NCBI GenBank assembly: GCA_043810165.1
Contig: JBDROJ010000042.1
Location: forward strand, 1-58,235
Reading direction: 5' to 3'
DNA: 58,235 bases
Origin: a bacterium
GTDB taxonomy: Bacteria; Patescibacteriota; Patescibacteriia; Magasanikbacterales; GWA2-37-8
The notes under the pieces: generated by a model
The model's input: the letters and a program-made list of their open reading frames with translations, nothing else
Told to the model about the DNA's origin: nothing
Databases searched by the model: none
Shown: positions 1 through 58,235 of the stretch, piece after piece
Layout of the letters: each line of letters opens with the position of its first letter
How positions within the stretch are numbered: the stretch's first letter is position 1
Program-made: the position numbers and the translations under genes

Positions 1-221
1 CATAACGATCTAGTTGTTTTTGAGTCATAGTATATTGGATTGTCATACTTAGAATAGTTAATGAATAACTATTCTATTATATATTAGGTATGACATTTTA
101 ACTTCCTTGTACTATGACATTATCACGTCCTTGTTACACCCAGTGTATCTGACACCCAGGGGTTGCTGTTGTTTTTGTTTGCTTTTTATCCGCTAATTTA
201 GTACAATACCTCAATAAAAAT

Positions 222-2972
222 ATGTTTAAAGAACTTTCTAAAGCTTACGAGCCAGAACAATATGAAGATGATATTTATGAACGCTGGGAACAGAGCGGAT
301 TTTTTAATCCGGATATTTGTGTTAAAAAAGGGATTTGTGAGCAAGATGCCGATCCTTTTTCCATTGTTTTACCTCCGCCTAATACCACCGGGCAATTGCA
401 TATTGGTCATTCAGTAATGTTAGCAATTGAAGATATAATGATACGCTACCATCGTATGAAGGGAGATAGAACTCTGTGGATACCAGGCACCGATCACGCT
501 GCTATTGCCACTAATGCAGTGGTAGAGCGTCAGTTGTCCAAAGAAGGTAAAACCAAATACGATTTAGGCAGAGAAAAATACATAGAAAAGGTAAAAAAAT
601 ATATCTCTGATTCACAAGATACCATGAGAGGGCAGATACGCAAGATGGGAGCTAGTTTGGATTGGTCGCGCGAAGCTTATACTTGGGATGACCAGCGTGG
701 CTTGGCTGTAAACACCATGTTTAAAAAAATGTATGATGATGAATTGATTTACCGTGGTAATCGCATTGTTAATTGGTGTCCACATTGTCATTCCACTTTG
801 GCTGATGATGAAGTTGAACACAAACAGGAAAACGGGAAGTTTTATTGGATTAAATATGGTCCTTTTGTTTTGGCCACGGCACGACCAGAAACAAAATTAG
901 GTGATACGGCAGTAGCAGTTCATCCTGACGATGAACGATACAAAGATATGGTCGGTAAAAAATATATGATTCCAGGTGTGCTGGGTGAATTTGAAATTGT
1001 GGTAGTGGCTGATGAAGCAGTTGATCCAGAATTTGGTTCAGGCGCAGTTAAAGTAACTCCCAGTCACAGTTTTACTGATAATGAGATTGCCCAACGTCAC
1101 GGTATTGGTGGTAAACAAGTAATTAACGAAGACGGCTGTATGATGGAAAATTGTGGCAAATATGCTGGTATGAACACAAAGGAGGCGCGTGAAGCCATTA
1201 CAGCTGATATGCAGGAGATGGGCTTGATTGATCATATTGAAGAAGATTACAAACACAATTTGTCTATTTGTTATCGTTGTAAGCATGTGATTGAACCAAT
1301 TCCGTCTAAACAGTGGTTTGTAGATGTGAATAAGGAATTTGATTTTTTACAATCCAAAGAACATCCAATCCAAGGTTTAGACAATGGTCAAAAAATTAGT
1401 TTAAAGAAATTAATGCAATATGTTGTACATAGTCAGCAAATTGAAATCATTCCAGATAGGTTTTGTAAAACATATTTTCATTGGATAGACAATTTGCGTG
1501 ATTGGTGTATCTCGCGTCAAATATGGGTAGGCCATCGTATTCCGGTTTGGTATAAAGGTGGAGAAACTTATGTCGGGGTAGAGCCACCTGTCGGAGAGGA
1601 ATGGATACAAGATCCAGATACTTTGGATACTTGGTTTAGTTCTGGGATGTGGACTTTTTCTACATTAGGCTGGCCCGCCACAGCTAACGATTTAAAAATT
1701 TATCACCCCACCAATGTTTTGGAGACGATGTTTGACATTTTATTTTTTTGGGTAGCGCGAATGATAATGATGTCTGCTTATGCTCTTGGAGAAGTGCCAT
1801 TTAAGACTGTTTACCTACATGCGCGAGTTTTGGATAGAGATGGTGAAAAAATGAGTAAATCAAAACCCGAGACCATGATTGACCCTCTGGATGTCTGTCA
1901 GAAATATGGCACTGATGCCGTACGATTATCACTGTTATTAGGAGTGTCTCCTGGTTCGGATGTTAGTTTGTCAGTGGAAAAAATACAAGGTTTTCGTAAT
2001 TTTGCTAATAAATTGTGGAATATTAGTCGATTTATGTTGATGAATATTGACCAGTCAGAGATAGGTGCGGATGTGCCAAAAGCAAAAACTCTATCTGACC
2101 AATGGATTTTGAGTCGATTGAATCAAGTAGTTTTGAAATGTACTGAAAATATAGAGAAATATGAATTTTCTCAAGCCGGAGAGATGTTAAAAGAATTTAC
2201 TTGGAATGATCTGGCTGATTGGTATTTGGAAATTGCCAAAGTTGAGGGTGATAAATCTAAAATTTTAAACCATGCTTTGAATACGATTTTGAAATTATGG
2301 CATCCGTTTATGCCGTTTGTAACCGAAACTATCTGGTCAGAGGTTTACGGTAAGGAAAAAATGTTGATGGTACAGAAATGGCCTGCCACTGTCATTGCGA
2401 GCGAAGCGAAACAACCTAATCCTGTCATTGCGAGCGAAGCGAAACAACCTAATCCTGTCATTGCGAGCGAAGCGAAACAACCTAATCCTGTCATTGCGAG
2501 CGAAGCGAAGCAATCTCGCGACGATTTTGAATTAATCAAAAATATTGTCACCCAAATCCGCCACGTACGAGCGGAAAATGGCATTGAACCAGGTAAAAAG
2601 ACCAATGTTTTGATTAGTGCTGGAGATTCCAAAAAAGTTCTAGAAGAAAATTCTGAAATTATCAAGCGTTTGTGGACCGGAATTGACAAATTAGAAGTTA
2701 AAACTAAAGCCGATAATCCTGGTGGTTGGTTTCCGATAGCACTTGGCGATGTAGAGATATTTGTTGATCTGTCTGGTGCAGTTGATATTGATAAAATTAA
2801 AAAAGAATTAGCCGAAACTGAAAAATACGTTAAAATTTTAGAAAAGAAATTAACTAATCAGGAATTTGTTAAAAATGCTCCGAAACAAGTAGTGTCCAAA
2901 GAACAGGAAAAATTAGATCAGGCTAAGGAAAAATCAACCAAATTAACAACCCAATTAGAAAATTTAAAATAA
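222..2972 (+). CDS. valS: Valine--tRNA ligase with in-frame repeat insertion
   Basis: PPPNTTGQLHIGH and KMSKS class I motifs, DWCISRQ, C-terminal coiled coil ending FVKNAPKQVV; VIASEAKQPNP repeat after the KWP motif. Confidence 0.97.
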   Translation: MFKELSKAYEPEQYEDDIYERWEQSGFFNPDICVKKGICEQDADPFSIVLPPPNTTGQLHIGHSVMLAIEDIMIRYHRMKGDRTLWIPGTDHAAIATNAVVERQLSKEGKTKYDLGREKYIEKVKKYISDSQDTMRGQIRKMGASLDWSREAYTWDDQRGLAVNTMFKKMYDDELIYRGNRIVNWCPHCHSTLADDEVEHKQENGKFYWIKYGPFVLATARPETKLGDTAVAVHPDDERYKDMVGKKYMIPGVLGEFEIVVVADEAVDPEFGSGAVKVTPSHSFTDNEIAQRHGIGGKQVINEDGCMMENCGKYAGMNTKEAREAITADMQEMGLIDHIEEDYKHNLSICYRCKHVIEPIPSKQWFVDVNKEFDFLQSKEHPIQGLDNGQKISLKKLMQYVVHSQQIEIIPDRFCKTYFHWIDNLRDWCISRQIWVGHRIPVWYKGGETYVGVEPPVGEEWIQDPDTLDTWFSSGMWTFSTLGWPATANDLKIYHPTNVLETMFDILFFWVARMIMMSAYALGEVPFKTVYLHARVLDRDGEKMSKSKPETMIDPLDVCQKYGTDAVRLSLLLGVSPGSDVSLSVEKIQGFRNFANKLWNISRFMLMNIDQSEIGADVPKAKTLSDQWILSRLNQVVLKCTENIEKYEFSQAGEMLKEFTWNDLADWYLEIAKVEGDKSKILNHALNTILKLWHPFMPFVTETIWSEVYGKEKMLMVQKWPATVIASEAKQPNPVIASEAKQPNPVIASEAKQPNPVIASEAKQSRDDFELIKNIVTQIRHVRAENGIEPGKKTNVLISAGDSKKVLEENSEIIKRLWTGIDKLEVKTKADNPGGWFPIALGDVEIFVDLSGAVDIDKIKKELAETEKYVKILEKKLTNQEFVKNAPKQVVSKEQEKLDQAKEKSTKLTTQLENLK
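2389..2516 (+). repeat. In-frame 33-nt tandem repeat (3 identical units + 1 variant) related to the intergenic palindromic element
   Basis: GTCATTGCGAGCGAAGCGAAACAACCTAATCCT starts at 2391, 2424, 2457; fourth unit GTCATTGCGAGCGAAGCGAAGCAATCT at 2490-2516. Confidence 0.97.
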
Positions 2973-2977
2973 ATTTT

Positions 2978-4168
2978 ATGCCAGTTAGTACTGACGAACA
3001 AAAAATACAAGAATTTTTAACTCGCGGAGTTGAAGCTGTGTATCCTGGTGAAGAGGAGTTAAAAAAATTACTCATGTCTGGTCAGCGTTTACGAGTTTAT
3101 CAAGGTTTTGATCCAACTGGTCCGTATTTGCATATTGGCCATGCCATGGGTATTCGGGCTTTGAGAATTCTGCAAGAGCTCGGTCATGAGGTGATTTTCC
3201 TAGTAGGTGATTTTACAGCCGCTATTGGCGATCCTGATAAAGGCACAACCAGAGAGATGCTTGGTGAAGAGCAGATTCAAAAAAATATGCAAGGCTGGAA
3301 AGAGCAAGCCGGGCAGTTAATCGATTTTGATGGAGAGAACGCTGTACAGTTTAAGAGAAATTCAGATTGGTTAGGAAAATTAAATTTAAAAGATGTTTTA
3401 CAATTAATGTCAAAAACAACGGTTCAAAGAATATTGGAGCGCGATTTATTTGATCGCAGATTAAAGGCAGAAGATCCAATCCGTTTTCATGAGATGTTTT
3501 ATCCCTTGTTGCAGGGATATGACGGGGTTGAGATGAAAGTTGATATTGAGATTGGTGGAGCTGACCAAACATTCAATATGTTGATGGGGCGTACTTTGTC
3601 CAAGGCATATTTAAATAAAGAAAAATTTGTTAGAGTCAATAAGATGATGGACGCTCCAGAAGGCAAGACCATGAGCAAAACCAAAGGTAACGGCATAAAT
3701 TTGTCAGATAGTCCAGAAGATATGTATGGTAAAGCCATGTCATACCCGGATAGTGCAATTCTAAGTGGTCTTGAACTGTTAACAGGGGTTTCTTTGTTAG
3801 AGATTGAGGAGATTAAAAAAGAAATGGACGGCGGTGCTAATCCAATGGAATTTAAAAAGAGGATGGCTTTTGAGATAGTTAAAATAATTAAAGGTGAATC
3901 GTCTGCTAAAAAAGGCCAAGAACATTTTGTCTCGGTAATCCAAAGCAAAGATCAGCCTGATGAGATTGCAGAGATCAAACCTAGTGCTTATAATATTGTT
4001 ACGATTTTAATTGAATCTAAATTAGCAACTAGCACTTCTGATGCTCGTCGTGCTATTAAACAGGGCGGTGTTAAAGTGAATGATGGAAAAATAGACGATA
4101 TAAAATTTGTATTAAAGCCCGGAGATATAGTGCAAAAAGGTAAAAGGTTTTTTGTCAAAATTATTTAA
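2978..4168 (+). CDS. tyrS: Tyrosine--tRNA ligase
   Basis: YQGFDPT..LHIGH, YPLLQGYD, GGADQ, KMSKS variant TMSKT, C-terminal S4-like domain (DARRAIKQGGV...GKR). Confidence 0.96.
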   Translation: MPVSTDEQKIQEFLTRGVEAVYPGEEELKKLLMSGQRLRVYQGFDPTGPYLHIGHAMGIRALRILQELGHEVIFLVGDFTAAIGDPDKGTTREMLGEEQIQKNMQGWKEQAGQLIDFDGENAVQFKRNSDWLGKLNLKDVLQLMSKTTVQRILERDLFDRRLKAEDPIRFHEMFYPLLQGYDGVEMKVDIEIGGADQTFNMLMGRTLSKAYLNKEKFVRVNKMMDAPEGKTMSKTKGNGINLSDSPEDMYGKAMSYPDSAILSGLELLTGVSLLEIEEIKKEMDGGANPMEFKKRMAFEIVKIIKGESSAKKGQEHFVSVIQSKDQPDEIAEIKPSAYNIVTILIESKLATSTSDARRAIKQGGVKVNDGKIDDIKFVLKPGDIVQKGKRFFVKII

Positions 4169-4174
4169 ATTAAC

Positions 4175-5845
4175 ATGATCAGGCAAGAATTGATAAAAAT
4201 TTTAAATAAGGCCGGTGTTAAAAATCCAGATTTAACCACACCTCCGAATTCAGAGATGGGTGATTTTACTTTGGCTTGTTTTGATCTGGCCAAGGAGCAA
4301 AAAAAGAATCCAGTGGAAGTGGCTAAAGAATTGGCTGAAAAAATCAAGACAGGTGATTTGATTGAAAAAGTTCAAACCGCCGGACCTTATCTTAATTTTT
4401 ACTTAAACGCACAAAAAATAGCAGAGTTGGTTTTACTAGAAAAGGACTTGTTGAAATTAGATTTGGGTAAGAATAAAAAAGTTATTGTTGAGTTTGCCCA
4501 TCCTAATACCCACAAGGCTTTTCATATTGGCCATCTGCGTACTTTGATAACAGGTGAAACTTTGTCTAGAATTTTAAAAGAGGTTGGTTTTGAAGTTATA
4601 AGGGCTAATTATCAAGGTGATGTAGGCATGCAAATAGCAAAATGTCTATGGGGATTGGATCAATCTAAAGATGAATATGAGGATGTTAAAGATAAAGATA
4701 TTAAAACAAAAGTAGAATTTTTGGGCAAGGTTTATGCTGTCGGAGCGCAAGCATTTGAAAAAGATCAAGCCATACAAAGACAGATTGTAACTATCAATGA
4801 AAAGATTTACAACCAAGATTTGGATATAAAAGAAGTGTATAAAACCACCAGACAATGGAGCTTAGATTATTTTGATCATATCTACCAGCGTTTGGATGCC
4901 AGTTTTGATAGATTTTATTTTGAATCAGAAGTTTTTGTTCGTGGTAAAGAAATTGTACAAGAATATTTAGAAAAAGATGTATTTAAAATAGGGGATGAGG
5001 GAGCGATCATTTTTCCTGGCGAGAAATACGATTTGCATAATCGGGTCTTTATAAACCAACGTGGTTTTCCAACTTACGAAGCCAAGGATTTGGCTTTGGC
5101 TGAATTACAATTTAGCGAACACAATCCAGAAAAAATTATTCATGTGGTGGGTCGAGAACAGCTAGGATATTTTCAAGTAGTATTTAAGGCGCTGGAATCA
5201 ACTCTGCCCGCAAGCAAAGATAAAGAGTATCATCTGATTTATGGTTGGGTAAGTCTAAAGGGTGGTAAAATGAGTTCGCGTACTGGTAAAGTGATTTTAG
5301 GTGAATGGTTGATGGACGAAGTGGAAAAGAAAGTGGCAGGAATTATGAAAGACAGTAAATTAGAAGATTCAGATGAAGTGATTAAAAAAGTATCTGTATC
5401 AGCAATAAAATATGCATTTTTGAAAATCGGGGTAAAGAATGATATTAAATTTGATCTACAAGAGTCAGTTAGTTTATCAGGAGATAGCGGGCCATATTTA
5501 TTATATATTGTAGCCAGAATTAGAAGTATACTGGGCAAGTCAGAAATTACAGAACAAAAATTAATAATTCCTCCAGAGATCAGCTTGATTGAACAACAAC
5601 TTTTGTTAAAACTAAGTGATTTTTCAAAAGCAGTTCGGGAATCAGCTGTTGAATATGATCCATCAAAAATTGCCAAGTATTTGTTTGACCTGGCACAAGA
5701 CTTCAATAGTTTTTATAATCAATGCCCGGTTTTAAAAGCTGAAGAAGGTCTTCGGGTATTTCGTCTGCAATTAATTAAAATGATTGAACAGGTAATGAAT
5801 AAGGGATTAGATTTATTAGGAATTGAAACGGTCGCTAAAATGTAA
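4175..5845 (+). CDS. argS: Arginine--tRNA ligase
   Basis: GPYLNF N-domain, HPNTHKAFHIGHLR, KMSSR, GDSGPYLLY..AR, C-terminal GLDLLGI..M. Confidence 0.96.
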   Translation: MIRQELIKILNKAGVKNPDLTTPPNSEMGDFTLACFDLAKEQKKNPVEVAKELAEKIKTGDLIEKVQTAGPYLNFYLNAQKIAELVLLEKDLLKLDLGKNKKVIVEFAHPNTHKAFHIGHLRTLITGETLSRILKEVGFEVIRANYQGDVGMQIAKCLWGLDQSKDEYEDVKDKDIKTKVEFLGKVYAVGAQAFEKDQAIQRQIVTINEKIYNQDLDIKEVYKTTRQWSLDYFDHIYQRLDASFDRFYFESEVFVRGKEIVQEYLEKDVFKIGDEGAIIFPGEKYDLHNRVFINQRGFPTYEAKDLALAELQFSEHNPEKIIHVVGREQLGYFQVVFKALESTLPASKDKEYHLIYGWVSLKGGKMSSRTGKVILGEWLMDEVEKKVAGIMKDSKLEDSDEVIKKVSVSAIKYAFLKIGVKNDIKFDLQESVSLSGDSGPYLLYIVARIRSILGKSEITEQKLIIPPEISLIEQQLLLKLSDFSKAVRESAVEYDPSKIAKYLFDLAQDFNSFYNQCPVLKAEEGLRVFRLQLIKMIEQVMNKGLDLLGIETVAKM

Positions 5846-5858
5846 AACTATTTTTAGT

Positions 5859-5867
5859 TTATCCACA
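5859..5867 (+). promoter_or_regulatory. Consensus DnaA box
   Basis: Exact TTATCCACA between argS and the antitoxin-like gene. Confidence 0.55.
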
Positions 5868-5893
5868 AGGTGCACTCTACAGTGTACCTTTTT
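5867..5893 (+). terminator. Hairpin plus T-run after argS (terminator and/or operator of the downstream TA pair)
   Basis: AAGGTGCACT-ctac-AGTGTACCTT (one G-U pair) followed by TTT. Confidence 0.5.
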
Positions 5894-5906
5894 AGGTATA
5901 GAGTTG

Positions 5907-5915
5907 TGGTATAAT
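5907..5915 (+). promoter_or_regulatory. Extended -10 promoter element
   Basis: TGgTATAAT ending 8 nt before the ATG at 5924, implying a nearly leaderless mRNA. Confidence 0.6.
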
Positions 5916-5923
5916 ATAATCAT

Positions 5924-6133
5924 ATGATTAAAGAAAAAAAAGAAACAATTGAGCGCCTGGTGGTGAAGGTGCCTAAAGGCGTAGCTGATTATTTCCGTGA
6001 AGTTTTCCATCATGGTGATAGAAGTAAATTTGTTATACGGTGTATTTTAGAGCATAAGCATGATCAAGAGGTAAAAAAAATAGATAAGGAGTTAAGGGCA
6101 TCCGGAAAAAAAAGACAAAAATTTTTAATATAG
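5924..6133 (+). CDS. Small basic protein, putative ribbon-helix-helix antitoxin
   Basis: 69 aa, strand-helix-helix pattern (RLVVKVP...DRSKFVIRCI), immediately upstream of a PemK-like gene. Confidence 0.55.
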   Translation: MIKEKKETIERLVVKVPKGVADYFREVFHHGDRSKFVIRCILEHKHDQEVKKIDKELRASGKKRQKFLI

Positions 6134-6204
6134 GGGGTATGGAAAAAATAATCACAACTCGGTTAAACAGAGTGCATAACTTTGATTTGTTTAATTAAAA
6201 GTTT

Positions 6205-6582
6205 ATGGATTTTGATTTTGATAAAATGTACTGCGGTGTTATTAGAAGAGGTGATGTTTTAAAATGCGAGTTTAATAATGGCGGAGGTCGGAAAAAGGAA
6301 AGAGTTGTAGTAGTGATACAGGATGATGTTTTAAACGAGAGTATGCCTTCTATTGTCTGCGCTATTGTGGAACCTTATCAACCCGAAGATGATATTTTTG
6401 TCAATGAGGTTTTATTGAAGAATACCGAGACTGGGCTGGGTAGCGATGGAATATGTATGTTGCATAAGCTGATTACGGTTGATCGCAGATTAATAATATC
6501 CAAGAAAGGAGAGTTAAAATCAAAAAGATTGAAAGAAATTTATCAAGCACTGGATATTAATTTAGGTAGATTCAGAGATTAA
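6205..6582 (+). CDS. PemK/MazF family toxin
   Basis: IRRGDV...KERVVVVIQDDVLN...TGL..DGICMLHKLITVDRR..KKGEL...IYQALDINLG follows the PemK-family pattern. Confidence 0.82.
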   Translation: MDFDFDKMYCGVIRRGDVLKCEFNNGGGRKKERVVVVIQDDVLNESMPSIVCAIVEPYQPEDDIFVNEVLLKNTETGLGSDGICMLHKLITVDRRLIISKKGELKSKRLKEIYQALDINLGRFRD

Positions 6583-6682
6583 ATTTGTTCTTTGAAAGAT
6601 GGTCGTCGATTTAGTGCGCATAAAAATTTTGTGCTTATTAAGTCGGCGATTACAAACTTTTTTGCATTGTAGGAGTAAAACA

Positions 6683-8014
6683 ATGCTTTTTCCAGGATCA
6701 GATGGGGTTGATAAGGCAGTTAAATGCCTTGTTGACGAGATAGAGGAAGGCGCCAACTCTTTTGTTGACGCATTAAAAGACCAAACCCCGGGCGGGCACG
6801 AGTTTCTGGCCAAGCAGGTTTTTGACCCGGAATCACTCGAATCTCCACTCGAGTGTTCGCCCATTCATGAGGCCCGTAAAAAGGGCCTTCACACCAAACC
6901 TGGCGTCAAGCTGATTATGCGCCACAACGTCTGGCCTACTTATCTGGCTCTGCCATTCACACTGTTCGTGTCATTGGTGATTGCGATCGTGGTCTGGCCG
7001 TACGAGGTCTGGTATCTGCGTAAGTTCAAGAAACTCAAACAACTTTTAGAACAGTTGAATGAGGAAAATCCGAACCTCATACCAACCGATGAGCAGAAAA
7101 AGAGGATGGAACGCTATCAGTGCAACTACCTGCTCGGCCCCAAGTGGCTGTCAGTACTCTTGGGCTGGTTGACTCACCCTAGGTTGCAGATGCTACGTGA
7201 AGGAGTAACCACCTCTAAAGCGTTGCGTGCCCTGCATGGCACTAACGTGTTTTTCCGCAAGGAAATTCCGCGCCTATCTTGGTGGCGACGTCCTGGTGCC
7301 TATGTGGCCTGGTTTATCATGGACAGTATGGGGCCACAGGCTGTTAATAACCGTTGCAAGAAAGTCCACCAGATCATCTATGCAGAGATGGTTAACCAGT
7401 ACATGCGAGCCAAACAAGTAGTAGCTGGTAACGGCCATTCTCCTGCAACCATTCAGATGGCCTCATTGGCCTGTGGGTCAGCTGAACCTACCCTGTTCGC
7501 AGTTGCCCATTTCCTCGAAGACTATCCCGGAGCCGACGTCAGGTTGAGATTGGTTGACCTGAATCCGGATATGTTGGATGCAGCCATGCAGTTGGCTGAG
7601 GAACTTGGTATTCAAGATCATGTGGAGAGAGTGGAACAGAACATTCGCGTGTTTCTGAAGCAGGCAAAGCCCGAGTCGCTTCATGTCGTTGATTTTAACG
7701 GCTTCATCGACTACAAGCCTGTCAAGAAGGCGATTGGCTATATCAGCTTGGTTCGTAACCTGATCACGCCTGGCGGACTGTTCACAGTCTCGCAGATTGG
7801 TCGTAGCGGTGCTGGGTTTGGAGTGCGTTGGCTCATCAATTGGCCAGAACTCAAACCTCGGACCGTTGCCCAGCATAAGTCATTGGTCATCAAGGCTGGT
7901 TGGCCCAAGCACGAAGTAGCCATGGACGTAGAACCCCACAAGGGCCACGCCATCGCCATCTGTCGTCGAGGTGGTTTGACCACTACCTCACAGAAGACCA
8001 ACTCCGTTCATTAA
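6683..8014 (+). CDS. Membrane-anchored class I SAM-dependent methyltransferase-like protein
   Basis: AGGAG 7 nt before ATG 6683; TM segment LALPFTLFVSLVIAIVVW; motif I SLACGSA, LVDLNP, LITPGGLF; visibly GC-richer than flanks. Confidence 0.7.
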   Translation: MLFPGSDGVDKAVKCLVDEIEEGANSFVDALKDQTPGGHEFLAKQVFDPESLESPLECSPIHEARKKGLHTKPGVKLIMRHNVWPTYLALPFTLFVSLVIAIVVWPYEVWYLRKFKKLKQLLEQLNEENPNLIPTDEQKKRMERYQCNYLLGPKWLSVLLGWLTHPRLQMLREGVTTSKALRALHGTNVFFRKEIPRLSWWRRPGAYVAWFIMDSMGPQAVNNRCKKVHQIIYAEMVNQYMRAKQVVAGNGHSPATIQMASLACGSAEPTLFAVAHFLEDYPGADVRLRLVDLNPDMLDAAMQLAEELGIQDHVERVEQNIRVFLKQAKPESLHVVDFNGFIDYKPVKKAIGYISLVRNLITPGGLFTVSQIGRSGAGFGVRWLINWPELKPRTVAQHKSLVIKAGWPKHEVAMDVEPHKGHAIAICRRGGLTTTSQKTNSVH

Positions 8015-8127
8015 CCCCCCCCTCATTTGGCAAAACCAAAGGTTGAAACCTGGATTTTGCCTATCCTCCAGACGCAGTTTAGTCTGCGTCTTCCCTCTGT
8101 AAATAATTATTTGTTTATAGAGGAGAT

Positions 8128-8160
8128 TAAAAAATGCATACACGTGCATTTTTTTATTTT
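8128..8160 (+). terminator. Probable intrinsic terminator, last of four tandem hairpins
   Basis: AAAAAATGCA-tacacg-TGCATTTTTT followed by more T. Confidence 0.55.
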
Positions 8161-8198
8161 TTATGGTATTATATTATTAATCTATTTACATTAAAATT

Positions 8199-9827
8199 AT
8201 GGGGGAGACTTTTACATATTTTAGCATCTCTGGATTGATAAATGCTCTTACTTCTTTAGGCTTTGCAGTATTTTTGATGTTCACAAGTTTTAGAAATCGC
8301 ACAGCTCGTTATTTGATATATATGTGTGTGGCTTTAGGATCTTGGAGTGTGTGTTATTTTTTTTGGCAGATTGCAGTTGATGCTGAAACGGCTTTGTTTT
8401 GGGCAAGAGGATTGATGTTCGGTGCAATTTTTACTTCTATCTCTTTTTTTCACTTGGTTTTGGTCTTTTTAAAATTGGATGATCAAAGATTTTATAAAAT
8501 AGTTTTGATCATCTTTTATATCTTTACATTTGCCTGGGTAGGTTTGAATTTCACACCTTATTTTGTTGCAGGAGTAGAGCATCGCTCTATTTTTATACAC
8601 TGGCCGGTTCCAGGACCTTTTTATCTGCCTTTTTTAACTGCTTTTGGGGTGCATGTCATATATGCGGTAATTTTACTATATAAGAAATATAAGAAAAGTA
8701 CCGGTATAATAAGGAGACAGACATTGATGCTGATGCTAGGTATAACAGCCACTTTTATTGGTGGCTCAACCAATTATTTTTTATGGTATAATATTCCAGT
8801 TGATCCTTGGGGCAACGGAATAGCATCCTTCCATGTCATAATGTGCACATATGCTATTATGAGATATGGCTTATTGAACATGAAAGTAGTTGTTGCAGAA
8901 ATCTTTACGGCCATGCTCATTATTGTACTTACCATGAATGCATTTTTGTCCAAGACTAGTTCAGCTTTGACTTTTAGCTTATTTATCTTAGGCATAAGTG
9001 CGGGCTTGGGAATGGTGCTTATTCGTTCAGTACGTAAAGAGGTTAAACGTCGCGAAGAATTATCTCGGTTGACCAAATCTCTGGAAAAAGCCAATATTCG
9101 TCTGAAGGAACTAGATAAGCAGAAAACTGAATTTCTTTCAATTGCCTCACATCAATTACGTACTCCATTATCAATATTAAATGGATATATAGAGTTAATC
9201 AAAGACGGCAGTTATGGCAAGCCTACTAGGGCCATAGTCCAAGTGCTGAAAAATATGGATGAAAGCAATGGACATTTGGTAAAACTAGTAGAGGATTTTT
9301 TAAATGTATCACGCATAGAACAGGGAAGAACAAAATTTGAATATGAGAACATCGACATGATTAGTTTGATAGATGGAGTGGTAGGTGAATTAAAACAACG
9401 CGGTAAAGACAAGGGGCTGAAAGTATCTTGGAAAAAAGTTGGGAAAGGCATTAAATTAATTTATGGCGATGCAGAAAAAATTAGACATGTTTTATTTAAT
9501 TTTATTGATAATGCCATAAAATATTCAGATAAAGGCATGATCCAAACGGATATCAGAAAGGAAAGAAACGGTTTGGCTGTGAGAGTAATTGACAACGGCT
9601 TGGGCTTCAATAAAACTGATGAAATGAATTTTTTCCAAAAGTTTTATCGTGGTGAAAATGTAAAAGGAGTCAATGTGAATGGAACTGGTTTAGGATTATT
9701 TGTTTGTAAGATGTTTATAGAAGCTCACAGAGGACGTATATGGGCGCATAGTGAAGGCAAAGGCAAGGGAAGTGAATTTGGATTTTGGATACCATATAAC
9801 GGTAATGAAAAAAATGGCAAAAAGTAG
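8199..9827 (+). CDS. Multi-TM sensor histidine kinase (HisKA_7TM-like + HisKA + HATPase)
   Basis: Many N-terminal TM helices; H-box SHQLRTPL, N-box NFIDNAIKY, DNGLG, GTGLGL, GKGSEF. Confidence 0.93.
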   Translation: MGETFTYFSISGLINALTSLGFAVFLMFTSFRNRTARYLIYMCVALGSWSVCYFFWQIAVDAETALFWARGLMFGAIFTSISFFHLVLVFLKLDDQRFYKIVLIIFYIFTFAWVGLNFTPYFVAGVEHRSIFIHWPVPGPFYLPFLTAFGVHVIYAVILLYKKYKKSTGIIRRQTLMLMLGITATFIGGSTNYFLWYNIPVDPWGNGIASFHVIMCTYAIMRYGLLNMKVVVAEIFTAMLIIVLTMNAFLSKTSSALTFSLFILGISAGLGMVLIRSVRKEVKRREELSRLTKSLEKANIRLKELDKQKTEFLSIASHQLRTPLSILNGYIELIKDGSYGKPTRAIVQVLKNMDESNGHLVKLVEDFLNVSRIEQGRTKFEYENIDMISLIDGVVGELKQRGKDKGLKVSWKKVGKGIKLIYGDAEKIRHVLFNFIDNAIKYSDKGMIQTDIRKERNGLAVRVIDNGLGFNKTDEMNFFQKFYRGENVKGVNVNGTGLGLFVCKMFIEAHRGRIWAHSEGKGKGSEFGFWIPYNGNEKNGKK

Positions 9828-9902
9828 CTGTAAATTTATACCCTTGGTTTTTTTAAATATATGATGTAGTATATATATTATTCTTAATTATTTATAGACA
9901 AT

Positions 9903-10376
9903 ATGATTTTTCAAAAAATTTCATCCCAGAATTCAAACAGCGCTGATTTAGAAGTTGAAGAGGCTCAATTTCCTTCAGATGATGTAGAGACAGTAGTAGG
10001 TCCTTCAGTAAATGTAGAAGGAGATTTAAGCTCGTCCGGCAATATAATTGTAAAAGGAACTGTTACCGGAAATGTAAATACTACTAAGCATCTTACAGTT
10101 GAAAAAGGAGCTCGCATAGTTGCCAATGTCAAGGCAGGTAGTGCCACTGTTTCTGGAGAAATAAAAGGCAATATTAAAATAAAAGAAAGCTTGGATTTAA
10201 CAGCTACCTCTAAGATTTTAGGCGATATTACAGTTAAAACTTTAACGGTTGAACCAGGGGCCGCTATTTATGGCAAGGTAATTATGCCCGGAGTGGATAT
10301 GGCCGATAGAAAAGGTTTGCGTGTTATTAAGAAGAAAAAAGGCGGTCTTGGCATTAGTGACTTGAAGAATGATTAA
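9903..10376 (+). CDS. Bactofilin / polymer-forming cytoskeletal protein (CcmA family)
   Basis: Beta-helix pattern TVVGPSVNVEGDL...IVKGTVTGNV...GDITVKTLTVEPGA. Confidence 0.9.
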   Translation: MIFQKISSQNSNSADLEVEEAQFPSDDVETVVGPSVNVEGDLSSSGNIIVKGTVTGNVNTTKHLTVEKGARIVANVKAGSATVSGEIKGNIKIKESLDLTATSKILGDITVKTLTVEPGAAIYGKVIMPGVDMADRKGLRVIKKKKGGLGISDLKND

Positions 10377-10415
10377 GTCGTGGCTAGGGAATTTGTATTG
10401 GAATTTTTCTACATT

Positions 10416-11180
10416 ATGTATGTATACTTGTATGACAATTTTTTACGAAAAAATAAATTTGCTTCAATCACCAGAGCCCTGGAGGTTAAATTAACCGATT
10501 ACGGTATAGCCGGAAAAATACTTCGTCTTAATAACTATATAGATGTAAAGCCAGTAATAGAAGATGAAATAAAAAAGGGCGCTACAACAATTGTTGTAGT
10601 GGGCAATGATTCAACTTTCGGCCAAGTGCTCTCTAGGAGCGCCACTTGCGATTGCTTATTCGGATTTTTGCCAGTTGGCCAGCAGAACACGATTGCCAAA
10701 GTTTTAGGGATACCGGTTGGAGAGAAAGCTTGTGAAGTATTATCACGGCGTCGTAAAGAGAGATTGGATGTCGGCTGGATGAATAATAGATATTTTGTTT
10801 CGCAATTATGTGTTAAACCGGCTAAAGTTAGCGTCATTTATGATGAAGTATTTAAGGTAAGTGCAATTGATAGGATGGAGGTAGTTGTTTGTAATTTACA
10901 GCCTTTTTATTGGAGCATGTCCAAAAAAGATAAAGTACAGAGAGTGGTACACCCGCAGGATGGAAAATTGGAAGCTTTTTTAAGGCCTTTGAAAAAAAAG
11001 AAATGGTGGGGCTATGAATATGAGGATCCAAGTATTTTTCCTTTTGAGGAAATGGAGATTGTCAGTCAAGAGCCATTTACTGTCGAGGCTGATGGCAAGA
11101 TTTCTAAGGAGCTGAAGTTAAAAATAAAATTAGCTAGAAGCAAAGTAGAAATGGTGGTTGGAAGAGACAGAAAGTTTTAG
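10416..11180 (+). CDS. Diacylglycerol kinase catalytic-domain-like protein
   Basis: IVVVGNDST (GGDGT variant), GFLPVGQQNTIAKVLGIP, LDVG, PQDGKLE, ADG; ATG 10416 preferred over GTG 10380. Confidence 0.7.
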   Translation: MYVYLYDNFLRKNKFASITRALEVKLTDYGIAGKILRLNNYIDVKPVIEDEIKKGATTIVVVGNDSTFGQVLSRSATCDCLFGFLPVGQQNTIAKVLGIPVGEKACEVLSRRRKERLDVGWMNNRYFVSQLCVKPAKVSVIYDEVFKVSAIDRMEVVVCNLQPFYWSMSKKDKVQRVVHPQDGKLEAFLRPLKKKKWWGYEYEDPSIFPFEEMEIVSQEPFTVEADGKISKELKLKIKLARSKVEMVVGRDRKF

Positions 11181-11323
11181 GCCATATCCGCTTTCGCCGG
11201 CAAAATAATGTCAGAGTGCCTGCTCGCCCGCCTTGCGAGGCAGAGCCGAGCAATTGGGCGAGGTGAAATTGGCCTTACAGAATTTGGCCTGCTCATTTGT
11301 TGGATTAATATATATGTTGCCAA

Positions 11324-11406
11324 GTCGGAGTGGTGAAATTGGTATACACGCTACCTTGAGGTGGTAGTCCCCACTGGGGTTGGAGGTTCGAGTCCTCTCT
11401 CCGGCA
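11324..11406 (+). tRNA. tRNA-Leu(GAG), CCA not encoded
   Basis: Acceptor GTCGGAG/CTCCGGC+A, D-loop AATTGGTA, anticodon arm CTACC-TTGAGGT-GGTAG, long variable arm CCCCACTGGGG, T-arm GGAGGTTCGAGTCCTCT. Confidence 0.95.
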
Positions 11407-11459
11407 CGGTTTCGCCAAAAATCTGTCTGGCGAAGCAATATTCAGTTAACTTATGATTT

Positions 11460-11702
11460 ATGCATTATGTATTTGGTTTGATATTGGTAGGTTTGGGCGT
11501 GGTTTTGATAATAAAAACCAATTGGTTTATTGAAAATTTTGGCGCTAATGCATGGGCAGAAGCAAAATTAGGCACTAGCGGTGGAACACGTCTAATGTAT
11601 AAATTAGTGGGTTTGGTTTCAGTTTTTCTTGGTTTTTTAGCAATTACTAATATGATCAGCGGATTTTTAAATGCAACAGTAGTAAAATTATTTGTTCGTT
11701 AA
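11460..11702 (+). CDS. Small hypothetical membrane protein
   Basis: 80 aa, two hydrophobic helices around WAEAKLGTSGGTRLMYKLVG. Confidence 0.75.
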   Translation: MHYVFGLILVGLGVVLIIKTNWFIENFGANAWAEAKLGTSGGTRLMYKLVGLVSVFLGFLAITNMISGFLNATVVKLFVR

Positions 11703-11715
11703 TATTTTAATTATT

Positions 11716-12264
11716 ATGGCTCACAGCGGAATAGCTTTATTAAATCCTCATCTAGTGTTTGAGAAAATAGACTTAAGGCCAGGTATGCGCGTGGCTGATT
11801 TGGGTTGCGGTCGTACTGGGCATTTTGTTTTCCCGGCCGCCAGCATGGTTGGTGAAGAAGGAATTGTATATGCCGTGGACATCGTCAAAAATATACTGGA
11901 AAGTATAAAGAGCACTGCATCCAGCCAAGGATATGACAACATCCAAACAACTTGGTCCAATATTGAAATGCCTGGCAAAGTTCCCATACCAGAGAACAGC
12001 TTGGATTCTTGTTTTTTTGTAAATGTTTTATCCCAAATTAAAGAAAGACAGATAGCTATTAAAGAAGCCACCCGTCTATTGAAAGAAAGCGGGTTTTTAG
12101 TTATTATTGATTGGGGCAAGAAGCTAGGCCTGCTAGGCCCAGAATTGGGACAAGAAGTAAATCCGTCTGATTTCATTAATATGGCTAAACAAGCCGGATT
12201 GGATTTGGTTGAACAGGGAGACATGAATGAATATCTCTACCTCTTGATCTTTAAGAAGATATAA
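11716..12264 (+). CDS. Class I SAM-dependent methyltransferase
   Basis: VADLGCGRTG, VYAVDI, RLLKESGFLVIIDW; ATG 11716 preferred. Confidence 0.88.
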   Translation: MAHSGIALLNPHLVFEKIDLRPGMRVADLGCGRTGHFVFPAASMVGEEGIVYAVDIVKNILESIKSTASSQGYDNIQTTWSNIEMPGKVPIPENSLDSCFFVNVLSQIKERQIAIKEATRLLKESGFLVIIDWGKKLGLLGPELGQEVNPSDFINMAKQAGLDLVEQGDMNEYLYLLIFKKI

Positions 12265-12303
12265 GTTAGAATGGTTTTTATGAGAGAAGTGTAATATAAA
12301 ATT

Positions 12304-12702
12304 ATGGCTTTTAAAAACTTATTTTATATCAATTATTGGTTTGCACAGCCATTTTCAGTTCATGGTTTGACTTTCTGGTTGTTTATTTGTATTTTTTTAT
12401 TTTTAATCGCAGTTGGTCTTGTATTAAGGATTTGGGCTCAATATGTTCAGGATCGATCAATAAAGTTGATATTTAGGCGTTTTGCCAGTTTTGGAATGAC
12501 AATGGGTTTATTCGGCATAATCTGGACATTTTTTAGGCAAGAAAGGGTCATATTTTTAGCCTGGCGATTTTGGATGTTGGTTTGGCTGTTAGTATCTGTT
12601 TGGTGGATGATTGATATTTTAAAATATGTTTTGAAACGTTTGCCTGTTATTAAAAAGGAGAAGCAAGAAAAAGAACAAATGGGCAAATACTTACCAAATT
12701 AG
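12304..12702 (+). CDS. Hypothetical membrane protein
   Basis: Three TM segments and a basic C-terminus ending KYLPN. Confidence 0.75.
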   Translation: MAFKNLFYINYWFAQPFSVHGLTFWLFICIFLFLIAVGLVLRIWAQYVQDRSIKLIFRRFASFGMTMGLFGIIWTFFRQERVIFLAWRFWMLVWLLVSVWWMIDILKYVLKRLPVIKKEKQEKEQMGKYLPN

Positions 12703-12707
12703 TCAAC

Positions 12708-13064
12708 ATGTCAAGGAGGGGGAAAAAAATAGGGAAATGGGGAGAACAGCAAGCCTGTTATTTTTTGTGCAGGCATGGTTTTAAAGTAGTGGATAGAAAT
12801 TATCATACCACGGTTGGGGAAATTGACATCATCGCCATAAAAGGCGGTGATTATTATTTTGTGGAGGTGAAAACTCGACAAAAGGGAAGACTGGATGATA
12901 ATACAGCTATAACATGGCACAAACAAAAGAAACTACAAAAGACAGTTTTGCATTACTGTTATCATAAAAATATTCGCGATAGTGCTCTGATATTGGCTGG
13001 TCTTATGGTGGTTGTGGATAAGGTTAAGAAAAAGCTTAATTTTAGCCTTTTTATTCTGTTTTGA
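12708..13064 (+). CDS. yraN: YraN/UPF0102 family putative endonuclease
   Basis: GKWGEQQA...RNY...GEIDIIA...FVEVKTR. Confidence 0.88.
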   Translation: MSRRGKKIGKWGEQQACYFLCRHGFKVVDRNYHTTVGEIDIIAIKGGDYYFVEVKTRQKGRLDDNTAITWHKQKKLQKTVLHYCYHKNIRDSALILAGLMVVVDKVKKKLNFSLFILF

Positions 13065-13100
13065 TTCGGTGGTTAGGCAAAGCTTTGAACTTTATCTGGG

Positions 13101-13129
13101 TTGACCTTTTTATATTTTTAGGCTATACT
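13101..13129 (+). promoter_or_regulatory. Sigma70-type promoter of ndk
   Basis: TTGACC-17 nt-TATACT. Confidence 0.6.
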
Positions 13130-13160
13130 AGTGGCAAAATTAGTTTTAATTTTAATATTT

Positions 13161-13610
13161 ATGGAAAGAACATTAATTATCATTAAACCAGATGCCTTGA
13201 ACAGGAATTTGGTTGGGGAAATTATATCTAGATTTGAAAAAAAAGGCTTGGCCATAGCTGGAATGAAAATGATACAGCTTGATGATTTAAAGTTAGGTGA
13301 ACATTATGCCCATCACAAGGATAAGCCATTTTTCAGTGATCTGAAAAATTATATGAAATTATCACCTGTTGTGTTGATGGTTTTAGAAGGTCCTGAAGTG
13401 ATTCAAGCTGTGCGTTTGATAGTTGGTTCAACCAAGGGCGTTGAAGCTGATGCTGGTACCATTCGCGGTGATTTGGCCATGACTAATCGTAATCTCGTGC
13501 ATGCTTCTGATTCATTGGAAACTGCCAAGAGTGAAATAGATAGATTTTTTACCAAAGATGAGTTGTTCAACTATAAAAAGATTGATTGGGAAATGGTCTT
13601 TGAAGACTAG
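13161..13610 (+). CDS. ndk: Nucleoside diphosphate kinase
   Basis: MERTLIIIKPDA, HYAHHKDKPFF, GTIRGD, NLVHASDS. Confidence 0.97.
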   Translation: MERTLIIIKPDALNRNLVGEIISRFEKKGLAIAGMKMIQLDDLKLGEHYAHHKDKPFFSDLKNYMKLSPVVLMVLEGPEVIQAVRLIVGSTKGVEADAGTIRGDLAMTNRNLVHASDSLETAKSEIDRFFTKDELFNYKKIDWEMVFED

Positions 13611-13622
13611 ACGAAAAAAATT

Positions 13623-13657
13623 AAAACCCCTTTGATGTAATATCGAAGGGGTTTTTT
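13623..13657 (+). terminator. Intrinsic terminator after ndk
   Basis: AAAACCCCTTTGAT-gtaat-ATCGAAGGGGTTTTTT. Confidence 0.8.
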
Positions 13658-13706
13658 AATTGTTAAGATATGGTATAATTACCATGATTAAAATAAAATA
13701 AAATAT

Positions 13707-14711
13707 ATGCCAAACAAGATTAAAGTAGCTGTTTTGGGTGCTGGCAACATGGGAACGGCCATGGCCCAGGTAATCGCTAAGAACGGTTTTCAAGTAAGCT
13801 TATGGAATCATGCCGGCGATCTCAAGCCTTTGGAACAGATTAAAAAATATGGAGAAAATAAGAAATATCTACCCAAAGTGAAATTATCGGGCCGAATTCG
13901 GCCGGAGCCGGATATGGCCATGGCTTTGGACCGAGTAGAAATAGTTTTTTTTGTTGTCCCTAGTTCTTTTATGGAATCGGTGGTCAAGCAGGCCAAAGAA
14001 TTTTTATCTGCCAAAACAATTTGTGTTGATGTTTCCAAAGGCATTGATGAAAAATCATTGGGAATTATTCCAGATATCATCAAAAAGAATTTATCACTTA
14101 ATATGCGTGGATTGGTGGCCACGGTTTCAGGACCGGCCATTGCCAATGATATGGCTAGAGCAGGATTCACAGCCATGAATGTGGCTTCCAAAAGCAAGGT
14201 CTCCATCAAGGTGATTAAGCAGGTACTGGAAAATGATCAGCTTAAATTATTAGCGACTGATGATATAGTTGGTATTGAAGTAACAGGTTCTTTTAAAAAT
14301 GTTTATGCAATTGCCATGGGTCTATGCGATGGTTTTGGTTTACCCATGAATACAAAAGCCGCCTTATTAGTGTTCGCTTTGCAAGAAATTGGTTTATTAG
14401 TTAAAAAAATGGGCGGTCAAGCTGGTACTGTTTATGATCTTGCCGGATTGGGCGATTTAATTGGCACGGGTTTGTGTGTGCAGAGCAGGAATCGCAGTTT
14501 TGGCGAATATATGGCCAAAGGTTATGGTGTTGACAAAGCTTTAAGCAAAGTGGGGCAGGTTGTAGAGGGGGTACAGGCCGCCAAAGTATTACATGCTTTG
14601 GGTTTGAAATACAAACTTAAAACGCCTTTTGCTGAAATGATTTACACGGTTTCAAGTGGTCAGGTCAAGCCAAGGCAGGCTTTGAATAATTATTTGAAAT
14701 CAATCAAATAA
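13707..14711 (+). CDS. gpsA: NAD(P)H-dependent glycerol-3-phosphate dehydrogenase
   Basis: GAGNMGTA, SKG, SGP, KNVYAIA, GLGDL, SRNR; TGgTATAAT at 13671-13679 upstream. Confidence 0.93.
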   Translation: MPNKIKVAVLGAGNMGTAMAQVIAKNGFQVSLWNHAGDLKPLEQIKKYGENKKYLPKVKLSGRIRPEPDMAMALDRVEIVFFVVPSSFMESVVKQAKEFLSAKTICVDVSKGIDEKSLGIIPDIIKKNLSLNMRGLVATVSGPAIANDMARAGFTAMNVASKSKVSIKVIKQVLENDQLKLLATDDIVGIEVTGSFKNVYAIAMGLCDGFGLPMNTKAALLVFALQEIGLLVKKMGGQAGTVYDLAGLGDLIGTGLCVQSRNRSFGEYMAKGYGVDKALSKVGQVVEGVQAAKVLHALGLKYKLKTPFAEMIYTVSSGQVKPRQALNNYLKSIK

Positions 14712-14757
14712 TGAATTCATATTGTATTATTTGAATTATTTTTATGGATATTGATTT

Positions 14758-16491
14758 ATGGTTCTCAAACAGGGCAAAGATATTAGGATTAGCATAGTGG
14801 CTATTTTTTTATGGTTGATAGTTTTGGTGATAATAACACGACTGTTTGTGTTACAGATTTTAGAACATCAATATTATACGGCCTTGGCAGTTGATACCCA
14901 TGAAATTTATCAACAGCTTTATCCTGAGCGCGGGAATATATATATACAAGACAGTAGGCCCGGTTTTAAGCAAGAATATCCAGTAGCTATTCAGAGGCCG
15001 TATTATCTGGTTTACGCAGTACCGCGTGATATTCCAGTAGATAAGAAAAAGGCGGTTGTTGATTCATTGTCAGAAATATTTAATTTTTCAGATGAAAAAA
15101 AAGAACAAATGCTTAAAGATATTTCTAAGAAGGACGATCCATATGAACCTATTGAAAATAAAGCATCTGAAGAAGCTGTCAAGAAGTTAGAATTAGCTAA
15201 GTTACCAGGAATTAAATTTATTAGTAAAAATCATCGTTATTATCCGGAAAATAATTTAATGTCTAATTTGGTTGGTTTTTTAGGCTCGGATGTAGATGGT
15301 CAATTAGTCGGTCGTTATGGGATTGAAGGTGCATGGGACCAAGATCTGTCCGGCAAGAGCGGTTATTTAACTGGCAAGCGTGGTGCGGCCGGTAGTTTGA
15401 TTTCTTTGGCCGGTAAGACATTGTATGAATCCGAGGATGGAGTGGATTTATTATTAACCATTGACCGAGCTTTGCAAAATAAAGCATGTCAAGAGCTTAA
15501 ATTGGGAATGGATACCTATAAAGCCAAAAGCTCGGCATTGGTTTTATTGGAAGCAAAAACAGGAGCAGTTTTGGCCATGTGTAGTTATCCTGGTTTTAAT
15601 CCTAATGAATATTATGATGTTAAAAATATTGATGCATATAACAATACTACAATTTTTACAGCTTATGAACCAGGATCTGTATTTAAGCCAATTACCATGG
15701 CCATGGCTTTGGATCTAAATTTAGTTAATCCAAATACAAGCTTTACAGATCCAGGAGTCAGAGTGATTGATAACTATAGGGTTTACAATGCAGGTAAAAA
15801 GCAGTATGGTACAGTGAACATGACTAATGTATTGGAACAGTCTATAAATACGGGTATGATTTGGGTACAGGAGAAAATAGGAAAAGAACGTTTTAGGAAG
15901 TATGTAGATTTGTTTGGTTTTGGTAAAAAAACAGGTTTAAGGTCTGATACTGAAGTGGCTGGTGATATTTCTTCAATCAGTAAAACCGCGGATATTTACT
16001 ATGCCAACGCCTCTTTTGGACAGGGGTTTACATCCACCCCCCTACAATTGGCGGTTGCTTACACAGTTTTTGCAGGCGATGGCAGGCTGATGAAGCCATA
16101 TATTATTGAAGAAGTTCGTTATCCAAATGGACAGGTGAAAAAAACAGAACCGCAAGTCGTTGATACTGTCATTTCTACCCGGGCGCAGAAATTGATCACT
16201 GGGATGTTGATTTCAGTGGTTGAAAAAGGCCATGGGTATGCCGCGCAGATAGGCAAATACTATATAGCCGGTAAAACAGGTACTGCACAAATAGCATCTG
16301 CAGAAGGAGGATATAGCGAAGCTAGCAATCATACTTTTGTGGGATATTTTCCGGCTGATGATGCCAAGTTCATTATGGTGGTAAAATATGAGGTGCCGCA
16401 GAGGGAATGGGCTGAATCAACAGCTGCACCAACATTTGAAAAAGTAGCTGAATTTGCATTAAAGTATTATGGAATTGAGGGGGAAAGATAA
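14758..16491 (+). CDS. Class B penicillin-binding protein (FtsI/PBP2 family)
   Basis: N-terminal TM, RGNIY, YEPGSVFK (SxxK), SIN (SxN), KTGTAQ. Confidence 0.92.
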   Translation: MVLKQGKDIRISIVAIFLWLIVLVIITRLFVLQILEHQYYTALAVDTHEIYQQLYPERGNIYIQDSRPGFKQEYPVAIQRPYYLVYAVPRDIPVDKKKAVVDSLSEIFNFSDEKKEQMLKDISKKDDPYEPIENKASEEAVKKLELAKLPGIKFISKNHRYYPENNLMSNLVGFLGSDVDGQLVGRYGIEGAWDQDLSGKSGYLTGKRGAAGSLISLAGKTLYESEDGVDLLLTIDRALQNKACQELKLGMDTYKAKSSALVLLEAKTGAVLAMCSYPGFNPNEYYDVKNIDAYNNTTIFTAYEPGSVFKPITMAMALDLNLVNPNTSFTDPGVRVIDNYRVYNAGKKQYGTVNMTNVLEQSINTGMIWVQEKIGKERFRKYVDLFGFGKKTGLRSDTEVAGDISSISKTADIYYANASFGQGFTSTPLQLAVAYTVFAGDGRLMKPYIIEEVRYPNGQVKKTEPQVVDTVISTRAQKLITGMLISVVEKGHGYAAQIGKYYIAGKTGTAQIASAEGGYSEASNHTFVGYFPADDAKFIMVVKYEVPQREWAESTAAPTFEKVAEFALKYYGIEGER

Positions 16492-16513
16492 TTTAATTGT
16501 CAATATTAATTAT

Positions 16514-17806
16514 ATGTTGAAATCTTTTGTCATATATTTGTTAAGAGTTTTTTCTAAGAATATTATTAGAAAATACAAGCCTGATGTGGTTGGCGTAACC
16601 GGCTCGGTTGGTAAAACTTCTTCTAAAGAAGCCATTTCCGCGGTATTGGCTACTAGTTTTGTTGTGCGAAGCAGTACAAAGAATTACAACAATGAATTTG
16701 GTGTGCCTTTAGCTGTGATCGGGGTAGACAAGACCCCTGGTAGCTCGGCTTTGGGATGGTTAAGAGTGATTGCCAAGGCTTTACGATTGTTGTGTGTGCG
16801 AGATAAAAATTATCCGGATATGCTGGTTTTGGAGATGGGTGCAGACAAACCAGGCGATATCCGTTATCTGACTGATATTGCGCCTTGCAAAGTGGGAATT
16901 TTGACTTTTATCTCTCATGCTCACACTGAATTTTTTAAGACTATTAAGAAGATATCTCAAGAAAAAAGAATAATTATTTCTCATCTTGATCGCGATGGTT
17001 TTGCTGTAATGAATTTTGACAATGACATGGTTATGCAGAATATCAAGACAACCAGAGCTGAAGTGTTTACTTATGGATTTAGCCAAGGGGCTGATCTACA
17101 AGCCACCGATTTGAATATTATTTATGACCAGCAAACCGGTTGGCCAACTGGTTTGAATTTCAAAATTATTTACAAGGGCAATATTGTACCTGTGTTTTTG
17201 CCAGGAGCCATATCCAAGCCAATGATTTATGCGGCTTTATCTGGAGTGGCAGTGGGTACTATTTTTGGAATCAATTTGGTGGAAGGAGTACAGGCTTTGA
17301 GGAATTTAAAGCCTTTGGCCGGGCATATGACTTTGCTTGCCGGCATTAAAGATACTTTAGTTGTAGACGATACTTACAATTCTAGTCCAGACCCTTCCAA
17401 ATCAGCTTTAGAAGCTTTGAGCAATATACGAATTTTAGATTCGTCCAGGCGTTTTGCGGTTTTAGCTGATATGTTGCAATTGGGCAAGGAAACCGAGAAT
17501 GCTCATCGCGAGGTCGGTTTTAAGGTGGCCGAAGAAGGTATTGATTATTTAATTACAGTTGGCGAGGCCGCTAAACATACTGCTCAGGCTGCCAAAGAAG
17601 CTGGTTTGGGTGAGGACAGAGTATTTAGCTTTAATGATAGCGTATCAGCTGGTAGATTCTTGCAGGATAAGTTAAAACAAGGGGATGCGGTTTTGGTTAA
17701 GGGTTCACAGAGCATGCGCATGGAAAAGGTGGTTAAGGAAATTATGGCCGAGCCTTTGCGAGCCAAAGAGTTGTTGGTAAGACAGGGTGATGAGTGGGTT
17801 GAATAA
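16514..17806 (+). CDS. murF: UDP-N-acetylmuramoyl-tripeptide--D-Ala-D-Ala ligase
   Basis: GVTGSVGKTS, NNEFGVP, LEMG, DDTYNSSP, LVKGS; ATG 16514 preferred. Confidence 0.9.
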   Translation: MLKSFVIYLLRVFSKNIIRKYKPDVVGVTGSVGKTSSKEAISAVLATSFVVRSSTKNYNNEFGVPLAVIGVDKTPGSSALGWLRVIAKALRLLCVRDKNYPDMLVLEMGADKPGDIRYLTDIAPCKVGILTFISHAHTEFFKTIKKISQEKRIIISHLDRDGFAVMNFDNDMVMQNIKTTRAEVFTYGFSQGADLQATDLNIIYDQQTGWPTGLNFKIIYKGNIVPVFLPGAISKPMIYAALSGVAVGTIFGINLVEGVQALRNLKPLAGHMTLLAGIKDTLVVDDTYNSSPDPSKSALEALSNIRILDSSRRFAVLADMLQLGKETENAHREVGFKVAEEGIDYLITVGEAAKHTAQAAKEAGLGEDRVFSFNDSVSAGRFLQDKLKQGDAVLVKGSQSMRMEKVVKEIMAEPLRAKELLVRQGDEWVE

Positions 17807-17846
17807 TATAGTGATAGGTTTAATGCTAAACTGGCCAATATAAAAT

Positions 17847-17892
17847 TTATCCACAAGCAAAGTTGCCAAGATTTATATAGGCGTGTTAGTAT
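17847..17892 (+). promoter_or_regulatory. DnaA box plus candidate promoter
   Basis: TTATCCACA at 17847-17855, then TTGCCA-18 nt-TAGTAT; a hairpin (17912-17939) and AAGGAGG precede the ATG at 17975. Confidence 0.5.
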
Positions 17893-17974
17893 TTAATTAT
17901 AAGAAGGGGGCAAATAATTCCGCTTCATCGGGATTATTTTTCTCTATAAAATTTAATAAAGGAAGGAGGGAAAT

Positions 17975-18463
17975 ATGTTTAAAAATAAAATCGTTTTTGT
18001 GTTAGCGATTTTTTTATTTGTCATTTTTTTGGTGTTTATAATTCATTTGTGGTTTGTTGGTCAAGAACAAAAATTAAAAAATCTTAAAGCAAGCCGTCTT
18101 GGTTTAGGGGCAATTAGCCATCAATCAAGCACTATTCATAATCAATATACCAGTGAAGATGTGAAGACAATACAAGACCAGGAATATACTTATAAATTGT
18201 TTAGAGATCACCTAAAACAGGGCAAAATTGACCTAGCCTTGAGACTGATGGCACAAAAGAATAGAAAAGAATATGAGAATATCTTCAAGCATGCCCAAGA
18301 GCAGGATAGGTTATATGGTTTGTTTTTATTGCTGGAAGAAGAAATAGTTAAGGACAAAGATAATTGTCTAATCACAAAATGTACTTATATAATGAAAGAA
18401 TCCGGTCGTAAGATTGATTTTGTCAAAGACAATCAGGGTGTTTGGTTAATTTCTAGTTTGTAA
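17975..18463 (+). CDS. Hypothetical protein with N-terminal membrane anchor
   Basis: Strong SD, N-terminal TM, C-terminal IDFVKDNQGVWLI reminiscent of NTF2-like endings. Confidence 0.75.
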   Translation: MFKNKIVFVLAIFLFVIFLVFIIHLWFVGQEQKLKNLKASRLGLGAISHQSSTIHNQYTSEDVKTIQDQEYTYKLFRDHLKQGKIDLALRLMAQKNRKEYENIFKHAQEQDRLYGLFLLLEEEIVKDKDNCLITKCTYIMKESGRKIDFVKDNQGVWLISSL

Positions 18464-18480
18464 TTACTAATTCTAAAAAT

Positions 18481-21400
18481 ATGTATTTAAGGAGGGCAAA
18501 GTACCGTGGTACCATAATTTTTTTGGTTGCATTTTTTATTATTTTACCAAGCCTGGTGCTCATTATCAGTAATCGAGTATATAGTCATGACAGTAATGTA
18601 GTACATCCAGGCATTGTGACTCTGGCAGTTGATTTATATAATGCTAATTTTTCGCAGAAGATAACCAGCCAGCAAGCCAAGTGGATACGGAGCGGGTCTA
18701 TACAAGAGGATACCCCTAATAGATGGTTAAATCATTTTTATGATCCGATTTTTAACAATGGATTTAAGGGGTTATATTTTACAGCCAAGCAATGGGCGCA
18801 GAGTTCTGAAGAGCAAGAAAAGTTTGCTTTGGGAGACAAGACTTGGTCCAGAGCCATTGATTTTTATGTTAAAAATCAAGAAGAACAAGCTTTTACTGCT
18901 TTGGGTCATATTCTGCATCTAATAGCTGATATTAGCGTGCCAGCTCATACTCGTGACGATACACATTTGTTGGGAGATAGTTTTGAGCAGTATTTAAAAA
19001 TTTATTGGGATATTATTTCCAATAATTTAAGTCAACAAATCGGTAAAGCCAGGCCGGATCTGGATTCAATTTTTGATGAACTGGCCACATATTCCAATAC
19101 TGGTTTTTATAGTGATGACAGCATTCAAAATTCAGATTACGAATTGCCGGATTTGAATAAACTACAACTTAGAGATGGCTATTTATATTCTAAACTTGAT
19201 GGCCGCGATTATCGGTTAACACAGGTTAGATCCTCTATATTTTCCAAGAATATGAAAATATATAGCCTGGACAGTCAAGTTTTGCAGGACTATGCAAATC
19301 TACTTTTGCCAAAGGCGGTAAATTATAGCGCTGAAGCAATTCGTTTATTTTTTGCTCAAGCAGAGCAGTCTGGCAGAGTCTCTTTGCCAGAAGCGCAGAT
19401 TTCTTGGCGCGGTTGGATTGATGAAATGGTTGGAAAATTAGTCGGTAGCATGCATGGCTTGACTGACAGGCTTGGTTTATGGCCGATCGTTGCTCACGGC
19501 GGAGGTGATGAAGAAACTATCCAGAGCATAGCCGGCATCAATCCAGTTATAAACCAAAGTCCGTCCACAAAAGAATCTGTTGGTGTGGTTATTAGCACCA
19601 GTACTGAATTTGAAGGCCAATCTTTATATGAAGCAGATGATCCTCTTTATTATATAGTAGATCAATCTCAAGACATCTCTTATCAAGATTTAGATGATCA
19701 ATTTATATTTGTAAATCAGGTTGAGGATCAGGAAATAGATGATGAAATTGGACAATCCGGAGAGATAGATTTGGTTCAAAAACTGGCCTTATCTCAAGAA
19801 GTGGCTTCACCCGGCGGAGTTGATCAAGAACAGATAAATGAGAATAATGATTTGGTTATTCCAGTGATTATAACCGCGCCGGAGTCTCAAGAGACAGTAA
19901 TAGAACAGGTAGTTAGTAATAATAGTGATTCATCATCCTATTCAGGCGTTTCAGGTAATCAACTAGACGGCTCTATTATTGAGGAAATGATTTCAGTAAC
20001 TAATGATACAGGTATTTCTTCTAATTATAGTACTGTCTCTATGGTTGACGCGAGTTTACCAGATGAATCAGATTCTGACCTTCAAATTGAATCGGCTTTG
20101 TCTGCTTCTTCCACAATATTAGTTTTGGATACTGCGACTTCAAGTCCACTGTCTGATTCAGAAGTAGCTTCCAGCACACTGTTGGCCGACATAGATAGTC
20201 TGCCCGTGTCTACTAGTACCCAACCTATAGATATTTCGGACAGTACTTCTACCATTCCGGATTTTGGTTTTCCATTTCCTAGTTCAACTATACCATCTGA
20301 ACCATCTTTGCAGGTGGTGATTAATGAAGTAGCTTGGGCTGGCACGCATGTCGAATATACCAACGATGAATGGATAGAATTATATAATAATACTTCAAGC
20401 ACCATTGACCTGACTGATTGGAAATTATTTGTTAATGGCCAATTGGTAAAGGTAATTGAGTATGGCAATAATTTAATTAAGCCATTTGATTATTATTTGT
20501 TTGAAAGAAGCGACGACGATACTATCAAAGGTATATCTGCAGATGCGATTTTTAGTTTGCAAGGAGGCTTAAAAAATTCTGGAGCAAAACTTGAGCTATT
20601 TGACGCTGATGACCAACCTGTTGATGTGGTAAATAGCGCTCAAGCATGGTTTGCTGGCACAACAGAAGGATATCAAACCATGGAACGGATAGACTCATTA
20701 GAACAGGGAAGTAATATTGATAATTGGCAGAATGGACAAGGCGCTAGAATTACCGGTCGTACTCACCATGGCGCGCCAATTCAAGGTTCTCCAAAAAGGC
20801 CTAATACAGGGTTTGCAACCTTAAATTATGAGCAAGAAGATGATGTCGTGGTTTTAACCAAGAATGAAAATCCCTATTTCTTGGAATTTTATGAGATCCC
20901 GGCTGGTAAAAAATTGGTAATTCAGCCTGGAGTGATAATAAAGAGCTATCGTGCAGATTCCAATATGAAAATTAAGGGCCAATTGGAAATTGTGGGTTCA
21001 GAGTTTGATCCAGTGGTTTTTACTTCTTGGAATGATCCAATTTTGCCCAATGATCCGCTTTTATCATCTGTCGGCACATCCGATGTTCAGCCTCAAGCAA
21101 AAGATTGGCAGGGTTTCAATTTTTTTGCAGGTGCAAAAGCTAAAATACAATACTTGCAAATGAAATATGCGGGCCATGAGTTTGCTCTTGCCAGTTATCT
21201 GCCATCAATAAATTCACAAAGTATCAGGGCTGAACAGGCGGAATTAAATATTAGTAGTTCCAGTTTTTTTGCCAATGGCGAGTATGGATTGTTTTTATCT
21301 TCCTCAACCATTAATTTGAATGGTCTTAAATTTGACGGCGCTGATACGGCCATCAAAGCCGAGGGCGGAATTGTAAAATTAGATGATTTAGAATTTCAAA

Positions 21401-22161
21401 ATATCAGCCATCAGAATGGTCCTTTGCATGTTGTTAAATCTGATTGGCCAGAAATAGGCAAATTGGAATTTGGAATTGATACAGCCAGGTCAATTTTCTT
21501 GGATCAGGTAAGTATTAAAGACAAGCAGGTAGTATTGGAAAATTATTATGATTATGCAATTTTAAGTATGTTTGTTGATTCTTCTTCAACATTGGTGGTT
21601 AATCCCGGATCTAATTTAAATATTCTGCCTTATGGTTTTTTGGAGATTGATGGTGATTTGCAGGCTTTTGGTACTGAAGAAGAGCATATTAGTATTGGAC
21701 AAAACATTGGTTGGGGATATCTATCATTTAAAAATTCAAGCTCTAGCCTACAAAATGTGGATATAATTGGAGGTGGTAGGGACGGTGGTAGGGACGCCAG
21801 TTTGATTATTGAAGATTCGGATTTATTATTGGATAATTGTAAATTATGGAATAGCCGAGCTCCGGGCAGTTCAATTATATCCGTTGACTCTAACTTGAGA
21901 ATTATTGATAGTGAGATAGGCATGGATACCAAATGGAATGATCCACTTTGGCCGGGCATGTCTTTTACCACAGGTATTAGTATTACAGACGGTAAATTAT
22001 ATCTGCAGAACACTAATTTTACCAATTTAAATTTTGGCATTCGCGTTAAAAGAACACAAGAAGAATATCCTGAAATACAGATAAAGGACTTGGGGCCGGA
22101 TAATTTTATCAATGTATATCGCGCTTGGGATCCATGGACTTGGAATAATTTACCTGTCTAA
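18481..22161 (+). CDS. Large exported protein: Zn phospholipase C/P1 nuclease-like domain + acidic S/T linker + lamin-tail domain + beta-helix
   Basis: Signal/TM; H..VH, ED..NHFYDP, LGHILHLIADISVPAH..FE; VVINEVAWAGT..DEWIELYN lamin-tail signature; PVVFTS..DWQG repeats. Confidence 0.75.
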   Translation: MYLRRAKYRGTIIFLVAFFIILPSLVLIISNRVYSHDSNVVHPGIVTLAVDLYNANFSQKITSQQAKWIRSGSIQEDTPNRWLNHFYDPIFNNGFKGLYFTAKQWAQSSEEQEKFALGDKTWSRAIDFYVKNQEEQAFTALGHILHLIADISVPAHTRDDTHLLGDSFEQYLKIYWDIISNNLSQQIGKARPDLDSIFDELATYSNTGFYSDDSIQNSDYELPDLNKLQLRDGYLYSKLDGRDYRLTQVRSSIFSKNMKIYSLDSQVLQDYANLLLPKAVNYSAEAIRLFFAQAEQSGRVSLPEAQISWRGWIDEMVGKLVGSMHGLTDRLGLWPIVAHGGGDEETIQSIAGINPVINQSPSTKESVGVVISTSTEFEGQSLYEADDPLYYIVDQSQDISYQDLDDQFIFVNQVEDQEIDDEIGQSGEIDLVQKLALSQEVASPGGVDQEQINENNDLVIPVIITAPESQETVIEQVVSNNSDSSSYSGVSGNQLDGSIIEEMISVTNDTGISSNYSTVSMVDASLPDESDSDLQIESALSASSTILVLDTATSSPLSDSEVASSTLLADIDSLPVSTSTQPIDISDSTSTIPDFGFPFPSSTIPSEPSLQVVINEVAWAGTHVEYTNDEWIELYNNTSSTIDLTDWKLFVNGQLVKVIEYGNNLIKPFDYYLFERSDDDTIKGISADAIFSLQGGLKNSGAKLELFDADDQPVDVVNSAQAWFAGTTEGYQTMERIDSLEQGSNIDNWQNGQGARITGRTHHGAPIQGSPKRPNTGFATLNYEQEDDVVVLTKNENPYFLEFYEIPAGKKLVIQPGVIIKSYRADSNMKIKGQLEIVGSEFDPVVFTSWNDPILPNDPLLSSVGTSDVQPQAKDWQGFNFFAGAKAKIQYLQMKYAGHEFALASYLPSINSQSIRAEQAELNISSSSFFANGEYGLFLSSSTINLNGLKFDGADTAIKAEGGIVKLDDLEFQNISHQNGPLHVVKSDWPEIGKLEFGIDTARSIFLDQVSIKDKQVVLENYYDYAILSMFVDSSSTLVVNPGSNLNILPYGFLEIDGDLQAFGTEEEHISIGQNIGWGYLSFKNSSSSLQNVDIIGGGRDGGRDASLIIEDSDLLLDNCKLWNSRAPGSSIISVDSNLRIIDSEIGMDTKWNDPLWPGMSFTTGISITDGKLYLQNTNFTNLNFGIRVKRTQEEYPEIQIKDLGPDNFINVYRAWDPWTWNNLPV

Positions 22162-22196
22162 TTAGTCGCATAGTTTGGTTTAGAGGTGGTTTTAGT

Positions 22197-22225
22197 TTGA
22201 CTTTTGTCTAGTTATCATTTAAAAT
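22197..22225 (+). promoter_or_regulatory. Sigma70-type promoter at the start of the glycan locus
   Basis: TTGACT-17 nt-TAAAAT. Confidence 0.55.
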
Positions 22226-22274
22226 AGCCAGAGCTTTTTGAAGTGGTTTTTTAATATTAATTTAGATATTTACT

Positions 22275-24347
22275 ATGAGAAAGAATCTAGAACGGCTGAT
22301 CAAACTATTGGTATATTCCAGTTTTTTTGTACCATTGGTGGTAGTGCCAAGCTCATTTATTTTTCCTTTTATTGTACCAAAAGTTTTGTTGTTTAGGTCG
22401 CTGGTAACGATCATGCTGGTTGCATATATTTTGCTTTTAATCACAAATTGGCAAGCATATAAGCCTAAATTAACAGCTTTAAACATCACCTTGTTTGCTT
22501 TTTTGCTTAGTTTCACCATCTCTACTTTTGTGGGAACCGATCCGTACCATAGTTTTTGGGATAACCACGAACGCATGCTGGGTTTATTTACAATTTTTCA
22601 CTATATTGCTTATTATTTTATTTGCAGTTCAGTATTCAAAGAATGGAAAGAATGGAAGTGGGTTTTGCGAGTCTTTTTATTTGCCGGATCAATTGTAGCC
22701 ATAATTGGATTGGTACAGGTAATTAATCCGGAGTTTTTGCTGAACAAAGGGAGTATAAGAGTATCTAGCACATTGGGCAATGCAATTTACCTTGGAGGAT
22801 ATGGTCTGTTTTTAACGTTTCTTGCATTTTTGTTGTTTGTTAGAGATAACAATAAATATTGGAGAGTTGGGTATTTATTGATGGGGTTGTTATCTATTAC
22901 AGCCACATTTTATAGTGGTACGCGCGGTTCTATGCTGGGTCTATTAGCTGGAGTAGGAGTGCTTTTTATAGGTTATTTTATTATTTTGAAAGAACATAAA
23001 AAAACAAGAATTGCTCTTGGGGCAATTATCGTTCTGGGTATAATTTTGCTTGGAATTTTGTATGCTTACAGGCAGACAGATTTTGTGAAGAACATGCCGG
23101 CAGTTGGGCGCGCTATAAATACTTCTTGGACAGATGTGAAAAATACTCCTCGGTGGATAGCTTGGGAGATATCAATTGAGAGTTGGAAGGAAAGACCTGT
23201 TTTCGGCTGGGGACCGAATAATTATTTTTATGCCTTTAATCTTCATTATAATCCGCGTTCTTTAGAATACGGTTATGGCGAAACTTGGTTTGATAATGCT
23301 CATAATATAATAATGAATACTTTGGCAGTGCAAGGCGCTTTTGGTTTGATCGTTTACCTCTCAATTTTTGTTATTGCGTCCTTCACAATTTGGCAATTTG
23401 CAAGGAAGAAAGATATGAAACACAAGCATCTTTGTGTTGTGTCCATAGCTTTTTTAATGGCTCATCTTGTGCAGAATATAACAGTCTTTGAGAATATTAC
23501 TTCATATTTATATTTCATGTTATGGTTGGCTTTAATAAGTAGTATGGCTGGCAATAAACAGAAAAAAAATAGTGGAAAGACAGTTCCGGACAAACGTATT
23601 GGTTCAGCTTCTTTATTAATTTCCGCATTGGCGATTATACTAGTAATTTATGTTTTTAATATACAACCAGCCAAAGCAAACACTAGAACTTTGATAGCCA
23701 TGAGACTATTAAGCAGTAATCCGGCCAGTGCTTTTAGCCAATTACAACCAGTTTTAGAATCTTCTTCTCCTCATGTGGATGATATTAGATCTGATTTAGC
23801 CAGAACCGTGCATTCGTTAGTTTCGCAATATAGTAATCAAATAGGCAAAGAAGGCAGTCTGAAAGTATTAGATCAAGTTTATGATGCTTTGTATAAGAAT
23901 TTAGAACTTCATCCACTGGATATTCGTAATCATATGGTTTTATCACAAATCGCCCAGACTAAGGCTATTATTATACAAGATCCAGAATATGTTTTTGAGA
24001 GAGAAAAACTGATTGAAGATGCTCTTAAGAAATCTCCCAAGCGTCAGCAAATAATTTATGTCTTGGCCGAAACTAAAATAAGATTGAATAAAAAAGAAGA
24101 GGCCTTTAAATTGTTTGATCAGGCTCTTAGCGATAATCCTAGAATCGGGGAGACCTATTGGAGGATTGCCTATGCTCATATGTTATTTGGTGAATATGAC
24201 AAAGCTCAAGAAGCGCTTGATCTAGGATATAAGAATGGAGCCATTTTTACGGAAAATGACAAAAACGCAATTAAAGAATTATCCGCGTATCCTTCTTTTT
24301 CCGGAGTTTCGGTTGAGTCATCTGTGGTTGCTGAACCGGATAATTAA
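22275..24347 (+). CDS. O-antigen ligase (Wzy_C) family protein with C-terminal TPR-like region
   Basis: Multiple TMs, STLGNAIY, SGTRGS, FGWGPNNY, FDNAHN, helical repeat tail. Confidence 0.87.
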   Translation: MRKNLERLIKLLVYSSFFVPLVVVPSSFIFPFIVPKVLLFRSLVTIMLVAYILLLITNWQAYKPKLTALNITLFAFLLSFTISTFVGTDPYHSFWDNHERMLGLFTIFHYIAYYFICSSVFKEWKEWKWVLRVFLFAGSIVAIIGLVQVINPEFLLNKGSIRVSSTLGNAIYLGGYGLFLTFLAFLLFVRDNNKYWRVGYLLMGLLSITATFYSGTRGSMLGLLAGVGVLFIGYFIILKEHKKTRIALGAIIVLGIILLGILYAYRQTDFVKNMPAVGRAINTSWTDVKNTPRWIAWEISIESWKERPVFGWGPNNYFYAFNLHYNPRSLEYGYGETWFDNAHNIIMNTLAVQGAFGLIVYLSIFVIASFTIWQFARKKDMKHKHLCVVSIAFLMAHLVQNITVFENITSYLYFMLWLALISSMAGNKQKKNSGKTVPDKRIGSASLLISALAIILVIYVFNIQPAKANTRTLIAMRLLSSNPASAFSQLQPVLESSSPHVDDIRSDLARTVHSLVSQYSNQIGKEGSLKVLDQVYDALYKNLELHPLDIRNHMVLSQIAQTKAIIIQDPEYVFEREKLIEDALKKSPKRQQIIYVLAETKIRLNKKEEAFKLFDQALSDNPRIGETYWRIAYAHMLFGEYDKAQEALDLGYKNGAIFTENDKNAIKELSAYPSFSGVSVESSVVAEPDN

Positions 24348-24359
24348 TTAGTGTATTAT

Positions 24360-25415
24360 ATGAAAAAAGCTTTAATAACCGGTATTACCGGTCAAGATGG
24401 GTCATATCTGGCTGAATTGCTTTTGGAAAAAGGCTATGAAGTACATGGGATAATAAGGCGATCTAGTAGTTTTAGCACTGGCAGGATTGATCATATATAT
24501 CAGGATCCGCATGAGGAAAATTGTCGTTTGTTCTTGCATTATGGTGATTTAACTGATGGAAGTAATATTAGCCGTATATTAGAAAAAGTACAGCCCGATG
24601 AAGTGTATAATTTAGGTGCACAAAGTCATGTGAAGGTGAGTTTTGAAATACCAGTTTTTACAGCTAATACTGATGGGCTAGGTGCTTTAAGACTATTGGA
24701 TGCAATTAAAGACAAGGAAATGAAAGTTAAATTTTATCAAGCTGGATCTTCGGAAATGTTTGGCAAAGTTATGGAAACGCCTCAAAAAGAAACAACCCCT
24801 TTTTATCCTCGCAGTCCTTATGGTTGTGCTAAAGTATTTGCTCACTGGATGGCCATAAATTATCGTGAGGCCTATAACATGTTTGTTTGTAATGGTATTT
24901 TGTTTAATCACGAATCTCCTCGTCGTGGCGGAACTTTTGTCACAAAAAAAGTTACAAATGCTTTTGCCAATATTAAACTTGGCAAGCGTGATAAATTATT
25001 TATAGGTAATTTAGAGGCAAAGCGTGATTGGGGTTATGCAAAAGATTATGTGCAAGCTATGTGGTTGATGTTGCAACAGGATCAGCCAGACGACTATGTA
25101 GTAGCCACTGGAGAGAATCATAGCGTGCGCGAGTTTATCGAAGAAACAGCCAAATTATTGGACTATGAAATTGAATGGCAAGGTCAGGGCAAAGAAGAAA
25201 AGGGGATAGACAAAAAAACAGGCAAGGTATTGGTTGAAATTGATGATAAATATTATCGTCCTACAGAGGTGGATAATTTGTTGGGCGATCCTTCTAAAGC
25301 TAAGGAAAAATTAGGCTGGAAACCAAGTGTTGATTTTAAAGGCCTAATAAAATTGATGTTAGAAGCCGAATTTGAACGCGCTGGTTTTAAAGCCAATGAT
25401 TATATGGCTATTTAA
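24360..25415 (+). CDS. gmd: GDP-mannose 4,6-dehydratase
   Basis: [44 protein letters not shown]. Confidence 0.97.
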
Positions 25416-25426
25416 TCTTTTAATAT

Positions 25427-26374
25427 ATGGAAAAACAAGCAAAAATTTATGTGGCTGGACATAGAGGATTGGTAGGTTCGGCTTTGGTCAGAAAATTAAA
25501 AGGTGAAGGATATAATAATCTTATTTTAAAGACACATAAAGAACTAGATTTATTAGACCAACAAGCCGTGGCTGAATTTTTTGCTGAAGAAAAACCAGAA
25601 TATGTTTTTTTGGCAGCCGCCAAAGTCGGTGGAATCATGGCTAACAATACTTATCCTGCTCAGTTTATTTACGAAAATTTGCAAATTCAAAATAATATAA
25701 TCCATCAATCATATTTAAATAAAGTAGAGAAACTGTTATTTTTAGGCTCATCTTGTATTTATCCGCGTGAGTGTGCTCAACCCATGAAAGAGGAATATTT
25801 ACTTACCGGGATTTTAGAGCCCACCAATGAAGCATATTCTATAGCTAAAATAGCTGGTATAAAGATGTGCCAAAGCTATAATCGTCAATATGGAACAAAT
25901 TTTATCGCTGTTATGCCCGCTAATTTATATGGTCCGGGTGATAATTTTGATCTAAATAGTTCTCATGTGTTACCGGCTTTAATTCGCAAGTTTCATGAGG
26001 CCAAAGTTAATAAGAAGAAAGAAGTTGTAATATGGGGTACAGGCAATCAACGACGAGAGTTTCTGCACGTCCATGATGTCGCCAGCGGTTGTTTATTTTT
26101 GATGGACAATTTTAATCCGGATAAAGAACAAAATGAAGGAGGTAAAATATTTATGAACTTAGGATCCGGAGATGACGTATCTATAAGAGAATTGGCTGAA
26201 TTAATTAAAAATGTAGTCGGTTATCAGGGAGAGATTGTTTGGGATGCTAATAAGCCGGATGGTATGCCACGTAAATTGGTGAGTATAGAAAAAATTAGAG
26301 CAATAGGTTGGGTTCCCAAGATATCGTTGGAGGATGGAGTTAAGACAACCTATGATTATTTTAAAGAAAAGTAG
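25427..26374 (+). CDS. fcl: GDP-L-fucose synthase / ColC-like epimerase-reductase
   Basis: [39 protein letters not shown]. Confidence 0.95.
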
Positions 26375-26386
26375 TCAATTGTATAT

Positions 26387-27154
26387 ATGAAAGAAGGTAA
26401 ACAAGTAGATATATCTTCGGATTTTGAAACTAAAAAGACTAATTATTTTGCTCGTTTTGCCTATTCACATTTTGATTCTTTACAGCCTCACGAAAAAGGT
26501 GAGGTCTTGGGTCATAAAGGTGATCTCGAAATTTGGCGTAATGTTTCCGAACACTGTTTGGTTGCTAGCGTATTTGCTGATATTTTAGCTGAAGAATTAG
26601 GGTTAGAAAAAGAGCAACGAGAAGCGGTAGTAGAGGCAGCCATGTTACATGATTGGTTTAAAAAGTATGAGGTAAAGGCTATGGGTGTCGTTGAGAAAGA
26701 GGGAAAATTAGATTTAAGGAAGATGGAAGAAATTAAAAGAGAAGATCAACGTCTTTTGCAGGAAATGGGGATTCCAGAAGATATCATAAATTTAGCGGGT
26801 GCTAATATCCCAGAAACAACTCAAGGACCAAAGACTTTATCAGAAAAAATTATTTGGTATGTGGATGCTATGCTATCAGATACGGAGCCGGTGTCTATTG
26901 CCAAAAGATTTAAGGATTTGAAAATGGGTTGGGACGGGCAAAAGGAAAATCCTGAACGTGCTCGTAGAAATGCTGTTTTTAGCGACCTATACAAGGAAAG
27001 ATATGATGATAAATCATTATTTGAAGTACAACAAGAAGTAGGTGAGAAAATTGGAACAGAATTTAAGAGGTTGCTTAATTATACTGGTGAAGTTGATGAT
27101 CTACCATTTTTTTTGAAAGAAATACTAATAGAAAAAATAAATATCTCTAAATAA
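26387..27154 (+). CDS. HD-domain phosphohydrolase-like protein
   Basis: VSEHC...AAMLHDW...KIIWYVD. Confidence 0.75.
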   Translation: MKEGKQVDISSDFETKKTNYFARFAYSHFDSLQPHEKGEVLGHKGDLEIWRNVSEHCLVASVFADILAEELGLEKEQREAVVEAAMLHDWFKKYEVKAMGVVEKEGKLDLRKMEEIKREDQRLLQEMGIPEDIINLAGANIPETTQGPKTLSEKIIWYVDAMLSDTEPVSIAKRFKDLKMGWDGQKENPERARRNAVFSDLYKERYDDKSLFEVQQEVGEKIGTEFKRLLNYTGEVDDLPFFLKEILIEKINISK

Positions 27155-27159
27155 TTTTT

Positions 27160-28332
27160 ATGATAAAATTAATCAAATCTAGTTTTTACCAGGGTGACAT
27201 AATTAGAAAGAAATTGGCCGAGTTTATTTTAAGTTCAGACATGTTTAGTATGGGTCATTACTGTCAATTATTTGAAAAGAATTTTGCTGCCAAACAAGGT
27301 AGAGAATATGCAGTTTTTGTGTCTAGTGGCAGTATGGCTAATTTAATTTTGGTTCAGTCTTTCTTGAATGCTGGTTATTTAAAGAAAGGGGATAGGGTAG
27401 GCGTATCAGCTCTGACTTGGTCTACAAATATAATGCCCTTGATTCAACTTGGTTTGGAGCCGGTTTTATTGGATTGCGAATTACATAATTTGAATGTTTC
27501 TAAAAATATTTTAGCTAAGACTCATGAGGAGGTGCCACTTAAGGCATTGTTTATTACTAATGCTTTGGGTTTTTGTGCTGATTTAGATGAGATAGGTAAA
27601 TATTGCCAAGAAAATAATATATTATTACTCGAAGATAATTGTGAATCACTCGGGTCGAAAATGGCCGGTAAATTATTAGGAAATTTTGGCGTTGCCTCTA
27701 CTTTTTCAACATATATAGGTCATCATTTGTCCACTATTGAAGGTGGTGTAGTATGTACTGATAATAAGGAAATATATGAGATGTTACTACAGGTAAGGGC
27801 GCATGGTTGGGATAGGAATTTACCCATTGAATCACAAAATAGATTGCATAAACAGCATGATATAACTGATTTTAAATCAAAATATACATTTTATGACTTG
27901 GCGTATAACGGTAGGCCGACTGAAATTAATGGTTTTATAGGTAATATACAATTACAATATTGGGATGAAATCGTAGACAAGCGCTCTAGGAATTTCATGA
28001 GTTTTCAACAATTAAGCTTAGAAAATCAGGATTTATTACCGTTAGACGTCTCGCATATGGATTTAGTATCTAATTTTGCTATGCCACTTGTATTTAAAAC
28101 TCACGATTTAAGTGAAAAATACAAGTCCAATTTTCAAGAAGAAGGTGTAGAAATAAGGCCGGTAATAGCTGGAAATATAGGTAATCAGCCATTTTTTGAG
28201 AAGTATGTAGAACATACATATCCATGTCCAAACGCGGATTTAATAGAACAACAAGGTTTTTACTTTGGCAACAATCCAGAAATGACTGAACAAGAGATCG
28301 AAGCGTTGTGTAATTTAATATCTTGGCGTTAA
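27160..28332 (+). CDS. DegT-family PLP enzyme, ColD-like GDP-4-keto-6-deoxymannose 3-dehydratase
   Basis: VSSGSMAN, EDNCESLG, STYIGHHLSTIEGG (His where aminotransferases have Lys), RAHGW, RPVIAGN. Confidence 0.8.
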   Translation: MIKLIKSSFYQGDIIRKKLAEFILSSDMFSMGHYCQLFEKNFAAKQGREYAVFVSSGSMANLILVQSFLNAGYLKKGDRVGVSALTWSTNIMPLIQLGLEPVLLDCELHNLNVSKNILAKTHEEVPLKALFITNALGFCADLDEIGKYCQENNILLLEDNCESLGSKMAGKLLGNFGVASTFSTYIGHHLSTIEGGVVCTDNKEIYEMLLQVRAHGWDRNLPIESQNRLHKQHDITDFKSKYTFYDLAYNGRPTEINGFIGNIQLQYWDEIVDKRSRNFMSFQQLSLENQDLLPLDVSHMDLVSNFAMPLVFKTHDLSEKYKSNFQEEGVEIRPVIAGNIGNQPFFEKYVEHTYPCPNADLIEQQGFYFGNNPEMTEQEIEALCNLISWR

Positions 28333-28338
28333 TTAGAC

Positions 28339-28392
28339 TGTGGATAAGTAATTTATTTAGTTTTGACACCCAATGACCCTTTGTGGTATTAT
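28339..28392 (+). promoter_or_regulatory. Reverse DnaA box plus internal promoter
   Basis: TGTGGATAA at 28339-28347; TTGACA(28363)-18 nt-TATTAT. Confidence 0.55.
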
Positions 28393-28425
28393 ATGACATA
28401 TATTAATATGTCTTTTTTTAATAAT

Positions 28426-28671
28426 ATGTCTGAAATCAAACCAAATGAGGTATATACCACTGCTGAAGCCGAGAAATTGCTAAAAATAAGCAATAGCACA
28501 ATGAAAAGGATGCTAAAAAAGGGCTTAATTCGTGCTAACAAGATCGGAAAGCAATATCGTATTTTAGGTCATGAACTACTAAGATTATTATCACCAAAAG
28601 TAGATAAGAAGGCTACTAGCATGTATCAACGAGTGAAGACAAAAGTAAAAGATAAAACTGTGAATTGGTAA
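28426..28671 (+). CDS. Helix-turn-helix DNA-binding protein (excisionase/HTH_17-like)
   Basis: VYTTAEAEKLLKIS..TMKRMLKKG.IRANKIGKQYRI; start could be 28408 or 28426. Confidence 0.82.
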   Translation: MSEIKPNEVYTTAEAEKLLKISNSTMKRMLKKGLIRANKIGKQYRILGHELLRLLSPKVDKKATSMYQRVKTKVKDKTVNW

Positions 28672-28674
28672 TTT

Positions 28675-30216
28675 ATGGGAAACTTAGCCAATCGTACAAT
28701 TAAAAACTCGGTTTATTCATTTTCAGGTTTTGTTTGGATGTTGTTATTGTCATTTATAGCCATGCCCATTGTGATTAAAGGTTTGGGTTCTGAAAAATAT
28801 GGTTTTTTTGTCCTTTTAAATAGCATACTATCTGTATTTGGTTTGCTAGATCTTGGTATGGGTTATCCTTTTTTTAAAAAATTATCTGAAAATCCAGAAA
28901 ATCCAGACTACAAAGCCCTGACCCCCATTTTTAGCTTAACTTTTTGGTTTTATACTGCAGTGGGTTTATTTTGTTTGTTAATCTTGTTGTTGATAAGAGG
29001 TTTTTTACCAAATATCCTTAATTCAGCTGATGGTTTTGTCTATTCTTATACGTGGATGTTTCTGATGGTCGGTTTGACCTTTTTCTTGAAAATGATAGCT
29101 ATGCCACTGCAACAGATGTTACCAGCTCTGCAGAGAATTGACTTGTCCACCAAGATTAGCTTGATTAATATCACTCTCATCCAGATAGGTAGTATTGTTG
29201 TTGTAAGTATGGGGTATGGCATTACTTCTTTGGTGTTGATACAATTATCGTCAGCTTTTTTACTATTTTCTATCTATTTTATATTATGGAAAAAATTATT
29301 ACCGGGTATTAAACTAAAGTTATATTTTTCTTTTAAGCGTTTTAGATCAATGTTGAAGGATGGCTTTATGGTATTTATATCGAATTTTATGAGTAATATT
29401 CTTGCTCAATTTGATAAATTTGTCTTAAGTTTTTTTTGGGGCCCATCCAGTGTTTCATATTATTCTTCAGGACAAATGATTACAGACAAGATTCATAGTA
29501 CATCTTTTAGCCTTTCAACTGTTTTTACACCGGTATTTTCTAATATTGATCATTTAAAACAGGGTGATCGACAAATTAAAATATTTCGTAGAGCCATTAG
29601 ATTCATTTCCTTTATTACTTTTGGTTTGACCATAACAATTTTTTTGTATGGTAATTCTTTCATCAAATATTGGATTAATGAAGATTTTGCTATTAATACA
29701 GTTTTTGCTTTAAAGATATTAGCGTTCACTTATTTCATGTTGTCATTATTTGGTTTCATCTACGCTTTTTTAATTGGCATAAAGCGATTAAAATTTGTGG
29801 TATTTGCTACTACTTTGAATGCTCTATTAAACGTGACTTTTATATTTATCCTCATACCCCGTTTTTCTCTTAATGGCGCGGCTGTTGCTTACCTACTATC
29901 TACCATACCAGTATTTTATTACCTATATTATATCGAACACAATATTTTTCAAATTAAGAAAAAAATGGTTATTTTTAGGTTTTATTCCGTTTTACTGCTC
30001 AAGCTATTTACAGCTGGTGCTATAACATATATAATTTCTAGTACAGTGTTGTTTGCGTATGCCAATGCTTTGTGGAAAGTGGTTTTAATTGGCGGGTTTA
30101 CTCTAGGATTGTATTTTGTAATTTTCTATATTTGTAGATTTTTTGATAAAGAAGATTGGAATCTATTAAAAGATTATTTTTTTACAAGGTTCAAAAATAA
30201 ATTATTAAAAAATTAG
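28675..30216 (+). CDS. Oligosaccharide flippase (Wzx family)
   Basis: Polytopic, KNSVYS...LGSEKYG...DLGMG, DKFVLS...SVSYYS, LIPRFSLNGAA. Confidence 0.88.
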   Translation: MGNLANRTIKNSVYSFSGFVWMLLLSFIAMPIVIKGLGSEKYGFFVLLNSILSVFGLLDLGMGYPFFKKLSENPENPDYKALTPIFSLTFWFYTAVGLFCLLILLLIRGFLPNILNSADGFVYSYTWMFLMVGLTFFLKMIAMPLQQMLPALQRIDLSTKISLINITLIQIGSIVVVSMGYGITSLVLIQLSSAFLLFSIYFILWKKLLPGIKLKLYFSFKRFRSMLKDGFMVFISNFMSNILAQFDKFVLSFFWGPSSVSYYSSGQMITDKIHSTSFSLSTVFTPVFSNIDHLKQGDRQIKIFRRAIRFISFITFGLTITIFLYGNSFIKYWINEDFAINTVFALKILAFTYFMLSLFGFIYAFLIGIKRLKFVVFATTLNALLNVTFIFILIPRFSLNGAAVAYLLSTIPVFYYLYYIEHNIFQIKKKMVIFRFYSVLLLKLFTAGAITYIISSTVLFAYANALWKVVLIGGFTLGLYFVIFYICRFFDKEDWNLLKDYFFTRFKNKLLKN

Positions 30217-30221
30217 TCTAT

Positions 30222-30350
30222 ATGGAATATAGAGAAAAAACATTGGGTATTGAGCTGTATATAGATAGTTTAAAATCAAATTATACCAAGGTACCTACTT
30301 ATTCATTTGGCTCCGAAGGACATTGGGGCCTTGATTGCACTCGTTTATGA
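30222..30350 (+). CDS. 42-aa small ORF overlapping the rfbF start (small protein or remnant)
   Basis: MEYREKTLGIELYIDSLKSNYTKVPTYSFGSEGHWGLDCTRL; TGA overlaps the rfbF ATG (ATGA). Confidence 0.35.
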   Translation: MEYREKTLGIELYIDSLKSNYTKVPTYSFGSEGHWGLDCTRL

Positions 30351-31132
30351 AGACTATTATTTTATGTGGGGGTCAGGGTACAAGAATGAAAGAGGAAACT
30401 GATTTTAAACCCAAGCCATTGGTGTTGGTTGGGGGTAAGCCGATTTTATGGCATATAATGAAATTGTATTCGCATTATGGTTATAATGAGTTCGTTCTTG
30501 CTCTAGGCTATAAAGGGCATATGATTAAAGAATATTTTTTACGCTGGCAGTCAAGGATGAACGATTTTACCCTGCATACCAAAGAAAATAAAGTTATATT
30601 TCATAATAATGAATGTGATGATTTTAAGATTACTTTTGTCGAAACTGGATTAGAAAGTTTGACCGGAGAAAGAATTCTTAAATTAAGAGATCATATTACC
30701 GAGGATAATTTTATGGTTACTTATGGAGATGGTGTTGGCGATCTTGATATTAAAGGATTAGTAGATTTTCATAACCAACAAGATAGGTCGGGTACAATTA
30801 CCGCGGTTCACCCCAAGTCTAGATTTGGGTTGCTAGATATCGATCATGACAAAAAAGAACTAGTAGATTATTATCAACATCATGTCACACACGACATGGA
30901 TGAAAAATCTAAAGACTATATCAATGGTGGTTTTATGGTTTTTAAAAGAAAAGTATTAGATATGATTGAGCGAGATAGTATGATAGAGCATATTTTTGCA
31001 CCTTTAGCACAAAAACAAGACCTGTCAGTTTATGTTCATCCAGGTACATGGAAATGTATGGATACTTATAAAGAAGCAGAGGAAATGAATGAACTTTGGC
31101 AGAATGATCCATTTTGGAAAGTTTGGAATTAA
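30347..31132 (+). CDS. rfbF: Glucose-1-phosphate cytidylyltransferase
   Basis: ILCGGQGTRM..KPKPL..GGKPILWHIMK, TYGDG, INGGF, WKCMDT. Confidence 0.92.
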   Translation: MKTIILCGGQGTRMKEETDFKPKPLVLVGGKPILWHIMKLYSHYGYNEFVLALGYKGHMIKEYFLRWQSRMNDFTLHTKENKVIFHNNECDDFKITFVETGLESLTGERILKLRDHITEDNFMVTYGDGVGDLDIKGLVDFHNQQDRSGTITAVHPKSRFGLLDIDHDKKELVDYYQHHVTHDMDEKSKDYINGGFMVFKRKVLDMIERDSMIEHIFAPLAQKQDLSVYVHPGTWKCMDTYKEAEEMNELWQNDPFWKVWN

Positions 31133-31150
31133 TTTATCTAATCACAAATT

Positions 31151-31821
31151 ATGAAGATTAATGACCGTCTTAAATATCAGTTTCATCATCGATTAGCATA
31201 TATATATATATATCTTTATTGGCAAGAGATAAAATTACATATAGTCAGAATAAAGAAGATCAAATCTTGGATATATTAACTAATTTCAAAGACAAGGGGA
31301 CGTATATAGATGTAGGCGCTAATCATCCAGATATAATTAGCGTGACTAAAAAATTCTATGAACGTGGTTGGTCTGGTATAAATATTGAGCCTAATTATGA
31401 TAATTACATTTTTTTTGTAAACACTAGGTTGAGAGATATTAATTTAAATGTTGGCGTATCAGACAAAGAGGGGGAGCTAGATTTTTTTTACAAAGCAAAC
31501 GCAAGTGTTACCGATAGTACCGGATTCACATTTTCCAAGGATGTCTATGATGCAAGAAATTATAGTTTAGGATCAAAAAAGGTAAAAGTTATCCCTCTTA
31601 AGAAGGTGTTTGAAGAAAATAACATCAATTATGTTGATTTTATTAATATAGATACCGAAGGTTTTGAAAATAAAGTATTGGAGAGTAACGATTGGTTAGT
31701 TAATAGGGCGGGAGTATTGTGTATAGAGGGAAGAGGGTATGGAAAATTTTTGAAAAAATATGGATATAGGAAAGTTTTATTTGATGGTTCTAACAGTTTT
31801 TATAAGTTAAAAAATATATGA
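31151..31821 (+). CDS. FkbM family methyltransferase; ATG 31151 out of frame at an (AT)8 tract, or TTG start at 31219
   Basis: YSQNKED, YIDVGANHP, GINIEP, DFINIDTEG; removing one AT from 31198-31213 joins ATG 31151 to the main frame. Confidence 0.82.
31198..31213 (+). repeat. (AT)8 dinucleotide microsatellite
   Basis: GC-ATATATATATATATAT-CT. Confidence 0.92.
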
Positions 31822-32777
31822 ATAGTACAGAAAACAAAAAAATATTTGTTACCGGTGCTACTGGGTTAGTGGGCGCTCACTTGGTGGAAAGGCTTTTAGA
31901 GTTGGAACCGGCTCAAATAGTTTGTCTTTGTCGTAGTCAGGATCCGAGTTCGTATTTTTATTTAAAGGGTTTAGACAAGAAAGTGGTATTGGCTTATGGT
32001 GATTTGAAAGATAAAGAAAGGATATTTGATATCGTTAGCAAGTATGAAATAACTCATATATTTCATGTGGCCGCTCAAGCTATAGTGCCAACTGCCTATG
32101 TTAATCCTTATGAAACTTTATCCAGTAATATAATGGGCACAGTTCATATTTTGGAGGCCGCCCGACAGAGTGTTGGTATCGAGGCTGTGGTTGTCGCTTC
32201 TAGCGACAAAGCCTATGGTAAAAATTGCGACCGGGCTGTAGAGACTAATCCAATGGCCGGGGATCATCCATATGATGTTTCTAAATCCTGCACCGATCTG
32301 GTTAGCCTCTCTTATCACAAGACTTATGGCGTTCCGGTTGCGGTTAGTCGGTTTGGTAATATTTTTGGTCCTGGTGATTTAAATTTTAATCGTATAATTC
32401 CAGGTATCTGCCATTCTATTATAAAGGACCAAGTTTTGGAGTTGCGCAGTGACGGAAGTTTTGTTCGGGATTATGTTTATGTCAAAGATGTTGTAGATGG
32501 ATACATAAGTTTGGCAGAAAATATTGAGAAGAGCAAAGGCCAGGCTTTTAATTTTAGCACAGGTTATAATTTTTCCGTTTTAGACTTAATTAAAAAAGTT
32601 TCGGAAGTATTAGGCCAGCAGTGTGATTACAAGATAATTAATGACCAGAAAAATGAAATACCAGCTCAAAGTCTGGATTTTTCCAAAGCCACCGAAGTAT
32701 TAGGTTGGAAATCAAAATATGATTTTGAAGAGGGAGTTAAAGAGACGTATGAATGGTATAAAGGGTATTTAAAATAG
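31818..32777 (+). CDS. rfbG: CDP-glucose 4,6-dehydratase-like NAD-dependent epimerase/dehydratase
   Basis: VTGATGLVG, HVAAQA, ASSDKAYG, PYDVSK, NIFGPGD; close to rfbF. Confidence 0.78.
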   Translation: MNSTENKKIFVTGATGLVGAHLVERLLELEPAQIVCLCRSQDPSSYFYLKGLDKKVVLAYGDLKDKERIFDIVSKYEITHIFHVAAQAIVPTAYVNPYETLSSNIMGTVHILEAARQSVGIEAVVVASSDKAYGKNCDRAVETNPMAGDHPYDVSKSCTDLVSLSYHKTYGVPVAVSRFGNIFGPGDLNFNRIIPGICHSIIKDQVLELRSDGSFVRDYVYVKDVVDGYISLAENIEKSKGQAFNFSTGYNFSVLDLIKKVSEVLGQQCDYKIINDQKNEIPAQSLDFSKATEVLGWKSKYDFEEGVKETYEWYKGYLK

Positions 32778-32871
32778 TGAACTTTTTTGTTAAGAATACC
32801 ATCATCATTATTCTTCCTTTGTAAAATCGCTTACTTACTTATTTAATATTTAAATGTTAAAATAAAAAAAT

Positions 32872-33969
32872 ATGTTATCTCCACGAGAGCAATTAGAAGA
32901 GAAAAAAAGAGGTCATTTAAAAGACGAAAAGCCATATGTTTATGAAAAGATCATGAAGTCTGATGAAAAGGTTCGGAAAGGAGAGAGTATAGCTATTATT
33001 CAATTTCAATATAATTATACATGCAATTTTCTTTGTCAACATTGTTCTGTAAAGAAGTTCCAAGGAAAAAAAGACGCTCGACAATTTACCATGGAAGACG
33101 TAAGAAGTTTGTCGCGTCAAGCAGATGAATTGGGTCTGGCGCGTTTCGTGCTTACAGGTGGAGAACCCTTGATATTTAGAGACTTTGACGAACTAGTAGC
33201 TAATATTGACCCAGAAAAATTTTATATTAATTGTGATACCAATGGTTGGTTTTTGGATGATAAAAGAGCTAAACATTTAAAAAACATAGGAGTTGATCGT
33301 ATTCAATTAAGTGTAGATAGTTTAGACGCTAAAGAACATGATGATTTTAGGAAGGCTAAGGGTTCGTATGATAGAGCAATAAGAGCTATTGATGCGTCTC
33401 TCAATGCGGGGTTAGGTATTTTTGTTCAAACCGTAGTTACTAAACAAAGGCTTCATTCAGAGGAGTTTATTAAATTTGTAGAATATTTTAATAATAAAGG
33501 TATAGGGGTATTTGTAACTTATGCCAAACCAGTTGGAGCTTGGGAAGGTAATTTCGACTGTTTGGTTAACAGAGATGATATGGCTTATATGAACGAACTT
33601 GAAAAGAAATATGACCTCTGTACTCACTTAACCCCAGCTTATGGGCTTGATATGGGTTGTATTGCTGTAAAAGGAATGTTTTCTGTCACACAATACGGAG
33701 ATGTATTGCCATGCCCGTATATTCATACATCAATCGGCAATGTCTTTACCGAACCTTTGAAAGACATAATACAAAGAGGATTGGATATTAAGTATTTTGG
33801 GGAGTATGTTGATACTTGTTCAATCGCAGAGGATAGGGATTTTATTGATAAGTACGTTGCCGGTAGGATTTATGGAAAACCACTACCCGTCCCTTGTGCC
33901 GAGGTTTTCACCGAAGAAGATAAAACACAGAAGCCTTTTAATGAAGGTATGCCTAAACAAATTGACTAA
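32872..33969 (+). CDS. Radical SAM protein with SPASM/twitch domain
   Basis: CNFLCQHC, TGGEP, TNG, C..GDVLPC. Confidence 0.9.
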   Translation: MLSPREQLEEKKRGHLKDEKPYVYEKIMKSDEKVRKGESIAIIQFQYNYTCNFLCQHCSVKKFQGKKDARQFTMEDVRSLSRQADELGLARFVLTGGEPLIFRDFDELVANIDPEKFYINCDTNGWFLDDKRAKHLKNIGVDRIQLSVDSLDAKEHDDFRKAKGSYDRAIRAIDASLNAGLGIFVQTVVTKQRLHSEEFIKFVEYFNNKGIGVFVTYAKPVGAWEGNFDCLVNRDDMAYMNELEKKYDLCTHLTPAYGLDMGCIAVKGMFSVTQYGDVLPCPYIHTSIGNVFTEPLKDIIQRGLDIKYFGEYVDTCSIAEDRDFIDKYVAGRIYGKPLPVPCAEVFTEEDKTQKPFNEGMPKQID

Positions 33970-33978
33970 CAATAGTTT

Positions 33979-35001
33979 ATGAAAGCAAAAGATATTAGCG
34001 GTCAAGTTCCAGGCGGTAAAAGGGAAAATCTAGCAGAGGTTTTGCCTTTGGACACACCGTTTTTGTTGTATGTATTTCCTATTTATGCTTGTAATTTTAA
34101 ATGTAGATACTGCATTTTTTCAGTGGATAAGAAAGATCGTGGATTTATTTCTGATAAGACAGCTTTAGATTTGGATCTATATAAAAGATGCATAGATGAG
34201 GTGGCTGAATTCCCTAAAAAATTGAAAGTATTGCGTTTTGTTGGTATGGGTGAGCCTCTTTTACACAAAGATATTGCAAAAATGGTTGAATATGCCGTTT
34301 CAAAGAATGTGGCGGATACAGTGGAGATCATAACTAATGGTTCACTTTTGACACCCAAGATTTCAGATGATCTTATTTCTGCTGGTCTTTCTAGAATGAT
34401 AGTGTCTTTACAGGGAGTGACTAAGGAGAAGTACAAAGAAGTAAGTTCGGTGGATATTGATTTTGATAATTTCGTAAAAAATTTAAAGTATTTTTTTGAT
34501 AACAAAAAAAACACTACACATTTGTACATGAAAATAATGGATACAGCACTAGATAATGAAGATGACGAAAAGAGATTTCATGAAATTTTTGGAGATATAT
34601 GTGATACTATAGCAGTTGAGCATACTGTCCCCATTTATCCTGGTGTAGATTATGATAAAGTTTTGGGAGACAAAGATCGACCCGTTACCCAATTTGGTTT
34701 GCCGGTTTCAGAGGTTAAGATTTGTCCTCAACCTTTTTTTACTATGCAGATTAATCCTGACGGTAAAATAGTTCCGTGTTTTTCCCTTGATTATCCGGAA
34801 ATTATCGGTGATTGTAATAATCAGTCTATAAAAGAAATATGGAACAGTAAAAAATTTCATAATTTTAGACATCGTATGCTCAGTGGGGCTGAAAATGTAT
34901 GTAAAACTTGTGATAAATGTAATATAATTAAATATCGTTTATCTCCGGAGGATGTCTTAAATCATGACGCTGAGCGACTAAAGCAATTTTACAATGTTTA
35001 A
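33979..35001 (+). CDS. Radical SAM/SPASM protein
   Basis: CNFKCRYC, GEPLLH, TNGS, CPQPF..DGKIVPC..CKTCDKC. Confidence 0.9.
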   Translation: MKAKDISGQVPGGKRENLAEVLPLDTPFLLYVFPIYACNFKCRYCIFSVDKKDRGFISDKTALDLDLYKRCIDEVAEFPKKLKVLRFVGMGEPLLHKDIAKMVEYAVSKNVADTVEIITNGSLLTPKISDDLISAGLSRMIVSLQGVTKEKYKEVSSVDIDFDNFVKNLKYFFDNKKNTTHLYMKIMDTALDNEDDEKRFHEIFGDICDTIAVEHTVPIYPGVDYDKVLGDKDRPVTQFGLPVSEVKICPQPFFTMQINPDGKIVPCFSLDYPEIIGDCNNQSIKEIWNSKKFHNFRHRMLSGAENVCKTCDKCNIIKYRLSPEDVLNHDAERLKQFYNV

Positions 35002-35019
35002 ATAAAATAACGTAATTTT

Positions 35020-36009
35020 ATGAAAGCAAATTTTAAATCTCAAGTACATGAAGAACGATTAAAGCTAGGAGAAAATATACCATTGGCTACACCGTTAGTG
35101 GTTTATGTTGAGCCGTCTGGTTTTTGTAATTTAAAATGTGTTTTTTGTCCGCATGGTACAGATAGTGATGGATTAAAGAAAGATATTATGTCTTTCCAAA
35201 CTTTTAAGAAGATGGTAGATGATTTATCTGAATTTGAAGATAAAATTAGTTTATTGCGTGTTTGCGGTAACGGGGACCCACTAATGAGTAGAGAAATCAT
35301 AGAAATGATGAAATATGCAAAAGAATCGGGGTCGATAAGAAGGATTGAATTAATCACTAATGGCCTGTTGCTTAATACAAACTTGATTGAAAATCTACCC
35401 CAGTTTTTAGACAGAATTGTTATTTCTATTGAAGGCTTGTCTCCAGAGGATTATCTAAAAATTTGTAGTGTAAAAATGGATTTTCAGAAATCATTAGGAA
35501 ACCTTAAAGAATTGTATAAAAAAAGAAAAGATTGTTTAATGCATATTAAAATTCACAATGAAGCTGTAAAATCGGAAGATAAAAAGGAGGCGTTTTTTAG
35601 GGTTTTTAGTAATTACTGCGATGAGATATACATAGAAAATTTAGTCCCGTTGTGGCCCCAGCTCAATACTTCTCACTCCACTAGTAAGTTTAGATGGGGT
35701 GGGGGTAGAACCACTAGACGCCAGATTTGCGCACAAATATTTAAGAGTGTACAGGTTCAGGCCGATGGGGAAGTGGTGCCGTGTTGTGTTGATTGGAAAA
35801 GAATAAATGTAATAGGGAATATTAAAGAAGAATCACTTCTTGAAATATGGAAAGGAGAAAAACTTAGGAAATTACAAATTAGGCATTTGAGTGGTGATAA
35901 AATTAAAACTGAGCCATGTAAAGATTGTACCACGAATGACTATAGTGAAGTTGACAATATTGATTTATTTGCAGAGCAATGTATTCAAAAGATTAATGAA
36001 AAGATTTAA
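35020..36009 (+). CDS. Radical SAM/SPASM protein, apparent paralogue of the previous gene
   Basis: CNLKCVFC, GDPL, CAQIF..DGEVVPCC..CKDC; N-terminus resembles 33979. Confidence 0.9.
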   Translation: MKANFKSQVHEERLKLGENIPLATPLVVYVEPSGFCNLKCVFCPHGTDSDGLKKDIMSFQTFKKMVDDLSEFEDKISLLRVCGNGDPLMSREIIEMMKYAKESGSIRRIELITNGLLLNTNLIENLPQFLDRIVISIEGLSPEDYLKICSVKMDFQKSLGNLKELYKKRKDCLMHIKIHNEAVKSEDKKEAFFRVFSNYCDEIYIENLVPLWPQLNTSHSTSKFRWGGGRTTRRQICAQIFKSVQVQADGEVVPCCVDWKRINVIGNIKEESLLEIWKGEKLRKLQIRHLSGDKIKTEPCKDCTTNDYSEVDNIDLFAEQCIQKINEKI

Positions 36010-36161
36010 ATGTTACGAAGAAACAATTTCTTCAGATTTATATTGTCAATTGTGGTAAATAATAGCCATAAAGTATTCGTAGATCGTGAGACCGTTAATT
36101 ATAGTTTATTTTTCAAAGAAAATTTGCTTGATAATGCAAACAGGTTTAAGTAGTTAATTAA

Positions 36162-37334
36162 ATGATCAAAATTATGAATAGAGCATGCCCTATTTGTCTG
36201 AGTAATAATAAAAAACAACTTTATAAACAGAACTTTGGAAATCAGACTATTGCTCCAATGATTGGTTATAATATTGTGATATGTCAGGAATGTGGATTTG
36301 CTTATGCTGATAATATTCCATCACAAGAAAAGTTTGATGATTATTATACGGAGATGTCTAAGTATGAATTTAGTCATAGTGACGGAATTGTTGCAGAAAA
36401 ATATGTAAACCATTTTCAGAATATCGTTGATTTTTTAATTCCTTATCTCGCTAACAAAAAATCCAAGATAATAGATATTGGCTGTTCAACTGGTTGTTTG
36501 TTGTCACTATTAAAAAGTGAAGGATACTGCGATCTTACAGGATTAGATCCTTCACAGGCATGTGTAAAAACGGCTAAAGAGCTATATAATATAGATATTA
36601 TAAATGGTAGTATATCTGATTTAAACGATAGTAAGAAATATGATTTGGTTATTTTATCAGCTGTTCTAGAACATTTGGTTGATTTTGAAGGTTCATTGAA
36701 CAAGATCTGTTCTTCTTTGAATCATAATGGATTGATATTTATAGAAGTTCCTGATGCGCTTAGGTTTAGTTCGTATATAACGGCTCCTTTTCAGCAATTT
36801 AGCATTGAGCATATTAATTATTTTTCAAAATATTCGATTGCAAATTTATTATCAAAATATTCTTTTGAACTATTAAACGTGCTGGAAAACGTGAATTTAA
36901 CAAATGAGTTATCAGATCCCGATATTTTTGTTATGGCAAAAAAAGTAGATAATAGCAGTTTTAAAATTGAAAGAGATAATGTTAGTGAAATTAATTTGAA
37001 AGAATATATTAAAGCCAGTACCGAAATTGATTTGAAGATTAAAAAGATTATAAAAGAAAAATTGATAGATAAAGAAAAAATAATTATATGGGGTGTGGGT
37101 ACGCACACACAAAGACTTATTGGCTCTGGATTAGATTTAAAACAGGTAGCGTATTTTGTAGATTCGAACGAGAGATACTGTGGTAAAGAAATGAATGGAG
37201 TGAAAATAAAATCACCCAATGATATTAATGAAGACGTTCCAATTTTAATCTCGAGCTATTCATATCAAGATGAAATAAGTAAGCAGATCAGAGACGATCT
37301 AAAGTTAGATAATGAAATATTGAAATTATATTAA
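36162..37334 (+). CDS. Class I methyltransferase resembling NDP-sugar C-methyltransferases
   Basis: CPIC..CQECG Zn ribbon, IDIGCSTG, VLEH, EHINYF, C-terminal IIWGVG..YFVDSN domain. Confidence 0.8.
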   Translation: MIKIMNRACPICLSNNKKQLYKQNFGNQTIAPMIGYNIVICQECGFAYADNIPSQEKFDDYYTEMSKYEFSHSDGIVAEKYVNHFQNIVDFLIPYLANKKSKIIDIGCSTGCLLSLLKSEGYCDLTGLDPSQACVKTAKELYNIDIINGSISDLNDSKKYDLVILSAVLEHLVDFEGSLNKICSSLNHNGLIFIEVPDALRFSSYITAPFQQFSIEHINYFSKYSIANLLSKYSFELLNVLENVNLTNELSDPDIFVMAKKVDNSSFKIERDNVSEINLKEYIKASTEIDLKIKKIIKEKLIDKEKIIIWGVGTHTQRLIGSGLDLKQVAYFVDSNERYCGKEMNGVKIKSPNDINEDVPILISSYSYQDEISKQIRDDLKLDNEILKLY

Positions 37335-37343
37335 TCCTTTTTC

Positions 37344-38300
37344 ATGAAAAAAACAAAAATTGCCATTCTCGGTGCGACATCACATATAGCCAAAGGCTTA
37401 ATAAGTGTTTTTTTACAACGTGGCGATTTCGATTTACACTTATATGCTCGTTCATCAGAAAAGATATCTGATTTTTTAACTGGTTTGAAAAAAAAATCAA
37501 ATGACAACTTCACTATTCATGATGATTATGGTAATTTTTTAAAAATTCACTACGATGTTATTATCAATTGTGTAGGAGTAGGAACTTTGAAAAAAATACA
37601 AGGGGATTATACTAGATATTTCATGGTAACTGAAAAATATGACAATTTAGTAATTCAAAATTTGTGCGACGTTAATCCCGATACTCTTTATATCAGTTTT
37701 AGTAGTGGAGCTATATATGGCAGCGATTTTTCAGCACCATTTAAGGAAAATACGATTAATGGACTTAAAATAAATCATATAGATCCAAATAATTATTATG
37801 CTATATCTAGACTTAATGCCGAGAGCAAACACAGATCATTTAAAGACTTGAATATAGTTGATCTTAGAATTTTTTCATATTTTAGTAGGTTCGCTGATTT
37901 GGAAGATGGATATTTTATTACCGAACTTATAAACGCAGTTTCAGAAAAAAAAGTATTTAAGACTGATGATACAAATATTGTGCGCGACTACATAAGCCCG
38001 AAAGATCTATTCTCGATGATTTTAAAATGTATTGAGACAAAAAAAATTAATTCGGCTTTTGATGTGTTTAGCGCTAAGCCGGTTGAAAAGAAAGAAATTT
38101 TAGATTATTTTTCTGCGGAATTCAATTTAAAATATGAAGTAGATAATACATTATCATATACTGGCGCAACCGGTGCTAAGAATATTTATTATTCTACATA
38201 TGATAAAGCAATGAAAATTGGTTATAAGCCCGAGTTTAGTTCTCTAGATGTTATTAAACAAGAATCAAACTATATTTTAAATAAAAAAGTATATGGATAA
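37344..38300 (+). CDS. NAD-dependent epimerase/reductase (atypical SDR)
   Basis: ILGATSHIA, SFSSGAIYG, YAISR, RDYI. Confidence 0.8.
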   Translation: MKKTKIAILGATSHIAKGLISVFLQRGDFDLHLYARSSEKISDFLTGLKKKSNDNFTIHDDYGNFLKIHYDVIINCVGVGTLKKIQGDYTRYFMVTEKYDNLVIQNLCDVNPDTLYISFSSGAIYGSDFSAPFKENTINGLKINHIDPNNYYAISRLNAESKHRSFKDLNIVDLRIFSYFSRFADLEDGYFITELINAVSEKKVFKTDDTNIVRDYISPKDLFSMILKCIETKKINSAFDVFSAKPVEKKEILDYFSAEFNLKYEVDNTLSYTGATGAKNIYYSTYDKAMKIGYKPEFSSLDVIKQESNYILNKKVYG

Positions 38301-39825
38301 TGTTAACAAAATTTTCGACCAATCTATAGAATGTGAAATAAAGCCGTTGTTTATCTTTGATGTGGCTAATAATCACATGGGCGATGTGAATCATGGCCTA
38401 AAAATTATTAGAGATGTTCATTCTGCCTGCAAAGATTTTCCTTTTCAGCTTGCTTTTAAGTTTCAGTTTCGTAATATCGATACTTTCATTCATCCTGATT
38501 ATAAGGATCGTAAAGATATTAAATATGTAAAGCGTTTTTCTGAAACTAAATTAAGCAAGGAAGAATACATTGTTTTAAAAGAAGAAGTGTCTAATTTAGG
38601 ATGTATCTCTATGTGTACTCCTTTTGACGAACCTTCAGTAGATTTGATTGAAGAAATTGGTTTTGATATTTTAAAAATTGCCAGTTGTTCTTTTAATGAT
38701 TGGCCTCTTTTAGAAAAGGTGGCCACTAGTAGCAAGCCCGTTATAGCTTCAACTGGTGGGGTTGACCTAGAGGTCGTAGATCAAGTAGTTAGTTTCTTAC
38801 AAAATAGAGAGAAAAAATTTGTGATAATGCATTGTGTAGGAGAGTATCCTACTTCCAAAGATCATCTGCAGCTTAATCAGATAGATCTTTTGCAAGATAG
38901 ATATCAAGATGTAAAGATTGGTTTTTCTACTCATGAAGAACCGGATAATTATGATGCCATAAAAATGGTTGTTGCCAAAGGCGTTAGAATTTTTGAAAGG
39001 CATGTGGCCGTAAAAACTGAGAAGTATGATATTAATGCTTATTCTTCTACTCCGGAACATGCAGGTAAGTGGTTGGAGTCAGCTCAACAAGCTTTTGCCA
39101 TGGCAGGGGTGGCTGGCCAGAGAGCTGAGTTCTTAGAAAAAGAATTATCTGATCTACGGCAATTTAAGAGAGGGGTGTTCGCATCTAGGGATATCAACAA
39201 AGGAGAGCGCGTTAGCGTTGATAATACTTTTTTTGCTTTTCCAAACCAAGATGGCCAGATTTTGGCTAATAGCATGTCTAAATACGCTATTTATACTGCT
39301 ACCGAAGATATTAAAAAGAACGCTCCGATAAACGGTAATGTGGAAAAAGAAGAAACCAGAGAAAGAGTGTATAAAATTGTTGAGAAAGTGGATGAATTAT
39401 TAAAAAAAGCAAATATCCCTGTTTCCAGTAAATTGGATTTTGAGATATCACATCACTATGGCATTGATAAATTTTATGAATATGGGGCAGTAATAATTAG
39501 CTGTATTAACCGCGAATATTGTAAAAAATTAATTGTGTTATTGCCTGGTCAGAAGCACCCGGTTCATTTGCATAAGAAAAAGGAAGAGACTTTTCATGTC
39601 TTGTATGGAAGTATGGATATAACTTTGGGTGGTAAAGAAATGAAATGTGAGACCGGAGATATTGTTACAGTAGAGCGTGATACTGATCATGATTTTGGAA
39701 CTCAAGAAGGATGTATTTTTGAAGAAGTTTCCACTACCCATTACCAGGACGATTCGTTTTATCAAGATGAAAATGTGGCCAAGAATCCGAGCCGCAAGAC
39801 ACATTTAAGTCATTGGTTGGATTAA
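38293..39825 (+). CDS. NeuB/SpsE-family PEP-dependent synthase fused to SAF and cupin domains
   Basis: ANNHMG, KFQ, TPFD, KIAS, HCVGEYP, GFSTHE, ERH; C-terminal YCKKL..PGQKHPVHLHKKKEETF. Confidence 0.88.
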   Translation: MDNVNKIFDQSIECEIKPLFIFDVANNHMGDVNHGLKIIRDVHSACKDFPFQLAFKFQFRNIDTFIHPDYKDRKDIKYVKRFSETKLSKEEYIVLKEEVSNLGCISMCTPFDEPSVDLIEEIGFDILKIASCSFNDWPLLEKVATSSKPVIASTGGVDLEVVDQVVSFLQNREKKFVIMHCVGEYPTSKDHLQLNQIDLLQDRYQDVKIGFSTHEEPDNYDAIKMVVAKGVRIFERHVAVKTEKYDINAYSSTPEHAGKWLESAQQAFAMAGVAGQRAEFLEKELSDLRQFKRGVFASRDINKGERVSVDNTFFAFPNQDGQILANSMSKYAIYTATEDIKKNAPINGNVEKEETRERVYKIVEKVDELLKKANIPVSSKLDFEISHHYGIDKFYEYGAVIISCINREYCKKLIVLLPGQKHPVHLHKKKEETFHVLYGSMDITLGGKEMKCETGDIVTVERDTDHDFGTQEGCIFEEVSTTHYQDDSFYQDENVAKNPSRKTHLSHWLD

Positions 39826-39844
39826 ATTTTCATAATATAGATCC

Positions 39845-40747
39845 ATGAATTCAAAATTAACTGAACAAAAATTAGCCGAGGCAAAAGAAAAAGCAAAATT
39901 ATTTGCTTTGGATTATGACGGTACGATTTTTGATGGCCAAGAGCATGGTTGGGAAGAAGCTAGAAGATTAATGCAGAGAATAATAAAAGCAGAAAAGTAC
40001 TTAGCCATTATTACAGCTAGAGCGGCCACAGCTGTCAAGATGATTTTGCCGAGCATCAACAAATTATATCAGAATGAAAAAGTAAAAATACCAAGTTTTG
40101 TGGCTGGAGCCAATGGCACGGTTTTATACGAAATTAAGAAAGATCAACTCAATACCATATATAATCATGGTTTAAATTTTGAAGAATTAGAGAATTTAGT
40201 AAAGGTTTGGCAAAAGGTGTATAATGAGTTAGGGATAGAAAATACACAATTAAATAGTAAAGGTAGAGAAATATTCAGGGATCTTTTAAAACAAGATTGG
40301 ACTGGATTTGTAGATAGTAAGATAATAGATTTAAGTCATCCATATGATAATGCGATTTTTACTGAAGAAGCCAAGATGTCATTTATATTACCACAACAAG
40401 TGGAGCACCATAAAGATGTTATAAACGCTGTACAGGAATCAGTTGGTGATAAATACCAAGTAATGGCTAGTGATTCAATCACCGCTCATATAACCAAGAA
40501 ATTATCAGAAGATAGCAAACTGGTGGCTGTTAAGTCGATTATGGAATTATTAAATATAAAAGAAAATCAAGTCGTAAGTTTTGGAGACATGCCACATGGC
40601 AATGACACAGGATTACTAAGTTTTCCATATAGTTTTACTAATTATCAGGGAGACAAAGAATCTGGTGGCCCTCCTTTTGTTTTATCAATCAAAGATCAAT
40701 CTCCGGTGGCCGTGGTTCATCAAGCCATAAATTATTTATTGGATTAG
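39845..40747 (+). CDS. HAD-superfamily hydrolase (IIB-like)
   Basis: LDYDGT, ITAR, ANG, SK, FGD..GND. Confidence 0.82.
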   Translation: MNSKLTEQKLAEAKEKAKLFALDYDGTIFDGQEHGWEEARRLMQRIIKAEKYLAIITARAATAVKMILPSINKLYQNEKVKIPSFVAGANGTVLYEIKKDQLNTIYNHGLNFEELENLVKVWQKVYNELGIENTQLNSKGREIFRDLLKQDWTGFVDSKIIDLSHPYDNAIFTEEAKMSFILPQQVEHHKDVINAVQESVGDKYQVMASDSITAHITKKLSEDSKLVAVKSIMELLNIKENQVVSFGDMPHGNDTGLLSFPYSFTNYQGDKESGGPPFVLSIKDQSPVAVVHQAINYLLD

Positions 40748-40751
40748 CACT

Positions 40752-42416
40752 ATGAAATTAAGTGACTACGTTGTTAAATTCATTGAAGAACAGACTAACT
40801 CTATTTTTTTGTTGTCCGGAGGAGGTATAATGCATCTGGTTGATTCGGTGGGAAAATCAAATTTGAATTCATATTGTTGTCATCATGAGCAAACTGTGGC
40901 AATAGCAACTGAAGGTTATTCACGCATTAAAACTGATGGCATCGGAGTTTGCTTGGTCACTACCGGCCCGGGTGGAACTAACGCCATTACCGGAGTAGCC
41001 GGCGCCTGGCTAGATAGTATACCTATGTTAGTTATTAGCGGACAGGTAAAAAGAGATAATATTATACCGCGCAATAGCAATGGCAAGCCATTAATTCGCC
41101 AATTAGGTTTTCAAGAACTTAATGTGATAGACATGGTAAAACCAATTACAAAGTACGCGGTTATGGTAGAAAACGAAAATGAAATTAAATATCATTTAGA
41201 AAAAGCTATTTACCTAGCCAAAGATGGGCGTCCTGGTCCGGTGTGGATTGAGATACCATTAGATGTCCAAGCAACTGAAATTGATCCAGATAGTTTAAGA
41301 TCATTTGAAAAACCAATCCAAGAGCAACAGAACGATATCCCCATGAACGAGGTAATACAAGCTTTGAATCAGGCACAAAGGCCTCTTTTGATTGCCGGTA
41401 ATGGCATTAGATTAGCTGGCGGAGAAGAAATTTTATGGAAGATGTTAGATAAAATTAAAATCAACACGGTCACGCCAATTTTTACAGCCGATGATTTAGT
41501 AACTCATGAATACTCATATTACCTAGGACGACAAGGAATGCCTGGTAACAAATCGGCTAATTATGCGGTTGATAATTGTGATTTGTTATTAGTGATAGGC
41601 GAAAGAATGCAATTAACACAAACATCCTATGATTATGAAAATTTTGCGCCACAATCTAAAAAAATAATGGTTGATATTGATCTAGAAGAGATGAAGAAAA
41701 AAACTTTTTTACCAGACATAGCTATTAATTGCGATGCCAAAGTTTTTTTAGAAAAATTGAATGAACAAGATATTAATTTGAGTCGTTGGGATTTGCAAGT
41801 AGAAGACATTGATACAGAAAAATATTCATGCGACCCTGGATTTGTAAACGTGTATAAATTTTTAGAGGAATTAGGTAAACACAGTCAAGGGTATCATGTG
41901 GCCACGGCCAATGGTACAGCTAGTTTGGCACCGCATCAAGCTTTGAAAATAATTAGAGGTCAGCGTTTTCTTACCAATGCTGGTTTGGGACATATGGGTT
42001 CTGGTTTGCCTTTGGCCATTGGTGCTTGTGTAGCTGATGGTAAAAAATCGGTAATATGCAGTGAAGGTGACGGTTCAATCATGCTTAATTTGCAAGACTT
42101 GCAAACGGTACTACATCATGGTTTGCCTTTGAAAATTTTTATTTATAATAATAATGGCTATCATTCAATCCGCAGTACGCATATGACTTATTTTGACAAT
42201 GTCTTTGCAGCTGATCCGGAAAGCGGTGTAAGTATTCCTGATTTTAGTAAGATCATTCCGGCTTGGGGATTAAAATATGAAAGAATAAATAACGACAGCG
42301 AACTGGACAAAGTTAGACAAGTTATGGAAACAAGTGGACCAATAGTTTGTGAACTGATGATAGATCCTGACCAAAAGATGATTTCCAAATGGAGTGCTGG
42401 GGTTTTGAAAGAGTAA
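40752..42416 (+). CDS. ThDP-dependent acetolactate-synthase-like enzyme (YerE-like)
   Basis: GGGIMHL, HHEQ, TTGPGGTN, GFQE, RPGPVWIEIPLD, GDGS..NN. Confidence 0.88.
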   Translation: MKLSDYVVKFIEEQTNSIFLLSGGGIMHLVDSVGKSNLNSYCCHHEQTVAIATEGYSRIKTDGIGVCLVTTGPGGTNAITGVAGAWLDSIPMLVISGQVKRDNIIPRNSNGKPLIRQLGFQELNVIDMVKPITKYAVMVENENEIKYHLEKAIYLAKDGRPGPVWIEIPLDVQATEIDPDSLRSFEKPIQEQQNDIPMNEVIQALNQAQRPLLIAGNGIRLAGGEEILWKMLDKIKINTVTPIFTADDLVTHEYSYYLGRQGMPGNKSANYAVDNCDLLLVIGERMQLTQTSYDYENFAPQSKKIMVDIDLEEMKKKTFLPDIAINCDAKVFLEKLNEQDINLSRWDLQVEDIDTEKYSCDPGFVNVYKFLEELGKHSQGYHVATANGTASLAPHQALKIIRGQRFLTNAGLGHMGSGLPLAIGACVADGKKSVICSEGDGSIMLNLQDLQTVLHHGLPLKIFIYNNNGYHSIRSTHMTYFDNVFAADPESGVSIPDFSKIIPAWGLKYERINNDSELDKVRQVMETSGPIVCELMIDPDQKMISKWSAGVLKE

Positions 42417-42637
42417 TAAATTAGTTCTGTCACTGCGAACGTAGCGTTTTCTGTCATTGCGAGGAGCGAGGCGTTTTCTGTCATTGCGAGCGTAAGCGAA
42501 GCAATCTCGTCATCTCTAGAGCAACGAGATTGCCACGTCGTCGCTCCGCTCCTCGCTCGCAATGACAGAAATGCCACGCTCGCAATGACAGAAACAACAC
42601 ATTCTTCGCTTACGCTCGCATTGACAGAACTAATTTA
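42417..42637. repeat. Nested palindromic REP/BIME-like element
   Basis: Perfect 16-bp terminal IR TAAATTAGTTCTGTCA/TGACAGAACTAATTTA; three forward CTGTCAYTGCGA and three reverse CGCAWTGACAG units; inner stem GCAATCTCGT/ACGAGATTGC. Confidence 0.93.
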
Positions 42638-42690
42638 AGCTCAATATTGATAATAACTTAATACTAGTTTAAACATTAATTTTAAGTCAT

Positions 42691-43203
42691 ATGGATTTAA
42701 AGCAACATATTAGAGAGATACCTGATTGGCCTAAGCCAGGTATTAATTTTAAAGACATAACCACTTTATTGCAAGATGCCGAAGCTTTTCAACAGGCAAT
42801 AGATCAGTTGGCCGAACCTTATCTAGATAAAAAAATCGATGTAATTGTTGGTATTGATGCCCGTGGCTTTATTTTCGCGGCTGCTTTGGCTTACAAATTA
42901 AAAACCGCCATGGCCATTATTAGAAAAAAAGGTAAATTACCTTGGAAAAAATTATCAGAAGAATACGCTTTAGAATATGGTACTGATACCATAGAAATGC
43001 ATGAAGATGCTATTAAGCCAGGTCAGTCTGTCATGGTAGTAGATGATCTTTTGGCCACCGGCGGAACCATGGAAAGCGCTATTAAAATGATTGAAAAATT
43101 AGATGTCAAAATTGAGGGTGTTAGTTTTTTAATAGAATTGGATTTTTTTAAAGGACGAGAAAAGTTTAATAAATATCCATTACATTCATTATTACATTAT
43201 TAA
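42691..43203 (+). CDS. apt: Adenine phosphoribosyltransferase
   Basis: PDWPKPGINFKDITT, DARGF, RKKGKLP, YALEYG, VDDLLATGGT. Confidence 0.97.
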   Translation: MDLKQHIREIPDWPKPGINFKDITTLLQDAEAFQQAIDQLAEPYLDKKIDVIVGIDARGFIFAAALAYKLKTAMAIIRKKGKLPWKKLSEEYALEYGTDTIEMHEDAIKPGQSVMVVDDLLATGGTMESAIKMIEKLDVKIEGVSFLIELDFFKGREKFNKYPLHSLLHY

Positions 43204-43206
43204 TCT

Positions 43207-44010
43207 ATGTCAAATATTGAAATAGGAGTATTGGGCGGTTCTGGTTTCTATAATCTATTAGAAAACGCCCAAGAAAAAACCATTCAAACAGAATATGGTG
43301 ATCCATCAGACAAGGTAGTGGTCGGCGAATATGCGGGTAAGTCTGTGGCTTTTTTACCAAGACACGGTCAAGATCATAATTTTCCACCTCACCTGGTGCC
43401 ATATCGGGCCAATTTAGCTACTTTTAAAAAACTAGGCGTGAAATATATAATTGGACCATGTGCGGCTGGTAGTTTGCAGGTTGGGGTTAAGCCGGGTGAG
43501 TTTGTTATTTTAGATCAATTTGTGGATAGGACTAAATCAAGAAAAGATACGATTTTTGAAGGACCTAAGGGCAGGGTGGCCCATCTTCCAATGAATGAAC
43601 CTTATTGTTCCAATCTGCGTAAATTAGCAATTGACTGCTGTCAAGAATTAGATATACAGGTTCATCAAACCGGAACAGTAGTAGTAATTGAAGGGCCACG
43701 TTTTTCCACTGTAGCTGAAAGCCGTTGGTTTTCTTCTCAAGGTTGGGAGGTTATTAATATGACTCAATATCCAGAATGTTACCTAGCTCGTGAGATGGGT
43801 ATGTGTTATGTTGGTATAGCTTTGATTACTGATCATGATGTTGGTTTGGAAGGACATTCAGAGGTCAAGTCTGTAACAATGGAAGACGTAATAAAGGTTT
43901 TTAATGAGAATAATGAAAAAGTGAAAAAATTAATATTTAGAATGATAGAAAAACTTGAAATACAAGAGTGTGGTTGCCATTCATCTGCACAAAAGGCGAT
44001 AGTTCAATAA
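43207..44010 (+). CDS. mtnP: S-methyl-5'-thioadenosine phosphorylase
   Basis: GVLGGSG, LPRHG..H.FPPH, DQFVDRT, IEGPRFSTVAES, NMT, TDHD. Confidence 0.92.
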   Translation: MSNIEIGVLGGSGFYNLLENAQEKTIQTEYGDPSDKVVVGEYAGKSVAFLPRHGQDHNFPPHLVPYRANLATFKKLGVKYIIGPCAAGSLQVGVKPGEFVILDQFVDRTKSRKDTIFEGPKGRVAHLPMNEPYCSNLRKLAIDCCQELDIQVHQTGTVVVIEGPRFSTVAESRWFSSQGWEVINMTQYPECYLAREMGMCYVGIALITDHDVGLEGHSEVKSVTMEDVIKVFNENNEKVKKLIFRMIEKLEIQECGCHSSAQKAIVQ

Positions 44011-44020
44011 AAAACATTTT

Positions 44021-45322
44021 ATGGATCAAGAATTACAACAAATATTAAAACGAATTTATCAAGAAAAGTTTGTTAAAAAGGAATTTATTGCTGGGGAAAC
44101 TTCTGTACCGGTTTCGGGCAAAGTTTTTGATGAGAGAGAAATTTTTAATTTGGTGGAAGCAGTTTTGGATGGTTGGTGGACAGAAGGACATTTTAGCGAT
44201 GAATTTGAACAGAAAATTAGCAATTGGCTGGGAGTGGAATATACGGTTTTAACCAATTCTGGTTCCTCGGCCAATTTATTAGCCGTTACCAGTTTGACTT
44301 CTAGAAAGTTAGGGGACAAGAGATTAAAACATGGTGATGAAGTTATAACCGTGGCTGCTGGTTTTCCCAGCACGGTTAATCCAATTATTCAAAATAATCT
44401 GGTGCCGGTTTTTGTTGATGTTGATTTGGGTACATATAATGCAAATATTCAAGCCATTAAGCAGGCTATAGGGCCTAAAACTCGAGCCATAATGCTGGCT
44501 CATACTTTAGGCAATCCAGTTGATCTTGATCAAGTATCTAAATTATGTGAGGAGCATGACCTGTGGTTCATAGAGGATAATTGTGATGCACTTGGTTCAT
44601 TATACACAGGCAAAAAAACTGGTAATTTTGGGCATGTGGCTACATGCAGTTTTTATCCCGCTCATCATATTACCATGGGAGAAGGTGGGGCTGTTTTTAC
44701 CAATGATGATAAATTAGACATGATTATACGTTCTATTCGCGATTGGGGACGTGATTGCCATTGCAAAACAGGAAAAGATAATACTTGTGGCATGCGGTTT
44801 AGTTGGCAGTTGGGTGATCTACCTTATGGATATGATCATAAATATATCTATTCAGAGATTGGTTATAATTTGAAGATAACTGACATGCAAGCGGCTTTGG
44901 CTTTGGCTCAAATAGAAAAATTGGATGGATTTGTACAAGCGCGTAAAAACAATTTTAAAACTTTGTACGAAGGATTGAAAAAATATGAAAAGTATTTTGT
45001 TTTGCCAAAATGGCAAGAACAAGCAGAGCCAAGCTGGTTTGGGTTTTTATTAACAGTAAAGGAAGACGCTCCGTTTAAACGAGACGATATTATAAGAGAC
45101 CTACAGAGTGAGTTGATAGCCACAAGGTATCTATTTGCTGGTAATTTGGTTAAGCAACCATATTTTATTGATAATGATATAAATTATCGAGTGGTGGGTG
45201 ATTTGAAAAATACAGATACTATCATGAATAATACTTTTTGGGTGGGTGTGTATCCTGGGTTGACCAAAGAGATGTTGGACCATATCATTAAGTGTTTTGA
45301 GGAATTTTTACAAGATTATTAA
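44021..45322 (+). CDS. rfbH: CDP-4-keto-6-deoxyglucose 3-dehydratase (E1, DdhC)
   Basis: VPVSGK, NSGSSANL, AHTLGN, SFYPAHHITMGEGG, RDWGRDCHC..NTCG, LPYGYDHKY. Confidence 0.95.
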   Translation: MDQELQQILKRIYQEKFVKKEFIAGETSVPVSGKVFDEREIFNLVEAVLDGWWTEGHFSDEFEQKISNWLGVEYTVLTNSGSSANLLAVTSLTSRKLGDKRLKHGDEVITVAAGFPSTVNPIIQNNLVPVFVDVDLGTYNANIQAIKQAIGPKTRAIMLAHTLGNPVDLDQVSKLCEEHDLWFIEDNCDALGSLYTGKKTGNFGHVATCSFYPAHHITMGEGGAVFTNDDKLDMIIRSIRDWGRDCHCKTGKDNTCGMRFSWQLGDLPYGYDHKYIYSEIGYNLKITDMQAALALAQIEKLDGFVQARKNNFKTLYEGLKKYEKYFVLPKWQEQAEPSWFGFLLTVKEDAPFKRDDIIRDLQSELIATRYLFAGNLVKQPYFIDNDINYRVVGDLKNTDTIMNNTFWVGVYPGLTKEMLDHIIKCFEEFLQDY

Positions 45323-45336
45323 AATAATTAAAATAT

Positions 45337-45786
45337 ATGATTCATGGAGTTGTTATAAAACCATTAAAGAAGATTTCCGATGAACGTGGGTGCATAATGC
45401 ACATGTTAAAAAACACAGATGATGAATTTGAGAAATTTGGTGAAATTTATTTTTCTACTGTTTACCCGGGTATTGTAAAGGGGTGGCATATACACAAGGA
45501 AATGGTGTTAAATTATTCCGTAGTAAAAGGCAATATTAAGCTAGTGTTGTATGATGGTCGCGATGATTCTGCAACCAAAGGTGAAATTCAAGAAATTTTT
45601 ATGGGAGATAAAAATTATTGTTTAGTTCAAATACCTTGTGGAGTAACCAATGGCTTCAAAGGAGTTGGTGATGAAGAAGCCATTGTAGCCAACTGTGCTA
45701 CCATTCCGCATGATCCAAATGAGATTGAAAGGATTGATCCATTAAATAATGACATATCATATAATTGGGAAATTAAATATGAGTAA
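45337..45786 (+). CDS. RmlC-family NDP-sugar epimerase (cupin)
   Basis: DERG, FGEIYFS, VKGWHIH, YDGRDDSAT, IPCGVTNGF. Confidence 0.87.
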   Translation: MIHGVVIKPLKKISDERGCIMHMLKNTDDEFEKFGEIYFSTVYPGIVKGWHIHKEMVLNYSVVKGNIKLVLYDGRDDSATKGEIQEIFMGDKNYCLVQIPCGVTNGFKGVGDEEAIVANCATIPHDPNEIERIDPLNNDISYNWEIKYE

Positions 45787-47596
45787 ATTGCTGATAACTG
45801 GTTCAGGTGGATTTGTAGGAAAAAACTTGTACAAGAAATTGCAGGGGGAATTTGATTTGGTTGGTTTAGACTGTACAAAGTCGAAAACAGTGGATCAAGT
45901 ATTAGATATTAGCGATAGGGATGGATTAATTAAAGTATTAGAAACATATAGGCCGGATATTATTATTCATTTGGCTGCGTTATCTAACGTTGATCGTTGT
46001 GAAAAAGAAAAAGAGTTAACCTATGAAAATAATGTGGTGTCGACAGAGACACTGGTTAATTGGTCTAAGCTGAACAACACCAAGATGATATATATGTCCA
46101 GTGATTATGTTTATGACGGTTTTAAAGGAAATTTTACTGAACAGGACCAAGAAAATCCAATACAATATTATGGAGAAAGTAAATTGATGAGTGAAAAACT
46201 TGTAAGTTCTTTGGGTAATTATATTATTCTTAGGCCAACGGTTATTTACGGCTGGGATCCTGAAGGTATGAATTTTTTTATGCAACTATATAGAAAGCAA
46301 AAAAAACAAAAAAAGATATTAGTGCCGAATGACCAAATAAGCAACCCAACTTTTGTAGATGATCTATGTAATTTGATAAAAAAGATAATTAAAGGAAAAT
46401 GGGAAAATGGTATATATAATAGTACTGGGCCAGAGAGTTATGGTCGCTATGAATTGGCCAAGGAGTTTTGTGAATTTATGGGTTGGGATCAGAGTTTGAT
46501 AATTCCGGTGGAAACGATTGAATTACACCAAGTAGCTAAACGCCCTTTAAATAATTCCACAATTTCAAAAAAAATCAATGATGTGTTTAATTTTGAATTT
46601 TCAAATTTGTTAGTTAGTCTGGAAAAAATAAAGACAAAAATGCAAACTCACAAGCCTTTAAGTTTGACCGTAGCGATTCCATCATATAATAAAGAAAAAT
46701 ATATAGAGCGCTGTATAAAGAGTGTTTTATTAGAAAAAGGATATATAGATAAGATATTGGTGGTGGATAATAATTCTACTGATAGAACTTGGGAGTTAGC
46801 TAAAAAATTTGAACCCGAAGTTGAATGTGTGCAAAACGGAACAAATTTAGGCATGTCAGGTAATTGGAATAGATGTATAGATCTTTGTAAAACAGATTTA
46901 TTAATGATATTTCACGCTGATGACGAGTTATTGCCAGATACTATAAAAAAATATCTAGATTTTTTTAAAAACCATCCGAGTGTTGGTTTAGTGCATGCCG
47001 ATATATATAATTTAAATGAAGGCCCGGGTGAAGTAAAACTACTAGCTAAAACAGATCATAAACAGATTCGCAAGGCAGGTTTAGAAGCTTTGGAAGTTCC
47101 GGGATGTGTATGTTCTTCAGTTATGGTTAGAAAATCGGTTTATGATGATCTCGGATATTTTTTGGAGGAGTCCATGGCTTCTGATGTTGATATGTGGAAG
47201 AGAATAGCAAGTAAATATGACATAGGTCACCTAGATGCTCCAACTGTTGTTTACTATATCATTAGAGATTCAACTGGTTTTGACTCTTTAAAAAATAGGA
47301 GTATTAAAGAAATAGAAGCCGATTGGGAATTATTAGGAAAACATATACGTAGTTATTATCCGGAAGAATTGAGAAAAGAACTTAAAAGAAAAGATAAAAA
47401 GGGATTTGTGGATGGTTTTGTAAAGGTGGCTGTAGTAAATTTCAGAAATAAGCAGTACAAAAAAACTTTTCAAGCATTATATATGGTTTTTTTCAAATAT
47501 AGGGGATTTTTACAAGTGATCCAGAGATTTTTTCAGTATTTGTTATTCAAATATAGGAAATATAAGATAAAAATAAATAATATATTTTATGTCTGA
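45779..47596 (+). CDS. Fusion of RmlD-like NDP-sugar reductase and GT2 glycosyltransferase
   Basis: ITGSGGFVG, SSDYVYDG, YGESK, DQISNPT, then IPSYN..VVDNNSTD..HADD; ATG 45779 overlaps upstream gene. Confidence 0.85.
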   Translation: MSKLLITGSGGFVGKNLYKKLQGEFDLVGLDCTKSKTVDQVLDISDRDGLIKVLETYRPDIIIHLAALSNVDRCEKEKELTYENNVVSTETLVNWSKLNNTKMIYMSSDYVYDGFKGNFTEQDQENPIQYYGESKLMSEKLVSSLGNYIILRPTVIYGWDPEGMNFFMQLYRKQKKQKKILVPNDQISNPTFVDDLCNLIKKIIKGKWENGIYNSTGPESYGRYELAKEFCEFMGWDQSLIIPVETIELHQVAKRPLNNSTISKKINDVFNFEFSNLLVSLEKIKTKMQTHKPLSLTVAIPSYNKEKYIERCIKSVLLEKGYIDKILVVDNNSTDRTWELAKKFEPEVECVQNGTNLGMSGNWNRCIDLCKTDLLMIFHADDELLPDTIKKYLDFFKNHPSVGLVHADIYNLNEGPGEVKLLAKTDHKQIRKAGLEALEVPGCVCSSVMVRKSVYDDLGYFLEESMASDVDMWKRIASKYDIGHLDAPTVVYYIIRDSTGFDSLKNRSIKEIEADWELLGKHIRSYYPEELRKELKRKDKKGFVDGFVKVAVVNFRNKQYKKTFQALYMVFFKYRGFLQVIQRFFQYLLFKYRKYKIKINNIFYV

Positions 47597-48425
47597 CATA
47601 ACTTTTTTAGTTTTTACTTATAATGAAGAAAAAAGAATTGAGTATGTGGTTAGAAATTTTATCAACCACGGTGATGTTTTAATATTGGATGACGGTAGTA
47701 CTGATAGAACTAAGGAAATAGCAGAAAGCTACGGCGCCAGGGTAGTAGTTAGGCCAAAGACAGATATTTACCATACGGAAAATCAAACGATGTACCAATT
47801 TATTCTAAGTCAAATTAAAACTAATTGGATATTTTGGGGCTATGCTGATAATATCTTACCGAAAAGTTTGTTAGATAAAATGACAGAAATAACCAAACAA
47901 GATCAATTTAAATACGTGAATATTCCAACAAATACTTATTTGTGGGGTGTAACTGATAAGGTTATTCATAAAGGTTACTCGCCACGTTTTTTTAGAAAAG
48001 ACGCAATGGATTTTACTGATAATAAGTTGCATGGTATGGGAAAATTCTTAGGCAAGGAAGACGAGAAATTAAAATTGCTACAAAAAGATGAATATGCCAT
48101 GTATCACTTTAGTACTTATAATCTACAAAAGTTTATATCATCACATTTAACCTATGCCCAAGTAGAAGCCGAACAAAAATTTCAAGATGGAAAGAAATTC
48201 AGCTTAGTTCGTCTTTTTGCGGCCATGGTTAGATATTTTGTTATGTTTATTAGGCATGGTTTTAAACTTGGAAGTATTGGGGTGATAGTTGGGTTGATGT
48301 ACGCTTTTTTCCGTGTGATGACGTATGTTTCGTTATATGAGAAAGAAAATGGAATTACCTTAGATATCATTGAAGATAGTTATGCCAAGAAAAAAGAGGA
48401 ATTGTTAAAACAAATAAAAGTTTGA
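47589..48425 (+). CDS. Glycosyltransferase family 2
   Basis: TYNEE, ILDDGSTDRT. Confidence 0.85.
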   Translation: MSDITFLVFTYNEEKRIEYVVRNFINHGDVLILDDGSTDRTKEIAESYGARVVVRPKTDIYHTENQTMYQFILSQIKTNWIFWGYADNILPKSLLDKMTEITKQDQFKYVNIPTNTYLWGVTDKVIHKGYSPRFFRKDAMDFTDNKLHGMGKFLGKEDEKLKLLQKDEYAMYHFSTYNLQKFISSHLTYAQVEAEQKFQDGKKFSLVRLFAAMVRYFVMFIRHGFKLGSIGVIVGLMYAFFRVMTYVSLYEKENGITLDIIEDSYAKKKEELLKQIKV

Positions 48426-48447
48426 ATTATTTTGAATATAGAAATTT

Positions 48448-49272
48448 ATGATTAGTTTAATTACTTCTTTATATAAATCAGAGAGATATCTTCCTAAATA
48501 TTTGAAGAGCATCGAGCGATTTGCTGTTTTTTTGAAAAATAAAAACATTGATTTTGAATTTCTTATTATCGCTAATGATCCTAGTCAAAAAGAAAAAAAA
48601 CTAATTTCAGAAAGTCTTAAAATTAATTCATTTATACGGTATTTTGAAGTAAAAAGAGAACCGCTATATTGCACTTGGAATAGGGGGGTGAGATTATCTA
48701 AGGGAGATGTTCTAAGTTTTTGGAATGTTGATGATATTCGTCATCCAGATGCTGTGGTGGATTCCTTGGATTCAGTCAGTCAAGGAGCTCAAGTAGTATA
48801 TTTCACTGTGCAAATAAAGTGGTATTTAAGTATGTTAAATTTTTCAATACCGGTGAAATACAAAAGAGTAGTACCTCCACTGTATAGTAGAAAAGAGTTC
48901 GTTAAATCCATGCACTGTGGTCCATTTTTTGTATTTACCAAGGAAATATATCAAAAAGTAGGTCCGTTTGATGAACAGTTTAAAATTGTCGGTGATTTTG
49001 ATTGGTGTACTAGAGCGGCCAGAATAACGGACAAGTTTGTGCGTTTAGATAAATCTGCTGGCTTGTTTTGTGTAGATGGTACAGGTTTAAGTTCTGGAGG
49101 TAAGCCAATACATGTTGCTGAAAACAATATCGTCTATATTAGACAAAATGCCAAAGAAAAAATTGAAGAAGTTGATCAAGAGCTAGTGTCTAGGTATGAC
49201 CCTGAGAGAATTTTGTACCAGGGCAATTGGTATGATTTTAATTCTCTACCGGATTTAAAAAAAGTTGATTGA
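48448..49272 (+). CDS. Glycosyltransferase family 2
   Basis: ISLITSLY, WNRG, WNVDD, GPFDEQF..GDFDW. Confidence 0.82.
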   Translation: MISLITSLYKSERYLPKYLKSIERFAVFLKNKNIDFEFLIIANDPSQKEKKLISESLKINSFIRYFEVKREPLYCTWNRGVRLSKGDVLSFWNVDDIRHPDAVVDSLDSVSQGAQVVYFTVQIKWYLSMLNFSIPVKYKRVVPPLYSRKEFVKSMHCGPFFVFTKEIYQKVGPFDEQFKIVGDFDWCTRAARITDKFVRLDKSAGLFCVDGTGLSSGGKPIHVAENNIVYIRQNAKEKIEEVDQELVSRYDPERILYQGNWYDFNSLPDLKKVD

Positions 49273-49274
49273 TT

Positions 49275-50330
49275 ATGTTAAATATAATATCAAAGTCTTA
49301 TTTGTCCAATGAAATTAGTGGCCCCAAAAAAGTGGTGGATAATTTAATAAAAGGACTTGAAAAAATAAAATATCCCTATGTGGTAAATGAGCGCTTGGAT
49401 GCTTGTAGGCGACTATGGATCCATGATGATATTTATGCATTGAAAAAAATAGGGGATTTGAATGAAAAGATAAAAACGATTGTTGGGCCAAATTTATATA
49501 TTCTTCCTAGAAATATACCGACCAATATAGATTTATCAAAAGCAGTTTACCTGTGTCCGTCTGAATGGACCAAACATTTTTGGGTTGAGAATGGGTTTGA
49601 TAGGTGCCCTCTAGAAGTTTGGGCTACTGGAATTGATACAGAGGTATTCAAGTCAAAGAACCAAGAAAAGAAATTCGTCTTAGTTTATTTTAAACAACGT
49701 CTTTCGGGAGAATTGCAACAATTAGAAGATGTATTAAAGAAAAAACAAATAGATTATAAATTGATTAGATATGGTAGTTATCAAGAAAAAACATTCCAAA
49801 GCCTGCTCGCACAAGCTAAATACGCTATTTGGTTAGGTAGGCAAGAATCTCAAGGCATAGCTTTGCAAGAAACCATGTCCATGGACGTTCCATTGTTAGT
49901 ATGGGATGTAAAAAATTTAGGTCATTGGCAACCTAGAAAACGAGAAGTAAATATTTTTAATGAAAAAGAAAATTCATTTGCTCTAGCTACTACCATTCCT
50001 TATTTTAATGAAAACTGTGGTCTTGCGTTTAAGGATGTGGCAAACTTGGATGATAATATAGATAAAATGGAACAGGCTTGGATGGAGTATACCCCTAGAG
50101 ACTATATTTTAGAACACTTAAGTTTAGAAAAAAAAGCCAAAGATCTGCTAGAATTATATGAAAAGCACTATGGACTTTCTGTTAAAGATGGTTATAATGA
50201 AGACAGACTTAGTAAAGGCAAATGGCGTAATGAAAAATTTTATTACAAATTATATTTTGGTTGTTGTGAAATATTAAAGAAAATAATTAAGAGTTATAAA
50301 AAACTAATAAATAAAATTGAATTGTATTAA
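49275..50330 (+). CDS. Putative GT-B glycosyltransferase
   Basis: SGPKKV..NL, GPN, PSEW, GIDTEVF, ESQGIALQE..DVP. Confidence 0.65.
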   Translation: MLNIISKSYLSNEISGPKKVVDNLIKGLEKIKYPYVVNERLDACRRLWIHDDIYALKKIGDLNEKIKTIVGPNLYILPRNIPTNIDLSKAVYLCPSEWTKHFWVENGFDRCPLEVWATGIDTEVFKSKNQEKKFVLVYFKQRLSGELQQLEDVLKKKQIDYKLIRYGSYQEKTFQSLLAQAKYAIWLGRQESQGIALQETMSMDVPLLVWDVKNLGHWQPRKREVNIFNEKENSFALATTIPYFNENCGLAFKDVANLDDNIDKMEQAWMEYTPRDYILEHLSLEKKAKDLLELYEKHYGLSVKDGYNEDRLSKGKWRNEKFYYKLYFGCCEILKKIIKSYKKLINKIELY

Positions 50331-50341
50331 GTCATAAACTT

Positions 50342-50941
50342 ATGAAACTACATCTTGGTTGTGGTGGAACTTATCTTGACGGTTATGTTAATATAGATTT
50401 TCCACCTACAGAAAAAACTATCATGAATGTAAAAGCGGATATATATCAGGATATTACTAAATTAGAATATGAGAAAGAGAGTGTTGATGAGATCAGGAAT
50501 CATCATGTATTTGAACATTTTAACAGGGTCGATTCTCTAAAATTATTATTTCGTTGGCGTCATTGGCTTAAACCAGGTGGTAAATTAATAATTGAAACCC
50601 CTGATTATTTTTGGTGTTCATTGTTGTTATTGATAACACCTCACAAGTTCAAGATAAGACTAGGTAGACATATATTTGGCACACAAGAAGATTTTTGGGC
50701 TAACCATTTGGATTTTTGGTACAAGGGAAAGTTTAAAAAAGTATTAAGTAAATTAGGATTTGAAAAATTCAAATTTTCTCATCCTATTTATAGAAATCTA
50801 TTACCCAATATTAAGGTAGAATGTTATAAATCAGAAAAAGAAGTTGATATTGACAAAGTGATGAAAGAAATTTTATCGTGGTATGTATTACCCAGAGAGG
50901 ATCGTGATAAGTTTTTAAAAAATTGGTTACATAAGAATTAA
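50342..50941 (+). CDS. Class I SAM-dependent methyltransferase
   Basis: [32 protein letters not shown]. Confidence 0.85.
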
Positions 50942-50964
50942 TAAATATTTATCAAATAACCTAT

Positions 50965-52023
50965 ATGAAACAAGTTTTAATCACCGGCTCGGCTGGGTTA
51001 ATAGGTTCTGAAGCAGTCAAATTTTTTGCTGAAAAAGAATATCAGGTGGTGGGGGTTGATAATAATATGCGTAAGTATTTTTTCGGTGAAGAAGCCAGTA
51101 CTGATTGGAATAGAAAGTTGATGGAAGAAAAATACAAATCTCAATATCTGCATCATGACATCGACATTAGAGACGGTGACAAGATTAGTGAATTATTTAA
51201 AGAATTTAAATTTGACCTGATTATCCATACTGCTGCACAGCCATCGCATGATTGGGCAGTTAAAGAACCAATTACCGATTTTACAGTAAACGCAAATGGT
51301 ACTTTGGTATTATTAGAAAATTATCGCAAATATTGCCCGGAGGCAAGTTTTATTTTTACTTCTACTAACAAGGTTTATGGTGATACTCCTAATAAATTGC
51401 CTTTGGTGGAATTAGAAAAAAGATTTGAATTATCAGAAGATCATCAATACTATCAAGGTATTGATGAATCAATGAGTATAGATAATTGTAAACATAGTAT
51501 TTTTGGGGCTTCAAAAGTATCCGCAGATGTTATGGTACAAGAGTATGGCAAGTATTTTAATCTGCATACTGGAATTTTTCGAGGCGGTTGTTTGACCGGG
51601 CCAATGCATAGCGGGGCTGAATTGCATGGATTTTTAGCTTATTTAGTAAAATGTATTGCCATTGGAAAAAAATACACCATCTATGGTTACAAAGGCAAGC
51701 AGGTGAGGGATAATATACATAGTTATGATTTGGTTAATATGTTTTGGAATTTTCATCAGAATCCTCGTTGCGGTGAAGTTTATAACGCTGGTGGATCAAG
51801 ACACTCAAATATCTCCATGTTAGAAGCCATAGAAAAAATTGAATCAATTTTAGGCAAAAAAGCCAACTATGAATATAGTGATCAAAATCGTATTGGTGAT
51901 CATATTTGGTATATATCCGATGTTGGTAAATTTAAATCACATTATCCAAATTGGGATTTTAAATATGGCATTGATAATATTTTGCAAGAGATATGTCAAA
52001 AAGGAAGTTTTTTAACCGCATAA
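50965..52023 (+). CDS. CDP-paratose 2-epimerase-like NAD-dependent epimerase
   Basis: [43 protein letters not shown]. Confidence 0.78.
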
Positions 52024-52027
52024 TAAA

Positions 52028-52921
52028 ATGATCGTTGTTAGATTAATGGGTGGAATGGGCAACCAGATGTTTCAATATGCTGTTGGTAAGCAACTGGCTT
52101 TGAAAAGAGGGGTCGAATTGAAATTAGACCTTGGATTTTTGCTTGATAGAACCCCGCGAAAAAATTTTGTTTTTCGAAATTATGATTTAGATTTATTTAA
52201 CGTTGATGTGCAAATAGCTGATAAAGATGATGCTCTTGATTATAAGTATTATGATTCAGTCATAGTGAGGAAATTGGTCAATCTTAAAACAAGGTTATTT
52301 AATAACAAATATAAAGTGGTTGAAGAAAAGAATTTTCACTTTGATTCCACCATTCTGAATCTAACAGACAATTCTTACTTGATCGGCCATTGGCAAAGTT
52401 ATAGGTATTTTGAAAATATAGCTGACATAATTAAAAAAGACTTTTGTTTTAAAAATAACCTGGGTGAAAAAGCGTTTGAATTGAGCCAAAAAATAAAAGC
52501 AGAAAATTCCATCTGTTTAAATGTGAGAAGAGGTGATTATATAAATATTCCACAAGCCAATCAACACCACGGCGTTTGTGCTATGGATTATTTTAATCAG
52601 GCCGTGGAATTTATGAATTCTGAAGTTGACAACCCGCAGTATTACATTTTCTCTGATGATATTGCTTGGTGTAGAGAAAATTTTAAATTAGAAGCCCCAA
52701 GTTTTTTTGTAGATCACCAATACAAGGAAGATCGTTTTTCTGGTTATCTGCAATTGATGAAATCATGCCAGCATTTTATAATCCCTAACAGCACTTTCGC
52801 TTGGTGGGCCGCTTGGTTGAGTGAATACCAAGATAAAGTTGTGGTTGCTCCAAAAAAATGGTTTAATAATCCAAAAATCAATACTCAAGATCTAATTCCG
52901 TCTGATTGGATTAGAATTTAA
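52028..52921 (+). CDS. GT11 alpha-1,2-fucosyl/colitosyl-transferase
   Basis: GGMGNQMFQYA, VRRGDY, FSDD, NSTFAWWAAWL. Confidence 0.93.
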   Translation: MIVVRLMGGMGNQMFQYAVGKQLALKRGVELKLDLGFLLDRTPRKNFVFRNYDLDLFNVDVQIADKDDALDYKYYDSVIVRKLVNLKTRLFNNKYKVVEEKNFHFDSTILNLTDNSYLIGHWQSYRYFENIADIIKKDFCFKNNLGEKAFELSQKIKAENSICLNVRRGDYINIPQANQHHGVCAMDYFNQAVEFMNSEVDNPQYYIFSDDIAWCRENFKLEAPSFFVDHQYKEDRFSGYLQLMKSCQHFIIPNSTFAWWAAWLSEYQDKVVVAPKKWFNNPKINTQDLIPSDWIRI

Positions 52922-52938
52922 TTAATTACCTTGTTAGC

Positions 52939-53712
52939 ATGACACCAATTATTAGCATAATGACAATAACACATAACAGGGCTAATCATATAGCCTGGGC
53001 AATTGCCAGCGTTAGATCCCAAAGTCTGACTGATTGGGAATTGATTATTATAGATGATGCTTCAACTGACGATACCAAGGCCGTGGTACAAGAATTTTTA
53101 AATCAGGATCAGCGTATTAGATATATAAAAAATGAAAAGAATTTAGGCATATCAAATTCTAGAAATCTCGCATTAGAAAAAGCACGAGGTCAATTTATAG
53201 CTGTGCTGGACAGTGATGATATTTGGTGTTATAATGAAAAATTACAGAAACAGTATGATTTTTTAAGTCAAAATCCGGAGTATGTATTAGTTGGCGGAGG
53301 AGTTATCCAAATAGATGAACAAGGAGTTGAAAGGAAACGATATCTAAATCCCTGTAAAGACAGTACCATCCGTAAGAAATTTTTAGCAAAAAATCCATTC
53401 GCTCATTCTAGTGTGATGTACTCGAGAAATCTAGCTTTGGAGCTGGGTGGCTATAAGAAAGAATTAGGCATAGGTGAAGATTATGATTTGTGGTTGAGAA
53501 TGGGGAAGAAAGGGAAGTTGGCTAATCTGAACGATTATTTACTCAAATACAGAATTCACTCAGACGGCACTTGTTTTAAAGATTTGATTAAAGCTTTAAA
53601 AAATAACATCAAGATAATTAAGAAATATAGAAAAGATTATCCAAACTATTTTTTTGCATTTTTAAGAAGGTGGTCAAGATTATTAGTAGGCTATATATTT
53701 TTAAGAAAATGA
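52939..53712 (+). CDS. Glycosyltransferase family 2
   Basis: IIDDASTD, SRN, LDSDD, HSSV, EDYDLWLR. Confidence 0.92.
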   Translation: MTPIISIMTITHNRANHIAWAIASVRSQSLTDWELIIIDDASTDDTKAVVQEFLNQDQRIRYIKNEKNLGISNSRNLALEKARGQFIAVLDSDDIWCYNEKLQKQYDFLSQNPEYVLVGGGVIQIDEQGVERKRYLNPCKDSTIRKKFLAKNPFAHSSVMYSRNLALELGGYKKELGIGEDYDLWLRMGKKGKLANLNDYLLKYRIHSDGTCFKDLIKALKNNIKIIKKYRKDYPNYFFAFLRRWSRLLVGYIFLRK

Positions 53713-54818
53713 AAATACTATATCTAGTTACAAAATCAGAAGCTGGTGGGGCGCAGACTCATGTATATCAATTGAGTCGTTATTTTGTTAACAAAGGGAA
53801 CCAGGTAGCTATTATGGCAAGCCCGGGAGGTTGGCTACAAGAGCAGGCTAAAAAAATAGGGGTGAATTTTATGCCCAATGTTTTTTTTAGCAATACATTA
53901 AACCCGATTGGTGTTGTAAAAGCTTTTTTCAAAATTAAAAGAGCTATTAATTGTTTTAAGCCTGATATTGTCCACTGTCATAGTTCAGTAGCAGGTTTTT
54001 TAGGTAGATTGGCTGTTAGGAATAAGATTCCCACGATTTTTACTGCCCATGGCTGGGGTTTTAATCTAGGCGTGCCTTGGTGGCAGAAAAAAGTAGCGAT
54101 TGTGGCTGAAAAAATGGCATCCAGATATTGTTGTCAGATTGTTTGTGTGTGTGATTTTGTCAAACAACTAGCCTTAAAATACAAGGTAGCTCGGGAAGAT
54201 AAAACGGTGGTTATATATAATGGAATAGAGCCAGTTGGAGCAGAACAACCAAGCCATAAATCAGGTAAATTTAAAATTGTCTTTATAGGTAGGCTAGCCA
54301 AACCCAAATTACCAATTTTGTTATTAGAAGCTTTTAATGATCTACCAACAGAGTTGAAAGACCAGAGTGAACTATTGATTATAGGAGATGGTCCTCAAAA
54401 AGAAAGCCTAGAACAGTTCTCTAATCAGAAAAATTTAAAACAGGTACAGTTGGCTGGTGATTTGTCTAGAGAAGAAATTTTTGCCACATTACAACAATCT
54501 AATATTTTTGTCTTTCTTTCGCAGTGGGAAGGCCTGCCATATACAATTTTAGAAGCCATGAGAGCTGGTCTGCCGGTTATTGCTTCAGATGTCGGTGGAG
54601 TAAAAGAAATGGTCAGCCAAAGAAATGGAATATTGATTAAAGATAATAAAAAAGAAGTAGTCACCAGGGCTTTGAGGATATTATTAGAAGATAGACAAAT
54701 GATAGAAGTAATGGGTAAACAGTCAATTACGTCCATTAATGAAAAGTTTGCTCTTAACCAGATGTTAAAAAAAGTTGAAATTTTATATAATAGATTTGTA
54801 TCAGGTTTTTTGGATTAA
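53709..54818 (+). CDS. Glycosyltransferase family 4
   Basis: GGAQ, HSSVAG, TAHG, YNGI, GRL, EGLPYTILEAM..DVGG; ATG 53709 overlaps upstream TGA. Confidence 0.92.
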   Translation: MKILYLVTKSEAGGAQTHVYQLSRYFVNKGNQVAIMASPGGWLQEQAKKIGVNFMPNVFFSNTLNPIGVVKAFFKIKRAINCFKPDIVHCHSSVAGFLGRLAVRNKIPTIFTAHGWGFNLGVPWWQKKVAIVAEKMASRYCCQIVCVCDFVKQLALKYKVAREDKTVVIYNGIEPVGAEQPSHKSGKFKIVFIGRLAKPKLPILLLEAFNDLPTELKDQSELLIIGDGPQKESLEQFSNQKNLKQVQLAGDLSREEIFATLQQSNIFVFLSQWEGLPYTILEAMRAGLPVIASDVGGVKEMVSQRNGILIKDNKKEVVTRALRILLEDRQMIEVMGKQSITSINEKFALNQMLKKVEILYNRFVSGFLD

Positions 54819-54820
54819 TT

Positions 54821-54971
54821 TGTCATTGCGAGCGTGGCGTTTCTGTCATTGCGAGCGAAGTGTTCGTGTCATTGCGAGCGTAAGCGAAGCAATCTCGTTG
54901 GTTCTAGAACAACGAGATTGCTTCGTCGCTACGCTCCTCGCAATGACAGAAACGCCACGCTCGCAATGACA
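54821..54971. repeat. Nested palindromic REP/BIME-like element (second intergenic copy)
   Basis: Perfect 35-bp terminal IR (54821-54855 / 54937-54971); inner 16-bp IR CGAAGCAATCTCGTTG/CAACGAGATTGCTTCG. Confidence 0.95.
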
Positions 54972-55046
54972 GGCTAAACTAGGGCATAATCTAATTCATT
55001 CAGAAATAGAAAATTTTGTTTTCTATTTCGCTCATTTCATTCGTTT

Positions 55047-55979
55047 ATGAAAAATATACTCGTAACAGGCGGAGCAGGTTTTATTGGCTCACATCTATGC
55101 GACCAGCTTTTACAACAAAAGAATCGGGTGATTTGTGTTGATAATTTTTTAACTAGTACAAAAAACAATATTGAACACCTATTATCTAATGATAATTTTA
55201 AATTTATTGAACATGATATAATAGAACCATTGTTTATTGAAGAACATATCGATCAGGTGTATAATTTAGCTTGTCCGGCTTCTCCGATTCATTATCAAAA
55301 AAATGCTATTCGTACTGTTAAAGCCAATACAGTTGGAATGATCAATATGCTGGGTTTGGCTAAAAACAAGAAGGCTAGAATTTTACAAGCCTCAACTTCT
55401 GAAGTATACGGCGATCCTGACGTACATCCGCAGTTTGAAGATTACCATGGTAATGTTAACCCAATTGGCCCAAGAGCTTGTTATGATGAAGGTAAAAGAT
55501 GTGCAGAAACATTATGTTTTGATTATCAACGTACCCATGGGTTGGAAATAAAGATCGTACGAATTTTTAATACTTACGGGCCACGAATGGCTAGTAACGA
55601 TGGGCGAGTGGTGTCAAATTTTATTATACAGGCTCTCAAAGGTCAAAATATAACGGTTTATGGCGATGGAGGTCAAACCAGAAGTTTTTGTTATGTGGAT
55701 GATATGGTTGAAGGCATGATTCGAATGATGGAGAGCAATAAAGAAATTACTGGCCCAATTAACCTGGGCAACCCTGAAGAATTTACCATCAAGCAACTAG
55801 CTGAAAAGATTATTGAGTTGACTGGTTCAAGTAGTCGAATAGTTTATCAAAATCTGCCTCAGGATGACCCTAAACAGCGTCGGCCTGATATCAGTAAAGC
55901 CAAAGGCTTGTTGGGCTGGCACCCACAAGTAAGGCTAGAACAGGGATTAATTGATACAATTAAATATTTTAAAAATTAA
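55047..55979 (+). CDS. UDP-glucuronate decarboxylase (UDP-xylose synthase)
   Basis: [53 protein letters not shown]. Confidence 0.93.
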
Positions 55980-56007
55980 TTATACTAGATTGTAAATTTA
56001 TTAGTTT

Positions 56008-57393
56008 ATGAATATTCTATATATAGGCGCAGGTTTTGTAGGTACTTGTTCAGCCGCAGTATCAGCAGCTAGTGGTCACCATACTTTGGTTTATGATATT
56101 GACCAAGGCAAAATAGATAGCCTGTCTTCTTCTGATAGAGATATTATAGAATCATGTTTATTTGAGAAAGGATTGAGCGATTTACTGCTTAGGAATAAAG
56201 AAAATATTAGTTTTACTACTGATTATGCGCGAGTAGAAGAATTTTTAGATGATTGTGACGCAGTTTTTATGTGTCTACCAACACCGGAAATTGGAGAAAC
56301 TGGTGAAAGTGATTTAAAATATTATTTTTCAGCGGCTGATAAATTGGCGGTTAGCTTAATTAAAAGAAATCAAGCCAGACAAGAAAAATATACCGTGATA
56401 GTTAATAAAAGCACGGTGCCCATTAATATGGTAGATAAGACTCAAGAGGTCTTGGATGAGGCCGGGGTGAAAAAATGTGGCGTAGTATCCAATCCCGAGT
56501 TTTTGGTTGAAGGCAAAGCCATGTTGGGGTCTTTGAAGCCTGATAGGGTAGTGGTTGGTGCTTGGCAAGAAAAAGACTTTGTGGTTATGCGCCGAGTTTA
56601 TCAACGTTTTTATGATTCAGCCACAGTCAAATATATTGAGACCAACCCCAAAGAAGCAGCAGCCGGCAAATTATTAGCTAATTTTTACCTGTTTAATAAA
56701 TTAGCAGTTTGTTTTGATGTGATAGGTAGAAGCTGTGAGAGTTTTGCCGGATTAAAATTTGAAAACCTACGTGAAATATTAACGAGTGACCCCAGAATAG
56801 GTAACTGGGGATTTTATGATAGTCTGTATGCGGGTGGAAGTTGTTTTATTAAAGATGCTCGTTCTTTGTCTCACCAACTTAAAGTCCAAGGAAAAAATAC
56901 AGAGATTGTAGATCAAGTTTATTTAGCCAATAAGAGGCAGCTGCACTTGTTTCTTGACAGAGCGCAAAAGCAAGCTGATTTTGATTGGGTCGGTAAAAAA
57001 GTTGCTTTGTTAGGAACAGCCTTTAAACAAGACACCAACGATATCCGCAATTCTGCTAGTATTGATATGATTGATTTTTTTAAAGAGAAACAAGTTAGCA
57101 AGATAAAGCTATATGATCCAGCGGCTATGGAAAATTTTAAACAAGTTTTTCCTAGTTCAGATTTAGTTAGTTATCATGACACTGCTCTCGAGGCAATAAA
57201 AGATAGTGATATAATAATAATTTCAACTGATTGGCCACAATTTAGGAGATTAGGTGATCTATTGGTAAATTTGGAAAATAGGCCATTGGTAATGGATGGT
57301 AGGAGAATATTGCAAAATCGCTATGATGAATTACAGCAGATAGGCTTTGATATTATCGCTGTGGGTTCGCCATTTATTAAAGGTAAAAAATAA
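56008..57393 (+). CDS. UDP-glucose/GDP-mannose dehydrogenase family (Ugd-like)
   Basis: GAGFVG, CLPTP, KSTVP, NPEFLVEG, GGSCFIKD, AFKQDTNDIR, DGR. Confidence 0.88.
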   Translation: MNILYIGAGFVGTCSAAVSAASGHHTLVYDIDQGKIDSLSSSDRDIIESCLFEKGLSDLLLRNKENISFTTDYARVEEFLDDCDAVFMCLPTPEIGETGESDLKYYFSAADKLAVSLIKRNQARQEKYTVIVNKSTVPINMVDKTQEVLDEAGVKKCGVVSNPEFLVEGKAMLGSLKPDRVVVGAWQEKDFVVMRRVYQRFYDSATVKYIETNPKEAAAGKLLANFYLFNKLAVCFDVIGRSCESFAGLKFENLREILTSDPRIGNWGFYDSLYAGGSCFIKDARSLSHQLKVQGKNTEIVDQVYLANKRQLHLFLDRAQKQADFDWVGKKVALLGTAFKQDTNDIRNSASIDMIDFFKEKQVSKIKLYDPAAMENFKQVFPSSDLVSYHDTALEAIKDSDIIIISTDWPQFRRLGDLLVNLENRPLVMDGRRILQNRYDELQQIGFDIIAVGSPFIKGKK

Positions 57394-57402
57394 TATAAAT
57401 AT

Positions 57403-58235
57403 ATGAGTAAAGTTATAGTAACAGGAGGGGCTGGATTCATCGGCTCACATCTGGTTGATAAATTAATAGAGCTGGGCAATGAAGTGGTGGTGGTCGATAA
57501 TTTGATGTTGGGAAAAAAAGAATTTGTTAATGAGCAAGCAGTTTTTTGCCAGACTGATATACGTGACTTGGAAAAACTTAAGGAAAATTTTCAAGGAGCT
57601 GAAGCAGTATTTCATCTAGCAGCTGATCCTCGTTTGCCGGTTTCTATTGAAGATCCAATTGGAACTCATGAGATTAATGTTACAGGTACTTTGAATGTTT
57701 TGCTGGCCTCTAAAGAAGTTGGTGTAGAGAAAATTGTTTTTGCTTCTACCTGCGCCTTATATGGTGAACAAGAGTTGCCTATCAAAGAAGACTATATACC
57801 AAAAATTTTAAATCCCTATGCCTTGCATAAATTAATTGGTGAAGAATACTGCCGTCTGTTCAACAAGTTATATAATCTAAAGACAGCCTGCTTGCGTTTT
57901 TTTAATGTATTTGGTCCGCGTAAATTAGATACTGGTTCTTACCCGATGGTTGTCCCTATTTTTTTAGGACAAAAAAATAGAGGTGAAAAATTAACCATAG
58001 TAGGAGATGGTGAACAGACCAGGGATTATGTTTATGTTGATGATGTAGTTGAATCCATGATCAAGGCTTGGAAGTCAGATGTTAATGATGGTAGGCCTAT
58101 TAATATTGGTTCTGGCCAGCAAACCAGTATTAATAAAATAGCTGAATTGATAGGGGGAGAAATAACTAACCTTCCAGCCAGAGATGGAGAGATGCGTCTT
58201 GTGCAAGCTGATACTAATCGAGCCAAAGAATTATT
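57403..58235 (+). CDS. NAD-dependent epimerase/dehydratase, runs off the window end
   Basis: Read manually from ATG 57403: [19 protein letters not shown]...FHLAA...NPYALHK...GDGEQTRDY; not in the ORF track. Confidence 0.88.
   Translation, partial: MSKVIVTGGAGFIGSHLVDKLIELGNEVVVVDNLMLGKKEFVNEQAVFCQTDIRDLEKLKENFQGAEAVFHLAADPRLPVSIEDPIGTHEINVTGTLNVLLASKEVGVEKIVFASTCALYGEQELPIKEDYIPKILNPYALHKLIGEEYCRLFNKLYNLKTACLRFFNVFGPRKLDTGSYPMVVPIFLGQKNRGEKLTIVGDGEQTRDYVYVDDVVESMIKAWKSDVNDGRPINIGSGQQTSINKIAELIGGEITNLPARDGEMRLVQADTNRAKEL

What the first reader, a model, noticed from the sequence alone, without database searches (positions are those of the whole stretch)
2389..2516. A palindromic DNA repeat has entered the essential valS gene in frame and amplified into a peptide array
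Seen: four units encode VIASEAKQPNP x3 + VIASEAKQS, about 42 extra residues right after the KWP motif. The fourth unit (GTCATTGCGAGCGAAGCGAAGCAATCT) differs by one base from the core of both intergenic palindromes (GTCATTGCGAGCGTAAGCGAAGCAATCT), and that missing T makes it a whole number of codons. In the three amplified units GCAATCT reads ACAACCT: one synonymous change (AAG>AAA) and one S>P change, which together break the ATTGC/GCAAT stem. Established: Rickettsia palindromic elements insert in frame into exposed loops of housekeeping proteins. Inference: an analogous process in a probable CPR organism, with tandem expansion creating a variable-length linker in a tRNA synthetase.
Basis: partly seen in the sequence, partly recalled or inferred. 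Interest (0 to 1): 0.85.

Follow-up and report, generated by a model that had tools for sequence, protein, structure and literature searches.

The report
Selfish palindrome repeat inside ValRS linker
A small selfish DNA repeat that litters this tiny bacterial genome sits in frame inside the essential valine-tRNA synthetase gene as four tandem copies, adding a floppy 42-residue stretch at a loop between two domains, much as palindromic repeats do in Rickettsia proteins.

Summary
Window 2389-2513 is a 33-bp tandem repeat of 3.8 copies inside an intact 916-aa valS ORF. It encodes VIASEAKQPNP x3 plus VIASEAKQS straight after KWP.

The unit is the left arm of a palindromic element that has burst in this about 1 Mb Patescibacteria-like genome. 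There are 174 core hits in 76 loci here, against at most 28 in 40 relatives and at most 15 in 300 phylum genomes.

The same family lies in frame in seven further genes with Pfam domains around the insert: LeuRS, a UvrD/PcrA-like helicase, GuaA, TruB, a MiaB-like enzyme, a SucD-like protein and ComEC. This matches the Rickettsia palindromic element (RPE) pattern.

AlphaFold2 models ValRS well (pLDDT 89) except residues 727-755, which are the amplified units.

- The "missing T" variant occurs in 12 other copies, so it is not a valS adaptation.
- Intergenic copies show the same "three identical short units plus canonical core" arrays.
- The same ValRS linker carries related units in other lineages, so it is a hotspot.
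- The 26-nt arm is found exactly in many bacterial phyla.

Copy number and length variability could not be checked, because no reads were available. Verdict: a new variant of a known kind.

The parts
222..2972 (+). valS, valine-tRNA ligase, 916 aa, intact ORF. It is the only ValRS match in the genome.
   Evidence: Pfam finds tRNA-synt_1 (E 2e-115), Anticodon_1 and Val_tRNA-synt_C. The best solved structure is 1gax, E 4e-172. The other G000 matches to this protein that one search lists are 26-30% identical paralogs.
2391..2489 (+). Three identical 33-bp units (2391-2423, 2424-2456, 2457-2489), each encoding VIASEAKQPNP (aa 724-756). The distal part of each differs from the canonical arm, so the ATTGC/GCAAT stem is lost.
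   Evidence: Sequence and coordinates are. The tail AACAACCTAATCC occurs exactly only here in the genome; the sole other hits carry one mismatch. AlphaFold2 pLDDT is below 50 for residues 727-755.
2490..2518 (+). Fourth unit, a canonical T-less left arm GTCATTGCGAGCGAAGCGAAGCAATCTCG encoding VIASEAKQSR. No right arm follows it.
   Evidence: Sequence is. The same T-less core occurs in 12 other copies. The unit is modelled as the N-terminal extension of helix 756-785.
42418..42637 (.). Intergenic nested palindromic element of the same family. It starts 2 nt after the stop codon of ORF 40752-42416.
   Evidence: Sequence is, ORFs, core hits. No Rfam family matches it.
54822..54972 (.). Intergenic nested palindromic element of the same family. 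It starts 4 nt after the stop codon of ORF 53670-54818.
   Evidence: Sequence is, ORFs. The RNA fold gives -110.4 kcal/mol, z -14.9.

Best explanation
A non-autonomous palindromic repeat, REP- or MITE-like and behaving like the Rickettsia palindromic elements, has proliferated in this Patescibacteria-like genome. One left arm of about 29 nt lies in frame in the surface linker of ValRS. This linker joins the helical anticodon-binding domain to the C-terminal junction and coiled-coil part. An upstream copy of the arm that had lost its short stem was then amplified to three identical 33-bp units. The likeliest mechanism is slipped-strand mispairing or unequal recombination, the same process that builds period-23 arrays at intergenic copies.

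The insert has no inverted partner, so it forms no strong hairpin. It is translated as about 33 disordered residues, and the last unit extends the next helix. It is tolerated because this linker varies in length and is permissive. No function is required: it is selfish or neutral DNA surviving where selection allows.

Shown: the family relationship, the in-frame position, the absence from the nearest relatives, the predicted disorder, and parallel in-frame copies in other housekeeping genes.

Inferred: the order of events, the slippage mechanism, actual translation, and neutrality.
For: Repeat and frame.

Family size:
- 174 hits of the 13-mer (up to 1 mismatch) lie in 76 clusters on 26 of 47 contigs.
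- 271 hits of the 11-mer lie in 93 clusters.
- The genome has 205 GTCATTGCGAG and 0 GTCATTCCGAG.

Burst specific to this genome:
- 40 relatives hold 0-28 hits each, and the two same-genus genomes hold 4 and 15.
- 47 of 300 other phylum genomes hold the exact 13-mer, at most 15 per genome, against 124 here.

Insertion status:
- None of 29 relatives' ValRS has the array or the VIASEAKQ unit.
- The linker segment is 62 aa here. In 120 homologs the median is 29 and the range 25-62.

Other in-frame copies with Pfam domains around them:
- LeuRS, a UvrD-like helicase, ComEC (two sites), a MiaB-like enzyme, a SucD-like protein and GuaA, and TruB.
- The GuaA insert is a complete 75-nt palindrome missing from 3 of 3 orthologs found, including the same-genus one.

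Array-building as a family habit: perfect period-22 or period-23 runs of 62-90 nt precede a canonical core at C1, C3, C7 and twice on C19.

Structure:
- AlphaFold2 mean pLDDT is 89.3 and the only segment below 50 is 727-755.
- The mRNA of the array is less structured than shuffles (z +2.5), against z -14.9 for an intergenic copy.

Precedent: RPEs sit in frame in many Rickettsia genes (review PMC10969869, passages). R. bellii has 526 RPEs, 53 of them in genes (PMC1458961, passage).
Against: - No reads could be laid, so the number of units, population variability and even in situ amplification are unverified.
- Run lengths of the arrays (81-90 nt at period 22-23, 121 nt at period 33) could partly reflect assembler k-mer limits. 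I found no single k that fits all of them (my reasoning).
- No mobilising enzyme was found. Y1/RAYT, IS110, TnpB and DDE_Tnp_1 gave 0 hits, and only two rve fragments appeared, in a genome 93% complete.
- No target-site duplication is evident.
- Translation is inferred from the intact single-copy ORF only.
- A half element rather than a full palindrome needs an extra step: loss of the right arm, or mobility of single arms.
- The closest ValRS homolog in the 5.8-billion-protein database is only 77% identical; same-genus G001 in the genome search is 75%. The empty site cannot be compared at DNA level.
Confidence: 0.78

Rival explanations
1. The element is really in valS, but the four-unit array is an assembly artefact. 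The true locus would have one unit, or a different and possibly larger number, because three identical 33-bp units cannot be counted by short k-mers.
For: Units 1-3 are identical and the perfect run is 121 nt. Four of the five intergenic arrays reach a similar 3.6-3.9 copies, which is what a collapsed cycle could look like. The genome is a 47-contig draft. No run was listed to check this.
Against: The array is shorter than a typical 150-nt read and could be spanned. One intergenic array has only 2.7 copies, and an unrelated period-30 run reaches 131 nt. No single k-mer cap explains all the runs (my reasoning). Units 1-3 differ from unit 4 at fixed positions, so at least two distinct units must exist.
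Confidence: 0.15
2. The unit was not newly inserted in this lineage. An old repeat-derived unit already sat in the ancestral linker and has been kept in step with each genome's own repeat variant by gene conversion. Only the amplification would be recent.
For: G019, G014 and G039 carry a single left arm at the same codon position and in the same orientation. It is the ATTCC...GGAAT variant that dominates the hits in those genomes: 7 of 7 listed in G019 and 9 of 15 listed in G014. G000 carries ATTGC...GCAAT, and its genome has 0 ATTCC cores. Linkers ending in ..EESL occur in several homologs (P0003, P0096, G002).
Against: The two nearest ValRS, P0002 (77%) and same-genus G001 (75%), show no trace of a unit. 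On a 120-sequence tree with the linker columns removed, the 11 unit-bearing rows need at least 8-9 changes, close to the shuffled mean of 10.7. Some units are read in another frame (CHSE.. in P0008, CHPE.. in P0068), which cannot be the same event.
Confidence: 0.2
3. The array is an adaptive module. A lengthened flexible tether would change how the C-terminal tRNA-binding arm reaches tRNA-Val, or would recruit a partner, and it was selected for that reason.
For: It sits at the hinge before the C-terminal domain and coiled coil. The amplified units carry proline-rich, disorder-favouring changes. Several homologs also have long linkers of 51-61 aa.
Against: The identical units imply a very recent origin. 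The same element sits in unrelated proteins in all three reading frames, and the same array architecture occurs between genes. This fits a passive process. No conservation of the array exists: a search with residues 716-775 found only the query itself among 5856 candidates.
Confidence: 0.07

Closest known systems
Rickettsia palindromic elements (RPEs)
   Same: Both are short palindromic selfish repeats present in many copies in a small genome, with roughly a tenth of loci inside genes. Here that is 9-10 of 76 clusters; in R. bellii it is 53 of 526 (PMC1458961 passage). Both are inserted in frame into unrelated housekeeping proteins at permissive surface positions (PMC10969869 passages).
   Different: The phylum differs (Patescibacteria). 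The element is shorter: a core palindrome of about 75 nt against the ~150 bp the review gives for RPEs first reported in R. conorii (PMC10969869 passages). The valS copy is a single arm amplified in tandem. The arm sequence is shared exactly with many other phyla. Sequence relatedness to RPE consensus sequences was not tested, because no RPE sequences were available to me.
REP/BIME elements mobilised by RAYT (Y1) transposases
   Same: Both are imperfect palindromes of a few tens of nt, mostly just downstream of stop codons, often in clusters with alternating orientation, and forming very stable hairpins.
   Different: No Y1_Tnp/RAYT gene was found in the genome. REPs are by definition extragenic, whereas these also sit in frame in genes.
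MITEs with intragenic, in-frame copies (ERIC and others, as listed in the 2024 MITE review)
   Same: Both are small non-autonomous inverted-repeat elements that can create in-frame fusions with host ORFs (PMC10969869 passages).
   Different: No target-site duplication and no parent insertion sequence were recognisable here. No tandem in-frame amplification of a half element appears in the review passages I read.

Membership tests
Valyl-tRNA synthetase (class Ia) | Class I catalytic core with HIGH and KMSKS motifs, anticodon-binding helical domain and ValRS C-terminal tRNA-binding arm | tested here: met
   Pfam finds tRNA-synt_1, Anticodon_1 and Val_tRNA-synt_C. The best solved structure is 1gax, E 4e-172, covering 4-910. 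LHIGHS and KMSKS are visible in the translation.
Rickettsia palindromic elements | Palindromic repeat present in many copies and inserted in frame in unrelated protein genes | tested here: met
   There are 76 clusters. Copies lie in frame in ValRS, LeuRS, a UvrD-like helicase, GuaA, TruB, a MiaB-like enzyme, a SucD-like protein and ComEC.
Rickettsia palindromic elements | Sequence similarity to one of the described RPE families; occurrence in Rickettsia | not tested
   No RPE consensus was available; the Genome Research 2002 paper is not held. The exact arm does occur in two uncultured Rickettsiales records (L090, L091), but that is not a test against RPE families.
REP/BIME with RAYT | A cognate Y1 (RAYT) transposase gene in the genome | tested here: not met
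   PF01797 gave 0 matches in G000, which is 93% complete, while the control genomes rang.
REP/BIME with RAYT | Extragenic palindromes clustered in inverted orientation near the 3' ends of genes | tested here: met
   The architectures +-, ++-- and +-- dominate. Both elements in the window begin 2-4 nt after a stop codon.
MITE | Terminal inverted repeats with flanking target-site duplication | tested here: inconclusive
   The inverted termini extend outward to TAAATTAG..CT, but the flanks are inverted complements and no direct duplications are apparent.
MITE | A related autonomous insertion sequence supplying the transposase | tested here: not met
   IS110, TnpB and DDE_Tnp_1 gave 0 hits, and only two rve fragments were found, not next to elements. 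The draft genome may lack unassembled insertion sequences.

The most novel reading that the evidence does not exclude
A palindromic element family whose 26-nt arm is identical across many bacterial phyla repeatedly enters, or converts, one specific inter-domain linker of the essential ValRS in Patescibacteria. The intragenic unit tracks each genome's own repeat variant, including the compensatory ATTGC/GCAAT versus ATTCC/GGAAT stem change. It can amplify in frame into a hypervariable disordered tether. On this reading, essential translation enzymes of ultra-small bacteria would be actively remodelled by concerted evolution with selfish DNA, not just passively tolerating it.
Probability: 0.25. 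Interest if true: 0.8.

Novelty: new variant of a known kind. Interest (0 to 1): 0.62.

Why it matters
In-frame colonisation of housekeeping proteins by palindromic repeats is textbook only for Rickettsia. The 2024 MITE review still calls a similar process in other prokaryotes "conceivable".

This case has four features that make it useful:
- It is a clear second case, in an unrelated reduced-genome lineage.
- The genome is caught in a burst of the element.
- An essential aminoacyl-tRNA synthetase linker has been hit repeatedly in related lineages.
- Tandem amplification turns a DNA repeat into a peptide repeat.

The case gives a concrete system for asking two questions: how selfish DNA creates disordered linkers, and why one short arm sequence is shared by so many phyla.

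Tried and rejected
Steps that led nowhere:
- Reads: the look-up of sequencing runs listed none for window 1900-3000, so read laying was not used and the unit count is unverified.
- Peptide array elsewhere: a search with residues 716-775 gave only the query at E up to 0.01 among 5856 candidates of 503-1603 aa.
- Rfam: the only gathering-score hit in the window was a tRNA, and nothing matched the element at E up to 1.
- Pfam on ORFs that run through the elements found nothing meaningful.
- Plasmid collection: 6 records held weak matches, none with annotated features.
- Literature: four searches with peptide or DNA strings of the element gave 0, 92 (of which the 20 listed are irrelevant, apparently primer matches), 0 and 2 irrelevant papers. 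Keyword searches returned no paper describing this element. I therefore found no printed description in the held library. Subscription journals and supplements were not searchable.
- The Genome Research 2002 RPE paper is not held.

Ideas considered and rejected:
- DNA target preference for TGGCC near the element. In 400 class genomes, 31 matched the junction pattern, against about 11 for the reversed control. Only 1 of 31 matches found in the 30 loci returned (G477, L175) lay in ValRS. Seven listed matches had no locus of their own. A permissive linker, not this motif, explains the hotspot.
- An intron, an intein or a pseudogene. The frame is open, the flanks align to homologs on both sides, and it is the only ValRS in the genome.
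- The repeat family deriving from valS. The arm is pan-bacterial.

The tree labels were set by a regular expression on the linker. One of them (P0073) may be spurious. No rows were dropped.
Full report
What is there. Window 2389-2513 is a tandem repeat of period 33 with 3.8 copies and 98% matches. A perfect period-33 run of 121 nt spans 2389-2509. It lies inside the ORF 222-2972 on the + strand. That ORF is a complete valyl-tRNA synthetase. Pfam finds tRNA-synt_1, Anticodon_1 and Val_tRNA-synt_C, and the best solved relative is T. thermophilus ValRS, 1gax, at E 4e-172. The protein reads KWP(719-721)-AT-[VIASEAKQPNP]x3 (724-756)-VIASEAKQSR(757-766)-DDFELIKNI. Against 1gax the match breaks at query 722 and resumes at 764, while the Thermus chain advances only from 707 to 714. 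The array is therefore extra sequence between the helical anticodon-binding domain and the C-terminal part. G000 holds no second ValRS: the other matches to this protein that one search lists are 26-30% identical paralogs.

The repeat family. The 13-mer that starts each unit occurs 12 times in the window, against 0.00 expected. It occurs 174 times at up to 1 mismatch in the 1.0 Mb, 47-contig, 37% GC genome, in 76 clusters on 26 contigs. With an 11-mer the counts are 271 hits in 93 clusters. The canonical copy is a palindrome of about 75 nt. The left arm is GTCATTGCGAGCG(T)AAGCGAAGCAATCTCG.., followed by a short loop and the inverted arm. Shorter arms are often nested around it, and the inverted termini often extend outward. 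The two copies in the window begin 2 and 4 nt after stop codons. One of them folds at -110.4 kcal/mol, z -14.9. No Rfam family matches the element.

A burst in this genome. Forty relatives hold 0-28 hits each, and the two same-genus genomes hold 4 and 15. Of 300 other genomes of the phylum, 47 hold the exact 13-mer, at most 15 per genome, against 124 here.

No mobilising enzyme found. The Pfam families Y1_Tnp (RAYT), IS110, TnpB and DDE_Tnp_1 gave no hit. Two rve fragments were the only transposase-like matches, in an assembly 93% complete. The enzyme that moves the element is unknown.

The element outside CPR. The records include Bradyrhizobium and other Alphaproteobacteria, Bacteroidales, Chloroflexota, Legionellales and Coxiellaceae, a cyanobacterium, Planctomycetota and Omnitrophota. 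Typically the layout is arm, variable loop, inverted arm. I found no paper that prints this sequence.

Is it an insertion? None of the 29 relatives' ValRS carries the array or the VIASEAKQ unit, and most have about 9-12 residues between KWP and the conserved ..DFELIKNI.. helix. The same-genus G001, 75% identical, shows no trace of the unit. Among the 120 closest ValRS in a 5.8-billion-protein collection, the segment from MVxKWP to ..IVT is 62 residues here. The median is 29 and the range 25-62. The best of those homologs is 77% identical, and their names point to Magasanikbacteria or Patescibacteria. A search with residues 716-775 found only the query itself.

The process is genome-wide. Copies lie in frame, with Pfam domains on both sides or around them, in the following genes:
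- LeuRS, in the editing domain, as two tandem arms
- a UvrD/PcrA-like helicase
- ComEC, at two sites
- a MiaB-like radical-SAM enzyme
- a SucD-like CoA ligase subunit
- GuaA
- TruB

A Wzy_C ligase is a further probable case. All three forward reading frames of the arm are used: VIAS.., SLRAKR.. and HCER... For GuaA the insert is a complete 75-nt palindrome, and it is missing from all three orthologs found, including the same-genus one. About 9-10 of 76 clusters lie inside genes. R. bellii has a similar share, 53 of 526 (PMC1458961 passage).

How the array compares with the family.
- Unit 4 (2490-2518) is a canonical arm without the T that both window palindromes have. The same T-less core occurs in 12 other copies, several of them intergenic. 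It is a subfamily variant, not a frame-restoring deletion.
- Units 1-3 are identical to each other. They differ from unit 4 in the distal part: AAG CAA TCT CG. becomes AAA CAA CCT AA. This removes the ATTGC/GCAAT stem. Their tail occurs exactly nowhere else in the genome; the only other hits carry one mismatch.
- The layout "three identical short units, then one canonical core" is not peculiar to valS. Perfect period-23 runs of 82, 88 and 90 nt (3.6-3.9 copies) and a period-22 run of 81 nt precede cores at four intergenic loci, and a fifth has 2.7 copies.

Amplification of the 5' subunit is thus a habit of the family. Inside a gene, only a period divisible by three can survive. There is no right arm, so the valS array is less structured as RNA than shuffled sequence (z +2.5).

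Structure. AlphaFold2, run with a 100-sequence alignment, gives mean pLDDT 89.3 and pTM 0.84. The only segment below 50 is 727-755, which covers units 1-3. Unit 4 joins helix 756-785. The array is best read as a disordered extension of an inter-domain linker. I did not compute its distance from the tRNA.

A hotspot. G019 and G014 carry one left arm at the same codon position and in the same orientation. It is the ATTCC...GGAAT variant typical of those genomes. G039 carries a third variant there. G000 has no ATTCC core at all. Among the 119 database homologs, ten more carry unit-like peptides at this site. Examples are VIPTGAEES, VIARRPKADAAIQ and VIARNGATKQS, and some are read in another frame (CHSELVSES). 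On a FastTree of 120 sequences with the linker columns removed, the 11 labelled rows need at least 8-9 changes, close to the shuffled mean of 10.7. This points to repeated independent hits or fast decay. In G002, which genome search places in the same genus, ValRS has a different in-frame composite element in the loop before the anticodon-binding domain. A junction-pattern scan of 400 class genomes found only one further ValRS case, G477. The hotspot is therefore concentrated in this lineage and is better explained by a permissive linker than by a DNA target motif.

Limits. No sequencing run was listed. The unit count, any length polymorphism and in situ amplification are therefore inferred. 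Translation is inferred from the open single-copy frame. Relatedness to RPE families was not tested.

Verdict. This is a new variant of a known kind: RPE-like in-frame colonisation of housekeeping genes in a Patescibacteria genome, with tandem in-frame amplification at a recurrent ValRS linker site.

Noticed in passing
L042-L121 (genome-contig loci): The exact 26/27-nt arm of this element occurs in Alphaproteobacteria, Bacteroidales, Chloroflexota, Legionellales, Cyanobacteria, Planctomycetota and Omnitrophota. The arms are conserved and the central loop varies. I found no description of it in print.
   Followed up: partly
L003 = G000:C13:34545-37610: The LeuRS ORF (1022 aa) carries an alpha/beta-hydrolase domain (Abhydrolase_1, aa 482-603, E 1e-10) inside the synthetase. 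It also has two tandem in-frame repeat arms in the editing domain.
   Followed up: no
P0002, P0026, P0028, P0084, P0025: Several close ValRS homologs are 1054-1205 aa long and carry an extra His_Phos_1 (PF00300) or Ser_hydrolase (PF06821) domain in their precomputed Pfam lists.
   Followed up: no
L171 = G002:C35:5500-7114: The ValRS of genome G002, which genome search places in the same genus, has a different in-frame composite element (SVIASEATRPP...PRDDK) in the loop before the anticodon-binding domain. Its KWP linker ends in ..NEESL, like a decayed unit.
   Followed up: partly
L031 (G022), P0102, P0034, P0046, P0067: Other ValRS linkers at the same site hold peptides that look like translations of other repeat families, for example ..PFDKLRAGS....PSVKGGRGGV.. 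and ..PLAKGE... No DNA check was done.
   Followed up: no
G000:C2:1447-1504 and C2:13876-13925: A second, unrelated short palindromic repeat (unit containing ATCCCGACTTAGTCGGGA) forms perfect period-21 arrays.
   Followed up: no
G000:C19:59775-59905: A perfect period-30 tandem repeat of 4.4 copies, lysine-rich if translated, unrelated to the palindromic family.
   Followed up: no
window 11324-11406: A tRNA gene of 83 nt is the only Rfam gathering-score hit in the window.
   Followed up: no
L169, L170 (G000:C30:19306-19536; C23:13599-13778): Two short rve (integrase core) matches in open frames of 196 and 191 aa are the only transposase-like hits found in the genome.
   Followed up: no

Follow-up and report, generated by a model that had tools for sequence, protein, structure and literature searches.

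One Extra AT Unit Places an Otherwise Intact FkbM-Family Gene Out of Frame in an Assembled Patescibacterial Genome

The window analysed here, a stretch of 58,235 nucleotides from an assembled genome of the Patescibacteriota (Magasanikbacterales; GenBank assembly GCA_043810165.1, contig JBDROJ010000042.1), carries a gene of the FkbM methyltransferase family that is switched OFF by a single AT unit at its true 5' end, a state which is well supported by comparison with homologous proteins. In the reading favoured here, to which a probability of about one half may be assigned, the extra unit stems from a real slip by one unit within a tract that is by nature reversible, and the otherwise intact gene is OFF as assembled. 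Phase variation of this gene is a reasonable but unproven mechanistic expectation. The genome comprises 1,002,554 bases in 47 contigs, with a G+C content of 37% and a completeness of 93%, and the features of the window that are relevant to this analysis are given in Table 1.

Table 1. Coordinates of the features discussed (positions in the window)
Feature	Position	Strand	Basis or remark
Whole FkbM-family methyltransferase gene	31151..31821	+	ATG to stop, as homologues define the gene
42-codon ORF as assembled	31151..31279	+	ORF list
(AT)8 tract, site of the frameshift	31198..31213	none	Direct reading and repeat scan
200-aa ORF from TTG, holding the FkbM domain	31219..31821	+	Different frame from ATG 31151
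Glycan cluster on one strand, about 25 kb	22275..47596	+	Pfam matches, ORF reading
Sugar-1-phosphate nucleotidylyltransferase (PF00483), upstream gene	30335..31132	+	Pfam
NDP-sugar 4,6-dehydratase/epimerase (PF16363, PF01370), downstream gene	31818..32777	+	Pfam

Reading Frames across the Tract

An uninterrupted AT run of 16 bases, that is (AT)8, was located in the 5' part of the gene by reading of the sequence and by a repeat-finding script, and a +2 frameshift within this run breaks the gene. The ORF that begins at ATG 31151 reads through the tract and ends after 42 codons at a TAA (31277-31279); approximately its first 20 codons encode a conserved N-terminal helix (K-Y-Q-F-H-H-R-L-A-Y-I-Y-I), and the remainder is an out-of-frame tail. 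The FkbM domain is found in another frame, which is open from 31174 (the preceding stop occupies 31171-31173) and in which TTG 31219 is the first ATG, GTG or TTG codon. The earlier note on this DNA had described this arrangement, including the (AT)8 tract, the stop after 42 codons and the domain in a second frame from a TTG, and its description proved exact by the sequence, the ORF list and Pfam.

Removal of one AT unit would join the two halves into a protein of 222 aa. When the number of AT units was changed computationally from 3 to 12, with the rest of the sequence left as it is, full-length products from ATG 31151 were obtained at (AT)4 (220 aa), (AT)7 (222 aa) and (AT)10 (224 aa), the last two of which had already been expected to read into the FkbM frame. 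All other lengths, namely 3, 5, 6, 8, 9, 11 and 12 units, led to an early stop and to products of 23-44 aa. By this computation, the gain or loss of units toggles the gene between a full-length and a truncated product. In the ancestral frame the (AT)8 tract covers codons 16-21, and it is a perfect repeat in the 5' coding region with a unit that is not a multiple of three.

It has to be considered whether the gene is functional as assembled, with translation from TTG 31219, or from a different codon of its frame, yielding an active enzyme of 200 aa that lacks the N-terminal helix, and the 42-codon ORF being a leftover or a leader. The whole Pfam domain is contained in the 200-aa ORF, which speaks for such a start. 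The TTG had also been held to lack a Shine-Dalgarno sequence; its position as the first start of the frame stood, whereas the missing sequence turned out to be uninformative. Of the 26 starts that were read in the cluster, only 3 are preceded by even a weak Shine-Dalgarno-like word, and because such words are rare throughout the cluster, their lack at the TTG does not separate the two starts and does not speak against the TTG. On the other hand, 23 of these 26 start codons are ATG, and ribosomes translating the overlapping 42-codon ORF would pass through the TTG. Together with the conservation of the N-terminal segment described below, these observations make an active product from the TTG very unlikely.

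Conservation of the Gene Start among Homologues

A protein search of a set of 5.8 billion clusters yielded 388 matches with E <= 0.001 among 573 candidates, the best 120 of which were considered. The source's own gene call, as retrieved by this search, is 184 aa in length. The closest relatives among the matches listed show 62-69% identity and have 221-231 aa, approximately 22-30 residues more than the ORF from the TTG. The records of the nearest homologues are named Magasanikbacteria and other Patescibacteria, in agreement with the suggestion in the earlier note of an organism like those of the candidate phyla radiation (CPR).

The ATG-frame peptide followed by the FkbM-frame ORF matches these homologues (221-231 aa) in a colinear manner. 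Their N-terminus, with the pattern [KR]-Y-Q-F-x-H-R-x-A-[FY]-[LI]-[YF]-[VI], corresponds to the peptide encoded from ATG 31151. An extension matching this peptide, for which the earlier note had proposed that homologues be inspected, is present in 10 of the 11 close homologues aligned, and six residues (Y8, Q9, F10, H12, R13, and A15) are invariant across the seven closest. A segment of about 20 residues at the N-terminus is also found in more distant subfamilies (L003, L004, and L013 among them). Each of these observations argues against a TTG start. Homologues that begin at the position equivalent to the TTG, which had been put forward as the contrary outcome, were not found, with the exception of P0004. 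This protein, called at 204 aa, begins at about that position and is the one homologue that favours the TTG start, and its nearest relatives (83-90% identical) possess the N-terminal helix. P0004 may represent either a second 5'-disrupted allele or an effect of gene calling, and a short form of the enzyme, as in this call, may exist.

The comparison also indicates the number of AT units that the gene should have. In the (AT)7 product, the 26 residues before N-K-E-D are identical at 13-16 positions, without gaps, to each of 10 homologues, and the spacing from Y-Q-F to N-K-E-D is 24 residues in the (AT)7 reading as well as in P0002 and P0005, the two homologues in which it was counted. The (AT)4 and (AT)10 readings restore the frame with two residues fewer and two residues more, respectively. 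Since (AT)7 is exactly colinear with the homologues, the gene appears to be intact but for one extra AT unit. No further lesion was seen in either half of the gene, and conserved residues are kept on both sides of the single +2 shift, implying that the break is recent. Thus, ATG 31151 is supported, by sequence comparison, as the probable ancestral start.

A total of 16 homologous loci were read at the nucleotide level. All of them are open in a single frame and none shows a two-frame organisation, which weighs against recoding, that is, a ribosomal +2/-1 shift or transcriptional slippage on (AT)8 by which some full-length enzyme would be made from the assembled sequence. The two-base period of the tract would allow a tRNA reading AUA or UAU to re-pair perfectly after a +2 shift, and it might be speculated that, without MutS and MutL, the tract is retained for such a use. 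However, the motifs known from programmed shifts and from transcript slippage are different ones, and recoding at this locus appears extremely unlikely. In the same set, none of the 10 loci with the Y-Q-F-x-H-R motif has a dinucleotide run of more than three units in its first 240 bases.

The gene is patchily distributed, with a match in 5 of 61 genomes (the source genome included), and one of two genomes of the same genus has no match. Accessory glycan genes are often lost, and this patchiness, the lack of the tract in orthologues and its occurrence as the only such locus in the genome could all be accommodated by a fixed young pseudogene, in which a real slip would have hit a gene on its way to loss, with no part for reversion and no ON cells. 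Such a state is nevertheless improbable, given that neither half carries a second lesion and that an (AT)8 tract in the absence of MutS and MutL should revert often, which would make a fixed state hard to distinguish mechanistically from a switch.

A side observation concerns the same interval in a relative. A contig of 1250 bases from one sequencing run (X2), belonging to an organism about 80% alike, joins position 31126 to 32448 and thereby skips 1321 bases, so that the end of the nucleotidylyltransferase gene is linked to the 3' part of the dehydratase gene. At such a low likeness, this contig gives a weak hint that the relative may lack the methyltransferase.

Domain Assignment and Predicted Structure

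Within the 200-aa ORF, Pfam family PF05050 (Methyltransf_21, FkbM) was matched at residues 31-166 with an E value of 1.1e-20 and 74.9 bits, the cut-off being 22.7. The ORF also contains the motif Y-I-D-V-G-A-N-H-P, in which D52, G54, A55, and N56 are at least 90% conserved in homologues; this glycine-rich loop after the first strand is presumably the SAM-binding site.

Structural information was obtained from an AlphaFold2 model of the homologue P0002 (68% identical to the protein of the window), which was based on an alignment of 42 sequences and reached a mean pLDDT of 93.5 and a pTM of 0.91. In this model a helix extends over residues 6-22, with a block pLDDT of 94-95 beyond the first ten residues; the AT tract falls inside the helix, and the TTG start lies just past it. 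Because the helix is both conserved and confidently modelled, the product of a TTG start would lack a structured, conserved element, and the model suggests that it would be impaired or inactive.

The best fold match of the P0002 model in the PDB was 2py6, annotated as 'Methyltransferase FkbM' (E 4.1e-05, TM 0.46), in line with a class I (Rossmann-like) methyltransferase fold. The protein thus resembles the FkbM family and 2py6 in its domain match, which is well above the cut-off, and in the fold of a close homologue, but differs from the solved FkbM proteins in that a profile search of the sequences of solved structures gave no match at E <= 0.001. According to the domain, fold and motif tests, it is a putative FkbM-family sugar or glycan methyltransferase with a predicted methyl-transfer activity. 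We know of no characterised member for the short form of about 222 aa with an N-terminal helix and an S-Q-N-K-E-D segment.

Glycan Cluster and Neighbouring Genes

The earlier note had taken the gene for a glycan gene, and it lies within a large cluster of such genes on one strand. The cluster contains a Wzy_C/O-antigen-ligase-like protein, a GDP-mannose dehydratase, epimerases, two DegT aminotransferases, a Wzx-type flippase, three radical SAM/SPASM proteins, a class I methyltransferase, a NeuB-cupin protein, a HAD phosphatase, a TPP enzyme, and an RmlD-GT2 fusion. From this context, the substrate of the methyltransferase is probably a sugar of a surface glycan. Apart from the FkbM gene, every gene that was read in the 25-kb cluster is unbroken. 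An alternative genetic code was considered and dropped, since every gene of the cluster is open under table 11.

The immediate neighbourhood is partly retained in relatives. Three distinct related contigs, L011 (identical to L002 and L086), L012, and L014 (identical to L087), retain the upstream nucleotidylyltransferase at 67% identity, and in all three the methyltransferase is flanked by both types of neighbour. The downstream gene of the dehydratase type is 66% identical in L014 and only 30-32% identical in L011 and L012. At five loci of the P0003 type these neighbours were not seen. The start codon of the dehydratase gene overlaps the stop codon of the methyltransferase gene (ATGA), and as a consequence the early stop might also reduce translation of the downstream gene.

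Several other features of this region may be recorded. Three consecutive radical SAM/SPASM genes (365, 340, and 329 aa; 32872-36009) are located directly 3' of the dehydratase gene and are followed by the class I methyltransferase (36162-37334), a density of radical SAM genes that is unusual for a glycan cluster. An (A)9 run at 37488-37496, in the 5' sixth of an epimerase-family gene (37344-38300), is in frame as assembled and potentially slippery. Two fusion proteins were noted, one of a NeuB-like synthase with a C-terminal cupin domain (38293-39825) and one of an RmlD-type reductase with a family 2 glycosyltransferase (45749-47596). Just upstream of the Wzy_C/TPR protein, an ORF of 1226 aa (18481-22161), whose sole Pfam match is the Lamin Tail Domain, possibly encodes a large surface protein.

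Rarity of the Tract and Apparent Absence of Mismatch Repair Genes

Apart from the (AT)8 tract, the 1,002,554 bases of the genome contain no dinucleotide repeat of six or more units, and 12 repeats have five units. Runs of alternating A and T comprise nine of 10 bases, one of 11 and the one of 16 in the methyltransferase gene, and an order-3 Markov model of the genome predicts 0.09 runs of at least 14 bases and 0.008 runs of at least 16 bases per genome. A tract of (AT)7 or longer was found in 3 of 60 related genomes, none of the three lying within a glycan gene. With such a frequency among relatives, the occurrence of one (AT)7 tract in a genome is uncommon but not far from what chance would give. 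Four other Y-I-Y-I or I-Y-I-Y peptides occur in the long frames of the source genome, and none of them is encoded as an unbroken AT run. Across the family as a whole, the origin of an (AT)7 run through the choice of codons for Y-I-Y-I may be seen as an accident that is rare but to be expected. What appears special about the tract is that it sits within a conserved coding helix and is one unit out of frame.

The earlier note had also proposed a scan of other glycan genes for simple sequence repeats (SSRs). In a heuristic scan of 58 SSRs in the genome, no other gene was visibly split by an SSR, and the six flagged cases that were read by eye are intergenic, located just before starts, or in frame.

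The three tracts of at least seven AT units in relatives, and two other repeats of the source genome, deserve mention in their own right. At L167:1501-1514 (G022), (AT)7 fills the spacer from a GGAGGA word to the ATG of a small ORF, which we take to be of the Hsp20 type, and changes in the length of this tract would alter the spacing between the two. The tract at L168:1501-1526 (G023), with 13 AT units, is the longest in the 61 genomes and lies near the 5' end of a 319-aa frame on the minus strand, and the third tract is intergenic. In the source genome, (TCC)13, (TCTTCC)5 and (TCCTCT)5 form an in-frame low-complexity region (G000:C23:2577-2699) near the C-terminal end of an 817-aa frame on the minus strand. 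The only G/C homopolymer of nine bases (G000:C40:3752-3760) is located on a contig of 4.3 kb, has no long frame across it, and may belong to a mis-binned contig.

Dinucleotide tracts slip more often in cells without mismatch repair. The MutS_V domain (PF00488) was found neither in the source genome (93% complete) nor in any of 36 genomes of the same family, some of which consist of a single contig; it was detected in 2 of the 61 genomes overall and in 11 of 14 control genomes. MutL (PF01119) was likewise not found in the source genome at its 93% completeness. For NucS, which could provide another route of mismatch repair, there was only a sub-threshold match (21.3 bits against a cut-off of 24) over 41 positions of a 136-aa frame (12765-12884), which probably encodes an unrelated small protein with a nuclease fold. 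The lineage therefore appears to lack MutS and MutL, a background that would favour slippage. A published survey of Saccharibacteria, another CPR group, likewise reports neither MutS nor MutL in the portion of the article available (PMC8406219).

Support for the Extra Unit in the Assembly

The main competitor of a real slip is an artefact of assembly or consensus, according to which the organism has (AT)7 and an intact gene for a 222-aa enzyme, and the eighth unit is due to stutter of the polymerase when the library was prepared or to a wrong consensus at a site of low coverage or mixed sequence. This is a possibility to be taken seriously, albeit the less likely one. One unit alone separates the assembly from a perfectly colinear gene, both halves of which are otherwise undamaged, and dinucleotide repeats are known sites of stutter. 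Moreover, no independent assembly or read among the data searched confirms (AT)8. Among the matches listed from the 5.8-billion-cluster search, there was no second assembly with the gene, the next-best protein being 69% identical, and these matches include no ON allele and no further OFF allele.

Sequencing runs that hold parts of the stretch were found to be shallow, with shares of sampled words of 0.14 and 0.06 (0.00 in a third run) and a depth of 2-4 on the identical pieces. They include identical short contigs at 30991-31163 and 32560-32735 (run X1) and at 31384-31534 (run X2); among the pieces listed from these two runs, none crosses the (AT)8 tract, the nearest identical piece ending at 31163.

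Against an artefact, the genome has 33 homopolymers of 9-10 bases, and not one of them interrupts a long frame (three flagged ones were read by eye); moreover, the genes of the 25-kb cluster are intact, which indicates that the assembly is not generally prone to insertions and deletions. In addition, a repeat of 16 bases is shorter than the usual assembly k-mers and reads, and spanning reads should be able to resolve it. Overall, the extra AT unit is more likely to be real than to be an assembly error.

Origin and Possible Role of the Tract

The favoured reading, a real slip in a reversible tract, may be put as a sequence of steps. The codons TAT ATA TAT ATA, used for the conserved helix residues Y-I-Y-I, would have created an (AT)7 run, to which slipped-strand mispairing during replication would have added one AT unit. 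Ribosomes starting at ATG 31151 would then stop after 42 codons, and the enzyme would be OFF in the assembled genotype. The same slippage would be expected to restore (AT)7 at a raised rate, because the tract is a perfect dinucleotide repeat and MutS and MutL were not found. Mechanically, such a locus would be a stochastic on/off switch, whether or not it is selected for.

A stronger proposal is that the tract constitutes a contingency locus of a CPR/Patescibacteria-type episymbiont, in which cells flip a glycan methyl group by AT slippage. In this case the missing MutS and MutL would help the flipping, and the surface seen by phages or by the host cell would be varied. The phase-variable switch of the earlier note is upheld as far as the 5' coding repeat, the toggling of the frame and the absence of MutS and MutL from the genes found are concerned, but not with regard to an ON allele, which is not on record, or to the tract, which is not conserved. 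Conservation of the tract in orthologues, a record of both alleles and the presence of several loci per genome are all lacking, whereas classical phase-variable genomes carry many such loci, and eight units are short for a dinucleotide switch. A contingency locus is therefore doubtful, and the tract is more likely to be an accidental hypermutable site than a switch shaped by selection.

The consequences differ among these explanations. A true contingency locus would represent the first description of phase variation by simple repeats in the CPR. If the extra unit is real and variable, ultra-small uncultivated CPR bacteria would share with host-adapted pathogens a cheap stochastic switch of surface glycans, which would bear on how these bacteria cope with phages and attach to host cells and would give the loss of MutS and MutL in these lineages a functional consequence. 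Should the eighth unit prove to be an assembly error, the enzyme would in truth have 222 aa and the public gene call of 184 aa would be incorrect.

Relation to Known Phase-Variable Systems

In Helicobacter and Haemophilus, dinucleotide tracts in or before genes for surface structures shift the reading frame or the promoter spacing by slippage, and strains share the site of such a tract but differ in its length. The locus of the window differs from them in that its orthologues are without the tract and only a single strain is known.

Within the CPR, the phase-variation literature that includes Saccharibacteria provided a case of in-frame repeats and not an on/off tract, namely a hypervariable, surface-related repeat gene of Gracilibacterium, for which slipped-strand mispairing is discussed in the available part of the article (PMC6851277). 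As far as this part goes, the Gracilibacterium gene has an in-frame array of 9-base repeats encoding a P-T-D peptide repeat, whereas the tract of the window is a frame-shifting one of the on/off type. A search of full-text literature on phase variation in Patescibacteria or the candidate phyla radiation returned titles on other subjects.

The closest parallel is offered by Campylobacter jejuni, which is without classical mismatch repair. According to the parts of the article available, its cj1426 gene encodes a phase-variable capsule 6-O-methyltransferase with a polyG tract, ON at 10 G and OFF at 11 G, and is one of six polyG genes in the cluster; switching was shown by sequencing and NMR, and the methyl group alters phage sensitivity (PMC3417653). 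Unlike this G homopolymer, which is one of six, the tract of the window is an AT dinucleotide repeat at the sole such locus, with only one length on record. Like cj1426, however, the gene encodes a predicted sugar methyltransferase within a surface-polysaccharide cluster, and a change of one unit in an intragenic simple repeat would be sufficient to toggle it.
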